DNA from: an uncultured Thermoplasmatales archaeon
Lineage (GTDB): Archaea > Thermoplasmatota > E2 > UBA202 > DSCA01
Direction: 5' to 3'
Assembly: GCA_964514975.1 (NCBI GenBank)
Contig: CAZESS010000005.1
Coordinates: 1-64,000 of the forward strand
DNA length: 64,000 nt
The translations under genes were made by a program, and so were the position numbers. This document shows, piece by piece, positions 1-64,000 of this stretch; the first letter of the stretch is position 1, and each line of letters starts with the position of its first letter. The notes below the pieces were generated by a model. The model did no database searches. It was not told the DNA's origin and worked only from the letters and a program-made list of their open reading frames with translations.

Positions 1-214
1 GGTCATAGGAAAGGTTGACCTCACCGGTCATAATATCGGAAACATTGTGAATCATGATGGTCACCGTCACCGTCATACCTGGAGCGGCGCTGCAGTCCTC
101 GATGGAGACAATGACCGGGGCACGGTTTCCCATGCCGGTGAGCGCGGTGGCGAGCAGTATGGCCGGTATGGCCAGCGCGATGGCGGTTATCAGGATTGTG
201 TGTTTTGTGTTCAT
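1..214 (-). CDS. Secreted cohesin-domain protein, 5' part only (runs off left edge; absent from ORF track)
   Basis: My translation from ATG at 214 (ATGA overlap with the upstream stop): MNTKHTILITAIALAIPAILLATALTGMGNRAPVIVSIEDCSAAPGMTVTVTIMIHNVSDIMTGEVNLSYD. This is a signal peptide plus a segment collinear with the cohesin N-terminus of 11546..13513 (VAVSIPDCGALPGETTSVAIVIHNVSNIMTGEINLTYD). Confidence 0.8.
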   Translation of the reverse strand, partial: MNTKHTILITAIALAIPAILLATALTGMGNRAPVIVSIEDCSAAPGMTVTVTIMIHNVSDIMTGEVNLSYD

Positions 215-1737
215 TGTAACACCTCGTAGCCTGGCTGGCCGATGAGGTGTTTGGCGAGATAGGAGGCATCCATGAAGTTTATGGCGCCGTTGCCGCTGAC
301 GTCGGCGACGCCGTCGATGATAAAGGTGTAGCCTGGCTGGCCGATAAGGTGTTTGGCGAGATAGGAGGCATCCATGAAGTTAACGGCGCCGTTGCCGCTG
401 ACGTCGCCGTTTTTCCAGATGGTGAGCGTGAGGTTTGTGGTGTTCCAGTTGCCGGCGGTGTCGGTTGCGTTGACCTCGAGGTGGTGGGGCTGGTATGCAT
501 CTGCTGTGGTGTTGTAGATCGCGGTGCCCGCGGTGGCGTTGGTTTCGATGTACCAGACCCCGGTGCTGTCGACGGGGGCCATGTTTTTGGTGCCTCTGCC
601 CAGGGTGGTGAGGTTGATGGTGACGCTGCTGATGTTGCTGCTGTCGTTGACGGATACGAACAGGGTGGCGGTTTCGTTGAATGTGGGGTTGCCGTCGGTA
701 TCTGTGGGGATGACGGGGCGGTTGGGCGTGAGCGGCGTGAGCTCTGGGCGGTCGTTGTCGGTGATGGTGACATTGTTGGTGGTCGTGTTCCAGTTGTTGC
801 TGGTGTCGTTTGCGGTGATATGGTAGTGCAGCATGTCGCTGGCGGCGGGGATGGTGACCGTTGCCGTGTAAATGGTGCCATGTGTGTTGGACAGCGAGAT
901 GTTGGTGTGGCCGCCGCTGTCGTACCAGTATTCCACCCATGCGGTGTCAACATCGATGTTGTCGGTGATGGTGGCGTTGAAGGTGTAGAGGTCCCCGGTG
1001 TATGCCGATCCCGGGCTGTTGTCGGTCACCACCGGAGGATATGGGTCTGTTATCGGTATGGTGCCGGATGTGGTGTTCCAGTTGTTGTAGGTGTCGTTTG
1101 CGGCGATGACATAGTGCAATGGCTCGAGGGTGTCAGCGATGGTGATCGAGGCTTGCCAGTGGTCGCCGGCCACGTTGTTCATGCTTATGTTTGTGTGGCT
1201 GCCGCCGGTGTACCAGTATTCAACGAAAACCTCGTCGATGTCGACGTTGTCGGTGACGGTTGCGTTGAACGTGAAGGATTGCCCGGTTGTCGCCGATGCG
1301 GGCGTGTTGTCGGTGATGTCGGGAGGCGTGGTTTCTTTGAGGAGAAACGTGGTGGTGTTGCGGGCCTGCCGATGGGCGACATGGATGGTGCAGGTGCCGT
1401 AGGCGGCCCAGTCGGGGATGGTGAACTGGATGCTGTAGGCACCGGTCGCGTCGGTGGTTGCTTCGCCGGCGAACAGGGTGCCACCATAGGTCCCGGTGAC
1501 CTGGACGCCGACGGTTTCGCTGTCGAGCGGTGCTCCATTGTGGGTGAGATTGCCCTGTATGGGGACGATGTCGCCGTGGAGGTACGTGGGCTGGACGGGG
1601 TCGAGCGTGAGATGTTCATCTGCGCCGGACACAGATGGATTGCACAGGGTAAGGAGGGCGAGAAGGATAATGACGGTCGCCAGCACAAGGGATGGAGGCC
1701 GGGAGGCAAAACCGCGATCAAAAAAGGTCGAGGTCAT
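211..1737 (-). CDS. Secreted Ig-repeat protein with N-terminal MG2-like domain and C-terminal dockerin (dockerin A)
   Basis: Signal peptide; Ig-like repeats (TDNTP/TDNSP...FNATVTDN); C-terminal duplicated Ca-loop-helix GDVSGNGAVNFMDASYLAKHL...ADVSGNGAINFMDASYLAKHL matching the type I dockerin pattern. Confidence 0.85.
   Translation of the reverse strand: MTSTFFDRGFASRPPSLVLATVIILLALLTLCNPSVSGADEHLTLDPVQPTYLHGDIVPIQGNLTHNGAPLDSETVGVQVTGTYGGTLFAGEATTDATGAYSIQFTIPDWAAYGTCTIHVAHRQARNTTTFLLKETTPPDITDNTPASATTGQSFTFNATVTDNVDIDEVFVEYWYTGGSHTNISMNNVAGDHWQASITIADTLEPLHYVIAANDTYNNWNTTSGTIPITDPYPPVVTDNSPGSAYTGDLYTFNATITDNIDVDTAWVEYWYDSGGHTNISLSNTHGTIYTATVTIPAASDMLHYHITANDTSNNWNTTTNNVTITDNDRPELTPLTPNRPVIPTDTDGNPTFNETATLFVSVNDSSNISSVTINLTTLGRGTKNMAPVDSTGVWYIETNATAGTAIYNTTADAYQPHHLEVNATDTAGNWNTTNLTLTIWKNGDVSGNGAVNFMDASYLAKHLIGQPGYTFIIDGVADVSGNGAINFMDASYLAKHLIGQPGYEVLQ
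226..406. repeat. Direct repeat encoding the two halves of dockerin A (226-304 and 328-406, 102 bp period)
   Basis: 79 bp units with 3 mismatches by eye. Confidence 0.9.
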
Positions 1738-3116
1738 GGCCTCTCACCCCGGTTTATGTGGCTGGCGGCGAGGAGAGCGAGGAGGAACGCCCCGATGACG
1801 ATGAATGAAGGCAGGGGCATGCTGTCCGCCGTGGAGGTAACGGTGAGCGTCGCGGTGGCGTCGCCGATGGCAAGGGGATAGGTGCCTGTGGCGTTTTTGG
1901 TCACGTTGAAGGTGATGGTTGCGGTTTCGTTGGCCGGTATCGTGATGTTTCGGCTGGTCTCGATGGTACCGTTGACGAAAAGCTCGAGGATGTGTGACAT
2001 GGTCTGGTTGGAGGGGTTGGACACGTGTACGGTGACGGTGGCCGTTTCACCTGTCTCTATCTCCGCTGGCTGGACGTCGATGCTGTCTATGGTGAACGGC
2101 ATGGGTGACATGGTTGTGGATGCGGTCGCGGGCTGTGACCGTGCCCCCTCGTTGCCGGAGGTGTCAACGGCGCTGACCCGGTAGGTATATGTGTGGTTGA
2201 CGGCGAGCTCGGTGTCGTGGACGCCTGTCGCTGTGGCGTTGACAGCGGCGATGAACGTCCGGTCGCGGTAGATGTTGTAGTGGTCGACGGCCTGGTTGTC
2301 GCTGGCAGGGCTCCATTGCAGATGGATGGTGCCGCCATAGGTGCTGTACATCGAGGGTGCAGGGGTGGCGGTGAGGTTGGTGACCCGGGTGGGCGGCGTG
2401 GTGTCGCCTGTCGCCGCATGGGTGGTGAACGTGTGCGAGCTGCTCGTGTTGTGGTTGCCGCTGCTGTCGTGGACATGGATGCGGTAATGGATGGTTGTGT
2501 CGGGCTGGAGGCCGATGAGCGACGCCTGATGTCTGATATCGTGTTCGCCTGGCTCCGTCGTGTGGGGCATGGCGCTGTCGCCATATGCTATGTGGCCGGT
2601 GGATGGCTCGCTGGTCATCCAGGTGACGACGGCCGTGGTCGGCGTTATATGGGTGACGTCTATGGCGTGTATCTCTGGCGGCATGGTGTCCGCGGGTGGC
2701 TGCGAGGTGAGGTTGCAGGATGTGGTGGCCCTGGCCTCCTGGTAGGCGACGTAGACGGTGTAGGTGCCATATGGCGCGGTGGCCGATGGATTGATGGCGA
2801 CGGCATAGTAGCCGTCGGTGGCGGTCGAGGTCATCTTTGCGGCGTGGACACCGCCATGGGGGTCGTTGACCTGTATGCCGATGGCTCTGCCGTGCAGCGG
2901 CTGACCGTTTTGGGCGAGCGTGCCGCTAACCGTGATGGTTTGGTTGCGGCCATAGATTGCCCTGTCGGTCGTTGCGGTGAGCTCATATGACGCTGCTGGT
3001 GAAGCCTGCACAAATGGTATGGCAGCGGGTGCCAGCAGGAACAGGAACATGATGAGCATGGATGCTAAAAAAAGGCGAAATGGAGCTGTGACAGTGTATC
3101 CTTGTATCAGTTTCAT
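1734..3116 (-). CDS. Membrane-anchored surface protein: MG2-like head, two FN3-like domains, CARDB-like domain, C-terminal TM (PGF-like LPSF tail)
   Basis: GGAGG RBS before ATG 3116; signal peptide; TDRAIYGRNQTITVSG; FN3 motifs (LQPDTTIHYRI, YTYRVSAVDTSGNE); IETGETATVTVHVSN; tail LPSFIVIGAFLLALLAASHINRGERP. Confidence 0.8.
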   Translation of the reverse strand: MKLIQGYTVTAPFRLFLASMLIMFLFLLAPAAIPFVQASPAASYELTATTDRAIYGRNQTITVSGTLAQNGQPLHGRAIGIQVNDPHGGVHAAKMTSTATDGYYAVAINPSATAPYGTYTVYVAYQEARATTSCNLTSQPPADTMPPEIHAIDVTHITPTTAVVTWMTSEPSTGHIAYGDSAMPHTTEPGEHDIRHQASLIGLQPDTTIHYRIHVHDSSGNHNTSSSHTFTTHAATGDTTPPTRVTNLTATPAPSMYSTYGGTIHLQWSPASDNQAVDHYNIYRDRTFIAAVNATATGVHDTELAVNHTYTYRVSAVDTSGNEGARSQPATASTTMSPMPFTIDSIDVQPAEIETGETATVTVHVSNPSNQTMSHILELFVNGTIETSRNITIPANETATITFNVTKNATGTYPLAIGDATATLTVTSTADSMPLPSFIVIGAFLLALLAASHINRGERP

Positions 3117-3305
3117 GGTGATGGTCCTCCGGAGAGGATGAAAGGGGGCGGATGGGGGAAGAGGCATATGATGGGATGAGGGGGTGAGGGGGGTGAGGCG
3201 GATGAGGCAGGGGGAAAGGCGAGATGAAACTAAATATATAGGGGAGAAGGGAAGAGGGGGGTTGGGGGTTGGGTGGCGTGTGTCTGGTTGTCCGATGACG
3301 TCGGT

Positions 3306-6300
3306 TTAGACGATCTGCATCGTGAGCTCGTTCCACTCGGAGTAGGGCTCCCAGACGCCGGGGTCGCTGGGCAGGCAGCTCCAGATCATCGTCCATCCCT
3401 TGTACCAGTCGCCAGACGTGTAGCTTCCTGATATCTCCGTATCCACGAGGCTTGTACCGAGGAACGACAGAGAAGGCATGGTGCTCTTGGCGATCCATGC
3501 AGGCTTGTTGGGGATATCGCCTTCGGTGTCGCCGGGTCCCAGGAGCTCCTGGATGACCACGCCGTCGCTGAGGCCGCCGAGCTTTCTACACTTGTAGTCC
3601 GCTTGCCAGCCCGTACACGATTCAGAGTAGTCCTCCCCGGAGACGCCGACGAATTCTATCTTGTAGTCCCAGACATGTGCCTGCGGGTTGCTCGTGCCGA
3701 CGAACGGTGACGGGTTGTCGTTTGTGTCGACGGTTCGCACGGCGACATTGATGTCGTTTCCTGCCTGGCCGTCCATGTCCTCGCACTGGTAGGTGGTCGT
3801 ACCGGTGGTTATGTCTGCCTTGTGGGTGGCTGTTGTCCATTCGCTGAACGTTCCGGTGTGCCAGTAGACGTCGTATGACATGCCGGTTTTTTCTGTCCAG
3901 TCAATTTTGAAGCCATGCCAGGCACCGTCGGTGTTTGTTATATCCGTGGTGATACCATATGTCCAGGTGTTGCCGGCGCTCGGTGTCTCCTGGTTGCCGG
4001 CGCTGTCGGTGGCCCGTGACTCGATGGTTATCTCTGCGTTGGCATCACAGGTCTTCCAGTTGCTCGTGGTGGTATCGATTGTTGTGTAGTCCCAGTTTCC
4101 GGTGCCGCTGTCGTAGCTGGCATCGAGCCATGTATCGGTGGTTGTTGTCCAGTCGGAGCCATCCCAGTAGTTGCCGCTGCCGTCGCTGATGCGTATATGG
4201 ACGTTGCTTATCGGGGAGGTGGCGTCGCTTGCGGTACCCTCTATTGTTGTTATCTTGTTCCATTTGTCGCCGTCCGCCGGGCTGGTGACGGTTGATGATG
4301 GATTGGTGTTATCGATGGTGAAGTCACCATCAGAGGTGTCAGCACCGGTGTTCCCGGCTTCGTCGACCGCTTCCACTTTCACCTGGTATGTTGCACCATC
4401 TGACAGGCCGGTGGTATCCCAGCTATATGAACCATCATTGGCTTCACCGGAGGCTATCTCCGTCCACGTGCTTCCACTGTCATCACTGTAGTACAGGGTG
4501 ATGGGATTCGATGCCATGTTGGTATCCGACGCAGTCCATGTGATATCATGCGTGTCAGACCAGTACTCGCCGCCATTCGGCGACGTCACCGTCACAGATG
4601 GATCGGTGTCATCAAAGGTGAACGTGCTCGTGGTGGTCGTGGTCTGCACCAGTCCGGCTTTGTCGGTGGCCCTGGAGGTGACGGTGTAGGTATGCCCGGA
4701 TTCCCAGGTGACACCAGAGGAGTCGTAGCTCCAGCTTGACGGGTTGGAATCCGTGGTCAGCCATGTCTCGCTGCCCCAGACACTGCCGGTCCAGTAGTCA
4801 TTGTCGGTGTCATCGTGGATGGTTATCTCCACGGTTTGTACTTCGCCGTAGCCGTCGCTGCATCCGCCGCTGATGGTATCCACCACGTTCTGATAGGATC
4901 CATCCGCCGGACTGGTAACCGTCGACTCGGGGTTTGTCTGGTCGTATTTGAACGTCTGCGTCGCCGTCAGCGAGGTGCCGCTTTGTTTCACGGTGACAGT
5001 GCATTCTCCCTCGGCGCCGGCACCGAGCGTAAACTCGTCATAGGTGTTATGGCCGAACGTGCCGTCGGTGTCAGTATCCTGCTCGTAGGGAGCCGTCCAT
5101 ATCGGGTCTCCGTTGGTGTCCGTCGCATCCCATATGTACTGGTAGGTGTCCTCGGGAAGGAACTGGCCGCTGATGGAAACCGTGTCGTCTTCCTTGTAAT
5201 ATTCCTTCGACAGCGGGTCAAGCGAGAGGCTGTCGGCCTCGGCGCCATACAGCGGGCCGCCCGAGAAGTAGCTCATGCCCGGAGTGGTGCCCGTGGTGGT
5301 GCCGTATACGTAGCCCACGTAATCCGTCCTGCCGCTGTCCGATGTGTAGCCGGTGGTGCCGAACTCGGTCCACAGGCCGGTGGAGTCATCGAGATAGTAG
5401 AGCTTTTTGTGTGTCGGCTCGCTGTCAACCCACCGCTTAATCGTCACTTCGGACAACGAAGCGGCGTCGGGAATGTAGACGTCGAACGAATAGGCGCCTG
5501 TTGACAGTCCGCCGCCGCCGTTGGGGTCGGCGGTGTAGTTGAGAACGGTGACATCTACGCTGTCACCGGTTATATCAACGGTGACGTCTGCCTCGCTGGT
5601 CGCGTCGAGGGTTCCACCATCGGCGACCGTCGCTGTCTTGTATGCGTCGATGGGCGCCCTGAGCCATGGATCGAAGGTGATGTCGCCCCAGATGAAGTCG
5701 CCCTCACCAGTGGGATTGTCGGTGGCGTTGTACGGCCCAGATGAAGCACCCCACCAGTTGTGGGTCACGTCGAGCGCAGTGTTATCAATAGCGTATGCGC
5801 CATACTTTGAACAGTTTATGAAGTTGTTGTAATGGGCTTCTGTTCCAGTGGGAATGGTTGGGGCGTAGCTGTGGTCTTTAGCCGTTATACCGTATTCACA
5901 GTTTGATATGTCGTTGCCCTGGAAAAGTGTATCCCGAGCGTCTCCCTGCACGCTCACACCTTGTCCGCCATCGGTAATCATGTTGTTGAGTACCTGCGTT
6001 CCGACAGCCGGACCTCCATACTGAGATTCGTATCCCATTGCCACGATGCCGGCCTCGTAGTCATGGACATTGTTATTTTTTATCACGACGTTGTCTCCTG
6101 CGACCACCAGGATGCCGGATGCCGCCCAGTCCTCGGAGGCCAGATAGGATCCTTCGACGTCGTTGCCGATGACCGTTGAATCGTCGCCGGCGACCTGTAC
6201 GGAATTGCCATGTGCGCCGGACTCCTCTGGAGCATATACGATGTTGTTGAGGACATGGATGGTGTTTCCATCTGCGCTGCCATATCCATTGCAGATGCCG

Positions 6301-7934
6301 ACGTTATCCCAGTTTTCGACGGTGAAGCCCTCTATGGTGACGGTACCGAGATTCGTGCCATCTATATCGATGGCACGGTCGGCGCCGCTCGCGTTGAGGA
6401 TGGTGTGCTCTGCGCCTGCATCGGACTGCAATGTAAGGGCCTTGTCGACGGTAAGCGCCTCATGATATGTTCCTGCACCGACCGTGATGGTGTCGTCGCT
6501 TGATGCCGCATTGATAGCCGCCTGGATGGTGTCATAGTAGGTGGACGTGTCCTCGTTGAGGACCTTGCCAGCCTCCATGCCGAGCCAGGGATCGTAGTCG
6601 ACGTAGGTGCTCACCGCGTCGCCGCTCCCGGTGCCCTGACCGCTGGGGCCAGAAGTGTCGCCCCACCAGTTGTAGGTGGCGTCAACAGTTGACGGTGTCC
6701 CACTGGAAGCCCAAGATTCCACACCATATACACTGTTACCTTCAATGGTATTGTAATGGACCTCTGTCCCGGTTACGCCATTAAGATCGCCGTAGTCACA
6801 TGCCGCAACGCCGTAATTGTTGTTAGTAAGCGTGTTGCCCTCTATCAATGTGTTATAGACTGGGGAGCCAAGATGAATACCTTCTTTGTTGGTATTCGCA
6901 GTGTTGTCCCTGATAATGGTATCTTCGGCGGGGTCCTTCGGCGTAGTGTACCACCATCCGGTCACGCCGATACCATAATCGTTGTCGGATACGGTATTAC
7001 CTTCGACGACTATGCCGTCACAGTCCTTCACCACGATGGCCGTTGAATCCCAGTCAGGATTATCCTTGAGTCCGCATTCAGATACATGGTTGTCAGCAAT
7101 GGTCCCGGCCGTACCAGAAGCGACCTGTATCCCGTTTTCAGCCCACCAATCGTCCGTCATCTCGACACCGTTGCCATATACAGTGTTGTTATTGATATCA
7201 GCGACTGGATTCGGAGCCGATCCACTGGTTGGAGCATCGGGATTATCATCTCCTTTCACCTCGATGCCGCCGCGGCTGAACTCTTCGACGGTGTTGTATT
7301 CGATGGTGATGTCGGAGTCGCCATATACCTCGATGCCAAACGTCTCAGGGCCATCTCCCGCTCCGTCCGGGTCAAACATGTCGTGGATCTCGTTGTTGGA
7401 AATCGTCCCATCGATGTTCCGACCGAATACGCCCACGTAACGGGGGTCAGCGGTGGCTTTGTTGCCGCCGTCTATTTCGAATCCGTCAATGGTCACCGAA
7501 ATGGTGCCTGAGCCGCTGACATCGTTGCCGCTCATGGTGCCACCATAGGCAAAAACAATCGGGTCCCATGTATCATCGTTCTCAGCTATGGTGTACGTGT
7601 TCCGTGTATCAGGGGCCACAATGGTTGCACCCGTTGCACCCTGCAACGTCAGATCCTTATCGATGATAATCTGCTCTGTATACATTCCCGCTGCAACGGT
7701 AATGGTGTCTCCAGGATGTGCCGCGTTGATGGCTGCCTGGATGCTCGCGTAGTCTGCGCCTCCGTCGTCGTCAACGGTATACGTTGTCCCGCTGGCCTCC
7801 GCCGTCGGCGCTGTGAACGCGATGCCGGCGAAGGCTGTGCCGATCATCAGCAGCGCTATCAGCGGTGCCAGTATCCTCTTTCTTTCTATCGTATGTGTAA
7901 AATCTCTCTCGTTTTGTTTTTTATGGCTACTCAT
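3306..7934 (-). CDS. Giant (1542 aa) secreted protein with two right-handed parallel beta-helix modules and multiple Ig-like domains
   Basis: Signal peptide; two IQAAINAA..GDTITV..G.Y.E starts, each ending in (V/L)D.T.NWWG...GP...DPWL; Ig repeats (PESTVTSPADG, SPNGGEYWS); no C-terminal TM. Confidence 0.85.
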   Translation of the reverse strand: MSSHKKQNERDFTHTIERKRILAPLIALLMIGTAFAGIAFTAPTAEASGTTYTVDDDGGADYASIQAAINAAHPGDTITVAAGMYTEQIIIDKDLTLQGATGATIVAPDTRNTYTIAENDDTWDPIVFAYGGTMSGNDVSGSGTISVTIDGFEIDGGNKATADPRYVGVFGRNIDGTISNNEIHDMFDPDGAGDGPETFGIEVYGDSDITIEYNTVEEFSRGGIEVKGDDNPDAPTSGSAPNPVADINNNTVYGNGVEMTDDWWAENGIQVASGTAGTIADNHVSECGLKDNPDWDSTAIVVKDCDGIVVEGNTVSDNDYGIGVTGWWYTTPKDPAEDTIIRDNTANTNKEGIHLGSPVYNTLIEGNTLTNNNYGVAACDYGDLNGVTGTEVHYNTIEGNSVYGVESWASSGTPSTVDATYNWWGDTSGPSGQGTGSGDAVSTYVDYDPWLGMEAGKVLNEDTSTYYDTIQAAINAASSDDTITVGAGTYHEALTVDKALTLQSDAGAEHTILNASGADRAIDIDGTNLGTVTIEGFTVENWDNVGICNGYGSADGNTIHVLNNIVYAPEESGAHGNSVQVAGDDSTVIGNDVEGSYLASEDWAASGILVVAGDNVVIKNNNVHDYEAGIVAMGYESQYGGPAVGTQVLNNMITDGGQGVSVQGDARDTLFQGNDISNCEYGITAKDHSYAPTIPTGTEAHYNNFINCSKYGAYAIDNTALDVTHNWWGASSGPYNATDNPTGEGDFIWGDITFDPWLRAPIDAYKTATVADGGTLDATSEADVTVDITGDSVDVTVLNYTADPNGGGGLSTGAYSFDVYIPDAASLSEVTIKRWVDSEPTHKKLYYLDDSTGLWTEFGTTGYTSDSGRTDYVGYVYGTTTGTTPGMSYFSGGPLYGAEADSLSLDPLSKEYYKEDDTVSISGQFLPEDTYQYIWDATDTNGDPIWTAPYEQDTDTDGTFGHNTYDEFTLGAGAEGECTVTVKQSGTSLTATQTFKYDQTNPESTVTSPADGSYQNVVDTISGGCSDGYGEVQTVEITIHDDTDNDYWTGSVWGSETWLTTDSNPSSWSYDSSGVTWESGHTYTVTSRATDKAGLVQTTTTTSTFTFDDTDPSVTVTSPNGGEYWSDTHDITWTASDTNMASNPITLYYSDDSGSTWTEIASGEANDGSYSWDTTGLSDGATYQVKVEAVDEAGNTGADTSDGDFTIDNTNPSSTVTSPADGDKWNKITTIEGTASDATSPISNVHIRISDGSGNYWDGSDWTTTTDTWLDASYDSGTGNWDYTTIDTTTSNWKTCDANAEITIESRATDSAGNQETPSAGNTWTYGITTDITNTDGAWHGFKIDWTEKTGMSYDVYWHTGTFSEWTTATHKADITTGTTTYQCEDMDGQAGNDINVAVRTVDTNDNPSPFVGTSNPQAHVWDYKIEFVGVSGEDYSESCTGWQADYKCRKLGGLSDGVVIQELLGPGDTEGDIPNKPAWIAKSTMPSLSFLGTSLVDTEISGSYTSGDWYKGWTMIWSCLPSDPGVWEPYSEWNELTMQIV

Positions 7935-8150
7935 GTTTTCGCCTCCACCACCACAAAACGAAGGGTATTTAAAAAATGTGTGTAAAAACCTGCGTAGGTA
8001 ATTACCTTCTATTATATACGTTGTGTATATCCTCGTTGAGCTATCGGCCGGACAGCGGCGTCATCGGCGTCACAGAGCCCGGTGTCGCGACGCGGCGGCG
8101 AAGCAGGTCTCACCCACGCCCATCCAGCCCGGTTTCCCAGGCGCATCCCA

Positions 8151-8181
8151 ACAAAAAAAAAACAAAATCAAACAAAAAAAA
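8151..8181 (-). terminator. Oligo-T tract on minus strand, candidate archaeal terminator
   Basis: Plus strand ACAAAAAAAAAACAAAATCAAACAAAAAAAA; resembles the T-tract after 42903. Confidence 0.4.
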
Positions 8182-9354
8182 CGATGACGATGACGATGAA
8201 GAGCATGCCGCGGCGTCACCGCCGTCCTCATCACCCATATATAACATTGGCTCCCGCTCGTCTCCCGCGGCGTGGTCGCTCCATCCATCCAGCCCGTTTT
8301 AGCGCGCATCCATTTCTTGGGGCATGCCATGCCGTCCTTTTCTGTCACCGGCATCTTTGACTGCAAACCGTCGACATCGGCCAGCAAAGCAGTGCATGGC
8401 CGCCAACGCACCGCAATAGACAATGCAAGGGGGAAACCCGGCGGGAACGGGAGAGAACCACACGAGAGCACGCGGGAGCACCTGGAGGCACAGCGTGAAC
8501 CAGAATATGGCCGCGGCGGACCCGGGTGAATGGAGTGGGGTCAAAAAACCGGCCGATGCGGCTCAAAGGCCCCAGGTGCCCCCGATTTCTCCCCATTTCC
8601 CCCCGCATGTTTCTCCAGAATAGACCCCGGCGGGGTGGGGTGGGTAAACGCCGGAAAAACACCCGCCGGCTTATAAAGCCCGGGTTTCCGTGTTTCCGGG
8701 ATTTACCAGGTAATGCAATCCCGACTATTCGGGTGCATCCTTTATAAACAGCGATGGGGTGACCGCAAGGGTAAAGCACGCTTTCATTCGGATTATGCGC
8801 CGGTTTCATTACATCGCTCCATCCCGCAATTTTTGATGCACACGGTGCCACAAAAAACGGCAACAAATGTAATATTGATACCATAAGCACCGGCAGCGCC
8901 GTGAAAAACGCCAAAATGATAACAAAACCAATGCATCATCCATCCCGGCAGCCCCATGGCCGCCATCCGGCGATGTTGCAGGGTCAAATTGTATCAACGA
9001 ACATGACATATCGATAAACCACGGGGGCAGACGGCAGACAAATATGAAACATTTCATCGCGCGAGCGCGTATCGAGCGCGTATCTGCAGTATCTATCTGT
9101 GCCTCCCGCTGCCCCATTTCCCGGCCGTTCATTCTCGTTCTCGCTCCATCACGCCATATCGACCAAAAAAAACCCGTTCCAGCAAGTGAGCCTCTATAGA
9201 ACGAATTGTTCTCCCTCTTGCTTCCCCCAATGCCATAGCCGGAGAGTATACATCAAGCTTTGCCACAATATCCTGCAGCGGATGAATGAGCAGATTTCCA
9301 GGTGAGGGCGAGCAAAAAGATGGCAAAACAGGGATACCGACGTGGCAGGCGACT

Positions 9355-10401
9355 TCACAGCAGGTACAGCATGATGTTTCCCTGCTCGTATCGGCCGTAC
9401 TGCAGGATGATATGGCAGAATATATGCAGGAAACGCCGGCCGCGCTCCGTCAGAGAGTAGGCGTTGTCATCCTGCACGATGAGACCACGGTCCGCCAGGA
9501 GGTTGAGATGGTAGGCGAGCCGCGACGAAAACGGCATGTCCAGCTTTTCCAGCAGGTCCGAATAGGTGAGCGAGCGATTGGTGTCGAGCACGTAGATGAT
9601 CTTCCGCCGGGCCTCATGGGAGAGCACCGTCATCACCTCGTCGATGTACGACCCGATAGAGGAATCGTGTAGGCTGGAAAGCACCCACCTCTCCGACCGT
9701 CTATCGCCAAGGAGCATCAGCACCCCGTCGGACTGGTCCATGTACCCGTAGAGCCATGCGACGTAGTCACGTAGCAGGTCCTCCCCCCAGGCTTTTTCCA
9801 GCGCGGCGAAGCCGCCGTGGGCCACGCAGCCCGTCTCCCGCCCGGAGCAAAACCGCCGTATCGTGTCTTTCAGGCGGTTGAGAGAGACATCTTTGTCGGG
9901 GGCAACGTGAACGGTTTTTTCGGACGCTGTCTCGAACGTGTCCTTGAACCGCTCCGCGTTGTCTGAGATGAGCAGGATGGGTTTATCTGCGGCCCGCCGC
10001 CTGATGTGCTCCTTGACCGCCGCCTGCATATCGACGTGCAGGGGAACGGAGGATTGGGTGGCCTCGCTGATGACATCTACGAGGTCCTCGGGCTCGAACG
10101 GCTTCGTCACGAAATCGGCGGCGCCCAGCTTGAATGCTGTGACCGCCGCCTCGACGCTCCCGTAGCCGGTGACGACGATGAACCGGGTGTCCGGGAGCGA
10201 GCGTTGCGCTTTCCGGAGCATGTCCAGCCCGTGCATGTCCGGGAGCACCAGGTCGAGGACAACCGCGTCATATCGGGCATCGGCGAGCTGTTGGAGGGCT
10301 CTTGCGCCGCAGTCAGCCGTTTCAAGGCTAAAATGAGGGTTGAGATACTGTTTCAGCATGTCCCGGTAGGCCGGGTCGTCGTCGACGAGCAGCACCTTCA
10401 C
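9355..10401 (-). CDS. Response regulator: REC + DUF835-like middle domain + C-terminal winged helix-turn-helix
   Basis: KVLLVDDD, phospho-Asp in VVLDLVLPDMHG, TG, FVTKPF; C-terminal LSHEARRKIIYVL...RLAYHLNLLADRGLIVQDDNAYSLTERG (ArsR-like wHTH). Confidence 0.85.
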   Translation of the reverse strand: MKVLLVDDDPAYRDMLKQYLNPHFSLETADCGARALQQLADARYDAVVLDLVLPDMHGLDMLRKAQRSLPDTRFIVVTGYGSVEAAVTAFKLGAADFVTKPFEPEDLVDVISEATQSSVPLHVDMQAAVKEHIRRRAADKPILLISDNAERFKDTFETASEKTVHVAPDKDVSLNRLKDTIRRFCSGRETGCVAHGGFAALEKAWGEDLLRDYVAWLYGYMDQSDGVLMLLGDRRSERWVLSSLHDSSIGSYIDEVMTVLSHEARRKIIYVLDTNRSLTYSDLLEKLDMPFSSRLAYHLNLLADRGLIVQDDNAYSLTERGRRFLHIFCHIILQYGRYEQGNIMLYLL

Positions 10402-10543
10402 GGTATCTCTCTCATATCGTGTTCATATCGTGTAAGCCACGGCCAACCCGCCCCGTGAACCGGAGGGCGCCTCCGCCTGTATCGTAAATTATATAATCAT
10501 ATTTAAACATTGTTACCCCTGCTATTCCGTCAATAGATAAAAA

Positions 10544-10571
10544 AATTTTGTATAACGCCCTATACAAAATT
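10544..10571. promoter_or_regulatory. Perfect 11 bp inverted repeat in divergent promoter (candidate operator)
   Basis: AATTTTGTATA-acgccc-TATACAAAATT inside the AT-rich 10480-10591 spacer between the regulator and the dockerin B gene. Confidence 0.55.
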
Positions 10572-10591
10572 ATTTTAATTTTATATACATT

Positions 10592-11527
10592 ATGGCTACC
10601 GTCACCATGACTCGCGCCGATGCGCTAGCGGTATTGCTCATCCTCATAGCACTGACAGCCACACATATAGCACCGGCAGTCGCCGGCGAGACGGAAACAC
10701 TGACGGTGGACACCGACGCCGGCAGCTACCCCCGGGATGCCACGGTCACCATAACCGGCATCCTTGCCAATAGCAGCGGCGGCATCTCCGGGGAAACCAT
10801 CGGGATATCCGTCGAGGACAGCCTGGGCATCATCCTGTTCACCGACAACCCGACAACCAACCAGAGCGGCTGCTACGCCACGGATTTCACCATCCCGTCA
10901 TCGGCGTCAACAGGCACCGCAACCATCTACGCCGCCCATGGAACGGCGCACAGCAACGCCACATTCACCATTACCTCAGAGGACACCACACCGCCGGAGA
11001 TACAAAACGTGACCGTGTCCCGCAGCGTGCTCCCCGAGGACACCGACGGCTCCCCGGCATGGGGGGAAACATCCAACGTGTCCGTCACCGCCACCGACAC
11101 CGGCGGCATAGCCGCCGTGACCGTCAATCTGGCCCCGCTCGGATGGAGCATCGCGCCCATGCATCCGGGAGCAGCCGGCTGCTGGCATCGCATCGTGAAC
11201 GCATCCGTTGGAACTGCCACGTGGAACGGCAGCACCGGGCAGTATGACCCGCTGAACCTTGTGATAAATGTCACGGATACAGCCGGCAACTGGAACACCA
11301 CCAGCGTTGCCCTCACCATCTGGAAAAACGGCGATATAAGCGGCAACGGCGACGTCAACCTCTACGACACATCATACCTCGCGAAACACCTGCTCGGCCA
11401 GCCCGCATATGCATCCCTGGCGGATAGCGTCGCCGATGTCAGCGGCAACGGCGACGTCAACCTCTACGACACATCATACCTCGCGAAACACCTGCTCGGC
11501 ACGCAGGGCTACGGGGTGTTACATTGA
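10592..11527 (+). CDS. Secreted protein with MG2-like head, one Ig-like domain and C-terminal dockerin (dockerin B)
   Basis: Signal peptide; TDAGSYPRDATVTITG; C-terminal GDISGNGDVNLYDTSYLAKHL...ADVSGNGDVNLYDTSYLAKHL; paralog of 211..1737. Confidence 0.85.
   Translation: MATVTMTRADALAVLLILIALTATHIAPAVAGETETLTVDTDAGSYPRDATVTITGILANSSGGISGETIGISVEDSLGIILFTDNPTTNQSGCYATDFTIPSSASTGTATIYAAHGTAHSNATFTITSEDTTPPEIQNVTVSRSVLPEDTDGSPAWGETSNVSVTATDTGGIAAVTVNLAPLGWSIAPMHPGAAGCWHRIVNASVGTATWNGSTGQYDPLNLVINVTDTAGNWNTTSVALTIWKNGDISGNGDVNLYDTSYLAKHLLGQPAYASLADSVADVSGNGDVNLYDTSYLAKHLLGTQGYGVLH
11339..11500. repeat. Perfect 60 bp direct repeat encoding both halves of dockerin B (11339-11398 and 11441-11500, 102 bp period)
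   Basis: AGCGGCAACGGCGACGTCAACCTCTACGACACATCATACCTCGCGAAACACCTGCTCGGC occurs twice. Confidence 0.95.
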
Positions 11528-11545
11528 AACCAGGAGGCATATAAA

Positions 11546-13513
11546 ATGAACAACATAAACCGTTTAGCTGCCATCGCGGCAGCGGCCATGCTCCTCGCGC
11601 TCATCGCTCCATCATCGTCCACGGCAGCCGACACACCGGTAGCGGTGTCCATACCCGACTGCGGCGCCCTGCCGGGCGAGACGACATCCGTAGCCATCGT
11701 CATCCACAACGTCTCAAACATCATGACCGGCGAGATAAACCTGACATATGATGCATCGGTCGTCCACGTGACCTCGGTCCAGGACAGCGATTTCGACATG
11801 TTGACCGTCAACATGCAAAACGCGAGCGGCTACACACGAATCGGCGGATGGCAGTTCTCCAGCCCGCCCATGAACGGAACGATAACGCTGGCCACCGTCA
11901 CCCTGAAAGCGACCGGGGACGAGGGCGACCGGTCACCGCTCGCCTTCGCCAAAATCGAGCTCATCAACGAAAGCGACGTCATCCTGCCGGACGAGCCCGT
12001 CAATGGAACCTTTACCATCCCCGATGGCACCGCCCCCCGGATAACCGATGGCTCTCCCGCCACGGCCACCGCCGGCGAAACCTACACGTTCGCCGCCACC
12101 GTAACTGACAACGATGCCGTTGCAGATGTCACCGTTGAATACTGGAACATGACGGGGCATCACGTCAACCGCTCCATGGACAAAAACGGCAACAGCTACC
12201 AGTACACCGTCGACGTCCCGCCCGCAACGGAGCAACTGCATTACATCATCGCCGCCAGCGACGCCAGCGGCAACTGGAACAGCACATCCGGCGACGTCAC
12301 CGTCACCGACGACATGCCGCCATCCATCTCCGATATATCCGCCAATCCTGTTTCGCAGCAGCCCGGCGGCACGGTGAACATCACGTGCACCGCCAGCGAC
12401 AACGTACAGGTGCAGGATGTCACGGTCAACATCACCCATCCGGACAGCAGCACCGAAATCGTCGCCATGTCACGGGTGCCAGATACACCTACCTACTACC
12501 ACGAGGCAGCATACACCACCACGGGCGAGCACCGGTTCCACATATGGGCATCCGACGGCAGCAACAGCGCCACCTCGACCGTGCATACATTTGAAATCAT
12601 CCCACAGCACACCCTGCACACCACGGTTATGCCGGCCGGAGCGGGCACCATAGATCTGCAGCCGGACGGGGGCACCTACCCGGAGGACACCACGGTCACC
12701 GTAACCGCCAGCCCGTCACAGGGCTACACGTTCCACCAGTGGAGCGGCGACGCCAGCGGCGGCAGCACCACGATGCAGGTAACGATGACCCGGGACATCA
12801 GCCTGACAGCCCATTTCACCGAAGCGCCGTCCCCGCCACCGGAAAACCAGCCGCCATCCGTGTCCCTTGATACCCCCGCCGATGGCGCCACCGTCACGGG
12901 CAATGTTACAATTGAGGGTACCGCCAGCGACAGCGATGGCTCCGTCACATCAGTCGACATCAGTATCGATGGCGGTGGATGGCAGACCGCGACGGGAACC
13001 AGTGATTGGAGCTACACCTGGAACACCTCCAGCGTCGCCAACGGAGACCACGTCATCAGGGCGCGGAGCTACGACGGCGAAAACTATTCAGATGTCGCCG
13101 CCGTACCTGTCGAGGTGTCCAACAACCATCCACCGGCGGTCACCATAACAACGCCACCTCCCGGAACGACCGTAAACGAGGCGGTGCTGGTCAGAGGAAA
13201 CGCCAGCGACCCCGATGGAAACACGTCCATCACAAAGGTGGAGGTAAAAATCGGCAACCAGTCCTGGACGACCGCCGACGGCATCGAAAACTGGGCATGC
13301 CCGCTCGAGCCCGAGACGTTGAGCGAGGGCGCGTGCACCATCCAGGCCAGGGCCTACGACGGCACCAGCTATTCCGATATCACATCCATCACCGTGACCA
13401 TAGACACCGCCGGGGAAAGCAGCAGCGGCGTCGGGATGCTCCTTCCCATTCTGGCTATCGTAGCTGCCATCGCAGCGGCCATCATCATTCTCCTGTTACG
13501 GAGAGGCACATGA
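11546..13513 (+). CDS. Membrane-anchored cohesin-domain protein with Ig-like stalk
   Basis: GGAGG RBS; signal peptide; cohesin-like N-domain (PGETTSVAIVIHNV...INLTYDASVVHVTSV...GTITLATVTLKATG...SPL...VNGTFTI); Ig, InlB-B-like (GYTFHQWSGD) and Big_7-like domains; C-terminal TM plus RR. Confidence 0.8.
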   Translation: MNNINRLAAIAAAAMLLALIAPSSSTAADTPVAVSIPDCGALPGETTSVAIVIHNVSNIMTGEINLTYDASVVHVTSVQDSDFDMLTVNMQNASGYTRIGGWQFSSPPMNGTITLATVTLKATGDEGDRSPLAFAKIELINESDVILPDEPVNGTFTIPDGTAPRITDGSPATATAGETYTFAATVTDNDAVADVTVEYWNMTGHHVNRSMDKNGNSYQYTVDVPPATEQLHYIIAASDASGNWNSTSGDVTVTDDMPPSISDISANPVSQQPGGTVNITCTASDNVQVQDVTVNITHPDSSTEIVAMSRVPDTPTYYHEAAYTTTGEHRFHIWASDGSNSATSTVHTFEIIPQHTLHTTVMPAGAGTIDLQPDGGTYPEDTTVTVTASPSQGYTFHQWSGDASGGSTTMQVTMTRDISLTAHFTEAPSPPPENQPPSVSLDTPADGATVTGNVTIEGTASDSDGSVTSVDISIDGGGWQTATGTSDWSYTWNTSSVANGDHVIRARSYDGENYSDVAAVPVEVSNNHPPAVTITTPPPGTTVNEAVLVRGNASDPDGNTSITKVEVKIGNQSWTTADGIENWACPLEPETLSEGACTIQARAYDGTSYSDITSITVTIDTAGESSSGVGMLLPILAIVAAIAAAIIILLLRRGT

Positions 13514-13555
13514 TGACCAGCGAACACGGTGAATGATGCAAAAACGTCAGTATCC

Positions 13556-14020
13556 ATGATGATCGTTCCCGCCTGCAGAAATGGCACAACGACGCAGCCC
13601 ACGCAGAGAGTGCTAGTCATAGATAACGAACAGGAGGTGCACCAGTTGATACGGGAATACCTTCCATCCCGGTTTACGGTGTGCTCCGCCTATGACGGAA
13701 CAGAGGGCTGCACGATGTACCGGGAGCTGTCCCATGCGGGAAAAACACCCGATGTGGTGGTCATGGACCTCAACCTCTCCGAAACTAGGTCACATGAAGG
13801 CATGATACGGCAGATGCAGGGCAAGGAAATGGACGGCGTGGCCGCCACCAAAACCATATTGAAATATGACCCGGAGGCCACCATCGTCGGGTTCAGTGCG
13901 TTCGCCGACATGGAGTGGGGTGAACGGCTTAAACAGGCAGGAGCACAAAGGGTGTTCGGTAGAAACATCGGCTTCGAGAGTTTCGCCGAACAAATCGAGG
14001 AAATAATATCCAGGCAATAA
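13556..14020 (+). CDS. Stand-alone atypical receiver (CheY-like) protein; start uncertain (GTG 13529 or ATG 13556)
   Basis: RVLVIDNE, PDVVVMDLNL...MDGVAATKTI, SAF; ~15 aa insert after the phospho-Asp; canonical KP replaced by FGR. Confidence 0.75.
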   Translation: MMIVPACRNGTTTQPTQRVLVIDNEQEVHQLIREYLPSRFTVCSAYDGTEGCTMYRELSHAGKTPDVVVMDLNLSETRSHEGMIRQMQGKEMDGVAATKTILKYDPEATIVGFSAFADMEWGERLKQAGAQRVFGRNIGFESFAEQIEEIISRQ

Positions 14021-14107
14021 CAAAATTGTATCATCCTGTATCGATATATTTTTATACCGCCGGCAGGGAGGGGCATAACGTTTTTAATGGCTGGATGTTG
14101 ATAGCCT

Positions 14108-15388
14108 ATGAAGCGGGCGCCGCGGAAACTGCTCGATGTCAACGAGGCCACGGTTGACACGAAAAACGCGTCGGCGCTCTGCCTGAAATGCCGGGGCGCT
14201 AAGCGATTGTGCGGCAAGGACCGCTGTCCGATCATGGTGAAACTGTATTCGCAGAAAAAAACCCGGCCGTTGATAGATGGGACGTCGCTGCATGGCGCGA
14301 CGCCGCCGTCTGTCTTCGTCGGCCGCTATGGATATCCGAAGGTCAGCGTGGGGCCGATGGTGCCGCCGGTCCATGGTGACACCTCGATGGTTGACACCCC
14401 GGAGCTGTGGCGGGGGAAGAGCATCGACGACATCGTCGACTTCCGGATGAAGCTCGTCCGGGGCAAATACCGCACCCCGGTGGATGATTTTTCTGGAAAA
14501 ATCGTTGACTACACGCGGGAGGTCGGCCTCGCCGCGCGGTCGGTTGACACCGAGCTGACGTTCACCAAAAGGCCTCGGGGCTCGATTGCGCTGTATGACA
14601 GCGTGCAGCCCCATGGCCCCTCGGGTTCGATTAAAAAGGTCTGGGTGGAGAATCCCTCGGTGGACAGGCAGGTCGAGAAGGCGTTTTATGACGGGGATTT
14701 AAAAGCGAAGGATGCGGTGCTTGAGCTGTACAACAGCGACGTGCTGGTCTCCCGTATCCAGAAGGCGTTTTCCGTCGGCGCGTTTGGGATAGAAAACAAC
14801 CGGAGGTTCGTGCCGACCCGGTGGAGCATCACCGCCGTTGACTCCACCATCGGCAACGAGCTCAAGGGGCGGGTGAAGCGCTATCCCTACATCAACGAAT
14901 GCCGCGTGTATGAGACATATAGCCTGGACAACCGCTGGCTGGTGGTGATGTACCCGGCGAGCTACGAGTATGAGCTCATCGAGGCCTGGTTTCCGAACAC
15001 GACGTGGAATCCCTCCGGGCGGCGCATCGTCATCTTCGGCGACCACGAGTTTTATGACGGCCGGACGTCCTATGCATCCATTGGCGGCTGCTACTATGCG
15101 GCGCGGCTGGCCACCGCCGAGGCATTGGACAGGGAGCGACGGCAGGCGGGCATCGTGGTGCTCCGTGAGACCCATCCCGGCTACATCATGCCCGTCGGCG
15201 TGTGGAACGTCCGGGAGAATGTCCGGGCGGCGCTGCAGAGCGACCCGCATCGCTTCGACTCGCTGCGACAGGCGCTGGGCTACGTTGAAGGCATGATGGA
15301 CATCCCGCTGCACCGGTGGATTGAAACGAGTGAGCTGTTGCAGAGCCGGCTGTTTCAGCGGCGGCTCGACGACTACCTGGAACCATGA
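14108..15388 (+). CDS. nreA: Nre-family archaeal DNA repair protein
   Basis: N-terminal CxxCxGxxxLCGxxxCP, PPSVFVGRYGYPKV, VPTRWSITAVD, GGCYYAARLA, PVGVWNVRENVR; C-terminal PIP-like QRRLDDY. Confidence 0.9.
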   Translation: MKRAPRKLLDVNEATVDTKNASALCLKCRGAKRLCGKDRCPIMVKLYSQKKTRPLIDGTSLHGATPPSVFVGRYGYPKVSVGPMVPPVHGDTSMVDTPELWRGKSIDDIVDFRMKLVRGKYRTPVDDFSGKIVDYTREVGLAARSVDTELTFTKRPRGSIALYDSVQPHGPSGSIKKVWVENPSVDRQVEKAFYDGDLKAKDAVLELYNSDVLVSRIQKAFSVGAFGIENNRRFVPTRWSITAVDSTIGNELKGRVKRYPYINECRVYETYSLDNRWLVVMYPASYEYELIEAWFPNTTWNPSGRRIVIFGDHEFYDGRTSYASIGGCYYAARLATAEALDRERRQAGIVVLRETHPGYIMPVGVWNVRENVRAALQSDPHRFDSLRQALGYVEGMMDIPLHRWIETSELLQSRLFQRRLDDYLEP

Positions 15389-16170
15389 AGCAACTGTGGT
15401 GTAAGACGGCGCTTTCCCCGTCGGGGCTGCCCGGCCTCGACTATGCGTTGAACCCCTATGCGGGGTGTGCCCATGGCTGCCGCTATTGCTATGTCCCGGC
15501 GGTGCTCCATCAGCCGCGCAGCGAGCTGACCGATGTCGCGGCAAAAATCAACATCCCGCAGGTGCTCCGCCGCGAGCTGAAACACGGGCGGCATGGCGTC
15601 GTGGGCGTTTCGACGGTCACCGACCCCTATCAGCCCGCCGAGCGGGAATGCCGGCTCATGCGGAAATGTCTCCCGCTGCTGCACAAACGGAACATGGCCG
15701 TGGACATCCAGACAAAGTCGGGGCTGGTGAGGAGGGACATCGACCTGCTGCGGCGTTTCAGCCATGTCGCGGTCGGCATCACCATTACCACGCTCGATGA
15801 AAACGTGCGGCGGCTCCTTGAGCCCTGTGCTCCGCCGGCTGACCGACGGCTGCATGCGCTGCGGGAGCTCGCCGATGACGGCATTTCAACCTATGTTTTT
15901 TTCGGCCCGGTGCTCCCCGGCCTTGACGTCGATGATGTCGCGGGATATGTACGGCGCTTCGCGGATGCCGGTGTCGATGAGCTCATGGTTGACACGTTAC
16001 ACCTCAAGCCGGGTGTCTGGGACAGCGTCGCCACGGCGCTCCCCGACGAGCTCCGGGAGCTGTACCGCCGGCGGCTGCGACGTGACAGCGGCTATTATCC
16101 CGCCGTTATCGAGGAGATCGAAAAAGCCTGCCGGCGGCTCGGCCTCCACTGCAGCCGTGCGTTCCGCTAG
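15385..16170 (+). CDS. Radical SAM protein, SplB/DNA repair photolyase-like family
   Basis: LNPYAGCAHGCRYCY, STVTDPYQPAE, QTKS.LV.RDIDLL, LEP.AP...RRL. Confidence 0.85.
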   Translation: MKQLWCKTALSPSGLPGLDYALNPYAGCAHGCRYCYVPAVLHQPRSELTDVAAKINIPQVLRRELKHGRHGVVGVSTVTDPYQPAERECRLMRKCLPLLHKRNMAVDIQTKSGLVRRDIDLLRRFSHVAVGITITTLDENVRRLLEPCAPPADRRLHALRELADDGISTYVFFGPVLPGLDVDDVAGYVRRFADAGVDELMVDTLHLKPGVWDSVATALPDELRELYRRRLRRDSGYYPAVIEEIEKACRRLGLHCSRAFR

Positions 16171-16682
16171 CGCCGCTGCATGTTTTCGTGCAGCCGGCGC
16201 AGCCGTCCGGCACCGTCGACGTCGTCGATGACTGTTTCGACGGGTGATGGCACGAGGTCGCGCCAGGCCTCGTCGCCCTGCACCATCATGTTCCTGATGA
16301 CGGTGCCCCGGTAGCGCTCCCGCTCGTATTCCGGGGTGTCCTCGATCGTGTAGCCGGCGGCGCCGAAAATCTCTCGGATGAGCGGTTTGTTGGACAGCAC
16401 GACGTCGAAAGATGGGCAGAGGTCGGCCACATGATGGGGGTACAGGCCGTAGCGGTTGATGTCGGGGACGGGTACGATGAAGACATCGGTGCCAAGGGAG
16501 GAGAGGGCTCGCTGCGCCATCAGGATGCGTTCGCCGCCGGTGAACGGGTTGGCCGGGGTGTAGCTCTGCCGGGCGGAGCCGACGGCGACGACGAGCTCGC
16601 CGTACCGGTCGAGGGCGTATTCCGCGACGCTTGCATGCCCGCGGTGGAAGGGCTGGTATCGCCCGAGGAGAAGCGCTCGCAT
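16167..16682 (-). CDS. nadM: Nicotinamide-nucleotide adenylyltransferase
   Basis: RALLLGRYQPFHRGH, VGSA, NPFTGGERI, GTVIR, WRDLVP. Confidence 0.9.
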   Translation of the reverse strand: MRALLLGRYQPFHRGHASVAEYALDRYGELVVAVGSARQSYTPANPFTGGERILMAQRALSSLGTDVFIVPVPDINRYGLYPHHVADLCPSFDVVLSNKPLIREIFGAAGYTIEDTPEYERERYRGTVIRNMMVQGDEAWRDLVPSPVETVIDDVDGAGRLRRLHENMQRR

Positions 16683-16772
16683 ACCGTAAAAACGCCGCGC
16701 TGCTTAAAAAGGTATTGCCGGCGGGGTGAAATCCTATATAGCGACAGGCGTTGTACCACCGGCGTGAAACAC

Positions 16773-17033
16773 ATGTCTATCGAAAACGTTTTGAAGACCA
16801 GGGAGGAGATGCTTCAGCGGCTGTACATGTACGCCCGCGAGAACGATGCCGCGCCGATGCCCGCTGGAGAGTTCCCCGACAAAATCGATGACCGTGTCAG
16901 GGTGTTCAACCTGTATTTCCTCCATGAGGGAGGATACGTCCGGGAGGAAGCCGCTGCCTCCGGAAAGCAGTACCGTATCACCGCGGCGGGCATCCAGCTC
17001 TACGAGGAACTGTACGGCAGATACAACATATAG
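16773..17033 (+). CDS. Small hypothetical protein, probable winged-helix fold
   Basis: ATG 16773 downstream of a TATA-like CTATATA; NLYFLHEGGYV...YRITAAGIQLYE resembles a wHTH wing. Confidence 0.55.
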   Translation: MSIENVLKTREEMLQRLYMYARENDAAPMPAGEFPDKIDDRVRVFNLYFLHEGGYVREEAAASGKQYRITAAGIQLYEELYGRYNI

Positions 17034-17072
17034 AGGAACATTTTTTAACGACGGTGGCATTCCCTATCGGCT

Positions 17073-17193
17073 GCCGGCGTAGCTTAGCGGTAGAGCGGCT
17101 GACTTGTAACCCTTGTACGCAAACGGCGTAAAAGCGCTAGCGGAAAAGGGGCAGGACATCAGCAGGTCGAGGGTTCAAATCCCTCCGCCGGCT
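17073..17193 (+). tRNA. tRNA-Thr(TGT) with 49 nt intron at 37/38 (intron 17109-17157)
   Basis: Acceptor GCCGGCG/CGCCGGC, D arm TAGCTTAGCGGTAGAGC, anticodon stem GCTGA/TCAGC, T arm GAGGGTTCAAATCCCTC. Strict BHB: helix CTTG/CAGG with bulges TAA and ACA. No encoded CCA. Confidence 0.92.
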
Positions 17194-18248
17194 TCATCGT
17201 TGTCCATGGAGAGCGGATAGTACAGGATGTTGTCATGCATGTCCTGCTGCCGCTGCATCAGCATGGACTGGTACAGCATGGCGAAGCTGTGGCCGCGCTC
17301 GGTCAGCGTGTATCCCTCCTCTGTTTTTTCGACCAGGTTGCTCTCCTGCAGCCGGTTGAGATGGAACGCGAGCTTGGCTGAATGGTCGATGTCCATGTGT
17401 TTGAGGAAAAACGAGTAGGGCAACACGGCGTTTCGCTCGAGGAGGTAGAGGACATCCCGCCGGATGGAATGGTCAAGCATCGCGATGGCGTCCCCGACAT
17501 AGATGGCGGCGTCGGTGTCGTCGACGATGTGGTCCATGACGTCCTGCTCCAGCGAGCGCCCGTAGAGCACGAGCAACCTGGCGTCGCTCGAATCTGCGCA
17601 TCGATGCAGAAAGGCCAGGTATCGCTGCATCGCGTCGCCATCGGTGCGCTGGAACAGGCTGGCGAGCCCTGCGTGGACGACGACCGGCCGGTCATGGCCA
17701 TCGGTGAACGCGGCGATGGCGGTTTGCAGGTCGTCGAGCATGATGTCTCCATCTGCGAGCGAGAGGTGTTCGTCCGCCGTGAACGACAGCATGTGTTCGA
17801 GCCGTTCGGGCTGCTCGGCGATGAGCAGGACGGCGAGGTCGTCGCCAGTGAGCAATGATTCCAGTTTCATCCGTCCCGTCTGCGCCCCAAAATGCGAGGT
17901 GGCGGTTTCCCTGACAAGGGTGAGCAGGCGCTCCGGGTCGAATGGTTTTTCGATGAAGTCGACAGCGCCGGTTTTCATCGCTTCGACCGCCGATGAGACA
18001 TCACCATATCCAGTGACCACGATTATCGGAACGCTGATATCGTCGGCCTTCGCCTGCCGGAGAACGTCGAGGCCGTGCATGTCGGGCATCTTGAGGTCGA
18101 GGAGCACCACGTCATAGGCATGGCCGTGGAGCGCCCGCAGTGCCTCCTTCCCCCGGTCGGCGGTGTCGACGTCGATGTCGTGCAGACCGAGGTAGCTGGC
18201 GGTCTGCCGGCGGAAGGTTGCGTTGTCGTCGACGACGAGCGCTCTCAT
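17175..18248 (-). CDS. Response regulator REC + DUF835-like + wHTH; paralog of 9355..10401
   Basis: True start ATG 18248 (ATGA overlap with the kinase stop): MRALVVDDN, VVLLDLKMPDMHG, FIEKPF; C-terminal LDHSIRRDVLYLL...KLAFHLNRLQESNLVEKTEEGYTLTERG. Confidence 0.85.
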   Translation of the reverse strand: MRALVVDDNATFRRQTASYLGLHDIDVDTADRGKEALRALHGHAYDVVLLDLKMPDMHGLDVLRQAKADDISVPIIVVTGYGDVSSAVEAMKTGAVDFIEKPFDPERLLTLVRETATSHFGAQTGRMKLESLLTGDDLAVLLIAEQPERLEHMLSFTADEHLSLADGDIMLDDLQTAIAAFTDGHDRPVVVHAGLASLFQRTDGDAMQRYLAFLHRCADSSDARLLVLYGRSLEQDVMDHIVDDTDAAIYVGDAIAMLDHSIRRDVLYLLERNAVLPYSFFLKHMDIDHSAKLAFHLNRLQESNLVEKTEEGYTLTERGHSFAMLYQSMLMQRQQDMHDNILYYPLSMDNDEAGGGI

Positions 18249-21200
18249 CCTGTCTCCTCCCCGAGCGGCAGCCGGACCGTGACCGTGGTGCCCTTGCCGG
18301 GCTCGCTTTCGATGGTGAGGGTGCCGCCGTGTCGTTCGATGACCCATCTGGCGATGTACAGGCCAAGACCGGTGCCTTCGCCGGGCGGCCGGGTGGTGTA
18401 AAACGGGCTGTCCGCCCGGGCTTGCACCTCGGCGTCCATGCCGACGCCGGTGTCCGCTATGCTGACCGCTATCTCGCCGTCTGTCGTCGCTGACGTGATG
18501 GCAACATGATGTGCTTCTTCGTCGGGGTCGCGTGCCAGCACCGCGTTTTTGATGATGTTGACGAAGGCCCGGTAGAGGTGGTGTTCGTCCGCCATCAGGG
18601 TATGCGACGCGACATCGATGTCGATATCCGGCGTGTCCAAGGTCGTGTCGCGGACCGATGCCGTGGCCTCCTCCACAACCGATTCGAGGTCGATCCGCTG
18701 GAGGTTCATGTCGTCCATCCGGGAGAACCCGAGCACCTGTTTGACGATGGCTGACGCGTTGTCGACCTCCCGGCGGATGGTGTCCAGCTCATCGCTGTCC
18801 CGCAGGCCATGCCGTGATGCAAGACATTCGGCGGCGAGCGATATGTTGGCCAGCGGCGTGTTGAGCTCATGTGACACCATGGCTGCGATGCGACCCAGCG
18901 CCGCGAGTTGCTCCTGACGCCGGTGTTCCTCCTCGGCTCGCTTACGCTCGGTGATGTCCTCGGCCATGCCGACGCCCCAGAGCGGCCTGCCACTTTCGTC
19001 CCGGATGATGGACACGGTGAGGTTTGCCCATACGACTGAGCCGTCCTTTGCAACATATCGTTTCTCCATCGTGTATCCCTCCCGTGTACCCTCCTGTATC
19101 TCCTCGTAGAGCTTCAGGTCTTTGTCGACGTCCTCCGGATGCGTGAACTCGGGGAATGGAAGCGACGCCAGCTCCTCCTCGCTGTAGCCGAGCATGTTCC
19201 GGAACGCGGGGTTGTTCAGCACCGGCCGTCCCTCGAGGTCGACGAGGGCGATGCCGATGGGTGCATGGGTGAAGATCGACCGGAACCTTGCTTCGCTTTC
19301 CCGGAGCGCCTGCTCCGTCTTCTTCCGCTGCGTGATGTCACGGGCGATGAGCTGGATATGCCGGCCGCCATCTGGCATGTCCAGCGGGATGTAGATGTTG
19401 TGGTAGTACCGCCCACCTTCCATGTCCTCGTCCTCGACGATAGCGTCGTTCTCGATGGCATCGCGGGCGCAGGCCATACGTTGCCGGAACACATCATCGG
19501 GCATCAGCTCAGACGCCTGTCTCCCAACGAGGTCTTCGGGAGTCGTATCGAGAGCACGGGCCATCGCAGGGTTGGCGGTCACGAAGCGTCCCTGCTCGTC
19601 GCCCTCGGCGATCAGCTCTGGTGATGCCTCCACCAGCCGGCGGTATCGTTGCTCGATTTGCGACCGCTCGGTGATATCCCGTATGTTTCCCTGGACACCA
19701 ATCGATTTTCCGTTTTTGACGACCGGGGTGGCATTGACCTCGACCATGGCGATGGAGCCATCCTTCCGCTGCAGACTGAAACGGAGAGCCTCCAGTGGGC
19801 GCCCTCGTTTGAGTGTCACAAGTGATTTCAGCAGCTTCGGCAGATCCCGAATACAGATATATCTGCCAAAAAACGTTCCCTCTATCTCGTCCGGCTCATA
19901 TCCGGCGATGCGGCGCACCGCCGGCGAGACATAGGTAAACACGCCATGCCAGTTATGCCGGTAGATGCCGTCAAAGCTCTGCTCCGCCAGGCGGCGGAAT
20001 GTTTCCTCGCTTTCTTCCAGCTCTCGTTCCGCCCGCAGCCGGTCGGTGATATCACGGGAAAATACGGCAACCTGTCGTACCTCGCCCTGTTCATCCAGGA
20101 CAGGATAAAAACGATGGCTGAATATGCGACCCGCACGCTCATCGGTGAACTGCACCGCCTGCCTCGTCCGTTGCACCTCCCTGACCTTCGGCGTCCGATA
20201 TGCATAGGCCTCCCGCCCGATCCGGTCAACCATGTGGCTCCCGACGATGGCCTCGCGGTCGTCGCCCATGGCCTCCGCCATCGCATCGTTCACCGCCAGG
20301 ATGGTCCCGTCGACATCGGCGAGGAGCGCGGTGTCATGCGTGGCGTTGAGCAACGTCTGCGCGAGCTTGCGTTGTTCCCGGAGTTGCTGCTCCGTCTGTT
20401 TTCGCTCGGTAACGTCGACGGAGAAGCCGATGACGCCGTCGATGTCGCCATGTGCATCCCGGTGGGGAACCTTGGTCGTACTGACCCATCTGACGCCTTC
20501 CGGGGTCTCCACGGGCTCCTCGATGTCCCGCCTCGGCTCGCCGGACTGCATTACCTCCTGGTTGTCTCGCATATATTCTTGGGCCTGTTCCTCGGGGTAG
20601 ACCTCGTGGATGTACTTGCCCGCCAGTTCTTCGGGCGCCATGTCCATCGTCGCTGCAAGGCGCTCGTTCACCCGCACGAATCTTCCATGGCTCTCTATCC
20701 AGAATATCATCGCCGGTGTTGTGTCGAGCAGCACCTGTTGTTCCTGGCTGAGTTGCTGCAGTTCTGTCTCCATCTGCTTCCGCTCGCTGATATCCCGCAC
20801 CGAGGCGACAGCGCTGTCCACCGCCCCTTCCTCGTTTTTTACCGTGAAGAGAGACAGCAGGGCCGGGAACGTGGAGCCGTCCTTCCGCTGTTGCTCGACT
20901 TCGCCGGACCAGGAGCCCCTGTCCATGAACTCCTGCTGTATGGTATCCGTGTCGGCGGATGCGGCGTTTAAGAAGAACACTGGTTTGCCGGTCAGCTCGT
21001 CCGGGGTGTACCCGTACAGCTGCTCGATGGTGCTGTTGGCATAGGTAATCGTTCCTTCCATGTCGGTGATGACGTAGCCCTCGGTGGACTGCTCCACGGC
21101 GGCGCTCAGCCGACGGATTTTTTCCTCCATCTTCTTCCGCTCGCTGATGTCGCGCACGATGGCCATGTCCGCCGCCTCGCCCCGGTATTCTATCACGGAG

Positions 21201-24200
21201 GCGTTGACCTCGACCGGGATGCTCCGCCCCTCCCTGGCAATGATTTCCGTCTCGTACATCCGGGGGACGTCCATGCCGGCCATTCGTTTTTCGTAGCGTT
21301 CCCTGGCGACGGCGGCGAACTCGGGCCCCATGTAGTTCAGGAACGGGGTGTTCTGTACCTCCTCCATCGTGTAACCGGTCATGTCGAGCAGTTTCTGGTT
21401 GCAGTATTTCAGCAGGTGGTCCTGCACGATCATGATGCCGTCGTTTCCCTGCTGCACCAGCGTGGCATATTTTTCCTCGCTTTCCCGGAGCTCCTGCTCC
21501 ATCTCCTTCCGGTCGCTGATGTCGACGAGAACGGACTTAAAGCCGATGATGTCTTCGCCGCCCCGCTGTATCGGCTGGCTGTACACCAGGCAGGGGAACA
21601 CGGTGCCGTCTTTTTTGATGAAGCGATATTCGAATCCTGTGGTTTCCGTTCCCTGCAGGACGTTGTGTATGTTTTTTCCGGCGTGCTCCCTGTCATCGGG
21701 ATGGATGACCTGCATGACGTTGAGGCCTTCCTTTATGTCCTCCCGGGTGTACTGAAACATCTCCAGACAGGTGTTGTTGAGAAACGTCGCGTTGCCCTCC
21801 CGGTCGAATTCACCGTATGGCTGGGGAAGCAGGTTTACCGTCTCCCTGAATCGTTTTTCCTGCTGCCGCAGCCTGTTCTCTATCTTTTTGCGCTCGGTGA
21901 TGTCGGTGCCGATGCAGAGTATCTCGTCGACCTCGCCCTCGGTGTATATGACCTTGTTCGTCCAGGCCATCCAGACAATGTCGCCGTCACGCTTCGTGTT
22001 TTCGTTTTCGTTGGTGACATAGTCATCCGGATGGTTGACGATGTCGTTGACGATTGACCTGAGCTCTCTGCCCGAGGTTTCGGTTTCCGGGACGATGGTT
22101 CCGACGACGTTTTCGCCCAGTATCTCCTCCTCCGGGTAGCCGAAAAACCGTTCGGCGTACTCGTTGAAATAGGTGACGGTGCCGTCGGTGTCCATGCGGA
22201 GGATGACGCTGTTGGCGTGCTCGAGCAGCTCACGGTATTTCCGTTCGCTCTCCCTGAGCTGCCGTCGCATGCGCCGCTGCTCGGTGATGTCTCTGAACAC
22301 CCCGAATGCGCCGTCGTAGCCGCCATCTGCGTCGAACCGCGGTGTGACGGTGGCGACGATAGCCCGTTTGTTTCCGTCCGGACGGATGACTTCGAGCTCG
22401 TAGGAGCTCTCCTTTCCGGCTTTTCGCTGCTCGGTTTGTTCATATACGACCTCCTGCTGCTCCGGTGGAAGAAAATCCATCAAGCTCTGTCCGACGAGGT
22501 CGCCCTCTTCGATGCCGAAGATCTCCGCTGCCGCGGGGTTTGCAAATGTAAATATTTCGTTTGCATCGACGATACCGACACCCTCCCCCTGGTTTTCGAC
22601 CAGCGTACGATATTTTTCCTCGCTTTCCCTGAGCTGCTGCTCAACGCGCCGACGCTCACTCACGTCCCGTATCGATGCAAGCACCGCGGTCCGGCCGTCA
22701 TAGAAAACCGTTGCCACTCCAAACTCGCCGTGCCGCACCTCGCCCTGCTTGGTCCTGAGTCTCGCTTGAAAGGTGTCCGCTGTCGCCTCGCCCTCCATCC
22801 GCCGTGCTATCATCTCCCGTACCTGCTCCCGGTCTTCGGGATGGACGATGTCGGACAGGTTCATACGGTCGATTTCGTCTTCGCCGTAGCCGACGAGCTC
22901 GCACATCCGGGCGTTGGCAAACAGGATACGGGTATCCTGTATGATGGCGACCGCGTCGTGGCTCTGCTCGACGATGGCACGGTATCGTTCCTCGCTTTCC
23001 TGGAGCCGGCTCTCCAGCACAACCTGCTCGGTGATGTTCCGGCCGAACGCGATGGAACCCACGATGTCGCCACCCTGCCGGCGCGGCGTCGAGGAAACCT
23101 CCAGGTGTATCACGCCGCCGTCGCTGTCGATGATGCGGATCCGGTAGCTGGCGTGTTCGCCCTGGAGCACCCGCTCATGTATCTCCCTGACATGCGGAAG
23201 GTCATCAGGATGGACAAACCGGGAAAAATCGTTCCCGACGCAGTCCGTGAAATCGTGGCCGCATTCCTGCTGCGCCACCCGATTTGCAAACGTCAGCCGG
23301 CCGTCTCTATCGAGCGTCCATATCCAGTCATGGGCATGCTCCACGATGGTTCGATAGCGCTGCTCGCTTTCCTCCATCCTTCGTTGTGCCTCTTTTCGCT
23401 CGGTGATGTCCCTGGCGACCCCGATTATCTCCGCCGGGTTACCCCGGTCGTCATGGGTAAACGTGGCATGGACCTCGATGGAGAATATATGTCCATCCTT
23501 GTGCACGGCGTCCAACTGGAGGACACCGGTATATGGCTGGCCCGCCGCGAGCTTTTTTTGCATTGCCTCGCTTTGCTTTCTGTATGACGCATCGGTGAGA
23601 AGGTCTTCCGGTGTGAGCGAAAGCACCTCCGCCGGGGTGTAGCCAAATACTGTTTCGACGGACGGGCTCACATACGTGTATTCCTCGGTCGCTATATCCA
23701 TCTTGTAGATAACGTCCGCGGAATGCTCGGCCAGCAGCCGGTATTCCTTCTCGCTTTCCTCCAGTTTTTTCTCCGTCTGCTTCCGCCGGGTGATGTCCCT
23801 GCCCAGCGCGATGGACCCGATGCGGTCGCCGTCGCCGTCGGTGATGCTCCGCGAATTCCATGAGATGACACGCTCCCGGCCGTCCTTCGTCCTGATGATG
23901 GTTTCGAGCTCCTCGACCGCCTCGCCGTCGATGATGGCCGCCGCCCGTTCGACGATTTCCTGCCGGTAGCCCGGGTCGGGATACAGCCAGTCCCATATCC
24001 GGCCGTGCCCGACGACCTCCTCCCGGGTGTAGCCGCTGATGTCCTCAGCCGCCCGGTTCCACAGGACAACGTTGCCCTCGCCGTCGAGCACGTCGAGCCA
24101 GACGTTGGCCTGGTCGAGGATGCCGCGCAGCAGCGCTACCTCACGCTGGAGAGATGCCCCGGTCGGCCTGGCCTCAATCGCCCCGGCATCGTCGAGGGTT

Positions 24201-24259
24201 TCGTTCAACAGGGCCGACAGCATGTCGGCGGAGTGCGCTCCGGGGACTGTATCGTTCAT
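18245..24259 (-). CDS. Soluble sensor histidine kinase with 14 tandem PAS/PAC domains
   Basis: 14 units ending in (R/T/V/E)-(D/N)-(I/V)-(T/S)-x-R/Q linkers; H box SHELNTPLANI, N box NIIKNA, DTGVGM, PFYTT, GTGLGL; no TM segment. Confidence 0.93.
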   Translation of the reverse strand: MNDTVPGAHSADMLSALLNETLDDAGAIEARPTGASLQREVALLRGILDQANVWLDVLDGEGNVVLWNRAAEDISGYTREEVVGHGRIWDWLYPDPGYRQEIVERAAAIIDGEAVEELETIIRTKDGRERVISWNSRSITDGDGDRIGSIALGRDITRRKQTEKKLEESEKEYRLLAEHSADVIYKMDIATEEYTYVSPSVETVFGYTPAEVLSLTPEDLLTDASYRKQSEAMQKKLAAGQPYTGVLQLDAVHKDGHIFSIEVHATFTHDDRGNPAEIIGVARDITERKEAQRRMEESEQRYRTIVEHAHDWIWTLDRDGRLTFANRVAQQECGHDFTDCVGNDFSRFVHPDDLPHVREIHERVLQGEHASYRIRIIDSDGGVIHLEVSSTPRRQGGDIVGSIAFGRNITEQVVLESRLQESEERYRAIVEQSHDAVAIIQDTRILFANARMCELVGYGEDEIDRMNLSDIVHPEDREQVREMIARRMEGEATADTFQARLRTKQGEVRHGEFGVATVFYDGRTAVLASIRDVSERRRVEQQLRESEEKYRTLVENQGEGVGIVDANEIFTFANPAAAEIFGIEEGDLVGQSLMDFLPPEQQEVVYEQTEQRKAGKESSYELEVIRPDGNKRAIVATVTPRFDADGGYDGAFGVFRDITEQRRMRRQLRESERKYRELLEHANSVILRMDTDGTVTYFNEYAERFFGYPEEEILGENVVGTIVPETETSGRELRSIVNDIVNHPDDYVTNENENTKRDGDIVWMAWTNKVIYTEGEVDEILCIGTDITERKKIENRLRQQEKRFRETVNLLPQPYGEFDREGNATFLNNTCLEMFQYTREDIKEGLNVMQVIHPDDREHAGKNIHNVLQGTETTGFEYRFIKKDGTVFPCLVYSQPIQRGGEDIIGFKSVLVDISDRKEMEQELRESEEKYATLVQQGNDGIMIVQDHLLKYCNQKLLDMTGYTMEEVQNTPFLNYMGPEFAAVARERYEKRMAGMDVPRMYETEIIAREGRSIPVEVNASVIEYRGEAADMAIVRDISERKKMEEKIRRLSAAVEQSTEGYVITDMEGTITYANSTIEQLYGYTPDELTGKPVFFLNAASADTDTIQQEFMDRGSWSGEVEQQRKDGSTFPALLSLFTVKNEEGAVDSAVASVRDISERKQMETELQQLSQEQQVLLDTTPAMIFWIESHGRFVRVNERLAATMDMAPEELAGKYIHEVYPEEQAQEYMRDNQEVMQSGEPRRDIEEPVETPEGVRWVSTTKVPHRDAHGDIDGVIGFSVDVTERKQTEQQLREQRKLAQTLLNATHDTALLADVDGTILAVNDAMAEAMGDDREAIVGSHMVDRIGREAYAYRTPKVREVQRTRQAVQFTDERAGRIFSHRFYPVLDEQGEVRQVAVFSRDITDRLRAERELEESEETFRRLAEQSFDGIYRHNWHGVFTYVSPAVRRIAGYEPDEIEGTFFGRYICIRDLPKLLKSLVTLKRGRPLEALRFSLQRKDGSIAMVEVNATPVVKNGKSIGVQGNIRDITERSQIEQRYRRLVEASPELIAEGDEQGRFVTANPAMARALDTTPEDLVGRQASELMPDDVFRQRMACARDAIENDAIVEDEDMEGGRYYHNIYIPLDMPDGGRHIQLIARDITQRKKTEQALRESEARFRSIFTHAPIGIALVDLEGRPVLNNPAFRNMLGYSEEELASLPFPEFTHPEDVDKDLKLYEEIQEGTREGYTMEKRYVAKDGSVVWANLTVSIIRDESGRPLWGVGMAEDITERKRAEEEHRRQEQLAALGRIAAMVSHELNTPLANISLAAECLASRHGLRDSDELDTIRREVDNASAIVKQVLGFSRMDDMNLQRIDLESVVEEATASVRDTTLDTPDIDIDVASHTLMADEHHLYRAFVNIIKNAVLARDPDEEAHHVAITSATTDGEIAVSIADTGVGMDAEVQARADSPFYTTRPPGEGTGLGLYIARWVIERHGGTLTIESEPGKGTTVTVRLPLGEETG

Positions 24260-24418
24260 GATACCACCTCAAAAAACGGGTGCCGCAGCGGGGCTGCCCA
24301 GAACGGGGGCATGTCCCCCATCGAGATGAGAATCAGCGATACCGCTGCGGCATGCATACACATAATACATGAATGCCCGTTTTTAAATATGTTTGCCGCA
24401 TGACGAAAAAAAGGGGCG

Positions 24419-25279
24419 CTATCCGGCGAACAGCACAGAGTAGTCACATATCTCGGCGATCTTCCGCCGGGTGCTCTTCCCCAGGTTTTTCAGCAGCCGT
24501 TTCTTGTGCTGCTTGCCGACGACGACGAGGTTGGCCTTGAACTGCCGGGCGGCCTTCGCCATCTCCTTCGGCAGGCTCCCCGTCACCAGGCTGGTCGTCA
24601 CATTGGCCCGGTCGATATCCGCCAGGAACCGCTCGCCGGTGTCCGTCAGGTCCCGCACCGGCTTCCGCCCGGAGCGCTCACCCGCCTCGTTCACCTGGAC
24701 GCTGTCCTCGGTGTCGACCACGTACAGGACATGCAAATCCCAGCCGAGCGCATCGGCCAGCTCCGCGCTGATTTGAGGCACGACAGTGTTCATGCCGAGA
24801 TTCGTGCAGACGGCGATAACCTGGTCGCTGCCCTCTGCGCCCGCTTCCACCCAGACGGGAACCTCCGCGTCATCGAGGATGCGATAGTTGAGGATGCATT
24901 GTTTCTGGAATCCCATCATCACCAGGTCGTAGTCGCCCGTGGAGAGCTCCTCCCGGACCATGGTGCTGTACTCGCCCTCCACCACTTTTTCCGCGTATGC
25001 AAGGTCGGGGCTCTTGATGTTCTTCGCGTCGGTGAACACGATGTTGTCGGCCGCGTTCTTGTACTCCTCGGTGATATCCTCGGTTGTTTCCTCCCGCTCA
25101 TATTTGGTGCGGTAGGCATCGGAGAGCCTGTCGGTCTGATTGATGGTCTTCCGCTCGATGACGTACATCACGGTGATGTCGCTCCCGATGGTATCTGCTA
25201 CAAAAAGCGCCCGTTCAAGGGCCTTGCGCGGATAGAATTCAGATGAGATGGGGAGCAGAATGTGCCGGAACATGTGCAT
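24419..25279 (-). CDS. Tandem universal stress protein (USP) domain protein
   Basis: MFRHILLPIS, ITVMYVIE, DLVMMG, LHVLYVVD, NLVVVG, CDYSVL. Confidence 0.8.
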   Translation of the reverse strand: MHMFRHILLPISSEFYPRKALERALFVADTIGSDITVMYVIERKTINQTDRLSDAYRTKYEREETTEDITEEYKNAADNIVFTDAKNIKSPDLAYAEKVVEGEYSTMVREELSTGDYDLVMMGFQKQCILNYRILDDAEVPVWVEAGAEGSDQVIAVCTNLGMNTVVPQISAELADALGWDLHVLYVVDTEDSVQVNEAGERSGRKPVRDLTDTGERFLADIDRANVTTSLVTGSLPKEMAKAARQFKANLVVVGKQHKKRLLKNLGKSTRRKIAEICDYSVLFAG

Positions 25280-25332
25280 CCTTGCAGCGTTTGTCCCGGT
25301 AAAGACATAGTCTTATTTTATCTTTTCGTTTC

Positions 25333-26769
25333 CTACATCCCCAGTACGCCCTTCCAGTATAACATGGCGACCGCAAAAATCACGCCGATGCAGACAAGGT
25401 TCGCAATGCTGCCTCCTTTCAGCAGGTCCCGCGTCGAAAAATAGCCCGCCGAGTAGGTGATGGCGTTGCCGGGCGTCGCGATCACCAGCATGAAAGCCAG
25501 GCCGCCGGACAGCGCGATGGTCATCGACGACAGCAGCGGGCTGACACCGGGTATCTCACCGGCGATGGCGAGGCCGATGGGCAGCAGCATCGCAACGGCG
25601 GCGGTATTCGAAATGAAATTGGTGATGACAATGGTGAGCACGATGAGCACGAACACGATGACATAGGCATGGCTGCCACCGCCGACGATGAGGTCCACAA
25701 TCCATTCAGCGACGCCCGTCTGCTTCAGGCTGGTCCCCAGCGTGATGGCGCCGCCGTACAGCAGCACCACGCCCCAGGGCACCCGTTTTTCCACGTCCTC
25801 CCACGAAATCGTGCCCGTGAAAAACAGCAGCGCACCGCCCAGCAGCGCGATGACCGCCAGACCGAGCTCCTGCGACGCGAACATCCACAGCGCGATGGTG
25901 ACGGCAAGGACGCCGGCCACGATCATCTCGGGCCGGTCCAGCGAGCCCATCTCCCGGACCTGCTCATCGATTTTTTTCCGCGCATCGGCGATGTCATCCA
26001 CCTCTATCGGAAACGTGAAATGCAGGATGAGCCAGACGACTGGCAGCGCGATGAACACCACCGGCGTCGAATAGCTCATCCATTCAAAAAACGAGACCTC
26101 TATGCCGGCGTCGGCGAGCACGCTGATGGTCAACGGGTTCCGGGCGCCGCCGATCGGCGTTCCCAGGCTCCCGATCGAGCAGCCGTAGGCGATACAGAGC
26201 ATGCTCACCCGGCCGAAGTTGCTCTGCCCGGGGACCACGCGCATCGCAATCAAAATCGACGTCACAATCGGCAAAAACAGCGCGACGACGCCGTGCTCCG
26301 GCATGATGAACGACAGCAGCGCCGACGACACCATGATACCAAGGGTAAACAGCCAGGGGCTCCCCCGAAAAGCCCGGAGAAAGCGCAACGCGATGCGACG
26401 ATGCAGGCCATGGCGCTCGATGGCGCTCGCCAGTATGAAGGCACCGATGAGAAAAAAGACGGCCTCGTTGCCAAACGCATGGAACACGTCGACGGCGGGC
26501 ACCACGTCCAGCAGCGGCTGCATGACCATGACGAGCAGCGCGGTCACCGCGATCGGGATGGGCGTGGTCACCCACAGGATGACGGCCATCACCAGGATGC
26601 CGAGCATCACCTGGCCGGCCCGGGTCAGACCGGATGCAACGGGCAGCAGCGCCGACAGCGCGACGGCGCCGAAGGCGAGCGCGACGAACGAGATGTCTCT
26701 TCTCTCGAGTGGGTACAGCTCGCTGACGGATCGCTCTGACGCGCCCTTTTTCCTTCGTTCCTGTGCCAC
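25333..26769 (-). CDS. SLC13/DASS family sodium:anion (probably sulfate) symporter
   Basis: Many TMs; HGLHRRIAL, SIGSLGTPIGGARN, FISNTAAVAMLLPI, ATPGNAI; located in the sulfate activation operon. Confidence 0.88.
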   Translation of the reverse strand: MAQERRKKGASERSVSELYPLERRDISFVALAFGAVALSALLPVASGLTRAGQVMLGILVMAVILWVTTPIPIAVTALLVMVMQPLLDVVPAVDVFHAFGNEAVFFLIGAFILASAIERHGLHRRIALRFLRAFRGSPWLFTLGIMVSSALLSFIMPEHGVVALFLPIVTSILIAMRVVPGQSNFGRVSMLCIAYGCSIGSLGTPIGGARNPLTISVLADAGIEVSFFEWMSYSTPVVFIALPVVWLILHFTFPIEVDDIADARKKIDEQVREMGSLDRPEMIVAGVLAVTIALWMFASQELGLAVIALLGGALLFFTGTISWEDVEKRVPWGVVLLYGGAITLGTSLKQTGVAEWIVDLIVGGGSHAYVIVFVLIVLTIVITNFISNTAAVAMLLPIGLAIAGEIPGVSPLLSSMTIALSGGLAFMLVIATPGNAITYSAGYFSTRDLLKGGSIANLVCIGVIFAVAMLYWKGVLGM

Positions 26770-26838
26770 GGTATCCCTGCCGTTCGGGTGATGAAGCCGG
26801 GATGCACTGCCGTCCCGGCCCCGGCATATAACAGATGT

Positions 26839-27408
26839 TTATTTTTTTACGTTTCTGTACAGGTCGGGGTCGACCGCCGCAACGGCCGCCTCGACGTCCA
26901 GGGCGTCGTCAAGAAACCGGCTGACGCGCCTGGTTTCCTCCTGGGGCTGCTCCACGACGTCGCGGTACTGGACCATGAGCGTCTCGATGTCATCGCGGTC
27001 TTGCAGCATCTGCTTCGCGTACCGGTTGAGATGCCGGAAGGCCGGTTTTTCCTCATCGCGGCATACGTCCCCGGACATTTTTTCCATGGAGGCCATGATT
27101 TCGTCGAGGTCACGCAGCATGTAGATGACCCTGTAGCAGCCGGGCGGCAGAAACTTGAGGCCGTAGGCGGTGACCTTGACAAAGGTGCCATAATATTTTT
27201 CGAACGGAAAGGTGCCCTCGATGAGCCGGTTGATGATCTTGCCGCCCTCGAGCTCATAGTATCCCTTTGGATTGTGGACGTCTGCCTCCCGCGATCGGTC
27301 GAAGGCGACGGGGACGCCGCCCCGGGCGAGAAGCTGCATCATCATCGAGGTACCGGAGCGCTCCAGCCCGGAGACCAGGTAGTTGGTGTCGCTGCGGAGC
27401 CCTTGCAT
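26839..27408 (-). CDS. Small sulfotransferase-family protein
   Basis: 5'-PSB loop VSGLERSGTSMMMQLL, NPKGYYE, 3'-PB VIYMLRDLDEIMAS, VQYRDVVEQP. Confidence 0.78.
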   Translation of the reverse strand: MQGLRSDTNYLVSGLERSGTSMMMQLLARGGVPVAFDRSREADVHNPKGYYELEGGKIINRLIEGTFPFEKYYGTFVKVTAYGLKFLPPGCYRVIYMLRDLDEIMASMEKMSGDVCRDEEKPAFRHLNRYAKQMLQDRDDIETLMVQYRDVVEQPQEETRRVSRFLDDALDVEAAVAAVDPDLYRNVKK

Positions 27409-27412
27409 GGTA

Positions 27413-28021
27413 TCAGCCGAGGTGTCCCCGCGCTTCCAGGTAGTCGATGACCTTTGCGCCGGATTCCGCCGGTGTCTGGATTTCGGTGTCGACGACTATC
27501 TCGGGCTGCTCGGGCTCCTCATAGGGAGCGTCGATGCCCGTGAAGTCGGATATCTCGCCGGCCCGCGCCTTTTTGTAGAGGCCCTTGGGGTCGCGTTCCT
27601 CACATGCGCCCAGCGATGCCCTGGCGAAGACCTCGACGAAGCGGTTGTCGCCGACGAGCTCGCGGCAGAAGTTCCTGTCCTTCGCATACGGAGAGATGAA
27701 CGCGGTGATGGTTATCACGCCTGCATCTGCGAAGAGCGCCGCGACCTCAGATATGCGCCGGATGTTCTCGGAGCGGTCCTCGGGCGAAAAACCCAGGTCC
27801 TTGTTGAGGCCATGGCGGACGTTGTCGCCGTCCAAGATGTAGGCGAGCTTGCCCCGCTCGTGCAGCCGGTGCGCTACTTCGTTCGCCACGGTGGATTTGC
27901 CGCTGCCGGAGAGCCCGGTGAACCAGATGATGATACCCTTCTGCCCGAGCAGTTTTTCGCGTTTCTCTCGTTCGACCTTGTGGTCATGCCATACGACGTT
28001 GGTTGCTTTCTGTTCAGTCAT
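27413..28021 (-). CDS. cysC: Adenylyl-sulfate (APS) kinase
   Basis: [55 protein letters not shown]. Confidence 0.96.
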
Positions 28022-28979
28022 TTTTTCCTCCCTGCTTTTTGATTATGTCTATTATCTCTTCGGTAAACATGTCTATCTCGTTGTGTGGCACGATTGCTCC
28101 CAGGACGTGTCGTTTGCCGCCTGCTACATACCCGTGCTGCTTGGCACGTTCGATGAGCGGACGGCAGTCGCTGCCCCGGGCATAGAGCTGGCATTCCCGC
28201 TCGAAAAAGCCGCGATTGACGACCATGACGTAGCTGTCGCCGTCCCACATCTGGCGGGTGACCGTCGAGATGATGTTGTAGGAGCTGTCGAGGCGTTTCA
28301 CCGTGACGGGGCCGAGCTGTTCCGCCGGCGCGTCCAGGGCTGCCTGGATTTCCTGCCTGATGCTTTTTCGCTTTCGCCGCCAGTCCTCGTTTCCGAGGAT
28401 GAAGGATGCGACGTCGTCGGCCCCGGCGATGTCCACGACTGCCTGCTGGACGGCGGCACGGCTGCCGGTCGTGTAGTTGGCGTCGACGAGGCGGGTCATG
28501 CGGTGCAGCTCTTCAAAGGTCAGGTCGCTCTGCTGCATGAATGCCTCGACGCGCCGGTAGAAGGGAATGTCTTTGAGGCGTTCCTCCCAGTCGCCGACGG
28601 CGCCCAGCAATGCGAGAAGGCTCTCCTCCATGTCGAGCGCCTCGGCGACGACGACCGACGCCGAGGGATATGCCTCCTCGCTTTCCCCTGCCATAATCGG
28701 GTTGTGGTAGGTGACACCGGGGACTTCCTCTGTCCTGTGGTGGTCGTACACCGTCACGTCAGTCATCGCGGCCAGCGTCTGCAGGCTTTCCGCGTGCAGC
28801 GCCAGGTCGACGAGGACGATGTCGTCGTAGTCGTTTTCCTTGATGTCCTGTACCTCCTCCATGGTGAGCGCGTAGTTGCCGATTGTCGGCGTGCGGACGT
28901 CCTCGCTGCCGGTGTAGAGCATCGCCGCTGAGCAGATGCCGTCCGTGTCCCAGTGGTGGAGGAGCAATCGCGATGCCAT
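28014..28979 (-). CDS. DHH-family phosphoesterase (candidate PAP phosphatase)
   Basis: Start ATG 28979; [28 protein letters not shown] (DHHA1-like). Confidence 0.82.
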
Positions 28980-28983
28980 GATA

Positions 28984-30105
28984 TCACGATACGAATGGGT
29001 CGTCGAACTCCAGGATGGTGTCCGCGACCTCTTTCCGCATGATGTCCTCCGAGGGGCGTTCGCCGTTGCGGAGCAGCTTCCGTATCTTGGTGCCGCTGAA
29101 CATGATGTGATGCTCGAGGTCGTGCGGGCAGATTTTGTCGTTGACGATGCTGCCGCATTTGGTGCACCGCGAGAACGAGCGGAAGAACATCGGCGTGATG
29201 CCCAGGTCGGGGAACTCCTCGAAGATGTCATGCGCATCATATGGCCCGTAGAAGTCGCCGACGCCGGCATGGTCACGCCCGACGATGAAATGGGTGCAGC
29301 CAAAGTTTTTCCGCATGATGGCATGGTGGACGGCCTCCCGGGGCCCGGCATATTTCATCGAGGTGCGCAGGACGGACATCACCGACCGTTTTTGCAGGTA
29401 GTAGTGCTCCATCAGCGTCTCATATGCCTTCAAGATGACCTCGTCCCTGAAGTCACCCGGCTTTTTTTTGCCCAGGATGGGGTTGATGAAGATGCCGTCG
29501 ACGAAGGTCAGCGCCGCCTTTTGCACGTACTCATGGCCGAGATGCGGAGGGTTGCGGGTCTGGAAGGCGACGATCTCCCGCCAGCCTTTTTCCTTGAAAA
29601 GTATCCTGGTTTCCTTCGGCGTGAGATTGTAGTCGTCGAACGGGCGTTGGTTGCTGTCCAGCAGCCTGATGGGGCCGCCGATGAAGCGGTCACTCATGCC
29701 GTTGACGGTTCTGACGCCGGGATGGTCATTGTCGGTCGTGGCGTAGATGTTTTCGGCCAGCAGCTGCTTGTCATAGGTATAGATTTCTTCGACGTCAAGC
29801 AGCGCCCGGACGCCCGTCTCCTGGTTGGTGAGCAGGACGGTGTCGCCCTCGTCGACATCGGCGGCGATGTCGAGCAGAATGGGAATCGTCCATGGCACGT
29901 CGTTGGACAGGCGCTTGTGGTGGACGACGCTGTCCAGGTCGTCGTGGCACAGGAAGCCGGTCAATGGCGAGAATACGCCGTTGGCGACGTTGAGGATGTC
30001 CTCGGCGGTGTCGGTGTCGACCGCACATGTGGGAAGCTCGTCAACGTCGTCCGGCGTCCGGGCGGCATGGCGGTCGACGAGATGGTTGCCGTGTGGCTGT
30101 GGCAT
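28984..30105 (-). CDS. sat: Sulfate adenylyltransferase (ATP sulfurylase)
   Basis: Start ATG 30105 MPQPHG; FSPLTGF, AFQTRNPPHLGHEY, YAGPREAVHHAIMRKNFGCTHFIVGRDHAG, Zn site CxxC...CPH. Confidence 0.96.
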   Translation of the reverse strand: MPQPHGNHLVDRHAARTPDDVDELPTCAVDTDTAEDILNVANGVFSPLTGFLCHDDLDSVVHHKRLSNDVPWTIPILLDIAADVDEGDTVLLTNQETGVRALLDVEEIYTYDKQLLAENIYATTDNDHPGVRTVNGMSDRFIGGPIRLLDSNQRPFDDYNLTPKETRILFKEKGWREIVAFQTRNPPHLGHEYVQKAALTFVDGIFINPILGKKKPGDFRDEVILKAYETLMEHYYLQKRSVMSVLRTSMKYAGPREAVHHAIMRKNFGCTHFIVGRDHAGVGDFYGPYDAHDIFEEFPDLGITPMFFRSFSRCTKCGSIVNDKICPHDLEHHIMFSGTKIRKLLRNGERPSEDIMRKEVADTILEFDDPFVS

Positions 30106-30115
30106 TGTCGTGCCC

Positions 30116-30337
30116 TCAGTCCAGGTAGCCGAGCGCTCGCAGGCGCTCCTTGACCTTTTCTTCGTCTTCTTCGCTGAACGCTTCCTCTTCTTCCTCGTCC
30201 ATGTTGGCGATGACCTCGCGCAGCACGTAGGTGACATAGCTGGACACCGAGTTGAAGCCGGTGCCCTCGATGCGTTCCTTGATTTTCTGGACCAGCGGTT
30301 TCGGGAGGGAAACCGTGGTGTACTTGGTCTCGTTCAT
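30116..30337 (-). CDS. CopG/ribbon-helix-helix transcriptional regulator heading the sulfation operon
   Basis: YTTVSLPKPLVQKIKERIEGTGFNSVSSYVTYVLRE; acidic linker; tail KERLRALGYLD. Confidence 0.85.
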   Translation of the reverse strand: MNETKYTTVSLPKPLVQKIKERIEGTGFNSVSSYVTYVLREVIANMDEEEEEAFSEEDEEKVKERLRALGYLD

Positions 30338-30363
30338 GCTTTCACCGGCGGTGTAATTAAATA

Positions 30364-30380
30364 TTATTATAAAAGGTTTG
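30364..30380 (-). promoter_or_regulatory. BRE/TATA promoter of the sulfation operon
   Basis: Minus strand CAAACCTTTTATAATAA ~30 nt upstream of ATG 30337. Confidence 0.55.
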
Positions 30381-30432
30381 TGCCGCTCTGGCAGCCCCGG
30401 CATCGCACCAACGACACCTCACATCCCGGCCA

Positions 30433-31902
30433 TCACCGATAGCCGCCGATTTTGAGCGAGGGATCGCCGAGCAGTATCCATTCCTGCGCCGTCTTCGCGT
30501 CGATGGCCGTCGCGCTGTCAACGTTTTCATCCCAGTCGATCGGATAGGTGTCAAGATAATCGGAGATGACGTTGCTCCAGATGTCACCGAGCACCTCGGT
30601 GTCCTCCATCCCATACTCATGGAAAAAATGCGTGTCCAGCCACTCCGACGCCTCGCCGGTGACACCGCTGGCCTCCCACTTGTCCTCCTTGGTGTAGCCC
30701 AGCGCCGAATAGCCGAGGGTCGCGATGGAGCCGCCGCCGACCGTCCGGGTCAGCCACCAGCTCCAGCACTCGGGGCCGGTCTCGCCCTTGTACAGATATT
30801 CATACCAGGCGGTGAAGCCCTCATAGAGTTTCAGGGCGTTGAGCACCGAGATGTTGAACTGGCTGTTATGGCAGCCGCCGACCACGCAGACCGGGAGCAT
30901 GTCCTCGTTGTCCAGCCGCCGCATCTGCCAGATGTCCAATCCGTCGATCCATGTCCCGGCATCGTTCGGCGGATGGGTCGCCCAGGTCATCGGGCTGCCA
31001 TGGCCATCGAAAAACAAGAAGCCGCATCCCTCGCGGACCGTCGAAATCACGTCCTCCGGCCCCGTCAGGGTGCCATCCGATGTCCACAGCTTCACATGGT
31101 CAAAGCCGGGCATCCAGTCCATCGCCCGCTGGGTCCCCATCTCGCCCTCTATCTGGTCATCCCAGGCCGGGTTCGGGTTGTCGGGATAGGTGTCCCCGGC
31201 GATGCAGACCATCCGGCTGAACCAGTCCGCATTGTAGGCCGTGTCCTCATACGTAATGATTTTGTCGACCATGACAGTGACCTCCCACTCGGCGCGGCAG
31301 GCAAGCCGGCCCACGGCGACATCGGGATACAGGTCGAGCGGCGCATCCTCCGCCATGTCGCCGATCCATTCCCCATAAATACCGTCGTCGTCGGTGTCCC
31401 AGGTCTGGAAACGTCCCTCGCCGTCGTAGATGTCAGCGAAATAGAGATCGCTCAAAAACGAGCGCTCCCAGCCGCTGCTCACACCGCAAAAAGAATACCG
31501 GACGGGGCACCACCACTGCTGCTCGAGCAGCCCGCCGTGCCGGCCGCCGACCAGCATGACATAGCTGATGTCCCAGTCGTCAAGCGCGTTTTTGATGAAA
31601 TACTTGAGCTGCTCGGCGCTGTCCCGGCCCTCCACCTGGAAATATGTGCCATCGTAGATGTCCTCGAGCGAGACAAGCCTGGTGGCCACGCCGTGCCCGT
31701 TTTTGTGTTCAACGAGCGGCTGCAGGCTGTCCGTCCACTGCCCGGGCGCCACAATCAGCAGGTCATAGCTGTCTGATGCCACCGTCGTCGAGGGAGATAC
31801 AGCGGGCTCCCAATCGGTGGCATGCTGACCGTGCAACGCGGTCAACGGCGCAGCGACAAGCAATACCGTTGCCATCATGCAAAACAGAGCGCTTTTTCTC
31901 AT
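30433..31902 (-). CDS. Secreted peptidase C25 (gingipain-like cysteine protease)
   Basis: Signal peptide; LVEHK, YVMLVG, SDLYFADIYD, DLYPDVAVGRL, catalytic FDGHGSP and GGCHN, LLGDPSLKIGGY. Confidence 0.9.
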   Translation of the reverse strand: MRKSALFCMMATVLLVAAPLTALHGQHATDWEPAVSPSTTVASDSYDLLIVAPGQWTDSLQPLVEHKNGHGVATRLVSLEDIYDGTYFQVEGRDSAEQLKYFIKNALDDWDISYVMLVGGRHGGLLEQQWWCPVRYSFCGVSSGWERSFLSDLYFADIYDGEGRFQTWDTDDDGIYGEWIGDMAEDAPLDLYPDVAVGRLACRAEWEVTVMVDKIITYEDTAYNADWFSRMVCIAGDTYPDNPNPAWDDQIEGEMGTQRAMDWMPGFDHVKLWTSDGTLTGPEDVISTVREGCGFLFFDGHGSPMTWATHPPNDAGTWIDGLDIWQMRRLDNEDMLPVCVVGGCHNSQFNISVLNALKLYEGFTAWYEYLYKGETGPECWSWWLTRTVGGGSIATLGYSALGYTKEDKWEASGVTGEASEWLDTHFFHEYGMEDTEVLGDIWSNVISDYLDTYPIDWDENVDSATAIDAKTAQEWILLGDPSLKIGGYR

Positions 31903-32006
31903 GGGCTCAATAATGCCAGCGTCTATAAAAACCATCCGGGCTGGCCGTCTCTCGCCATGGCGGAATTGAAGAAAGTTTATAAGCGCGGAGGAACATCCAG
32001 CCCTGC

Positions 32007-32831
32007 ATGGACAATGCCTCGCCGTTGTACCTGTTCCGGCCGGTCACCAGCCTGATAGCGTCGCTGTCGGTGCTCATCGGCTCCGTCGTCGGGAGAGGCG
32101 CAAATCTTGCGCCCCATGTGTGGGAGATGGCGCTCGCGGTCTCCGCCGCTTTTTTGTTCAGCGCCGGCGGGTTCGCGCTTAACGACTACCTGGACCGGGA
32201 GAGCGACCGGGTGAACCATCCCGGGCGGCCGATTCCCTCGGGCACCATCTCGGCGCGCAACGCGCTGCGTGCGAGCGCCATCTTGCTGGTCGCGAGCATT
32301 GTGGTGGCCGCCGGCATCAACTGGCAGGCCGTGGGTATCATCCTCGCTGCGGCCGTGGTTGCTGTTTCATATGAGACCGTGCTGAAGTTCAGGGGTATTT
32401 TGGGCAACCTGTCGATTAGCACGCTTGCGGCGCTGACGTTTTTGTTTGGCGGCGCCGCGGTCGACCGGCTGCTGTCGCCGTTGTTCGCATCCGTGGTGGC
32501 GTTTTTGTTCATCCTGGGCCGCGAAATCATAATGGATGTCGAGGACATGGCGGGCGATGTCGACCGGCGGACGCTTCCCCGGCAGATTGGACGAAAAAAC
32601 GCGCTGGTGGTCGCCGGGGCGTTCATCCTTGCCGCCATCGGCATCAGCATCCTGCCGTATGCGCCATTGCATCTCTTCGGCCCGTTTTATCTCCCGGTGG
32701 TGCTCATGGCCGACGTGGTGTTTGTGTATGCGCTGGTGCTTGTCCGGCGGGACATCGGCCGGGTGCGCGATGTCACCAAGGCGGGCATCCTGGTTGCGCT
32801 GCTCGCGTTCGTGGTGGGCGCCGTCATCTGA
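32007..32831 (+). CDS. UbiA-family prenyltransferase, probable digeranylgeranylglyceryl phosphate synthase
   Basis: NDYLDRESDRVNHPGRPIPSG, REIIMDVEDMAGD...TLP; many TMs; TATA GAAAGTTTATAA 25 nt upstream (leaderless). Confidence 0.85.
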   Translation: MDNASPLYLFRPVTSLIASLSVLIGSVVGRGANLAPHVWEMALAVSAAFLFSAGGFALNDYLDRESDRVNHPGRPIPSGTISARNALRASAILLVASIVVAAGINWQAVGIILAAAVVAVSYETVLKFRGILGNLSISTLAALTFLFGGAAVDRLLSPLFASVVAFLFILGREIIMDVEDMAGDVDRRTLPRQIGRKNALVVAGAFILAAIGISILPYAPLHLFGPFYLPVVLMADVVFVYALVLVRRDIGRVRDVTKAGILVALLAFVVGAVI

Positions 32832-32906
32832 ACATGTGGCGGCATGGACGAACAGCTCGAATAATAGTGAAAGACATATAAAGTATAAAGTGTTATAGTG
32901 GGGCAA

Positions 32907-33569
32907 ATGGCCGAGGAAAATATTCTCCTGAATCCCAATGAGCCACGCCATGAGTTCATGGTGTACAAGGACAAGGCCCGCAGCGTCATCCTGAAAACCA
33001 TCGGAGGGACAAGCGAGATCTTCTGGATACTCGGCAGCACGGGCATCGGGAAGACGACGTTTCTCCACTGGCTGCAAGAGTTCGGACCGCTCTACAAGAT
33101 AGAGACCATCATGATACATGGCGGCGAAAACCTGACGCTGGAGGACATGAAAGCCGAGGTCGAGCAGGCGATACGCCCGTCGTTTTTTTCACGCTTGTTT
33201 CTCCGTAAAAAGGTCATCGAACGACCGGTTTTGCTGCTGATAGACGAGGTCGAATACATCAAGGACGAAAAGGTCTTTGAATATCTTATCAGCAAGCTCG
33301 ACGACACCGACCTCCGCATGTCCGTCGTGCTCGCATCGGTGGAGGTCGTGGACGACGTCGTGAAAAACCATCTGAAGGGACGGGACGTCGAAAAAATGCG
33401 CCTGACCATGCCCCCCACCGACCAGGTGCTCGACATGATGAAGCGCCGCATCGATGCGGCCGGCGGAGAGGGCTACCGTCCGTTCGGCAAACAGATGGTC
33501 GAGGACATCGTGGAATCATCAACCACCATCAGGGACGTTCTCATCAAGCTTGAAGAAGCATCAGGGTGA
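32907..33569 (+). CDS. Small AAA/ExeA-like P-loop ATPase
   Basis: Walker A GSTGIGKT, Walker B LLLIDEVE, RRIDAAGG...PF. Confidence 0.7.
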   Translation: MAEENILLNPNEPRHEFMVYKDKARSVILKTIGGTSEIFWILGSTGIGKTTFLHWLQEFGPLYKIETIMIHGGENLTLEDMKAEVEQAIRPSFFSRLFLRKKVIERPVLLLIDEVEYIKDEKVFEYLISKLDDTDLRMSVVLASVEVVDDVVKNHLKGRDVEKMRLTMPPTDQVLDMMKRRIDAAGGEGYRPFGKQMVEDIVESSTTIRDVLIKLEEASG

Positions 33570-33573
33570 CATC

Positions 33574-34197
33574 ATGCATGAAAAAATAATGGTCGTCGAC
33601 GACGAATACGAGGTCGCAGACATCGTCAAAAAAATGCTGGAGTCGGAGGGCTACGAGGTGGAGGTCGCGAACAGCGGCGACGAATGCCTTGAAAAGCTCA
33701 AGGAGGTGACACCCGACCTCATCCTGCTCGACATCATGATGCCGGGCATGGACGGCTGGGAGACCCTCCGGAACATAAAAAGCAACGAGGCAACCAGGGA
33801 CATCCCTGTGTCGATGCTCACCGCGCTCCCGCTCACCCCGGACGACACCAGGGACAAGCCCCTTGACAGCATCGAGAACTACATCGTCAAGCCGTTCACC
33901 AAAAAAATCCTGCTCCACAAGATACAGGACATCCTCGACCGGAAAAAAGAGATCAACGAGATGTACGAAAAAATCCGGGCGGAAATCGGCGAGGAGGAAG
34001 CCGAGGAATACCGCCGCCTGTCACTGGCCGTCAACCGCCAGCGCCGCCTCGTCGGCGCCATCGTCGATTCAACGGTCAGCGAGCTCAAGGACTCCGTGAA
34101 AAACCTGCTGATAAGCCAGAAGCGCATGATTGAGATGATGAACAAAAAAATCGATGACATCGAGCGGCAGGTCGAGCAGGAATCAAACAACGGCTGA
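33574..34197 (+). CDS. Response regulator: REC + coiled-coil output
   Basis: Start ATG 33574 with GGTGA RBS; KIMVVDDE, ILLDIMMPGMDGW, LTA, YIVKPF; helical C-terminus. Confidence 0.88.
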   Translation: MHEKIMVVDDEYEVADIVKKMLESEGYEVEVANSGDECLEKLKEVTPDLILLDIMMPGMDGWETLRNIKSNEATRDIPVSMLTALPLTPDDTRDKPLDSIENYIVKPFTKKILLHKIQDILDRKKEINEMYEKIRAEIGEEEAEEYRRLSLAVNRQRRLVGAIVDSTVSELKDSVKNLLISQKRMIEMMNKKIDDIERQVEQESNNG

Positions 34198-34863
34198 GAC
34201 CACCTGGTACACGATGTCGCCCAGCAAAAAGGAGATGGCGTAGCCCGCCGTCAATGGAATCAGAAACGGCACCTTGGGGGTCGCCCAGATAATTTCGTCG
34301 CCGAACGCCGCCGGGTCGACATCCCGCTGCGGCAGAATGCTTTTTGTACGCCGCCCTTCTTCGATTTTTTCCATCGGCCAGACATGGCTGCCCGGGATGT
34401 CGCTCGCCCGCATCCGGCACCCAAAAAAACTGTAGGGAAACACGAGGTCGCCATGGAGCACGTTGCGGACGAAAAATGCGATGGGGATGACCAGGAAGAG
34501 CAGCAGCGAGTTGATGAACACGATGATGGGGAACGGGAGCTCCACCGGCGCAATCCATAGCGGCAGCTCGCCGAGCGTGCTATCGATGTGCGGGAACAAC
34601 GGCGCCAGCAGCGATATCGCTATCAGCGCCTTCGCGTCGGCGCCGCCCATGCCCGCCAGGATGACCACGAACGCGATGGGCAGCGTCAGCATCACCGAGA
34701 AAAGGACGGCCGGGGGCGGATAGTCTGAGAACAGGAGCAACACGACGCCGATGGCGCCCATGACGATCCAGAGCTCGTTCCGCGCCTCGCGGTATTTAAA
34801 ATCGGTGTACGAGGCATACAGCAGGATAGCCATGCCGACGGCGAAGCGGAGGACGTCGAGCAT
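34183..34863 (-). CDS. A24 prepilin/prearchaellin peptidase (FlaK/PibD-like)
   Basis: YASYTD...RE..NELW, MGGADAKAL, WATPKVPFLIPLTAG. Confidence 0.88.
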   Translation of the reverse strand: MLDVLRFAVGMAILLYASYTDFKYREARNELWIVMGAIGVVLLLFSDYPPPAVLFSVMLTLPIAFVVILAGMGGADAKALIAISLLAPLFPHIDSTLGELPLWIAPVELPFPIIVFINSLLLFLVIPIAFFVRNVLHGDLVFPYSFFGCRMRASDIPGSHVWPMEKIEEGRRTKSILPQRDVDPAAFGDEIIWATPKVPFLIPLTAGYAISFLLGDIVYQVVSAVV

Positions 34864-34936
34864 ACCGCTAAATCACGCGGCCGATATAACTATATCGCTT
34901 TGTCCGTCGCCTCATCCACGTGCGCAAACGGCGATG

Positions 34937-37345
34937 TTACCTGAACCGGCGCATGGCCAGCAGCACGAGGAATATCGCCGCGATGGCCAGCAGCGCCGCG
35001 AAGCCAGGGGTACCGTCGCTATCCTGGTCAAGCGATATGTCGACCAGGTCGCTCTGGACGCCGTCGCCGCCGACGGCGCGGATGCTTATCGCGTTCCCGG
35101 ATGCGTTGGCCGGCAGATCGATGGACAGCTCGAACTGCCGTTCGGCGCCCGCCTGCATGGTCGCCTCGGAGGGGGTCACCTGGACGGTCGCCCCGGCGTC
35201 TTCTTCCACCTCGATGTGGACACCGTCGACCATCTGGTTGAGACAGGTCACCGTCACGATGACCGTCGCGGTGCCACCGGAGGCGTCGATTGAGGTCGGT
35301 GCCGACAGCACCAGGGACGGGTCGCCGCCGCCCACCGTTACCGACGCGGTGTAGGTGCTCGTGGTGCCGTTGTCGTCCTCGACCTCGAGCGTCACGGGAT
35401 AGGTACCGACATCGGGCCAGCTATGTGTCACGGTGGCCGCGGCCCGCTCGTCGTCATAGGTGCCGTCGGCGTTCCAGTCCCACCGGTAGAGCAGAATGGT
35501 GCCGTCGTCCGTCGACGCGGAGGCGTCAAACGTGACGTCCTCGCCGGCGCCGGGGGATGCAGGCTGATAGCTGAACTGCGCCGTCGGCGCATGGGCGCCC
35601 GCCGGGTTCACCGTCACCATTTTCTGTGTCGTCACCGTAGCCCCTTCGTTGTCGGTGACAGTCAGCGTGACCGTGTAGGTGCCATTTCCGGTATAGGTGT
35701 GCGACGTCGTCTGCCCGCTGGCTGTGTCGCTTTCATCGCCGAAGTCCCAGCTATAGCTCGAAATGCTGCCCCCGTAGGGGTCATAGGAATCCGCGGCATC
35801 GAATGACACCGCCTGGCCCACGGTGGGAGCAAGCGGCGTGTAGGAGAATGAGGGCTTCGGGGGTGCATTGCTGACCGTTATCTGCCGCATGGCCTCGTCC
35901 TCGTCCGATTCACCGGCGTTCACCGTCAGCGTGACCGTGTAGGTGCCGGGGCTCGTATAGGTATGCGTCGGCGATGCGCCGGTAGCCGTCCCGCCATCGC
36001 CGAACGACCAGGAACGGGATTCCACGTCGCCCGTGGAGGTATCGGTGAACTGCACCGGCTGCCCGACAGCGGCACTGCCCGGAGCGGTGAAAGACGCCTC
36101 GGCCGGCTCAGATGTGCCGGACCCGCCGCCGCCCCGCCAGAGCGCGTTGCCGTTCGAGCCGTCATATTTGACCGTGTAATACTGGTCGTCCTCGTCGGTG
36201 TTGTATCCTGCCACGACGATATTGTTCTGCGAGTCAACGGCGACCGCCTTCGCCTCCCCCCTGAACGAGGTCTCCGTGGCATCCCATCGCTTGCCAAGGC
36301 CGTTGCTGTACTTGATGGTGTAGAAATGTTTGCCATCGCTGTCGGTGGTGAAACCGGCGACGATAACGTTGTCATTCTGGTCGCAGGCGATAGCCAGCGC
36401 GTCGTCCTTGCCGCCCACGTCCAGGAGGTCATCGTCAACCTTGCTGTCGGCATCGTCGTACTTGACAGTCAAAAAATCCTGGCCGCCACTGCCGCTGGAA
36501 TGACCGGTCACGAAAACGTTGTCGTTGGAATCAGCCACAATCCCTGACGCGCTCTCGTTCGTACCAGCCCCGCGATAGAAAAACGGGCCGCCTTTCGGGT
36601 CGAGGCTGCTGCTGTAACGCTGCATGCAGTAGGCGTTGTAGTCCGGCCCGTCGAACTGCGTCGAACCGGCCACGATGACGTCTCCTGTACTGGTGAGCGC
36701 GACGTCGAGGCCCATGTCGGCGTTGTCGTCCACGTCCAGCACGTGCTCCTCCATCAGGCCGCCGTCCGAACCCGAGCATTTCACGGTCCAGAAGTTGCTG
36801 GTCGCCGACTCGGTGCCAACCAGCTTGATGGTCACCCCGGTGAGAAACACGTTGCCGGTCTGCTCGTCGATCGTCGCCCGCCAGGGCACGTCGGACAGCC
36901 CGTTGTCATGTGTTTTTTTCCAGACCTGGTTGCCGTTTGACCCATATTTTATCAGGAAATAGTCCATCTGCGGGAGAATGTCCCCTGCGGAGCCAACGGC
37001 CCCGACGACGATGATGTTGTCGTTGCCATCGACCACGACGTCCTTTCCGATGTTGTGGTCATATTCCTTGAACTCCTTCCGCCACAGCAAATGACCGTCG
37101 TCGCCATCATATTTCTCGGTGCGGATAATCCATTTCCCCGCACCATCATCATATACCTCGCCGGTGACGATGATGTTGTCGTCCCCGTCAACAGCGACGC
37201 CGTTGATGGACATCGTCCGGTCCTGCAACGCTGTCGCCGTGGGAGCGCTGCCGTCGTCCGCCGACGATAGCATCGAGAGCCCTGAAAGCGAAAGGGTCAG
37301 TACAACAAATAATACACATACCTGCGTATACGCGTTCCGTCTCAT
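34937..37345 (-). CDS. Surface protein with beta-propeller repeats, three PKD domains and PGF-CTERM sorting signal
   Basis: Signal peptide; repeats VAVDxxxNIIVxG...TxKY; WSFGDG/WDFGD PKD motifs; tail TPGFAALLAIAAIFLVLLAMRRFR. Confidence 0.88.
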   Translation of the reverse strand: MRRNAYTQVCVLFVVLTLSLSGLSMLSSADDGSAPTATALQDRTMSINGVAVDGDDNIIVTGEVYDDGAGKWIIRTEKYDGDDGHLLWRKEFKEYDHNIGKDVVVDGNDNIIVVGAVGSAGDILPQMDYFLIKYGSNGNQVWKKTHDNGLSDVPWRATIDEQTGNVFLTGVTIKLVGTESATSNFWTVKCSGSDGGLMEEHVLDVDDNADMGLDVALTSTGDVIVAGSTQFDGPDYNAYCMQRYSSSLDPKGGPFFYRGAGTNESASGIVADSNDNVFVTGHSSGSGGQDFLTVKYDDADSKVDDDLLDVGGKDDALAIACDQNDNVIVAGFTTDSDGKHFYTIKYSNGLGKRWDATETSFRGEAKAVAVDSQNNIVVAGYNTDEDDQYYTVKYDGSNGNALWRGGGGSGTSEPAEASFTAPGSAAVGQPVQFTDTSTGDVESRSWSFGDGGTATGASPTHTYTSPGTYTVTLTVNAGESDEDEAMRQITVSNAPPKPSFSYTPLAPTVGQAVSFDAADSYDPYGGSISSYSWDFGDESDTASGQTTSHTYTGNGTYTVTLTVTDNEGATVTTQKMVTVNPAGAHAPTAQFSYQPASPGAGEDVTFDASASTDDGTILLYRWDWNADGTYDDERAAATVTHSWPDVGTYPVTLEVEDDNGTTSTYTASVTVGGGDPSLVLSAPTSIDASGGTATVIVTVTCLNQMVDGVHIEVEEDAGATVQVTPSEATMQAGAERQFELSIDLPANASGNAISIRAVGGDGVQSDLVDISLDQDSDGTPGFAALLAIAAIFLVLLAMRRFR

Positions 37346-37440
37346 GTTTGTCAACCTCAGTCTACCCGGGAAACCCCCGGATGTCTGTTGATGTATATTC
37401 TTTCCCTTTAAAAAAAATGTGGTACAGTCGTCGAAAGAAA

Positions 37441-38025
37441 CTATTCCATGCTGACAACGCCGTTTTCGGTGACGACGGCGTCCACCCGCACGTCGTGTGG
37501 CTCCTCCGGCAGCATCTCCACGACCTGGAACGCATAGGCCAGCGCGACGGTGCTCCCCCCGAGATGCTGCAATAGCACGTCATAATATCCTCCGCCGTAG
37601 CCGATACGGGTGCCCCGGCGGTCGAAGGCGAGCCCGGGGATGAGGGCGAGGTCAACGGCACCGGGGCTGCGCCGCCGCACGTGTTCCTCCCGGGGCTCGA
37701 GGATGCCGTATGCACCGGTGGATAGCTCGTTCCAGGCATGCAGCTCGGAGAGAACGAGGGTGCGCTCGTCCCTGCTGGCGACGACGGGAACCAGCACCTG
37801 CTTTGCGTCGTCGGCGAGCAGCATCCGGATGCATCCATGGGTGTTGACCTCTGTCCCGAACGAGATGTAGGACAGCACGACCGTGGCATTCCTGAAGATG
37901 GGCATCCCGTACAGCCTGTCCAGCACCTGGTTGCTCCGTTTAAGGACCTCGAGGGCGGGAAGGTCGTTGCGCTGCTCCAGCATCTCCCGGCGTATGCGCT
38001 GCTTTTGCTCGCACAGCGATGCCAT
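37441..38025 (-). CDS. 5-formyltetrahydrofolate cyclo-ligase
   Basis: KQRIRREM, EVNT, GAYGILEP, IPGLAFDRRGTRIGYGGGYYD, EPHDVRVDAVVTE. Confidence 0.93.
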   Translation of the reverse strand: MASLCEQKQRIRREMLEQRNDLPALEVLKRSNQVLDRLYGMPIFRNATVVLSYISFGTEVNTHGCIRMLLADDAKQVLVPVVASRDERTLVLSELHAWNELSTGAYGILEPREEHVRRRSPGAVDLALIPGLAFDRRGTRIGYGGGYYDVLLQHLGGSTVALAYAFQVVEMLPEEPHDVRVDAVVTENGVVSME

Positions 38026-39090
38026 CTACAGGTTGAGGATGTCCTCGATGAGGTCGAGGAGCCCGTAGATGTCCTGGACCTGCCAGTCGCCCATGTGCCC
38101 GATGCGGAACGTTTTTTCCTTCAGGTCGCCGTAGCCGTTGGATATGCGGACGTAGTGCTTTGCCAGCTCATCGGACAGCGACGCGACGGATATATCGCGG
38201 GTGTTCTCGATGCAGGTAAGGGTCTTTGACCAGTATCCTTTCTCGGGGTAGATGTCGAAATATTTTTGTGCCCATTCCTGGACGATGGCGGCCATCTGCT
38301 CATGCCGCTCGAAGCGACGCTCGATGCCCTCCTCGTTGACGATGTGGTCGAGCTGCGCGTCGAGGGCGAACAGCTGCGAGATAGCCGGTGTGACACGGGT
38401 CTGGTTGCGCTTGTGATATTTGTACAGCAGCGGAATGTTGAAATAGTAGCCCCTGTCGAGTTCCTCGGCCCGCTGCAGCATGTCGTCGCTGACCGCGGCG
38501 ACCGCGATGCCCGACGGCAGGGCGAAGCATTTCTGAACGCCGGCGAGCACCATGTCGATGCCGAGCCGGTCGACCGCTATTTTTGCGCCGCTCATCGCGG
38601 AGACGGCGTCGACGAGCAGCAGGACGTCGGGATAGTTGCTGACGACCTCGGCGATTTCCTCGAGGGGGTTCATCATGCCGACCGAGGTTTCGTTGTAGAC
38701 CAGCGTCACCGCATCATATTTGCCGGTGTCGAGCTGCTCCTCGACCATGTCTGGCTTGATGGCGGTGTCCCAGTCCAGCGTGAACGCATCGCAGGGAATG
38801 CCGTTCTTTTCGGTTATCTGGTGCCACCGCCTGGAGAACGCGCCGTTGACCAGGTTGAGACATCTGTCGCGGACGCCGTTGACCACGGCAGCTTCCATCG
38901 CCCCGGTCGATGAGGAGGTCATCATGAGCACGGGGTTGTCGGTGTAGAGCAGCTGCTGCATCTTGGACTGGATCGATGCATACAGCTCCCCGAACTCCTT
39001 TGACCGATGATGTATCTGTGGCGTGGACATGGCCTGCAGCAACTCCTCACGGACCTCTGTGGGGCCGGGCGTAAACAGTTTCTGGTGCAT
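38026..39090 (-). CDS. Class V PLP aminotransferase (serine-pyruvate/phosphoserine aminotransferase-like)
   Basis: LFTPGPT, HHRS, NETSVG, VDAVSA, GVQKCFALPSG, FRIGHMG. Confidence 0.9.
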   Translation of the reverse strand: MHQKLFTPGPTEVREELLQAMSTPQIHHRSKEFGELYASIQSKMQQLLYTDNPVLMMTSSSTGAMEAAVVNGVRDRCLNLVNGAFSRRWHQITEKNGIPCDAFTLDWDTAIKPDMVEEQLDTGKYDAVTLVYNETSVGMMNPLEEIAEVVSNYPDVLLLVDAVSAMSGAKIAVDRLGIDMVLAGVQKCFALPSGIAVAAVSDDMLQRAEELDRGYYFNIPLLYKYHKRNQTRVTPAISQLFALDAQLDHIVNEEGIERRFERHEQMAAIVQEWAQKYFDIYPEKGYWSKTLTCIENTRDISVASLSDELAKHYVRISNGYGDLKEKTFRIGHMGDWQVQDIYGLLDLIEDILNL

Positions 39091-39219
39091 GGCAGGAGTA
39101 TAAAAAAATATTACTTAAAATTTCCCTCTGTCCCTGAAGCATGGCAGGCATAAAAACCGGCCCGCCACATCAGTTAATTTTAAATATATCCGGAACATGT
39201 ATCTAATGGAGGTCATAGA

Positions 39220-42200
39220 ATGACAAAACACAAGGCAAAAGCGGCATTGGGTATATTGGTGGCGATATTGATGATAGGGTCAGGTATCGCGGCCATTCCA
39301 ATGACCGGCCATGAACAGCATGTGCAGTCCTCACCTGACGAGCCGACCGAAACCGTTGACATGAAATCCAACGATGACGGCGACGATGCTCCCTACATCC
39401 TTGACCAGTCCGTCCGCGAGGTGCCGGAATCGCAGAACGCGGCACTGGACGGCGACGAAAACGACATGAACACGCACACCGACGCGGGTAACAACATCTA
39501 CGGAGCATTTCCCCTTTATCCGGGCGAGCCACACGACGAGGCACCGGGCAGAGGAACCGAGGGACAGCTCGACCCCCAGGGAGATGAAATAGACTGGTAC
39601 TACTTCGCTGTCGGTGAAGGACAGACAATCGATGCATCCATCTCGGCGTTCCAGATGGAGCTGATGGATTCCGGCGGCGAAAACGTCATTGCATCCGGGA
39701 GCTCGTTCAGCGTCACCGCAACCCGGACGGGCAACTACTACCTGCGTGTCTACGCCCCCGAGGGTGCCAGCGCGGGTACCTACCAGCTCGACGTCAGCTT
39801 AAGCGGGCAGAACGACGGCGGCTCGGGCGGCGACGCCGGCGACAGCATGGGCAGCGCGACGTCTATCTCGCCCGGCACCTACCTGGGCTACCTGGACAGC
39901 AACGACTGGTCCGACTGGTACAGCTTCCAGGCGACCTCGGGCCAGGGCATCACGATAGACCTGGCGGTCGAGGCACTCAAATCAGACTTCGACATGCATC
40001 TCTACAACCCCAACGGGGAACTCGTCCATGAGGCGATGTACTATGGAGGAGACGACACCCTTGAATATCCGGCTGACATGTCGGGAACCTGGACGCTGGA
40101 AGTCGACATCTGGCCCGGCTGGGACGAGTCGAAATGGCCGGATGACTACTTCCTTTACGGCTCCGGCCCCTACGAGCTGACGCTCAGCCTCGGCGGCTCC
40201 GTTGAATCACCGCCCGGTCCGGTTCCGCAGCCCGACGTGAAGCCGATTGCGCAGACCTTCAAGATCAACGACGACCCCACCAGCAACAAGGACGAGTTTG
40301 GCTACCTGGCAGCGGTGCCGGCGGCCAACTATCTCGACGGCGGCGAGCGCTACGTGTCACCCATCGTGTATCAGGGCGACGACAGCAAGACCTGGTGGTA
40401 CGGCACCGTCGACGATACGACGCAGTATCTGCTCGACGACTGGAACACCTATCTGGACCGCCATGGCATGACCGCGGATGAGTACACGGTGCCCTCCGAC
40501 CCCATAACGGCGGCGGCGCAAATCGCTACGGACAAATGGAGTTCCGCTGACACGGCCATCGTGGTTCCCGACGGCAGCAACGGCGAGATGGATGACACCG
40601 TTAACACGGTCGTCGACACGAGCGTGTCGCTCAGCACGTCTCCGAGCCAGATGCGGCTGTCGCCGGACGACTCCCGGTTTAAGAACGTTGACGGCAAGAG
40701 CGCCGTTCCCATGTTCCTGGGCTCCAGCGTCGGCGGCATTTACATGGAAGCCTCAGGCGACGGATTCACCGGCGACACCGGTCTGATCACCCCGCGCTAT
40801 GAAAACGTGCAGGAGGACTGGTGGCCGCATCCGTATGACGGAAGCGGGCCCGACTCCGACACCTTCTATCCCGTTATCCTGCCCGGGTTCTATGCACCAT
40901 ATGTCACCAACACACGGGGCATGAACCAGCTCACCATCAGCAAGTATCCGGGACAGCGGTTCAGCATCCCCGTTGATAGCCCGCAATCAAGCATCAACGT
41001 CACCGTCACGACGGACAGCCCGTCCTCCGTGATGGTCTACCTCGTCGACCCTGAAGGCGTTGTCCGGCGGCCGAACCTGCCGCACTGGGTCGGTACCCCC
41101 GAGCCGATACATCACTGGAACGGCGGCCACTGGCAGCACAACTTTGACGAGTTCCGCAAGTGGCGACCCGAGCCGTCGACGACGCGCTCGGTCGAGGTGT
41201 CCAACCCGAGCGCCGGCACCTGGAAGGCCGTCGTGGTGCAGCATCCCACGGGACAGGCAACCGGTTCGCTGAACGTCCATGTGACCGCGGAGGTCAGGGA
41301 GCACAACCCCGACCGATGCAACGCGGAGCTGTCGGCGGCGAACGGGGCAGTGCTCGCCTCGCTCAACCATGCGCCGCTGCTCTACGTGAGCGCTGACGGC
41401 GTTCCCTCGGAAACCCAGAGCGCCCTCGACGAACTCGGTGTGGGTAACATCATCTTCGTGAACATCGGCGGTGTGAGCAGCGCCGACGTCGGCGCCTCGA
41501 CGACCTATACGACGATGCAGGAGGTCGTGGACGCCATCAAGGACTACGAGGCATCTGAGAACTTCATCACGGTGACGTCGCTCGCCTCGTTGAAGGGATT
41601 CTTCGCACCCGCGGCCATGATAGCTGCCTACCACGGCAGCCCGGTCTTCGACATCGGCATGGAGGCCCCGCAGGCGGTCAACTATCTCGACAAGGGACGC
41701 GTGACCACCTATGAGGCGGGCGACTACTATCACGGCTGCCTCGCAACGGGCCATCTGCACAAGATGGGCGAGCCGTTTGAGCTGATGCAGGCGCTCAAAA
41801 ACCTCGTCCAGGACCAGGAGCTGCCGCCGATTGGCTTCGACCAGCACAAGCGATGGTTCGGTGGAGCGCAGGAGGCCATCTATGCGGGTATCACCGACCG
41901 GTACGGCCTTGACCTTGAGGGCAAGGAGGCGTACATGTTCGTGGCGGACCGTGAGCAAGACATCCGCGACCCCGTCACCATGGTGATGAGCGGCAACGAG
42001 TCATTTGCCGGTCATTTCATGCTCCGGAACGTGGCGCTTGACACCGCGCAGATATGCCGAAGCATCCTGTATCCCGCAGTCATCTACGCAAACCCCGGCA
42101 GGGATGTGACGACGTCGATGCTGATGAACTTCCCCGACGGCAGGTCGTGGACGACCAACGACGGCGTATCGCATTCGGTCAAGTCCTCGCAGCGGGTGAA

Positions 42201-42903
42201 GGAAAGCTTCAGCTCCCACAAGCGCTTCTATGAGGGCCATTGCATCTGGGATAACATGCTTGAGCGGTACAACAAGGGCGCGGCGGTGAGCTACTACTCG
42301 GGTCACGGCACGGGCGGCTCCGGTATTTCCTTCCAGTGGAAGAACATCGCCGAGCAGTTCCCCTACGTGGAGCTCAAACATGAGGATCTTAAGGATTTCG
42401 ACTGGTGGGACGGCTGGCGCGGCTACATGTATGATGACACCCGGACGAAGACCCCGCGATGGGGCGGCTTCACCTGGTACAACGCCGTGGAGCCCAACCT
42501 GTACGACCTGGTCCATTTCAAATATGTGGACGAGTACTTTGAGAACCTGCACAGCGAGATAGACCTGTGGATGTCCTGTACGACGGCGTCGCACATGGGA
42601 CCGAACATCTATCTCGAGCACGGCGCCGCTCTCTACTACGGCAACGGCGGTACGGGCCTGTGCCCGCAGGCGGACCTCCTCGATGATAACATGATGCACA
42701 GCCTGATGGTCGAGGGCAAGAGCATCGGCGATGCGTTCTCCGACGAGGTCTGGCTGCATCAGCGTGATTTCACCACCGACGACCCGACGGCGATGTACGG
42801 CAGTTCCTCGATGCAGGTGACGAACATCCAGATGATTTTCGGCGACCCGACGATGACGGTGTACAGCCCCGAGTGGTCCGAGCCGACGCCGGTTGCGCCA
42901 TAG
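39220..42903 (+). CDS. Large secreted protein: PPC-like domains, cell-wall-binding-2-like segments and C-terminal divergent C25/caspase-fold domain
   Basis: GGAGG RBS; signal peptide; DWYYF/DWYSF...DFDMHLYNPNG (PPC); ASLNHAPLLYV...VPSETQSALDELGVGNIIFVNIGG; YSGHG, WMSC, IFGDPTM. Confidence 0.7.
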   Translation: MTKHKAKAALGILVAILMIGSGIAAIPMTGHEQHVQSSPDEPTETVDMKSNDDGDDAPYILDQSVREVPESQNAALDGDENDMNTHTDAGNNIYGAFPLYPGEPHDEAPGRGTEGQLDPQGDEIDWYYFAVGEGQTIDASISAFQMELMDSGGENVIASGSSFSVTATRTGNYYLRVYAPEGASAGTYQLDVSLSGQNDGGSGGDAGDSMGSATSISPGTYLGYLDSNDWSDWYSFQATSGQGITIDLAVEALKSDFDMHLYNPNGELVHEAMYYGGDDTLEYPADMSGTWTLEVDIWPGWDESKWPDDYFLYGSGPYELTLSLGGSVESPPGPVPQPDVKPIAQTFKINDDPTSNKDEFGYLAAVPAANYLDGGERYVSPIVYQGDDSKTWWYGTVDDTTQYLLDDWNTYLDRHGMTADEYTVPSDPITAAAQIATDKWSSADTAIVVPDGSNGEMDDTVNTVVDTSVSLSTSPSQMRLSPDDSRFKNVDGKSAVPMFLGSSVGGIYMEASGDGFTGDTGLITPRYENVQEDWWPHPYDGSGPDSDTFYPVILPGFYAPYVTNTRGMNQLTISKYPGQRFSIPVDSPQSSINVTVTTDSPSSVMVYLVDPEGVVRRPNLPHWVGTPEPIHHWNGGHWQHNFDEFRKWRPEPSTTRSVEVSNPSAGTWKAVVVQHPTGQATGSLNVHVTAEVREHNPDRCNAELSAANGAVLASLNHAPLLYVSADGVPSETQSALDELGVGNIIFVNIGGVSSADVGASTTYTTMQEVVDAIKDYEASENFITVTSLASLKGFFAPAAMIAAYHGSPVFDIGMEAPQAVNYLDKGRVTTYEAGDYYHGCLATGHLHKMGEPFELMQALKNLVQDQELPPIGFDQHKRWFGGAQEAIYAGITDRYGLDLEGKEAYMFVADREQDIRDPVTMVMSGNESFAGHFMLRNVALDTAQICRSILYPAVIYANPGRDVTTSMLMNFPDGRSWTTNDGVSHSVKSSQRVKESFSSHKRFYEGHCIWDNMLERYNKGAAVSYYSGHGTGGSGISFQWKNIAEQFPYVELKHEDLKDFDWWDGWRGYMYDDTRTKTPRWGGFTWYNAVEPNLYDLVHFKYVDEYFENLHSEIDLWMSCTTASHMGPNIYLEHGAALYYGNGGTGLCPQADLLDDNMMHSLMVEGKSIGDAFSDEVWLHQRDFTTDDPTAMYGSSSMQVTNIQMIFGDPTMTVYSPEWSEPTPVAP

Positions 42904-42923
42904 GCACATCTCTCTTCTCCCTC

Positions 42924-42952
42924 TTTTTTCTCAATTTTTTTGTTTTTTTTTT
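42924..42952 (+). terminator. Oligo-T terminator
   Basis: TTTTTTCTCAATTTTTTTGTTTTTTTTTT just after stop 42903. Confidence 0.65.
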
Positions 42953-43012
42953 GTCTGGTTTGTGCTCAATCCATAGATATATAAATAAACGATTGTTAAT
43001 GACATGGTGAGT

Positions 43013-44530
43013 ATGAAACGGAAAGCCATCTTCCTGGCCCTCGTCCTGCTGGCCGCGTCGACCTCCGGCGTTGCAGGGATCGAAGCCACATCCCCTGATG
43101 AAACACCCGCTGAAGCCACCATCGATATGGCCTCCCGCAGCTCCGCGCAGCACGCGGCGAACGACACATGGGCGATAGAGATGGTTGACTCCCTGGGAAA
43201 AACCGGGCAGCATACCGACATCGCCTGCCGCCGGGATGGCACCGTTTTCATATCCTATCACGACTTCCTGGACGAAGACCTCTGTTGTGCCTACAGCGAC
43301 GGAGGTGCATGGGAGGTCGACACGGTCGACGCCGAGGGGGCTGTCGGTACCTATACCTCAATCGACATGGGCAGCGACGGCCAGCCATGCATCAGCTACT
43401 ATGACGAAACAAACGGGGACCTCAGGTATGCCGTGAGAGGCAGCAATGGATGGCAGGTGGAAACGGCGGACAGCACGGGCGACGTGGGGAGATATGCATC
43501 GCTCGCCGTCGACGGGCAGGGCATCCCACACATCGTGTACTACGATGCAACCACCCGGAACCTGAAATATGCCACCCGCGGCGATGGAAGCTGGCACACC
43601 GAGACCGTGGCATCGGACGGCGACTCGGGGAGATACGCAGCAATAGCCCTCGACAGCCAGGGCACACCGCACTGCACCTATGGCCGCGATGAAACCACGC
43701 TGCTCTATGCGCATCGAAGCGCCACCGGGTGGGAAACCAGCCAGGTGGAAAGCGACATAAAGCTGTTCGAGTCAACGGCCATCACCATCATGGACGGCAC
43801 CTGCCACATCGGCTACTTCGACACCTCAGACGACACCGACTGGCGTCTGAAATATGCGAACGGTGCCGGCGGAGCATGGACCATCGAGGTGGTGAACCCC
43901 AACATCTATGGATTCTGGAACGAGCGGGGGCTCGACATCGTCGCCCGGAACGACGTCGTCCACATCGGCTATTTCCACTGGGATGACTGGAACGTCGGCT
44001 ACGCCTACCGGTATGACGGCAGATGGATAACCGAGATCGTGGAACGCCAGGGCGACGTGGGTGCCTTCGCCGCCATCGCGCTGGACAGCCAGGGATACCC
44101 ACGGATGAGCTACATGGACAGAAGCAACCTCGGCCTCAAATACGCCCGGAAAACAGCGTATGCACCGGCGACACCTGCGAAACCCAACGGGGTCGAACGG
44201 GGGCGGACCGGCAGCGAGTACACCTATGCCACCGCAACCGGCGACCTGGACGGCGACGACGTGCAATACGGATGGGACTGGAACGGCGACCAAGAGGTCG
44301 ACGAATGGACCACACCCGTGGCGTCGGGAGCCGAGATAGAGACCGCCCATGTATGGGACAGCGATGGCGCATACACGGTGCGCGTGAAGGCACGGGACGG
44401 CACCGGGCTGGAAAGCGACTGGTCGCAGCCGTTGCAGGTATCCATGCCCTACCGCTCCATTTCATGTACCATGACGCTGTGGCGCTGGCTGTTCCAGCAT
44501 CTGCCATTCCTCTCCCCGTTGTTTATGTAG
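43013..44530 (+). CDS. Secreted beta-propeller protein with C-terminal PKD-like domain and amphipathic tail
   Basis: Signal peptide; repeats VG.Y.S(I/L)A.D..G.PHI.YYD....LKYA....W..E.VD; PAKPNG...WDWNGD...HVW...G.Y.VRVKARD...SDWSQPLQVSMP. Confidence 0.8.
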   Translation: MKRKAIFLALVLLAASTSGVAGIEATSPDETPAEATIDMASRSSAQHAANDTWAIEMVDSLGKTGQHTDIACRRDGTVFISYHDFLDEDLCCAYSDGGAWEVDTVDAEGAVGTYTSIDMGSDGQPCISYYDETNGDLRYAVRGSNGWQVETADSTGDVGRYASLAVDGQGIPHIVYYDATTRNLKYATRGDGSWHTETVASDGDSGRYAAIALDSQGTPHCTYGRDETTLLYAHRSATGWETSQVESDIKLFESTAITIMDGTCHIGYFDTSDDTDWRLKYANGAGGAWTIEVVNPNIYGFWNERGLDIVARNDVVHIGYFHWDDWNVGYAYRYDGRWITEIVERQGDVGAFAAIALDSQGYPRMSYMDRSNLGLKYARKTAYAPATPAKPNGVERGRTGSEYTYATATGDLDGDDVQYGWDWNGDQEVDEWTTPVASGAEIETAHVWDSDGAYTVRVKARDGTGLESDWSQPLQVSMPYRSISCTMTLWRWLFQHLPFLSPLFM

Positions 44531-44763
44531 CCGCCTCCGGGGAAATCGAATGATTTTTCAAAAGGAGATGCGTGTCTGGCTGACAGACAGCTAATAAAGC
44601 TTAAATATGTTCGCCTCATTATCCAACAGTGGCAATACATCGGAGGGGCGGTTGCCACGGTATTTTACCACCTCCATCTCCCAGCCCCTCCATTTTACAC
44701 TCTACCGTCGGGAAGCGACATGCACTGCAACAAATTTTATGAAAGCACCGCGCATTACCGGTT

Positions 44764-46374
44764 ATGATAGAGAAAACAATCGGCCAGCTGCTCGACGAAG
44801 CCGCTGACACCTATGCTGACCAGGATGCACTGGTCTATCTCGACGGACCACGCTATACCTACGAGGAGTTCAAGGACACCTGTGACCGGGTCGCGAAGGG
44901 CTTGCTCGAGATGGGCATCGAGCCGGGCGACCACGTCGCCGTATGGGGATACAACGTGCCCGAATGGGCTATCCTCCAGTTCGCCACCGCGAAAATCGGC
45001 GCCGTGCTGGTCACGGTCAACATCTACTACAAGGCACACGAGCTCGAATACCTGCTCAAGCAGTCGGATGCAAAGGCGCTGTTCCTCGTCGGCGGCTTCA
45101 AGGACGTCGACTACGTCGACACCGTCTACCGGATCGTCCCCGAGCTGCGCGAGGGCGAGCGGTCGGACAAGCTGCCGTATCTCGAGCACGTGGTGTTCAT
45201 GGGCGATGAACGACATGCAGGCATGTATACCTTCCCGGAGCTCATGGACATGGGCGAAGGGATGAGCGACGACGCACTCATAGAGGTGCAGGAGGGGCTT
45301 GACCCGCATGACACCATCAACATGCAGTATACCTCCGGCACGACTGGATTTCCCAAGGGCGTAATGCTCACCCATTACAACATCGTGAACAACGCATACT
45401 GGGTCGGCAGGTATCTCGACCTGGACAGCGACGACCGGATGTGTATCCCGGTGCCGTTTTTCCATTGCTTCGGCTGCGTGATGTCCACGCTCAACTGCGT
45501 GATATATGGCGCGACGATGGTTCCCATCCCGATTTTCGACGCCGGCGAGGTGCTCCGGGCCGTTGACCAGGAGCGATGCACGGTCATCCAGGGCGTGCCC
45601 ACCATGTTCATCCGGGAGCTCGACCATCCAGATTTCGATGATTATGACACGTCGTCGCTCCGCACCGGCATCATGGCCGGGGCCACCTGCCCCATGGAGG
45701 TCATGAAACGCGTCATGGACGACATGCACGTCGAGGAGATCACGATCTGCTACGGGCTGACCGAGGCATCACCGGTCATCACACAGACCAAGCGCGACGA
45801 CCCCATCGAAAAACGGGTGGAAACCGTGGGTAAAGCACATCCGCCGGTCGACGTAAAAATCATCGATCCCGAAACAGGCGAGGAGCAGCCGCCCGGCGAG
45901 CCCGGCGAGCTCATCGCCCGGGGCTACAACATCATGAAGGGCTACTACAAGATGCCCGATGCCACCGATGAGAGCATCGAGGACGGCTGGCTGCACACCA
46001 AGGACCTGGCGGAGATGGACGAGGACGGCTACATCAAAATCATCGGCCGGGTCGACGACATGATCATCCGGGGCGGCGAAAACGTCTACCCCCGCGAGAT
46101 AGAGGAGTTCCTGTACACCAACCCCAAGGTGAAGGACGTCGCGGTCGTCGGCGTACCCCACAAAGAATACGGCGAAGAGGTCGCCGCCTTCATTCAACTC
46201 CGCAAAGGCGAAACGGCGACGGAGGAAGAAATAAAGCAGTTCTGCCGGGACAACATCGCCCGGTACAAGATGCCGAAATACATCTTCCTCGTCGACGAGT
46301 TCCCCATGACCGCGAGCGGCAAAATCCAGAAATACAAGCTCAGGGACAGCGCCGAGGAACGGCTGCAGGGCTGA
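44764..46374 (+). CDS. AMP-binding acyl-CoA synthetase
   Basis: QYTSGTTGFPKGVMLTH, YGLTEASP, GWLHTKDL, IIRGGENVYPREIEE, PMTASGKIQK. Confidence 0.93.
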   Translation: MIEKTIGQLLDEAADTYADQDALVYLDGPRYTYEEFKDTCDRVAKGLLEMGIEPGDHVAVWGYNVPEWAILQFATAKIGAVLVTVNIYYKAHELEYLLKQSDAKALFLVGGFKDVDYVDTVYRIVPELREGERSDKLPYLEHVVFMGDERHAGMYTFPELMDMGEGMSDDALIEVQEGLDPHDTINMQYTSGTTGFPKGVMLTHYNIVNNAYWVGRYLDLDSDDRMCIPVPFFHCFGCVMSTLNCVIYGATMVPIPIFDAGEVLRAVDQERCTVIQGVPTMFIRELDHPDFDDYDTSSLRTGIMAGATCPMEVMKRVMDDMHVEEITICYGLTEASPVITQTKRDDPIEKRVETVGKAHPPVDVKIIDPETGEEQPPGEPGELIARGYNIMKGYYKMPDATDESIEDGWLHTKDLAEMDEDGYIKIIGRVDDMIIRGGENVYPREIEEFLYTNPKVKDVAVVGVPHKEYGEEVAAFIQLRKGETATEEEIKQFCRDNIARYKMPKYIFLVDEFPMTASGKIQKYKLRDSAEERLQG

Positions 46375-46376
46375 CC

Positions 46377-47087
46377 ATGCGCATCGCCCACCTCTCCGAC
46401 ATCCACTACAGCAAGAGCTGGATGTTTCTGCACGACAGCTTCCAGCGCTGCATCGACCTCGTGAACGAGGAGGCACCGGACCTCGTCATCGTCACCGGAG
46501 ACATCACCGACTACGGGCTGCAGCGGGAATTCCAGGGCGTCAAAAAGGAGCTGGAGCGCATCACAGCACCCTGCCTCATGGTCCCGGGCAATCATGACTC
46601 GCGGCATGAGGGATACAAAAAATTCGAAGAGCATTTCGGCCCGCGTTTTTTCACCGAGGGACACGGCGGATACCGGTTCGTCGGCATCGACAGCAGCGAG
46701 CCGGACATCGACGAGGGACATGTCGGCCGGGAGCAGATGAAATGGCTCGCCGGACAGCTCACCGACCGCTCCATCGTCTTCCTGCACCACCACCTGGTGC
46801 CAGTTCCCTACACGGGCAGGGAGCGGAACGTGCTGGTTGACGCCGGCGAGATGCTCCGGCTGCTCGACCGCCACGGCGTGCCGCTCGTGCTCAGCGGCCA
46901 CAAGCACGTGCCCTGGCTATGGAACCTGAACGGCATGGTGGTCTCGACGGCGGGCACCGTGTCCTGCGAGCGCACCGGCGCCCATCAGTCGTATGACCTC
47001 ATCGAGCTCACCGACGACATGATACACATAGACAAAATAAACATAGCCACGGGAGAACATACCCGCCATCGGGTCAGGCGCCGCTGA
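46377..47087 (+). CDS. Metallophosphoesterase (Icc/CpdA-like)
   Basis: HLSDIH, TGDIT, PGNHD, LHHH, SGHKH. Confidence 0.9.
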   Translation: MRIAHLSDIHYSKSWMFLHDSFQRCIDLVNEEAPDLVIVTGDITDYGLQREFQGVKKELERITAPCLMVPGNHDSRHEGYKKFEEHFGPRFFTEGHGGYRFVGIDSSEPDIDEGHVGREQMKWLAGQLTDRSIVFLHHHLVPVPYTGRERNVLVDAGEMLRLLDRHGVPLVLSGHKHVPWLWNLNGMVVSTAGTVSCERTGAHQSYDLIELTDDMIHIDKINIATGEHTRHRVRRR

Positions 47088-47145
47088 ACCGGCAAAAAGA
47101 GAAGGATATTTATAGCGACGGCAAAATAACCGGGGAAGGGATGCA

Positions 47146-48513
47146 ATGAGAGAGCCCAAAAAGCGCCTGTTTTCGAAGCATGAAATGGCCATCGTCGCCG
47201 CCGTAGCCGCCTGCATCATCGGCGTCGGCATCGTCAGCGCATTTCCAAACGGGCTGCATCTCTCCCCCTCATACGAGGTGCACTACACGGGCACCGACAC
47301 GACAGTGCTCCTCGGCGACATCGACATCGAGGGCGACATCACGGGCACCCTTGGACTGCACAACGTCACCAGGATGTATATCCCCACGGCGGGCTCGGTC
47401 ACCATCGACCCCGTCGGGAGCCCGGCGGAAACATTCACCGATATCTCGATAGCAATCCATGGCGGCGACGGAGCGATACAGGGCACCGTGAAAATACCCG
47501 ACCCGCTCACCCCTGGAGCAGCCCTGTACAACAGCAGCCTGGACGACACATGGATGTTCGCCGCGGAGTCCACCATGCTCGACCTATCAACGGGTGCCAC
47601 GGTCACCATGCACGATACATCTATCTCCGTGGACAACGGCTCATGGACCACAACGGGTGCCGTCTCCCTGTCCATGAACGAGCCGGCCAGCGCAACCGTC
47701 ATCACGGACCACTGCACGGTGTCATCTGACAACGTGGTGGAGCTTTCGGTGGAAAAACGTGCGGATTTCAACAACACGCTTCTCGACGTCCTTGGCGAGG
47801 GGCTGCCGTCGCTGCCCGTCTCGCTCGGCGGCGTCGCCGCCGTGCTGCCCGACAACGCAACAGCGATAACCGTGGACGGAGACACCAAAACATGTGACAA
47901 CGTGTCGCTGTTCAGGGGGTCGTGGACCGCTTCGTTCGGTGACACGGTGTCGCTGCAGGGGGACGCCCTCCTGGTGCTCATCGACACGTCGCTGTACAGC
48001 CCCGCAGACGCAGCGATATGGTTCATCCCCGACCAGCTGCTCGGGCTGTGGCCGCTCGCCATCGGCATCTGGCTGGTAGCCGCGCTGCTGCAACGGCGCT
48101 CCCATCGGGACCGGCCGGAATACGACCGGGAGCTGTACTGGCTGGCGGTCATTATCCATCTGCTGATACTCGCCGTGACGTTTTTCCTGTGGGATGCAGA
48201 GATACGCTATCTGTTTGGCACGAGCCTGTTCGACGTCGCGGTGAGCGCCGTCACGACGGGCGGGGTGTCGCTGGCCTCCCTGGCGATCATGCCGCTGGAA
48301 CTAGTTCCATGGTTTATCGGACTGGCATTTATCGCGCTGCCGGTCCGGGTCGTCCTGGCCGCGGTGTTCCGGCTGGTAGGCTTCGACACGCTCGGGGACG
48401 GTATCGCGAAGGGTATCGGATTGCTGGCGCTGCTGTTCATCGGCTCGCGCTACATCCCGTTTTTCCTGGATGCTACCGTGCTGGCGCTGCTGCAGGACAT
48501 GCTGGGGCTGTAG
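47146..48513 (+). CDS. Hypothetical membrane protein (N-terminal TM, beta-rich extracellular domain, 4-5 C-terminal TMs)
   Basis: Hydrophobicity pattern; typical codon usage. Confidence 0.7.
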   Translation: MREPKKRLFSKHEMAIVAAVAACIIGVGIVSAFPNGLHLSPSYEVHYTGTDTTVLLGDIDIEGDITGTLGLHNVTRMYIPTAGSVTIDPVGSPAETFTDISIAIHGGDGAIQGTVKIPDPLTPGAALYNSSLDDTWMFAAESTMLDLSTGATVTMHDTSISVDNGSWTTTGAVSLSMNEPASATVITDHCTVSSDNVVELSVEKRADFNNTLLDVLGEGLPSLPVSLGGVAAVLPDNATAITVDGDTKTCDNVSLFRGSWTASFGDTVSLQGDALLVLIDTSLYSPADAAIWFIPDQLLGLWPLAIGIWLVAALLQRRSHRDRPEYDRELYWLAVIIHLLILAVTFFLWDAEIRYLFGTSLFDVAVSAVTTGGVSLASLAIMPLELVPWFIGLAFIALPVRVVLAAVFRLVGFDTLGDGIAKGIGLLALLFIGSRYIPFFLDATVLALLQDMLGL

Positions 48514-49266
48514 ATGATATCTCCACTGTACAACCGGCGGGCGCTGCATCTGCCTGACATCAACGCGGCCATCATCGCCGACCTGCACATCGGCGTAGAG
48601 TATGAGCTCTCGCTCTCCGGGGCGAACATACCGTCCCAGACCACATTGCTGGCATCACGCTGCAGGCGGCTCTGCGAGGAGCTCGACGTGGAAACGCTTC
48701 TCGTTGCAGGCGACCTCAAGCACATGATAGCCGGCGATGGGTCATCGGAGCAGGCACGGGCGATACGGCAGGAGCGCTGGGATCTCCGCTCGTTTGTGCA
48801 GTCGCTGTCCTGCTGTGCCATAAAGCTGGTGAAGGGCAACCATGACGGCGGCCTTCGCTCATCGGAGACGCTGACGGTGCATGACAGCCGGGGTATCTGC
48901 ATCGGGGAGATAGGTGTCGCTCATGGCCATGCATGGCCCTCCGGGGGGGTGATGCAGCGCGAGGTGCTGGTGATGGGGCATGTGCATCCCGTCGTCCGGC
49001 TCAGGGACGACCTGGGGTTTTCCACGTCCAAGCCCTGCTGGCTCCGCGCGCCGTTGCTGCAGGATGCGGCGCTGGAGCGATATCCCGACAGCAATCCCGA
49101 GCTGGAGGTAATCGTTGTGCCGGCGTTCAACCCGCTGTGCGGCGGGATGGCTGTCAACACCGAGGGTATCCTGGGTCCCATGCGGAGCATCATTGATGTC
49201 GACGCGGCCGAGGTATACCTGCGGGATGGCACCTATCTGGGCAACGTGGCGTCGCTCCGGCTGTAG
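48514..49266 (+). CDS. Metallophosphoesterase, archaeal ICC-like phosphoesterase
   Basis: IADLHIG, AGDLKH, KGNHDG, AHGH, MGHVHP, VPAFNPLCGG. Confidence 0.87.
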   Translation: MISPLYNRRALHLPDINAAIIADLHIGVEYELSLSGANIPSQTTLLASRCRRLCEELDVETLLVAGDLKHMIAGDGSSEQARAIRQERWDLRSFVQSLSCCAIKLVKGNHDGGLRSSETLTVHDSRGICIGEIGVAHGHAWPSGGVMQREVLVMGHVHPVVRLRDDLGFSTSKPCWLRAPLLQDAALERYPDSNPELEVIVVPAFNPLCGGMAVNTEGILGPMRSIIDVDAAEVYLRDGTYLGNVASLRL

Positions 49267-49341
49267 CTGCAACGGGATTTCTCGAACAGTATGCATCCCG
49301 CCAGCGAAGCGAAGCCATCGCTATCCCGACAAAGCAGGGGG

Positions 49342-49658
49342 TTATTGTTTCAGTTTGACCGCTGTTCCGTAGGCCAGTATCTCTGCCGCTCCGCCCATGA
49401 CCCCTGCGGTCATGAACCGCACGGTTATGACGGCGTCTGCTCCCTGTTCCTCTGCTTTTTGCGTCATTCGCTGCAGGGCTACCTCTCTGGCCTCGCTGAG
49501 CATATCTGTGTATTCCTTGATTTCGCCGCCGACCACGTGACGGAAGCCCGCTACGATATCTTTTCCGATATGTTTGGCCTGGATGGTGTTGCCTCTCACT
49601 ATCCCCAGCGTCTCCTGTATCTCCCGGTGGGCACAAAATCTGTGTCGACCACTATCAT
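49342..49658 (-). pseudogene. YbjQ/UPF0145 family gene with a 1 nt frameshift near 49629 (or sequencing error)
   Basis: ATG 49658 gives MIVVDTDFVP, then the family-like text continues in another frame: REIQETLGIVRGNTIQAKHIGKDI...AYGTAVK. Confidence 0.75.
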
Positions 49659-49884
49659 GGTTTCATGTCCTCCTCTTTTATGTTTTCTCTGTCATCGCTC
49701 GTGCGTTCCGCTGCCGTTGAAACGAACAGTATGATGATGCCGGCGGCTGTCCCTGCCCCACCGATGAACACGATGGGGGGTCGACATGCCCGAGCTCTTT
49801 CAGCAGGCCGTACAGCCCGTACAGGAGCAAGACGAGCATCCCTCCTCCAATGCAGGCCAGCCCGACCATTTGCAGCCGGTTCAT
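49655..49884 (-). pseudogene. Small two-TM membrane protein gene with frameshift in a C6 run at 49775-49780 (or sequencing error)
   Basis: Frame 1 MNRLQMVGLACIGGGMLVLLLYGLYGLLKELGHVDP joins frame 2 IVFIGGAGTAAGIIILFVSTAAE...EEDMKP*, whose stop overlaps the ybjQ start (ATGA). Confidence 0.6.
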
Positions 49885-49995
49885 GACAGGAAACCATGCA
49901 ATGTGAATATAATTTTTTGTGTCCTCTCGGGAGCTTCCAATCCAGCTGCAGGGGCAGAAGTTTTTTATCCTGTCTGCGTATTATCACGCGATATC

Positions 49996-50934
49996 ATGAA
50001 AATACTGGTGACAGACCCGGTTGCGAATGAAGCCATGGACATGCTCAGGGAAAACCACGAGGTAACGTTCAACAACATCACGGGCAGCGAGCTCGCCGCC
50101 GAGATAGGCCCCTACCATGGCCTGATGGTGCGCAGCGGCACCCAGGTCACCCGGGAGGTCATCGAGGCAGCCGGCCGCCTCACGGTCATCGGCCGCGCGG
50201 GCATCGGCGTCGACAACATCGACCTCGAGGCGGCGAGCGAGCACGACGTCAAGGTCGTCAACGCGCCGACCGGCGCCACCCCGTCGGTAGCGGAGCTCAC
50301 CATCGCTCACATGCTGGCGCTCGCCCGGCATCTCCCCCGGGCGGATAAGACCATGAAGGCGGGTGAATGGGCGAAAAAACAGCTGAAGGGCACCGAGCTC
50401 AAGGGTAAAACGCTCGGCCTGGTCGGCTGTGGCAACATCGGCAGCCTGGTCGCCGAGTACGCGCAGGCGCTGGACATGTCCGTCGTCGGCTACGATCCCT
50501 ACATCTGCGAGGAGGACCTGGCAGAGGAGGGTATCGAAAAAATGGGGTTCGAGGAGGTGCTCCGGACGGCCGACTATCTGTCGCTGCATGTGCCGCATAT
50601 CGAGGCGACGCATCACATCATCGACGCCACGGCGCTGCAGTCCATGAAGGACACCGCGTTTCTGGTGAACTGCGCCCGGGGCGGCGTCGTCGACGAGGAC
50701 GCATTGTATGAGGCGCTGAAAAACGGCGATCTTGCTGGTGCGGCACTGGATGTCTACGAGCAGGAACCGCCGGGTGAGACGAGGCTGACGGAGCTGGACA
50801 ACGTGGTGATGACGCCTCATCTGGGCGCTGCAACAAGGGAAGGACAGATACGTGCGGGGACGGTCTGCGCCGAGCAGATGCTGATGGTGCTCGATGGCAA
50901 AGAGCCCGATTTCTGGGTCAACCGGGAAAAATAG
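49996..50934 (+). CDS. serA: D-3-phosphoglycerate dehydrogenase / D-2-hydroxyacid dehydrogenase (short form)
   Basis: Start ATG 49996 MKILVTDP; VRSGT, GRAGIGVDNID, GCGNIG, NCARGGVVDE, TPHLGA. Confidence 0.8.
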   Translation: MKILVTDPVANEAMDMLRENHEVTFNNITGSELAAEIGPYHGLMVRSGTQVTREVIEAAGRLTVIGRAGIGVDNIDLEAASEHDVKVVNAPTGATPSVAELTIAHMLALARHLPRADKTMKAGEWAKKQLKGTELKGKTLGLVGCGNIGSLVAEYAQALDMSVVGYDPYICEEDLAEEGIEKMGFEEVLRTADYLSLHVPHIEATHHIIDATALQSMKDTAFLVNCARGGVVDEDALYEALKNGDLAGAALDVYEQEPPGETRLTELDNVVMTPHLGAATREGQIRAGTVCAEQMLMVLDGKEPDFWVNREK

Positions 50935-50935
50935 C

Positions 50936-51310
50936 TCAGGTATCGTATTCGTCGCTTTCCTCTGCCTCCGGCGCCTCGCCCGTCTCGCTTATGTTCTCGA
51001 TGATCTGCATCGGTTTCGGTATCATGAACTTCGGCCAGAGCGAGGTGTTGGTGAAGCAGGAAAACTCCGTGACATAGTACTCGTGGTCGCGGCTGATGAC
51101 GCCCTGCATCGTAAAAAAAATCTCCCGGCGCTCCTCGAGGTCGAGGTCGCCGTCGGTGACTTCGACGAAGGAGCCCTCGGCGCTGATTTTGTCTGGTCCC
51201 TCCAGCATGATTTCGAGGTTGAAGATACATTCAGCGATTTTTTCTTCGTCCTCCACGATGTCGCCCATGCCGATGTACAGGCCCGGATAATCGGAGAGCT
51301 CCTGCGCCAT
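50936..51310 (-). CDS. Acidic hypothetical protein
   Basis: ATG 51310 after minus-strand TATA (ATTTATGTA); coherent 124 aa ORF. Confidence 0.65.
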   Translation of the reverse strand: MAQELSDYPGLYIGMGDIVEDEEKIAECIFNLEIMLEGPDKISAEGSFVEVTDGDLDLEERREIFFTMQGVISRDHEYYVTEFSCFTNTSLWPKFMIPKPMQIIENISETGEAPEAEESDEYDT

Positions 51311-51364
51311 GGAGGTAAACACGCAGTGTACATAAATATTTTCAACCCGCTGTCCCTGTAGCTC

Positions 51365-51790
51365 ATGGACGTCATCTATTCCATCGGGCATTCCAGCAGA
51401 GATATCGATGATTTCATCATATTGCTGCAGCGGCACAGGGTGGCAATGGTGGCCGACGTCCGCCGGCACCCCGTCTCCCGTTTTGAGCATTTCAGCCGGG
51501 ACATGCTCATGGATGCGCTGCAGCGGCACGGCATCGGCTATGCCCACCTTGAGGCGCTGGGTGCTTTCCGGGGCGAGGGCTATGAGACGTGGATGACAGG
51601 CGAGGGGTGGCGGCAGGGCTACGAGCGGCTCGTCGCTCTGGCGCGACAGCGAACGACGGCGTTCATGTGCGCCGAGCGGCTGCCTCAGCGGTGCCACCGC
51701 CGTTTCATCGCCCACCGGCTCGCCCGGGATGGATGGCGGGTCGTCCATATCATCGGCAGGGGAGCATTGCAGGCCACGCTCACGCCGTAG
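51365..51790 (+). CDS. DUF488 family protein
   Basis: IYSIGHSSR, DVRRHP.SR, MCAERLPQRCHRRFIA, VVHI. Confidence 0.88.
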   Translation: MDVIYSIGHSSRDIDDFIILLQRHRVAMVADVRRHPVSRFEHFSRDMLMDALQRHGIGYAHLEALGAFRGEGYETWMTGEGWRQGYERLVALARQRTTAFMCAERLPQRCHRRFIAHRLARDGWRVVHIIGRGALQATLTP

Positions 51791-51845
51791 CTGGAGGCCA
51801 CAATGCTTTTAAGAGTGCCGGCTATACCACACAGGAGGGAATACC

Positions 51846-52886
51846 ATTTTTGACGTCCTCGAAGCAGTCATCCCCTACATCAGTGGGCTGTACACCCTGC
51901 CCTGGATAGCCGTCGGATTCGTCGGCAACCTGCTGCTCAGCCATGTTTTTGGCGAGGAGCGAGTCGCCGCCGCCATGAAAAAAATCGGGCTGGTGCTGCT
52001 GTTCGTGTTCATCCCCATCCTGCTGTTCAAGCTGTTTTTGAACATCGACTTCAAGGCCGGGGAGCTCGACTTCGCCATCCTGGCCCTGGGAGCCATGGCC
52101 TTCCTGTATCTGATAGCGTATCTGTTCGCCAGGCGGCAGGCCCCCCGGTTCACCGACGGCGGCGGTGAGCGGCTGTATTTTTTGAAGACAACCATCGTCA
52201 ACCAGGGGCGGAGCGCCGCGTTTTTCGGGAGTGCCATCCTGGCCATCGAGGAGCTGCGTATCCCCGCCGCCATCTATATCACGCTGCTCGGCATCTACCT
52301 GTTCGCCATCGTGCCATATATCCTGGCGCATCTCCACGACCGGGAGGCCGCAGCGTGTGAGACGAAAAACCCGCTGCCCCGGTTTTTGCGCGTGTTTCCC
52401 TGGTATCTCGCCGCCTTCCCCATATCGGCGACGGTCATCCACATGCAGACCGGCGTGACCACCGGCACCTATGAATGGGGCGTGCTGCTCGAGTTCGCGG
52501 CAGCGGTGACCATTCCAGCGGCGCTGTACTACGTCGGCTCGGGTATCAGGCTCGCGGACGTGACCCCGGACAAGCTCCGGCAGCTATTCTTTGGCCAGGA
52601 GGGAGAGCTGGCGAAGGTCCGGGTGCTGCTGCTGCTCACCATGGTCATCACGCCCGTTGTCGTCGCGGCGCTGTTCGGCTCGCTGTGGATGCTCGGGCTG
52701 CTGCCGGCGGCCTGGTTCGCCGTGCTGCTGCTCAACGCGGTGCTCCCCATCACGAGCACCAACATGTTCCTGGTCCCCTATGGCATCAACAAGAAGGTAA
52801 CGGCGCTGTCGGTGACCTGGTCGACCCTGTTCTCGCTGCCCCTGTTCGTGGTGCTGCTGTACGTGCTGTCCCGGGTGTTCGGATAG
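51846..52886 (+). CDS. AEC-family (auxin efflux carrier-like) permease; probable start ATT 51846 (first ATG 51975)
   Basis: ~10 TMs; FVFIPILLF, LP.TST..FLVPYG; in-frame upstream TM segment and AGGAGG at 51833-51838. Confidence 0.7.
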   Translation: MFDVLEAVIPYISGLYTLPWIAVGFVGNLLLSHVFGEERVAAAMKKIGLVLLFVFIPILLFKLFLNIDFKAGELDFAILALGAMAFLYLIAYLFARRQAPRFTDGGGERLYFLKTTIVNQGRSAAFFGSAILAIEELRIPAAIYITLLGIYLFAIVPYILAHLHDREAAACETKNPLPRFLRVFPWYLAAFPISATVIHMQTGVTTGTYEWGVLLEFAAAVTIPAALYYVGSGIRLADVTPDKLRQLFFGQEGELAKVRVLLLLTMVITPVVVAALFGSLWMLGLLPAAWFAVLLLNAVLPITSTNMFLVPYGINKKVTALSVTWSTLFSLPLFVVLLYVLSRVFG

Positions 52887-54173
52887 CTATTCCTCGACAA
52901 CCCGCTGCGCCTTGCCCATGCTCCGCGGAATCGTCTCGGGCTCGACGACATCGACGGGAATGTGCAGGTTTAGCACCGCATAGATGTCCTCCTCTATCTG
53001 CTCCGCCAGTTCGTCCAGGTGGCCCTCGCGGTGGCGCTCCCGGGTCGGCTCGATTCTGACAGTCAGCGTGGTCAGCCCCCGTTTTTCTTTTTTGATGAGC
53101 TGGTAGTGGCCGCTGGCGCCGGGCTGCTGCATCATGATCTCCTCGAGCTGGGAGGGAAACACGATGACACCCTTGATTTTCATCATGTCGTCGCTCCGGC
53201 CCTTGATACGCGAGATGACAGGCAGCGTCCGGCCGCACTCGCAGGGCTCCTCCGTATATTCGGCGATGTCGCCGGTGCGGAAGCGCAGCGCGGGAAAGCC
53301 CTCTTTGGTGATGGTGGTGAACACGAGCTCGCCCTCGCTGCCGGGCGGGAGCTGCTCACCCGTCTTGGGGTCGATTATCTCCGTCAGGAAATGATCGGCG
53401 TTGACGTGCATGCGCTGCTCCCGGCATTCGGTGACGACGCCGGGTCCGATGATCTCCGTCAGCCCGTAATGTTCATGGGCGCTGATACCCCATTTACCCT
53501 CGATTTTTTTGCGCATTTCGTCGCTCCAGGCCTCGGCGCCGAACAGGCCCAGCCGGAGCTGGAAGTCCTCCCTCGGGTCATACCCCATGTCCTGCGCGAC
53601 CTCGGCCATGAACAGCGAATATGACGGGGTGCACGCGATGGCCGTGGTGCCGAAGTCCTTCATCAGGGTTATCTGCCGCTTGGTGTTCCCCGAGCTCGTC
53701 GGGACCACCATGGCGCCGATGCGCTGCGCTCCCTTTTCAAAGCCGTGGGCGCCGGTAAACAGGCCGTAGCCGTAGGCATTCTGCATGATGTCGCCCTTGC
53801 GGAGCCCGTTCGCCCAGAGCGAGCGCGCCATGACCTCGCTCCAGAGGTCGACGTCGGCGGCCGTATATGGCCCGACGACGGGTTTGCCCGTGGTGCCCGA
53901 CGACGCGTGTACCTCGACGCAGTCTTTGAGGTCGACGCAGAGCAGGCCGAAGGGATAGTAGTCGCGGAGCTCGGCCTTGGTTAAAAACGGCAGCCGTGTG
54001 ATATCTTCAAGCGAGGTGATGTCGTCCGGCGCAACCCCGGCGTTTTTGAGCTTGTCATGGTAGTGCTCGTTGGTAGTGTAGCAGCGCTGCACCGTGTTCT
54101 GCAGCCGGCTTAGCTGCAGCTTTTTTAACTCTTTCAGGGGCAGTGTTTCATGCCGTTCGTCCCAAAAATCCAT
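52887..54173 (-). CDS. paaK: Phenylacetate-CoA ligase
   Basis: LPFLTKAELRDYYPFG, HASSGTTGKP, YGYGLFTG, YGLTEIIGPGV, RFRTGDI, GRSDDMMKIKGVIVFPSQ. Confidence 0.92.
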   Translation of the reverse strand: MDFWDERHETLPLKELKKLQLSRLQNTVQRCYTTNEHYHDKLKNAGVAPDDITSLEDITRLPFLTKAELRDYYPFGLLCVDLKDCVEVHASSGTTGKPVVGPYTAADVDLWSEVMARSLWANGLRKGDIMQNAYGYGLFTGAHGFEKGAQRIGAMVVPTSSGNTKRQITLMKDFGTTAIACTPSYSLFMAEVAQDMGYDPREDFQLRLGLFGAEAWSDEMRKKIEGKWGISAHEHYGLTEIIGPGVVTECREQRMHVNADHFLTEIIDPKTGEQLPPGSEGELVFTTITKEGFPALRFRTGDIAEYTEEPCECGRTLPVISRIKGRSDDMMKIKGVIVFPSQLEEIMMQQPGASGHYQLIKKEKRGLTTLTVRIEPTRERHREGHLDELAEQIEEDIYAVLNLHIPVDVVEPETIPRSMGKAQRVVEE

Positions 54174-54207
54174 AGTGGTAATGCGCTGCGGTTTAAAAAA
54201 TCCGTCG

Positions 54208-54747
54208 TTACAACGGGCGGCGTAGATATACCAGCCCGGCCTGCTCCTGTTCCACGGTAAAACCGAGCTTGTCGAAGAGATGGAGCATCGCCTCGTTGTC
54301 CCCGGTGACCTCGGCGGTCAACGCCGTGATATCCTGCCGCCCGGCGACCTCGATGAGATGCCGGAGCAGGGCGGTGCCCACGCCGCGATCCTGCCAGTCG
54401 TCCCTGACCACGACGGCCACCTCCGCCTCGCCGTCATGCATGGTGTACCGTCCCACGCCCAGCGGCGTCTCGCCGTCGTAGTCCATCCAGGTTGCGAGCA
54501 CCGCGACATCTCGCTCGTAGTCGTTGTCGAGATATGTGTGGAGCTCCCGGCGGGGCATCCATGTCTTGGCGTGGAACCAGCGCCGTCGCTTGGTTTCCTG
54601 CGAAAAGCTGTTGAACAGCTCGAGCATGAGCTCCTCGTCCTCGGGCCTGATGGCCCGCAGGTGGATGACGCTGCCGTCTGCTATCCGCGCGGTGGCGTGC
54701 AGCTCGTCGGGGTCAACCGGGGTATCCCGCGGCGCGTTCATCGGCAT
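54208..54747 (-). CDS. GNAT N-acetyltransferase resembling the GNAT domain of Pat-type protein lysine acetyltransferases
   Basis: DGSVIHLRAIRPEDE, S.ET..RRWF, DYERDVA, GVGRY, AEVAVVVRDDWQDRGVG, N..ML.LFDKLGF. Confidence 0.85.
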   Translation of the reverse strand: MPMNAPRDTPVDPDELHATARIADGSVIHLRAIRPEDEELMLELFNSFSQETKRRRWFHAKTWMPRRELHTYLDNDYERDVAVLATWMDYDGETPLGVGRYTMHDGEAEVAVVVRDDWQDRGVGTALLRHLIEVAGRQDITALTAEVTGDNEAMLHLFDKLGFTVEQEQAGLVYLRRPL

Positions 54748-54800
54748 GCTATACCACCGGGTGTTAAAAGCTGTTGTGGATGCACCGCCACCTGTCATCC

Positions 54801-54812
54801 GAAACTTTATAA
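54801..54812 (+). promoter_or_regulatory. BRE/TATA promoter of the truncated tfb
   Basis: GAAACTTTATAA, ending 25 nt before ATG 54838 (leaderless spacing). Confidence 0.6.
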
Positions 54813-54837
54813 CCATGCGCCGGTGTTAAAAGATGGT

Positions 54838-55500
54838 ATGTCAGATGACGATGCGGAGGACGGCGGCGTGCGGAGAGTCCTGTACCGGCGGCGGCAGCTG
54901 TACCGCCACCTCCGGTCGAAGATACCCGGCGGACGGGAGAGCACCTCGGACGTCGACAAACTGCTCCATGCCCTGCGGCTTCCCCGGGAGGCGGAGGAGA
55001 CAGCGGTCAGCCTGTACCGGAAGGCGGTTGAAACCCATACGATCCGGGGGCGGAACATGGAAACGCTGCTCGCCGCCGCTGCCTATGCCGCCTGCCGGCA
55101 GCGCGGGGTGCCGCTCACCCTCGACGACATCGCGGAGCGCTCCGGCATCGGGAGGAGGGAGGTGGGAAAGAGTTTCCGGTGGCTGGCACACGAGCTGGGG
55201 CTCAGGCTGACGCCGGCATCGCCGCTCGACTACCTCGACAGGTTTTGCCAGCAGCTCCATGCAGGCGAATGCATCAGGTCGACGGCACGGGACGTGTTGC
55301 AGCGGGCTGAGAGACGGGAGATGACCAGCGGGCGGGGCGCCACGGGGATGGCGGCTGCCGCTATCTATGTCGCCTCGATGATGTGCGGGGAAAAAATCAC
55401 GCAGCGGGACATCGCGGGCGTGACAGGGGTGACCGAGGTCACGGTCAGGAACCGGTACAAGGAGCTGGTGCGGGAGCTCAACCTCGACGTGGACGGATAA
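54838..55500 (+). CDS. tfb: Transcription factor B paralog, core cyclin repeats only (no Zn ribbon/B-reader)
   Basis: LYRKA...IRGR.METLLAAAAYAACRQ.GVP.TLDDIA; SGRGATGMAAAAIYVAS; TQRDIAGVTGVTEVTVRNRYKEL; no N-terminal CxxC. Confidence 0.88.
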   Translation: MSDDDAEDGGVRRVLYRRRQLYRHLRSKIPGGRESTSDVDKLLHALRLPREAEETAVSLYRKAVETHTIRGRNMETLLAAAAYAACRQRGVPLTLDDIAERSGIGRREVGKSFRWLAHELGLRLTPASPLDYLDRFCQQLHAGECIRSTARDVLQRAERREMTSGRGATGMAAAAIYVASMMCGEKITQRDIAGVTGVTEVTVRNRYKELVRELNLDVDG

Positions 55501-55543
55501 GGGCATGGACGCCCGCCGACAGAAAAGAACTGAAATATATTTT

Positions 55544-56881
55544 TCAGGGTGGCTCCGCCTCGAGGAGCTCGAACAGGTTGAAATAATGCACGGGGTTGTA
55601 TGAGGCTATTGTGCCCCGGCTGGCGAAACATATCGCCATGTCGCCGGTTTGCGGGCATGCGACCCATTGCTGTATCGGCATATAAAAATAGAGTTTTTGC
55701 AGCAGGAAAAAGAGCACATCATTGTTTCCGCGGTAAAAATCCCGGAACATCATCATCGTGTTGTTTACGTCCATCGTTCCCCAAACATGCTCGATGCCCT
55801 TGCTCAGAGCGACGTAATGCTTCCAGATGGCGAAATAGCTATCCTGGCCCGTTACCAATCGGAACATGCTTCGCAGGTCGCCGATGTCGTAATGCTCCCG
55901 TTGCAGCGCCGCCATCTCCGGATGTATGAAACAGTTGGGTCTCCGCAGCACATCCGCTATCATCCAGAATGGCGGTGTGGACTCCGAGGCGTCGTCGCAT
56001 CTGCATATCCGTGATGCATTGGCTGTCTGCTCGAGGACATATCCCTCCGGGATACTTCCGTCAGAAACGAACAGGTCCCACCCACAGGTTCTATTGGCCT
56101 CCAGGATATCTATCGCCTCCATACCGGAATCAGCGGTATCGAGCGCCAGCCCCATGCGGAAGCCGGCGCAGGCACCATGCAGCGTGGTATCCCCGGTCCA
56201 GCAGGTGGTCTCGCTCACCCCTATACCTTTTTCGTTGAAACCGCCATAGCTCCCGATGCAGCCTATCCACATAGGGCTCAGCGATGCATATGCATCGTCG
56301 GGATTATGCACGATTATAGCCTGGAGTTCCTGCATATATGTCCCTGTTTCCGGGTCATGCAGGAAAATGCTTAGGTCTCCGCTTCTCAGGTGGATGAGCG
56401 ATCCGTCGGCCGTGGCAGCGCCCCACATGATGGCACCGCAGCATGAAAGAAAATTAGCCGTGTCATGCAGCGTATTCAGGATACATATTTCCTCTGCGGT
56501 AACGCCTGCGCCATCCGCTATCCCCTGCATCTCGGCGATATACCGCTCGGGCACGTATGGTTTCATCACGTTCCATCGGTCGAGAAGGGATGCATAGGTG
56601 AACCCTGCATCCGCAAAAAAATCGAGCATGATACGCATCAGTATCTGTATTTCGTCCCCGAGAAGACGGCCATGCTGGTATCCCATCTCATAGTACGACC
56701 CGCTCAGATGCAAAATCCTGACGCCGTCGCGTTCCTCGAGCCATCCTCCGTCCAGTGCGCCGGCGGTGACATCTGCGCCATGCTCATGTATGAGCACGAC
56801 GGCGCTTTCAATCGAAGAAAGAGGCACAAAAAACAGTACCGTGATGCCCAGGCATACCAGTATTTTCCCTGTGTTTTTCAT
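55544..56881 (-). CDS. Secreted C45-family Ntn hydrolase/peptidase
   Basis: Signal peptide; LHLSGSYYEMGYQHGRLL, EMQGIADGAG, nucleophile region SCCGAIMWG.AT.DG, GFNEKGI. Confidence 0.85.
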   Translation of the reverse strand: MKNTGKILVCLGITVLFFVPLSSIESAVVLIHEHGADVTAGALDGGWLEERDGVRILHLSGSYYEMGYQHGRLLGDEIQILMRIMLDFFADAGFTYASLLDRWNVMKPYVPERYIAEMQGIADGAGVTAEEICILNTLHDTANFLSCCGAIMWGAATADGSLIHLRSGDLSIFLHDPETGTYMQELQAIIVHNPDDAYASLSPMWIGCIGSYGGFNEKGIGVSETTCWTGDTTLHGACAGFRMGLALDTADSGMEAIDILEANRTCGWDLFVSDGSIPEGYVLEQTANASRICRCDDASESTPPFWMIADVLRRPNCFIHPEMAALQREHYDIGDLRSMFRLVTGQDSYFAIWKHYVALSKGIEHVWGTMDVNNTMMMFRDFYRGNNDVLFFLLQKLYFYMPIQQWVACPQTGDMAICFASRGTIASYNPVHYFNLFELLEAEPP

Positions 56882-57073
56882 ATGTTGAGCCTCCCAACAG
56901 CCACATATAGTATCGGCAAACAATATTTAAAACGTGCTGTTTGTAAGCACGCCGCACGACGGCCGTGTGGCAGGCCGCCAACACGTTTTGAATCGCCTGC
57001 ATTGATGTTCGCCAGGCCACCACGGTATTAACAATAGTTAACCTTAAATATCGGGAGTATGTTGTATACTATT

Positions 57074-57904
57074 ATGAAACCTGCTCCATATGTCGCCATG
57101 GTCATTGTGGCCGTCGTGCTCACCATGGCGGTACCGCTCCAAAATGCCTCCCCGCTATCCGCGGCGCTCGACGGCAACACGCCGCCCAACCCGCCAAACA
57201 TATCCGGGCCACGCGACGGCAGGATATGGGAGACCTACACCTACCAGTTCACGATTACCGACCCCGACGGCGACCGGATGGAACGCCTCGAAATCAACTT
57301 CGGCGACGGCAAGGAAGAAATCCTGAACTGTGGATGCACACAGCCATACTGGCCATCCGGGACGACACTCAACGTCACCCATCGATGGGCGCAGCGGGGC
57401 GACTACACCATCAAAGCCAGGGTGCGGGACGTCCTCGGGGAATGGAGCGACTGGGGCACGCTCCAGGTGTCGATGCCGAAAGCACGGAGCACGGAAGATG
57501 CTGCGCAGCCCCAGGTCACAACGAACGCGGCCACCGACGACGTCATGGCGCCCAATGTCACCATCGTCAACCCCCGCCGGGGATACCTCCACCTCGGCGG
57601 CGAAGCGCTGATGGAGCTGCCGTCCTCAATGCCGACTCTGCTCCCCGGCTCGTTTCTCTTCACCAGGGGCACGGCGCTGGTCACCGACAACGTCGACCGG
57701 CCGGACGACCTGGATGTAGCAGTCTACCTCGACGGCGAGCAGCGTGCCACTGCTCAATGGAGCCCGTGCAGCCGCTACCACGAATGGGGCAATCTCGGGC
57801 GCGGCTTCGGCCCGATGACGCTTCGCATCGACGCGACGGACAGCAGCGGCAACACCGGCAGCGCCGAGATGTCCGTCTGGTATTTCTGTCTCCTGCCGCA
57901 GTAA
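57074..57904 (+). CDS. Secreted PKD/Ig-like domain protein
   Basis: Signal peptide; NTPPNPPNISGP...DPDGD...INFGDG...HRW...GDYTIKARVRD...WSDWGTLQVSMPK; second Ig-like domain (ATDSSGNTG). Confidence 0.8.
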   Translation: MKPAPYVAMVIVAVVLTMAVPLQNASPLSAALDGNTPPNPPNISGPRDGRIWETYTYQFTITDPDGDRMERLEINFGDGKEEILNCGCTQPYWPSGTTLNVTHRWAQRGDYTIKARVRDVLGEWSDWGTLQVSMPKARSTEDAAQPQVTTNAATDDVMAPNVTIVNPRRGYLHLGGEALMELPSSMPTLLPGSFLFTRGTALVTDNVDRPDDLDVAVYLDGEQRATAQWSPCSRYHEWGNLGRGFGPMTLRIDATDSSGNTGSAEMSVWYFCLLPQ

Positions 57905-57910
57905 CCGCCT

Positions 57911-58444
57911 TTATCTCTGCAGCGATTGAAGGACATCGCAGTGGACATCATAGGCGTGCCGGTCGTAGAGCACGAAGCGTACGAGCTCAAGAGCATCGTT
58001 ATGGCCAAGCCAGTCCATCACGGCGGGCAGCGCAACCCCGGCAGCTTCTTCAAGCGGGTAGCCGAATGCGCCGGTGCTCAACGCCGGAAATGAGATGCTG
58101 GCCAGGTCGTGCTCACATGCGAGCCGCAGCGCATTTCGGTAGCATGACTCCAGCAGCTCCGCGTCACGGTCGGTGCCCGAGTACACCGGGCCGACAGTGT
58201 GGATGACGTACCGCGCCGGCAGGTCGTAGCCGCGCGTGATTTTTGCTTCCCCGGTCTGGCAGCCGCCGAGCTGTTCGCATTCCTCCCACAGCCCGGGGCC
58301 TGCAGCGCGATGGATGGCGCCCGCGACGCCGCCGCCCGGAGCCAGCCGTCTGTTGGCTGCGTTGACCACCGCGTCGGTGTCCTGCTGCGTGATGTCGCCG
58401 ACCACGAGTTCGATGGTGGCGGTGCCGACGGACACCTGTTCCAT
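57911..58444 (-). CDS. Macro domain protein (O-acetyl-ADP-ribose deacetylase/ADP-ribosylhydrolase, YmdB-like)
   Basis: GDIT, VVNAAN, GGGVAGAIHRAAG, VIHTVGP, FPALSTGAFGYP. Confidence 0.93.
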   Translation of the reverse strand: MEQVSVGTATIELVVGDITQQDTDAVVNAANRRLAPGGGVAGAIHRAAGPGLWEECEQLGGCQTGEAKITRGYDLPARYVIHTVGPVYSGTDRDAELLESCYRNALRLACEHDLASISFPALSTGAFGYPLEEAAGVALPAVMDWLGHNDALELVRFVLYDRHAYDVHCDVLQSLQR

Positions 58445-58520
58445 GCAGCCTGAACAGCGGCACCGTATAAAAACATGGCGAATGTGGAGTGCAATGTATC
58501 ATATATCCCCTCCGCATTAC

Positions 58521-59567
58521 ATGACAATGATCATCGTGACAGGTGATAACGGGCAACACGCACGGTGCCGGCTGTGCGGCATGGAAAGCCGCCAGGTATC
58601 GAGCGCGCTCGGCGTCTGTCTCTCCTGCATACGTGAATGTCCCGATGCATCGCTCCCCCTCGCCGACAGGGCACATGCCCGCCTCCGGAAAACCCGCGGG
58701 CTGCCGGACCGTCCACCCGACGAGGGCAGCGTGCACTGTACCATATGTGCCAACGACTGCCGCATTGGATACGGCGAAGCAGGGTATTGCGGCCTCCGGG
58801 AAAACGTGCGCGACCTGCTGATAGAACGACAGGGACTCGTCCATACACAGTATATGTCGGCACCCGGAACATGCCCAGGAGCACAGAGCTGCAGCGGCGA
58901 CGGCCACACCCTCAACGTGTTCGTGTACGGCTGCACCTTCGACTGCCTGTGCTGCCCGCACCCGGAGCACCGCCACATTGACAAGGTTAAACGGCTGGGC
59001 ATCCCGACGCTGCAGCAGCTCGCCCGGCAGGCGTCCTGCATCCGCTTCTACGGCGGTGCGCCCGAGGCACAGCTCCCCTTCCTGCTCGAGGTAACCCGGC
59101 AGGTGCTTGAGGATACGGCGGTGCGCATCTGCTGGGAGCTCAACGGGAGCGCCGCCCCCGACCTGACCCGACAGGCCGCGCGACACGCCGCGGACACAGG
59201 GGGCACGGTCACCATGAACATCATGGCCAGGAACGAGGCGCTCCACCGCGCGCTGACCGGGCGGAGCAACCGGCGGACCCTTGCCTCCTTCGAGATGCTG
59301 GCCGGGGAGTTCGATGCATCGGTGCTGGCTGCTGCGACGCCGCTGGTGCCCGGATACATCGATGCGGCGGAGGTGGCAGACATCGCATCCTTTGTCGCCT
59401 CATGCAACCCCGGCGTTCACTATGCACTGCTGCCCGTGCAGGCCGGCAACGGCATGCCGGCGACGGGCGACGGGCAGGCCGAGCGATGTCATACGGCGGC
59501 GGCAAAATATTTAAACCGTGTGCACATTTGCAGACCGGCATCCGCAGGGGTAAAAAACCTCCTGTAG
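58521..59567 (+). CDS. Radical SAM protein, PflA/AmmeMemoRadiSAM-like with Cys-rich N-terminus
   Basis: CRLCG...LGVCLSCI, CTICANDC.I..GEAGYCGLREN, CTFDCLCC (CxxxCxxC), RICWELNG, PLVPGYID. Confidence 0.8.
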   Translation: MTMIIVTGDNGQHARCRLCGMESRQVSSALGVCLSCIRECPDASLPLADRAHARLRKTRGLPDRPPDEGSVHCTICANDCRIGYGEAGYCGLRENVRDLLIERQGLVHTQYMSAPGTCPGAQSCSGDGHTLNVFVYGCTFDCLCCPHPEHRHIDKVKRLGIPTLQQLARQASCIRFYGGAPEAQLPFLLEVTRQVLEDTAVRICWELNGSAAPDLTRQAARHAADTGGTVTMNIMARNEALHRALTGRSNRRTLASFEMLAGEFDASVLAAATPLVPGYIDAAEVADIASFVASCNPGVHYALLPVQAGNGMPATGDGQAERCHTAAAKYLNRVHICRPASAGVKNLL

Positions 59568-59643
59568 CAGACGGATGCAACACCCCTATCTTTATATACA
59601 TGATTGTATATTTGGGTAAAAGTTTCCCCCTATCAGGTGAACA

Positions 59644-60621
59644 ATGCCAGAAAAACATCATCCGAAACGAGGTTCACGCGGCTATTCGCCCCGCAAACGC
59701 GCCCAGTCCGAAGTGGCACGCATCCATTCCTGGCCGGACGGCGGCAGCGAGCCCCGTCTGCAGGGTTTCGCAGGTTACAAGGCCGGCATGACACACGTGC
59801 TGCTGGTCGACTACCGACCGACGTCGACGACCTCGGGTCGCGAGGTCCAGGTTCCCGTGACCGTCGCCGAGGCGCCCCCGCTGAAGATAGCGGCGGTGCG
59901 GCTCTACCGCGACAGCCCCTACGGGCTCAAAACCGCGACGGAAAAATGGGCGGACAATCTCGAGCTCAACGGCAAAATACCCGCATCGGACAACGGCGGC
60001 GGCAGCCTCGAAACTGACGACATCGACGACGTCAGGGTCATCGCGCATACCATGCCACGCATGGTCAGCGGCATACCGAAAAAGATACCCGAGCTCATGG
60101 AAATCCGCGTCGGCGGCGGCGACATCGACGCACGGCTCGAATACGCGAAAAACCTGCTCGGCACCGAGGCGGGCATCGCGGACATCTACGACGAGGGCAC
60201 CATGGTCGACGTCGCGGCCATTACCAAGGGAAAAGGATTTCAGGGCTCACCAAAACGATTCGGCGTCAAACTGCTCACCCACAAAAACAGGAAACACCGG
60301 CGGCAGGCCGGCACCCTGGGCCCCTGGCTGACCTGGGTCCGCTCCACGGTCCCGCAGGCCGGACAGATGGGCTACCATCCGCGTGTCGAATACAACAAGC
60401 GCATTCTCAAAATCGGCGAGGGCGGCGACGACATCACCCCTGACGGGGGCTTCAAACACTACGGCGTCGTCCGCAACAACTATGTCATCATCCACGGCTC
60501 CATCCCGGGGCCGACAAAGCGCCTCATACGGATGCGGGATGCAATCCGCTACCAGAAGGGCGTGGAAGTTGAAAAACCCGAAATCACCTACATTTCGACA
60601 ACCAGCAAACAGGGGATATAA
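59644..60621 (+). CDS. rpl3: 50S ribosomal protein L3 (uL3)
   Basis: PKRGS.GYSPRKRA, FAGYKAGMTH, TKGKGFQG, QAGQMGYH.R.EYNKRI. Confidence 0.97.
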   Translation: MPEKHHPKRGSRGYSPRKRAQSEVARIHSWPDGGSEPRLQGFAGYKAGMTHVLLVDYRPTSTTSGREVQVPVTVAEAPPLKIAAVRLYRDSPYGLKTATEKWADNLELNGKIPASDNGGGSLETDDIDDVRVIAHTMPRMVSGIPKKIPELMEIRVGGGDIDARLEYAKNLLGTEAGIADIYDEGTMVDVAAITKGKGFQGSPKRFGVKLLTHKNRKHRRQAGTLGPWLTWVRSTVPQAGQMGYHPRVEYNKRILKIGEGGDDITPDGGFKHYGVVRNNYVIIHGSIPGPTKRLIRMRDAIRYQKGVEVEKPEITYISTTSKQGI

Positions 60622-61388
60622 TGAAAGCGAAGGCGAAGGTATATGGACTCGACGGCACCGTCACCGACGAACGCTCGCTCCCCGCGGCATTCGAGCAGGG
60701 ACATCGCCCCGATGTCATCCAGAAAACGTTCAACGCAATGCGCGCCAACGCACGGCAGCCATATGGCGTCGACGAGCGAGCCGGCAAGCGGCATCCCGTC
60801 GAGCCCTGGTCGACCGGGCGTGGCGTCTCACGCGTTCCCCGCCTGACGCAGGGACGACGTGCCGCATTTATGCCCGGCACCGTCGGCGGGCGCGTGGCGC
60901 ATCCGCCGAAACCGGAAAAAAACTGGGGTAAAAAAATTAACAAGAAAGAAAAAGCGCTCGCCCGGCGTGCCGCTCTCGCCGCTACGGCCCACCCCGAGCT
61001 GGTGACGAAGCGAGGGCATCGTTTCGGCGATAATGTGGCACTGCCCATCGTCGTCGACGACGAGTTCGAGCACCTCACAAAAACCAAGGACATGATCGCG
61101 GCGCTGCAAAAGCTCGGTGTCTATGACGACGTTGAGCGTGCGCGGCAGGGCCGCCATATCAGGGCCGGCAAGGGAAAGCGGCGCGGCCGGAAGTACAAGA
61201 CGCCTCGTTCTCTGCTCATTGTGGCCGGCGACACGGAAAACGTTAAAAAAGCCGCCGGCAATTTAATAGGAGTGGACGTCGTGACGCCACGGGAACTCAA
61301 CGTACTGCATCTCGCCCCCGGCGGAGATGCGGGCAGGCTCACCATTTTCACGGTCAGCGCGCTTGAGCAGATGGAGGAGATACAATGA
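60621..61388 (+). CDS. rpl4: 50S ribosomal protein L4 (uL4)
   Basis: W.TGRGVSRVPR, GGRVAHPPK, KINKKEK, IRAGKGKRRGRKY, LAPGGDAGRLT. Confidence 0.97.
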   Translation: MKAKAKVYGLDGTVTDERSLPAAFEQGHRPDVIQKTFNAMRANARQPYGVDERAGKRHPVEPWSTGRGVSRVPRLTQGRRAAFMPGTVGGRVAHPPKPEKNWGKKINKKEKALARRAALAATAHPELVTKRGHRFGDNVALPIVVDDEFEHLTKTKDMIAALQKLGVYDDVERARQGRHIRAGKGKRRGRKYKTPRSLLIVAGDTENVKKAAGNLIGVDVVTPRELNVLHLAPGGDAGRLTIFTVSALEQMEEIQ

Positions 61389-61642
61389 ATCCATATGACG
61401 TGGTTTTGCATCCCTATGTAACGGAAAAAACGATGCTTCTGATGGAGGACAACAACGCGCTGCAGTTCGCGGTCAAGATGGAAGCAAACAAGAAAGAGAT
61501 TAAGAGCGCGGTGGAGCAGATGTTCGATGTCGAGGTGGCCAAGGTCACCACCCGCATCGCGAAGGAGGGCAAGCTGGCCCTCGTGAAGCTCACACCGGAA
61601 TATGAGGCTGAAGATATTGCCATGAGAGTCGGTATATTCTAA
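61385..61642 (+). CDS. rpl23: 50S ribosomal protein L23 (uL23)
   Basis: P.VTEK...MEDNN.L.F.V...ANKKEIK.AVEQMFDV.V; operon position. Confidence 0.96.
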   Translation: MNPYDVVLHPYVTEKTMLLMEDNNALQFAVKMEANKKEIKSAVEQMFDVEVAKVTTRIAKEGKLALVKLTPEYEAEDIAMRVGIF

Positions 61643-61650
61643 GTGATACT

Positions 61651-62352
61651 ATGGGAAAGCGATTAGTTCATCAACGGAGAGGCTCCGCACGCTCGCGGTA
61701 TCGGAGCCCGTCGTTCAAGCACAAAGGCCCGGTTGCCTATCCCTCGCTGGAGGAAACCGAAGGCGTCGTCCTGGACATCGTCCACAATCCGGGTACGTCG
61801 TCCCCGCTCGCCGTCGTCGAGACGAGCGATGGCGGCAGGTTTACCATGCTCGCCCCCGAGGGAATTGCATCGGGCGAGACCGTTCGGTTTACCGAACGAA
61901 GCATTCTCAAACCCGGCAACGTGCTGCCGCTGTCCTCGATTCCCGAGGGAACGCCCGTATACAACATCGAGAGCAACCCGGGCGATGGCGGCAAATTCGC
62001 TCGCTCGGGTGGCAACCACGGCAGCATCGTGGGACACGGCGAGAACGTCATCGTGCGGCTGCCGTCCGGGGCGCAGAAAAAGCTGCATCCCCGGTGCAGG
62101 GCGACCATCGGCGTTGCTGCCGGTGGCGGCCGGAACGAAAAACCGTTCATGAAGGCCGGCAAGCGGCATCATGCGCTTCGCTCCCGTGGCGGCATCTATC
62201 CGCGGGTGCGCGGCGTGGCGATGAACCCGGTCGACCATCCACACGGTGGCGGTGCGCATCAGCATGTCGGCAAGTCGTCGACCGTTGGACGGAATGCGCC
62301 CCCGGGACGAAAGGTTGGCAGCATCGCGGCACGGAGGACCGGGAAGAAGTGA
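61651..62352 (+). CDS. rpl2: 50S ribosomal protein L2 (uL2)
   Basis: MGKRL..QRRG, GDGGKFARSGG, PRVRGVAMNPVDHPHGGG, PPGRKVG.IAARRTG. Confidence 0.97.
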   Translation: MGKRLVHQRRGSARSRYRSPSFKHKGPVAYPSLEETEGVVLDIVHNPGTSSPLAVVETSDGGRFTMLAPEGIASGETVRFTERSILKPGNVLPLSSIPEGTPVYNIESNPGDGGKFARSGGNHGSIVGHGENVIVRLPSGAQKKLHPRCRATIGVAAGGGRNEKPFMKAGKRHHALRSRGGIYPRVRGVAMNPVDHPHGGGAHQHVGKSSTVGRNAPPGRKVGSIAARRTGKK

Positions 62353-62356
62353 TATC

Positions 62357-62788
62357 ATGGCACGGAGAAGCAGACGGAAGAAGAAAAAGCTCGACCTGGG
62401 CGCGAAGAAGGAGTTTACCTATCGCGGCCTGAGCGTCGACGAGATGAGGAAGATGTCAGTCGATGAGTTCCTGCAGTATCTGCCCGCACGGAAGCGCCGC
62501 AGCCTGACGCGCGGCATGACCAGGGAGCAGAACAAGCTGCTGCAGCGCGTCAAGGATGCAGACGACGGCGACATCATCCGCACGCATCTCAGAGACATGG
62601 TCATCCTACCCCCGTTTTTCGACCGGGAGATTGCGGTGCACAACGGCACCGAGTTCGTTCGGGTCAAGATACAGCCCGAGATGGTCGGGCATTACCTCGG
62701 CGAGTTCGCCAGAACACGGAAGGAAGTGAAACATACCGGACCGGGACTGGGGGCAACGCGCTCCTCCAAGTTCCTGCCCCTGAAGTGA
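62357..62788 (+). CDS. rps19: 30S ribosomal protein S19 (uS19)
   Basis: Start ATG 62357; EFTYRG, IRTHLRDMVILP, MVGHYLGEF, GATRSSKFLPLK. Confidence 0.97.
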   Translation: MARRSRRKKKKLDLGAKKEFTYRGLSVDEMRKMSVDEFLQYLPARKRRSLTRGMTREQNKLLQRVKDADDGDIIRTHLRDMVILPPFFDREIAVHNGTEFVRVKIQPEMVGHYLGEFARTRKEVKHTGPGLGATRSSKFLPLK

Positions 62789-62792
62789 TATC

Positions 62793-63245
62793 ATGAGCTA
62801 TTCAGCACATAGAAACCCGGAAAGAAGTGCCCGCGCCCTCGGCAGCGAGCTGCACTGCTCGCCGAAGCATTCCCAGAACATCATGCGGGCCATCAAGGGC
62901 ATGTCCATCGAGGAAGCAAAGCAGTTCCTGGAGGACGTCATCGCCAAGAAGCGGGCGGTGCCGTTCACCACGCACAACCGTGACGTGTCGCATCGCAAGG
63001 GCATGGGGCCCGGTGCATATCCTGAAAAAGCATCGCAGCTCATCCTGCGCGTGCTCAAGAACGCGGAGAACAACGCCGAGTATAAGGGACTCGACACGGA
63101 GAACATGATTATTTCGCATGCCTCGGCCTACAAGGGACAGAAGATAGAGGGGATGATGCCCCGCGCCTTCGGCAGGTCGAGCCCGAAAAACAAGCAGACG
63201 ACCAATGCAGAACTCATTATAGAGGAGAAAGAATATGGCGATTGA
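62793..63245 (+). CDS. rpl22: 50S ribosomal protein L22 (uL22)
   Basis: SPKHS....RAIKGM, AVPF, G.YPEKA, NAENNAEYKGLD, PRAFGR. Confidence 0.96.
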   Translation: MSYSAHRNPERSARALGSELHCSPKHSQNIMRAIKGMSIEEAKQFLEDVIAKKRAVPFTTHNRDVSHRKGMGPGAYPEKASQLILRVLKNAENNAEYKGLDTENMIISHASAYKGQKIEGMMPRAFGRSSPKNKQTTNAELIIEEKEYGD

Positions 63246-64000
63246 GCGAAAGTTCGTCCAGGAAGGAGCGAAACGGATGCTTATCAGAGAGTACCTGGAA
63301 AAAGAGACGGAGCGCGCGGGCTTCGGCGGCCTGGAGATACAGCGGACGCCCCTGGGCACGCTGCTCTCGCTGTCGACGGAGCGACCGGGCATCGTCATCG
63401 GCCGCGGCGGCAAAAACGTGAAGGCGCTGACCAAGAACCTCGAGGACCACTTCGGACTCGAAAACCCGCAGCTTGAGGTCGAGGAGATCGGCAACCAGGC
63501 CCCGCTCAACGGGCAGATCATGGCGCAGAAGGTCGCCTCGGCGCTGGAGCGCGGCTGGCATTTCCGGCGCGTCGGCCATTCCACGGTGCGGCGCATCATG
63601 GGTTCCGGTGCGCGTGGCTGTCAGGTCATCATTTCCGGCAAAATCACGGGTTCGCGCCATCGAACCGAGAAGTTCACCAAGGGCCATGTCAAGTACTGCG
63701 GCGAGGTCGCCAGCGAGGTCATGGACGAGGGTATCGCGGTGGCGAAGAAAAAAGCCGGCGTGCTTGGCGTCAAGGTCCGTATCATGCGGCCGGATGCGAA
63801 GATGCCCGACGAGGTAGAGATCGTGCACGAGCCGGACGAAGAAGAAAAGAAGGAGGAAGCGGCACCTACCGAGGAGGCGGAGGAACAAAAGGCAGCGCCG
63901 GAGAAAAAAGAGAAAAAGGAGGAGAAGCCGGCGAAGAAAAAGCAGAAGGCGGCGCCGGAGGCATCACAGATGGATGAGCTCAACCTGAAGGACATCTCCG
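63235..64000 (+). CDS. rps3: 30S ribosomal protein S3 (uS3), partial at right edge (absent from ORF track)
   Basis: My translation from ATG 63235: MAIERKFVQEG...ERAGFGGLEIQRTPLGT...RPGIVIGRGGKNV...LERGWHFRR...IMGSGARG..VIISGK...GVLGVKVRIM, followed by a charged extension. Confidence 0.95.
   Translation, partial: MAIERKFVQEGAKRMLIREYLEKETERAGFGGLEIQRTPLGTLLSLSTERPGIVIGRGGKNVKALTKNLEDHFGLENPQLEVEEIGNQAPLNGQIMAQKVASALERGWHFRRVGHSTVRRIMGSGARGCQVIISGKITGSRHRTEKFTKGHVKYCGEVASEVMDEGIAVAKKKAGVLGVKVRIMRPDAKMPDEVEIVHEPDEEEKKEEAAPTEEAEEQKAAPEKKEKKEEKPAKKKQKAAPEASQMDELNLKDIS

Follow-up and report, generated by a model that had tools for sequence, protein, structure and literature searches.

Two dockerin-cohesin gene pairs near the beginning of the 64,000-nucleotide stretch of archaeal DNA analyzed here (the window) raise the question of whether the members of a pair are partners at the cell surface and, if so, whether each dockerin keeps to its own cohesin. 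An earlier note on this DNA had interpreted the two loci as possibly orthogonal plug-and-socket pairs next to dedicated regulators, and as a candidate for an undescribed system. The four reading frames on which that interpretation was built are all present where the note had placed them:

cohA, positions 2 to 214, minus strand: a 71-aa N-terminus with a signal/hydrophobic segment and the first cohesin strands, running off the contig start
docA, 211 to 1737, minus strand: a 508-aa secreted protein in which a hydrophobic signal at the N-terminus precedes an MG2-like head, with a dockerin at the C-terminus
docB, 10592 to 11527, plus strand: a 311-aa secreted protein whose signal is followed by an MG2-like head, then by an Ig-like module (nt 10994-11326) and finally by a dockerin (nt 11330-11524)
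cohB, 11546 to 13513, plus strand: a protein of 655 aa that comprises a signal, then a cohesin module (nt 11630-12040), a stalk and a transmembrane (TM) helix

The assignment of these modules to the cohesin and dockerin families was confirmed by Pfam, by profile matches in the PDB and by AF2 models. The Dockerin_1 profile (PF00404; cut-off, 22.9 bits) matches docA with 33.6 bits (aa 444-498; nt 214-408) and docB with 31.5 bits (aa 247-302). CohB scores 28.7 bits against the Cohesin profile PF00963 (aa 32-128; cut-off, 24.1 bits), a value that is 33.3 bits when the whole genome is scanned. The 71-aa cohA fragment scores 22.9 bits, reaching 24.1 bits, the cut-off value, in the whole-genome scan; over 42 aa it shares 86% identity with a cohesin encoded on contig C14 (cohC14), and over 39 aa 69% with that of cohB. 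Because the first base of its contig (C5) is also the first base of the window, cohA cannot be extended. Its continuation was found on no other contig edge of the genome, the DNA ends of C5 and C14 being only about 70% identical. In the PDB, profile searches matched the cohesin to 3l8q (E 4e-10) and the dockerin to 3ul4_B (3.5e-7).

The model of the cohB cohesin (pLDDT 94.3) is a nine-stranded beta-sandwich of the jelly-roll type. A Foldseek search with it produced 115 matches in the PDB at E<=0.001; those at the top of the list are all cohesins or cohesin-like, with TM scores up to 0.86. Scores are 0.79-0.86 with type I and 0.70-0.74 with type II cohesins, bearing out the cohesin fold that had been proposed for the N-terminal domain. 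The type-I-like cohesin of Archaeoglobus fulgidus (2xdh) is related to it both in fold (TM 0.80) and in profile (E 1.3e-6). The model of the docB Ig-like module plus dockerin (pLDDT 88.7; pTM 0.77 for the two modules) places dockerin helices at residues 123-133, 144-147 and 157-167. VIA-align superposes this dockerin onto type I dockerins with Z scores of 11.2-11.6 and an rmsd of 1.1-1.2 A over 63-64 residues; Foldseek with the two-module model found no PDB match at E<=0.001. For both modules, the best structural matches are type I enzyme-scaffoldin pairs (1ohz, 2vn5, 3ul4, 4dh2). The Ig-like module that precedes the dockerin is conserved and resembles only Ig, PKD and CBM folds of a generic kind (VIA-align, Z 9-10), with no solved X-dockerin dyad among the structural matches listed for the model.

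The dockerins of docA and docB each combine a type I profile with two repeats of about 22 residues, made of a calcium loop and a helix. The usual dockerin loop reads D-N-D-N-D; S3 and N5 are less acidic but allowed in loops of the EF-hand type. In docA, docB and the C14 dockerin (docC14), D1, S3, N5, N9 and D12 are present in every one of the six repeats. As the earlier note had read them, positions 10/11 are FM in both repeats of docA and LY in both repeats of docB, and 17/18 are AK in both proteins; docA and docB differ at positions 7, 10, 11 and 13. Orthologues from other metagenomes have FM/FM (P0004) and LF/LY (P0003) at 10/11, while docC14 has LY in the first repeat and DN in the second. 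Codons differ at 1/25, 2/23 and 4/22 of the residues that are identical between the two repeats of a gene. The near identity of repeats within each dockerin, which together with variable 10/11 residues is also found in type I dual-binding pairs, points to a dual-binding mode; a passage of PMC8063739 reads high repeat conservation in the same way.

The remaining parts of the proteins suggest how they are placed in the cell. N-terminal hydrophobic segments are present in docA, docB, cohA, cohB and p477, a surface protein encoded next to docA, whereas a C-terminal TM helix is predicted only in cohB and p477; none was seen in docA. In docA, two DUF4625-like Ig repeats and an Ig-like module (nt about 418-765) lie between head and dockerin. 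The cohB stalk consists, in order, of a DUF4625-like domain (28.4 bits), an Ig domain, Flg_new_2 (56.1 bits) and two Big_7 domains (102.7 bits), and ends in the TM helix and a basic tail (nt about 13418-13510). The description of cohB as a membrane-anchored stalk with Ig-like domains thus holds. The protein terminates in RRGT without a PGF motif, and PF18204 was not reported for it. Potential N-glycosylation sequons are dense in the pair and head proteins (95th-99th percentile of the genome), docA having 3.94 per 100 aa (98.8th percentile). In agreement with the note, docA and docB are secreted proteins in which neither Pfam nor NCBIfam finds a catalytic domain; no informative NCBIfam family was found for docA, docB, cohB or p477. 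Nor do the Pfam tables of the genome's dockerin and cohesin proteins contain a catalytic CAZyme domain, as a cellulosome would have. Their carbohydrate-related entries are partial and below cut-off.

On the minus strand, docA and cohA are preceded by two further genes:

p477, 1734 to 3167, minus strand: a one-piece surface protein with an MG2-like head, PAP_N/fn3/CARDB Ig-like domains and a C-terminal TM helix
p1542, 3306 to 7934, minus strand: a giant secreted protein of the right-handed beta-helix type (NosD-like), which heads the cluster

The p477 stop codon overlaps the docA start, and an ATGA overlap joins the docA stop to the cohA start. On the plus strand, docB and cohB are separated by 18 nt. 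The MG2-like head is common to p477, docA and docB: that of p477 is 32% identical to docB over 139 aa (E 1e-11) and 31% identical to docA (E 2e-9). In p477, the same head is fused directly to a stalk of its own and to a TM helix (aa 448-472).

The close apposition of the two genes is not confined to the window; the genome (about 1.96 Mb) encodes seven cohesin and seven dockerin proteins, with at most two cohesins per protein (C4, 891 aa). Five of the seven dockerin matches, one of them weak, are followed directly by a cohesin-bearing frame. This is far beyond chance (P about 1e-11, a rough estimate that takes the genome to hold about 1900 genes, 7 of them for cohesins). The dockerins docA, docB and docC14 belong to a single subfamily, and the three neighboring cohesins likewise group together as one; the dockerin sequences on C4, C7 and C16 are very different.

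The same order recurs in other archaea. Cohesins are present in 87/197 genomes of the class and in 36/38 other genomes searched of the same order. Among the best-scoring 30 cohesin loci of the class, 12 have a dockerin-ending frame directly upstream, at distances of -13 to +28 nt. A genome search with a 5-row alignment of the Ig-dockerin region as query showed that the docA/docB subfamily occurs mainly in ANME-1, Methanosarcinales/ANME-2 and Methanomicrobiaceae. In these ANME and methanogen genomes, the downstream frame has a Cohesin match at no fewer than 11 of 25 loci (8 above cut-off). Adjacency is frequent but not obligatory, since it is absent at 18/30 loci of the class, for 2/7 genes here and at 7/25 Halobacteriota loci. 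The smallest versions (G071/G072) consist of a dockerin protein followed by a 180-184 aa cohesin with a PGF-like C-terminal anchor, a motif called by eye only, and occur twice in tandem. In a relative, a cohesin-side protein (L039) matches PGF-CTERM with 34.1 bits. No title or abstract was found describing dockerin-then-cohesin pairing in archaea, or cohesins in Thermoplasmata, in a search that covered mainly open-access journals.

Taken with the conserved gene order, which fits a plug-and-socket surface display, these features lead us to favor, as the probable reading, that secreted, glycosylated, non-catalytic heads dock through calcium-loaded dockerins on anchored cohesin stalks, giving type-I-like surface glycoprotein complexes unrelated to cellulosomes. 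DocA and docB would be exported and lose their signal peptides, remaining without an anchor of their own and ending in the Ig-like module and the two-repeat calcium dockerin. The next gene, presumably on the same transcript and, for pair A, coupled in translation as well, would supply a stalk carrying the cohesin outermost and fixed to the cell at its other end, by the TM helix in cohB and by a two-part tail domain, present in many copies in the genome, in the C14 paralogue. Insertion of the dockerin into the cohesin would then set the MG2-like head atop an Ig-domain stalk. As the plug would carry the head on the stalk, the coupling would take the place of a peptide bond. Such coupling would have a precedent, as binding between archaeal modules of these two kinds has been reported (Haimovitz 2008, cited in PMC9012536 section 32). 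Binding would depend on calcium, and the neighboring cohesin would be the partner. The head itself may serve in adhesion or particle binding rather than as an enzyme.

Whether each dockerin binds only the cohesin encoded next to it, with positions 10/11 (FM or LY) deciding, is a separate matter, and we regard such strict orthogonality as unlikely. The differences between docA and docB at 7, 10, 11 and 13, the retention of these residues in orthologues and the duplication of pairs as units, here and in G071/G072, speak for it, as does the standing of 10/11 as accepted specificity determinants in the relevant part of PMC8063739. Yet both FM and LY consist of hydrophobic residues, and docC14 shares LY with docB in one repeat while having DN in the other. 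Moreover, the cohA fragment has the 86% identity to cohC14 quoted above despite the differing dockerins, and the modules of cohB and cohC14 share 76% identity, with 8/38 differences in the presumed dockerin-binding sheet (strands 8-3-6-5, mapped approximately) against 14/44 in the other sheet. The presumed binding sheet is thus no more diverged than the rest, and the orthogonality suggested for A and B finds no support. A related proposal, which we put forward tentatively and consider doubtful, is that A, B and C14 form a small specificity code, in which lineage-specific residues at positions 7, 10, 11 and 13 assign every head its own stalk, with gene conversion between the repeats of a dockerin keeping both binding faces in step. 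If true, several heads could be displayed on separate stalks without cross-talk, and the pairs would be natural orthogonal, calcium-releasable connectors of archaeal origin.

Adjacency could instead reflect co-expression only, the dockerins being part of a promiscuous or hierarchical network in which they bind cohesins elsewhere while the neighboring cohesins take other dockerins. Other cohesin proteins (the two-cohesin protein of C4, that of C26, the 781-aa protein of C16) could then be the true partners. The inventory of seven proteins of each kind, with such dissimilar dockerins on C4, C7 and C16, is compatible with this. So is the finding that 9/21 scanned dockerin proteins of relatives carry cohesins themselves, which implies multi-level chains. 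Against it, the same dockerin-then-cohesin order, tightly spaced and often with overlap, is met in different classes, direct partnership most easily explains why the pair duplicates as a unit, and the one subfamily of dockerins is matched by one subfamily of neighboring cohesins; we find this alternative distinctly improbable. A complete lack of interaction between the two modules, with the sandwich and the calcium tail serving separate surface proteins as structural or glycan-binding elements, is scarcely credible: section 16 of PMC5244752 does describe non-cellulosomal cohesins and dockerins as modules of unknown function, but both modules score as true family members by sequence and fold, and the conserved pairing would be left unexplained.

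The proposed docking of heads on anchored stalks has a close parallel among bacteria. In Clostridium (Acetivibrio) thermocellum, the X-dockerin II of CipA binds cohesins of the cell-bound proteins OlpB, Orf2p and SdbA, and olpB adjoins cipA. Shared with that system are an Ig-like module before the dockerin, an anchored cohesin encoded next door and attachment to the surface. Here, however, both modules are type-I-like, a TM helix or archaeal tail takes the place of SLH repeats as anchor, the pairs lack enzymes and CBMs, and the Ig-like module matched only generic Ig/PKD folds, with no solved X-dockerin dyad among the matches listed. Relative to type I scaffoldin pairs, the differences are the single cohesin per stalk in the window, the non-catalytic cargo and the S3/N5 loops.

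Also close are the modules of Archaeoglobus and ANME archaea, which likewise are archaeal and have neither a link to cellulose nor CAZyme cargo. Non-cellulosomal modules of this kind are already in print (PMC9012536 section 32, Chadwick et al. 2022; PMC5244752 section 16, Timmers et al. 2017), and the gene pairing is widespread, so the system cannot be called undescribed. The gene pairs are real, but anchoring by cohesin and dockerin outside cellulosomes would not be unprecedented, its kind having been known since the Archaeoglobus and ANME work. The relevant passages of both papers are domain inventories that leave pairing unmentioned, although the S4 Data of Chadwick et al. may bear on it. 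A difference from ANME-1 and ANME-2 lies in the host, a non-methanogenic member of the Thermoplasmatota in whose genome mcrA was not found and whose FtsZ shares 94% identity with a protein attributed to a Thermoplasmatota archaeon. For the window itself, the outcome is mostly a correct annotation. More broadly, cohesin-dockerin coupling appears as a routine means by which an entire order of uncultured Thermoplasmata builds its cell surface, and the rule "dockerin gene, then anchored cohesin gene" spans Thermoplasmata to ANME archaea. With 9216 cohesin clusters matching the profile, the rule yields thousands of candidate cognate pairs, usable for learning the specificity code or for mining orthogonal connectors.

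Regulatory features lie beside and within pair B:

response regulator gene (REC + DUF7347/HTH, by Pfam), 9355 to 10401, minus strand, divergent from docB
divergent promoter region, 10402 to 10591, no strand assigned: AT-rich (GC about 0.39 against 0.60 for the genome), with TATA-like runs
Shine-Dalgarno-like AGGAGG, 11533 to 11538, plus strand, 7 nt 5′ of the cohB ATG
stand-alone REC-domain protein gene (Pfam), 13529 to 14020, plus strand, 15 nt past the cohB stop

Rfam found nothing over positions 1 to 16000. Among the sequencing runs listed as containing this stretch there was none of RNA; one DNA run (X1) contains it and may be its source. The case for dedicated two-component regulators is weak because only pair B has REC flanks. 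No histidine kinase is adjacent, let alone a conserved kinase and regulator together, and none of the 21 REC matches in the genome adjoins the C14, C4 or C16 pairs: the nearest lie 35 kb from the C14 pair and 13 kb from the C4 pair, with none on C16. The stand-alone REC gene is probably co-transcribed with cohB. On the minus strand, p1542 matches Beta_helix with 103.4 bits and NosD with 48.4 bits in Pfam (NCBIfam was also run), and the dockerin-cohesin pair on C4 is likewise preceded by a comparable beta-helix gene.

The left end of the window holds two gene pairs, A (docA and cohA) and B (docB and cohB), each a dockerin gene followed by a cohesin gene. They lie among the following features:

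3306..7934, minus strand: beta-helix protein of 1542 aa
1734..3167, minus strand: p477, a protein of 477 aa
211..1737, minus strand: docA, dockerin protein of pair A
2..214, minus strand: cohA, cohesin protein of pair A, truncated at 71 aa because the contig begins here
9355..10401, minus strand: response regulator (REC-HTH), divergent from docB
10592..11527, plus strand: docB, dockerin protein of pair B
11546..13513, plus strand: cohB, cohesin protein of pair B
13529..14020, plus strand: stand-alone REC gene

The beta-helix protein, p477, docA and cohA are encoded by four consecutive minus-strand genes. In pair A, the docA stop codon overlaps the cohA start (ATGA); in pair B, an AGGAGG sequence lies 7 nt upstream of the cohB ATG, and an AT-rich region of 190 bp separates docB from the divergent response regulator. 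In the 1.4 kb that separate the response regulator from the beta-helix gene (7935-9354), GC falls to 0.475-0.52 in places, and there is no convincing ORF, Rfam match or notable repeat. The genome, of which the window represents the first 64 kb of contig C5, measures 1.96 Mb and is 98.9% complete. No mcrA was found in it; its FtsZ shares 94% identity with a protein labelled as that of a Thermoplasmatota archaeon and 76% with a protein of a Thermoplasmata archaeon.

Pfam scores, profile matches to solved structures and AF2 folds confirmed that the modules are real cohesins and dockerins. The dockerins of docA and docB and the cohesin of cohB score above the curated Pfam cut-offs, and the cohesin of truncated cohA scores at the cut-off. 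A profile of the cohesin subfamily matches solved cohesins, including 2xdh of Archaeoglobus fulgidus (E 1.3e-6), and a profile of the Ig-dockerin region matches solved type I dockerins. The AF2 model of the cohB module (pLDDT 94.3) retrieved cohesins or cohesin-like modules in all top-listed Foldseek rows, with TM scores of 0.79-0.86 to type I cohesins, 0.80 to 2xdh and 0.70-0.74 to type II cohesins. Foldseek alone returned nothing at E<=0.001 for the model of the 177 C-terminal residues of docB (pLDDT 88.7, pTM 0.77). Residues 110-177 of this model superpose on type I dockerins (Z 11.2-11.6, rmsd 1.1-1.2 A), and residues 1-112 form a generic Ig/PKD-like sandwich.

An N-terminal hydrophobic segment is present in docA, docB, cohB and p477. 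docA and docB lack a C-terminal TM helix, which is seen only in cohB (aa 625-655) and p477 (aa 448-472). All four proteins carry 2.5-3.9 N-X-S/T sequons per 100 aa vs a genome median of 0.29, placing them in the 95th-99th percentile of the genome, a density as would be expected for archaeal surface glycoproteins. In p477, an MG2-like head such as that of docA and docB (31% and 32% identity, respectively) is fused directly to an Ig stalk and the TM helix. p477 is a one-piece counterpart, in the same operon, of the two-piece dockerin/cohesin proteins; having the same head fused to stalk and TM helix, it has a peptide bond where the cohesin-dockerin joint would stand. docA and cohB also have a homologous Ig repeat in common (43% identity over 136 aa). 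Two relatives (genomes G071 and G072; loci L089 G071:C47 and L090 G072:C1) show the order dockerin protein, anchored cohesin of 184 aa, second dockerin protein, second anchored cohesin of 180 aa. Their cohesin proteins (180-187 aa over both loci) consist solely of a cohesin and a PGF-like C-terminal anchor (motif plus TM), the motif being assigned by eye, as Pfam did not report PGF-CTERM.

We propose that docA and docB would be secreted, head-bearing proteins without an anchor of their own, and that the next gene would supply a stalk with the cohesin as its distal domain and its proximal end fixed to the cell. Docking of the dockerin on the cohesin would then set the head on top of the stalk. 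This is the most likely reading, in which the docking, its dependence on calcium and what the heads do are inferred. The model is more than an analogy because of the p477 fusion, the Ig repeat common to docA and cohB, and the relatives reduced to a minimal socket plus anchor.

The whole genome has 7 dockerin and 8 cohesin matches. A cohesin-bearing gene directly follows five of the seven dockerin genes; besides A and B, these pairs are:

contig C14: dockerin protein cut by the contig end, then cohesin protein of 1820 aa
contig C4: dockerin protein of 833 aa, then two-cohesin protein of 891 aa, with ATGA overlap
contig C16: protein of 3612 aa, then protein of 1330 aa, both module scores weak

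Ig, PKD, fn3 or beta-helix domains make up the proteins of all five pairs, and domain scans found no enzyme domain in them; this includes docA and docB, for which the absence of a recognisable catalytic domain had already been remarked. Pair A has its closest paralogue in the C14 pair (86% identity over 42 aa between the cohesins, 59% over 208 aa between the dockerin proteins). At locus L054 (C14:53644-54243), the C14 cohesin protein, cohC14, which has 7 PKD domains, shows no TM helix but a two-part C-terminal tail, about 165 aa long, with at least 17 other copies in the genome (43-67% identity over at least 150 aa), one of them at C5:77380-77928, beyond the window. The tail probably substitutes for an anchor, in which case there would be two or more ways of attaching cohesin stalks. 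On C4, the segment 52909-63402 (locus L053) parallels the minus-strand cluster of the window, with a beta-helix/PKD giant (1320 aa), the dockerin protein, the two-cohesin TM protein and a DUF7289 protein (454 aa), in this order.

Positions 7, 10, 11 and 13 distinguish docA from docB. Residues 10/11 are FM in both repeats of docA and LY in both repeats of docB, with AK at 17/18 in each, exactly as the earlier note claimed. Positions 10/11 are presented as accepted specificity determinants in a passage of PMC8063739, and orthologues from metagenomes keep the residues of their lineage (P0004, FM/FM; P0003, LF/LY), as would be expected if the two pairs were strictly orthogonal. The third paralogous pair, however, speaks against strict orthogonality, or at any rate gives it no support, and we consider it unlikely. 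The dockerin of this pair, docC14, carries LY in its first repeat but DN in its second; one face is thus common to docC14 and docB. The cohesins of cohB and cohC14 are 76% identical. Their differences affect 8 of 38 positions on the sheet mapped (approximately) to strands 8-3-6-5, which we take to be the dockerin-binding sheet; the second sheet differs at 14 of 44 positions and the loops at 10 of 51. Moreover, what is available of cohA closely resembles cohC14, yet their dockerins differ.

The two repeats of a given dockerin (window 214-408 and 11330-11524) hardly differ, synonymous sites included. Codons for identical residues differ between repeats in 1 of 25 cases in docA, 2 of 23 in docB and 4 of 22 in the third paralogue; by comparison, DNA identity among the paralogues is about 73-75%. 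This pattern suggests homogenisation between the repeats of each dockerin, possibly through intragenic gene conversion, by which both binding faces would stay alike. Near-identical repeats are read as a dual-binding mode in a passage of PMC8063739.

Pair B is flanked by the REC-HTH regulator and the REC-only gene. The latter begins 15 nt after the cohB stop and is probably co-transcribed with docB and cohB, which would place a signalling domain on one transcript with two surface proteins. The earlier note saw dedicated two-component regulators here. Pair B is the only one so flanked: the genome has 21 REC matches, the C14, C4 and C16 pairs have no adjacent REC gene and there is no neighbouring kinase; "dedicated" is therefore unsupported.

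A class survey found cohesins in 87 of 197 genomes: 11/12 in the archaeon's own family, 24/25 and 1/1 in the other two families of the order and, in the rest of the class, 48/108 in one family (f4) and 0/32 in another (f6). Surveyed for the same gene order, the 30 best cohesin loci of the class include 12 whose immediate upstream neighbour is an ORF ending in a dockerin, at a distance of -13 to +28 nt, and five further ones whose cohesin protein ends in its own dockerin, counts that are not independent because several loci are orthologous to each other. The subfamily of docA and docB (Ig-like module plus dockerin, motif D-x-S/N-G-N/D-G...Y-L-A-K-H) was rare in a word-indexed search (12 proteins at E<=1e-5). 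Genome scans yielded 27 loci, mostly in ANME-1 (Methanophagales), Methanosarcinales/ANME-2 and Methanomicrobiaceae. The downstream ORF was scanned at 25 of them, omitting L040 (frameshifted) and L042 (followed only by an overlapping short ORF). It matched Pfam Cohesin at E<=1e-3 in 11 cases, 8 of them above the cut-off; 7 others are cohesin-like at the N-terminus, by eye only, and 7 are unrelated. Among 21 dockerin host proteins scanned (six fragmentary ones omitted), 9 contain cohesins and only one an enzyme, an S8 peptidase. In metagenomes the cohesin subfamily is large, with 9216 representative clusters at E<=1e-3, of which 257 reach E<=1e-30. Single metagenome proteins that match the profile (P0014 and others) have as many as 14 cohesin stretches, so that this mostly archaeal subfamily also includes large proteins resembling scaffoldins.

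Pairing is thus a rule, not a curiosity, and widespread among archaea. Reports of non-cellulosomal cohesins and dockerins in archaea go back to 1999. Section 32 of PMC9012536 cites specific binding by the A. fulgidus modules, and dozens of cohesin/dockerin domains of unknown role are described for ANME-1 genomes (PMC9012536; PMC5244752, section 16). Literature searches listed no title or abstract that deals with this pairing of genes or with cohesins of Thermoplasmata; the S4 Data of Chadwick could bear on this. The system is not a cellulosome: domain scans of this genome revealed neither a CAZyme catalytic domain nor a large scaffoldin. In cellulosome anchoring, a neighbouring gene for an anchoring cohesin comes after the gene for an X-dockerin scaffoldin. 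This logic is the closest, but the window system differs by its type-I-like modules and archaeal anchors. What the earlier note observed is confirmed, and its interpretation holds in part, for the modules, the predicted surface stalk and the pairing, not for dedicated regulators or an undescribed system: the window offers a clean, useful example of a widespread archaeal rule.

At L089 and L090, the tandem pairs are followed by a protein of 192-193 aa with an N-terminal dockerin, and the dockerin proteins combine PD40 or FG-GAP propellers with a cohesin of their own. At L026-L033 (ANME-1, Methanosarcinales and related MAGs), the cohesin protein downstream of the Ig-dockerin protein has the structure Coh-PKD-dockerin. 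Its dockerin is of a second, different type (motif D-L-N-N-D-C ... G-A-N-W ... A-W), in which large upstream proteins also end; its presence at these loci points to a possible two-level assembly.
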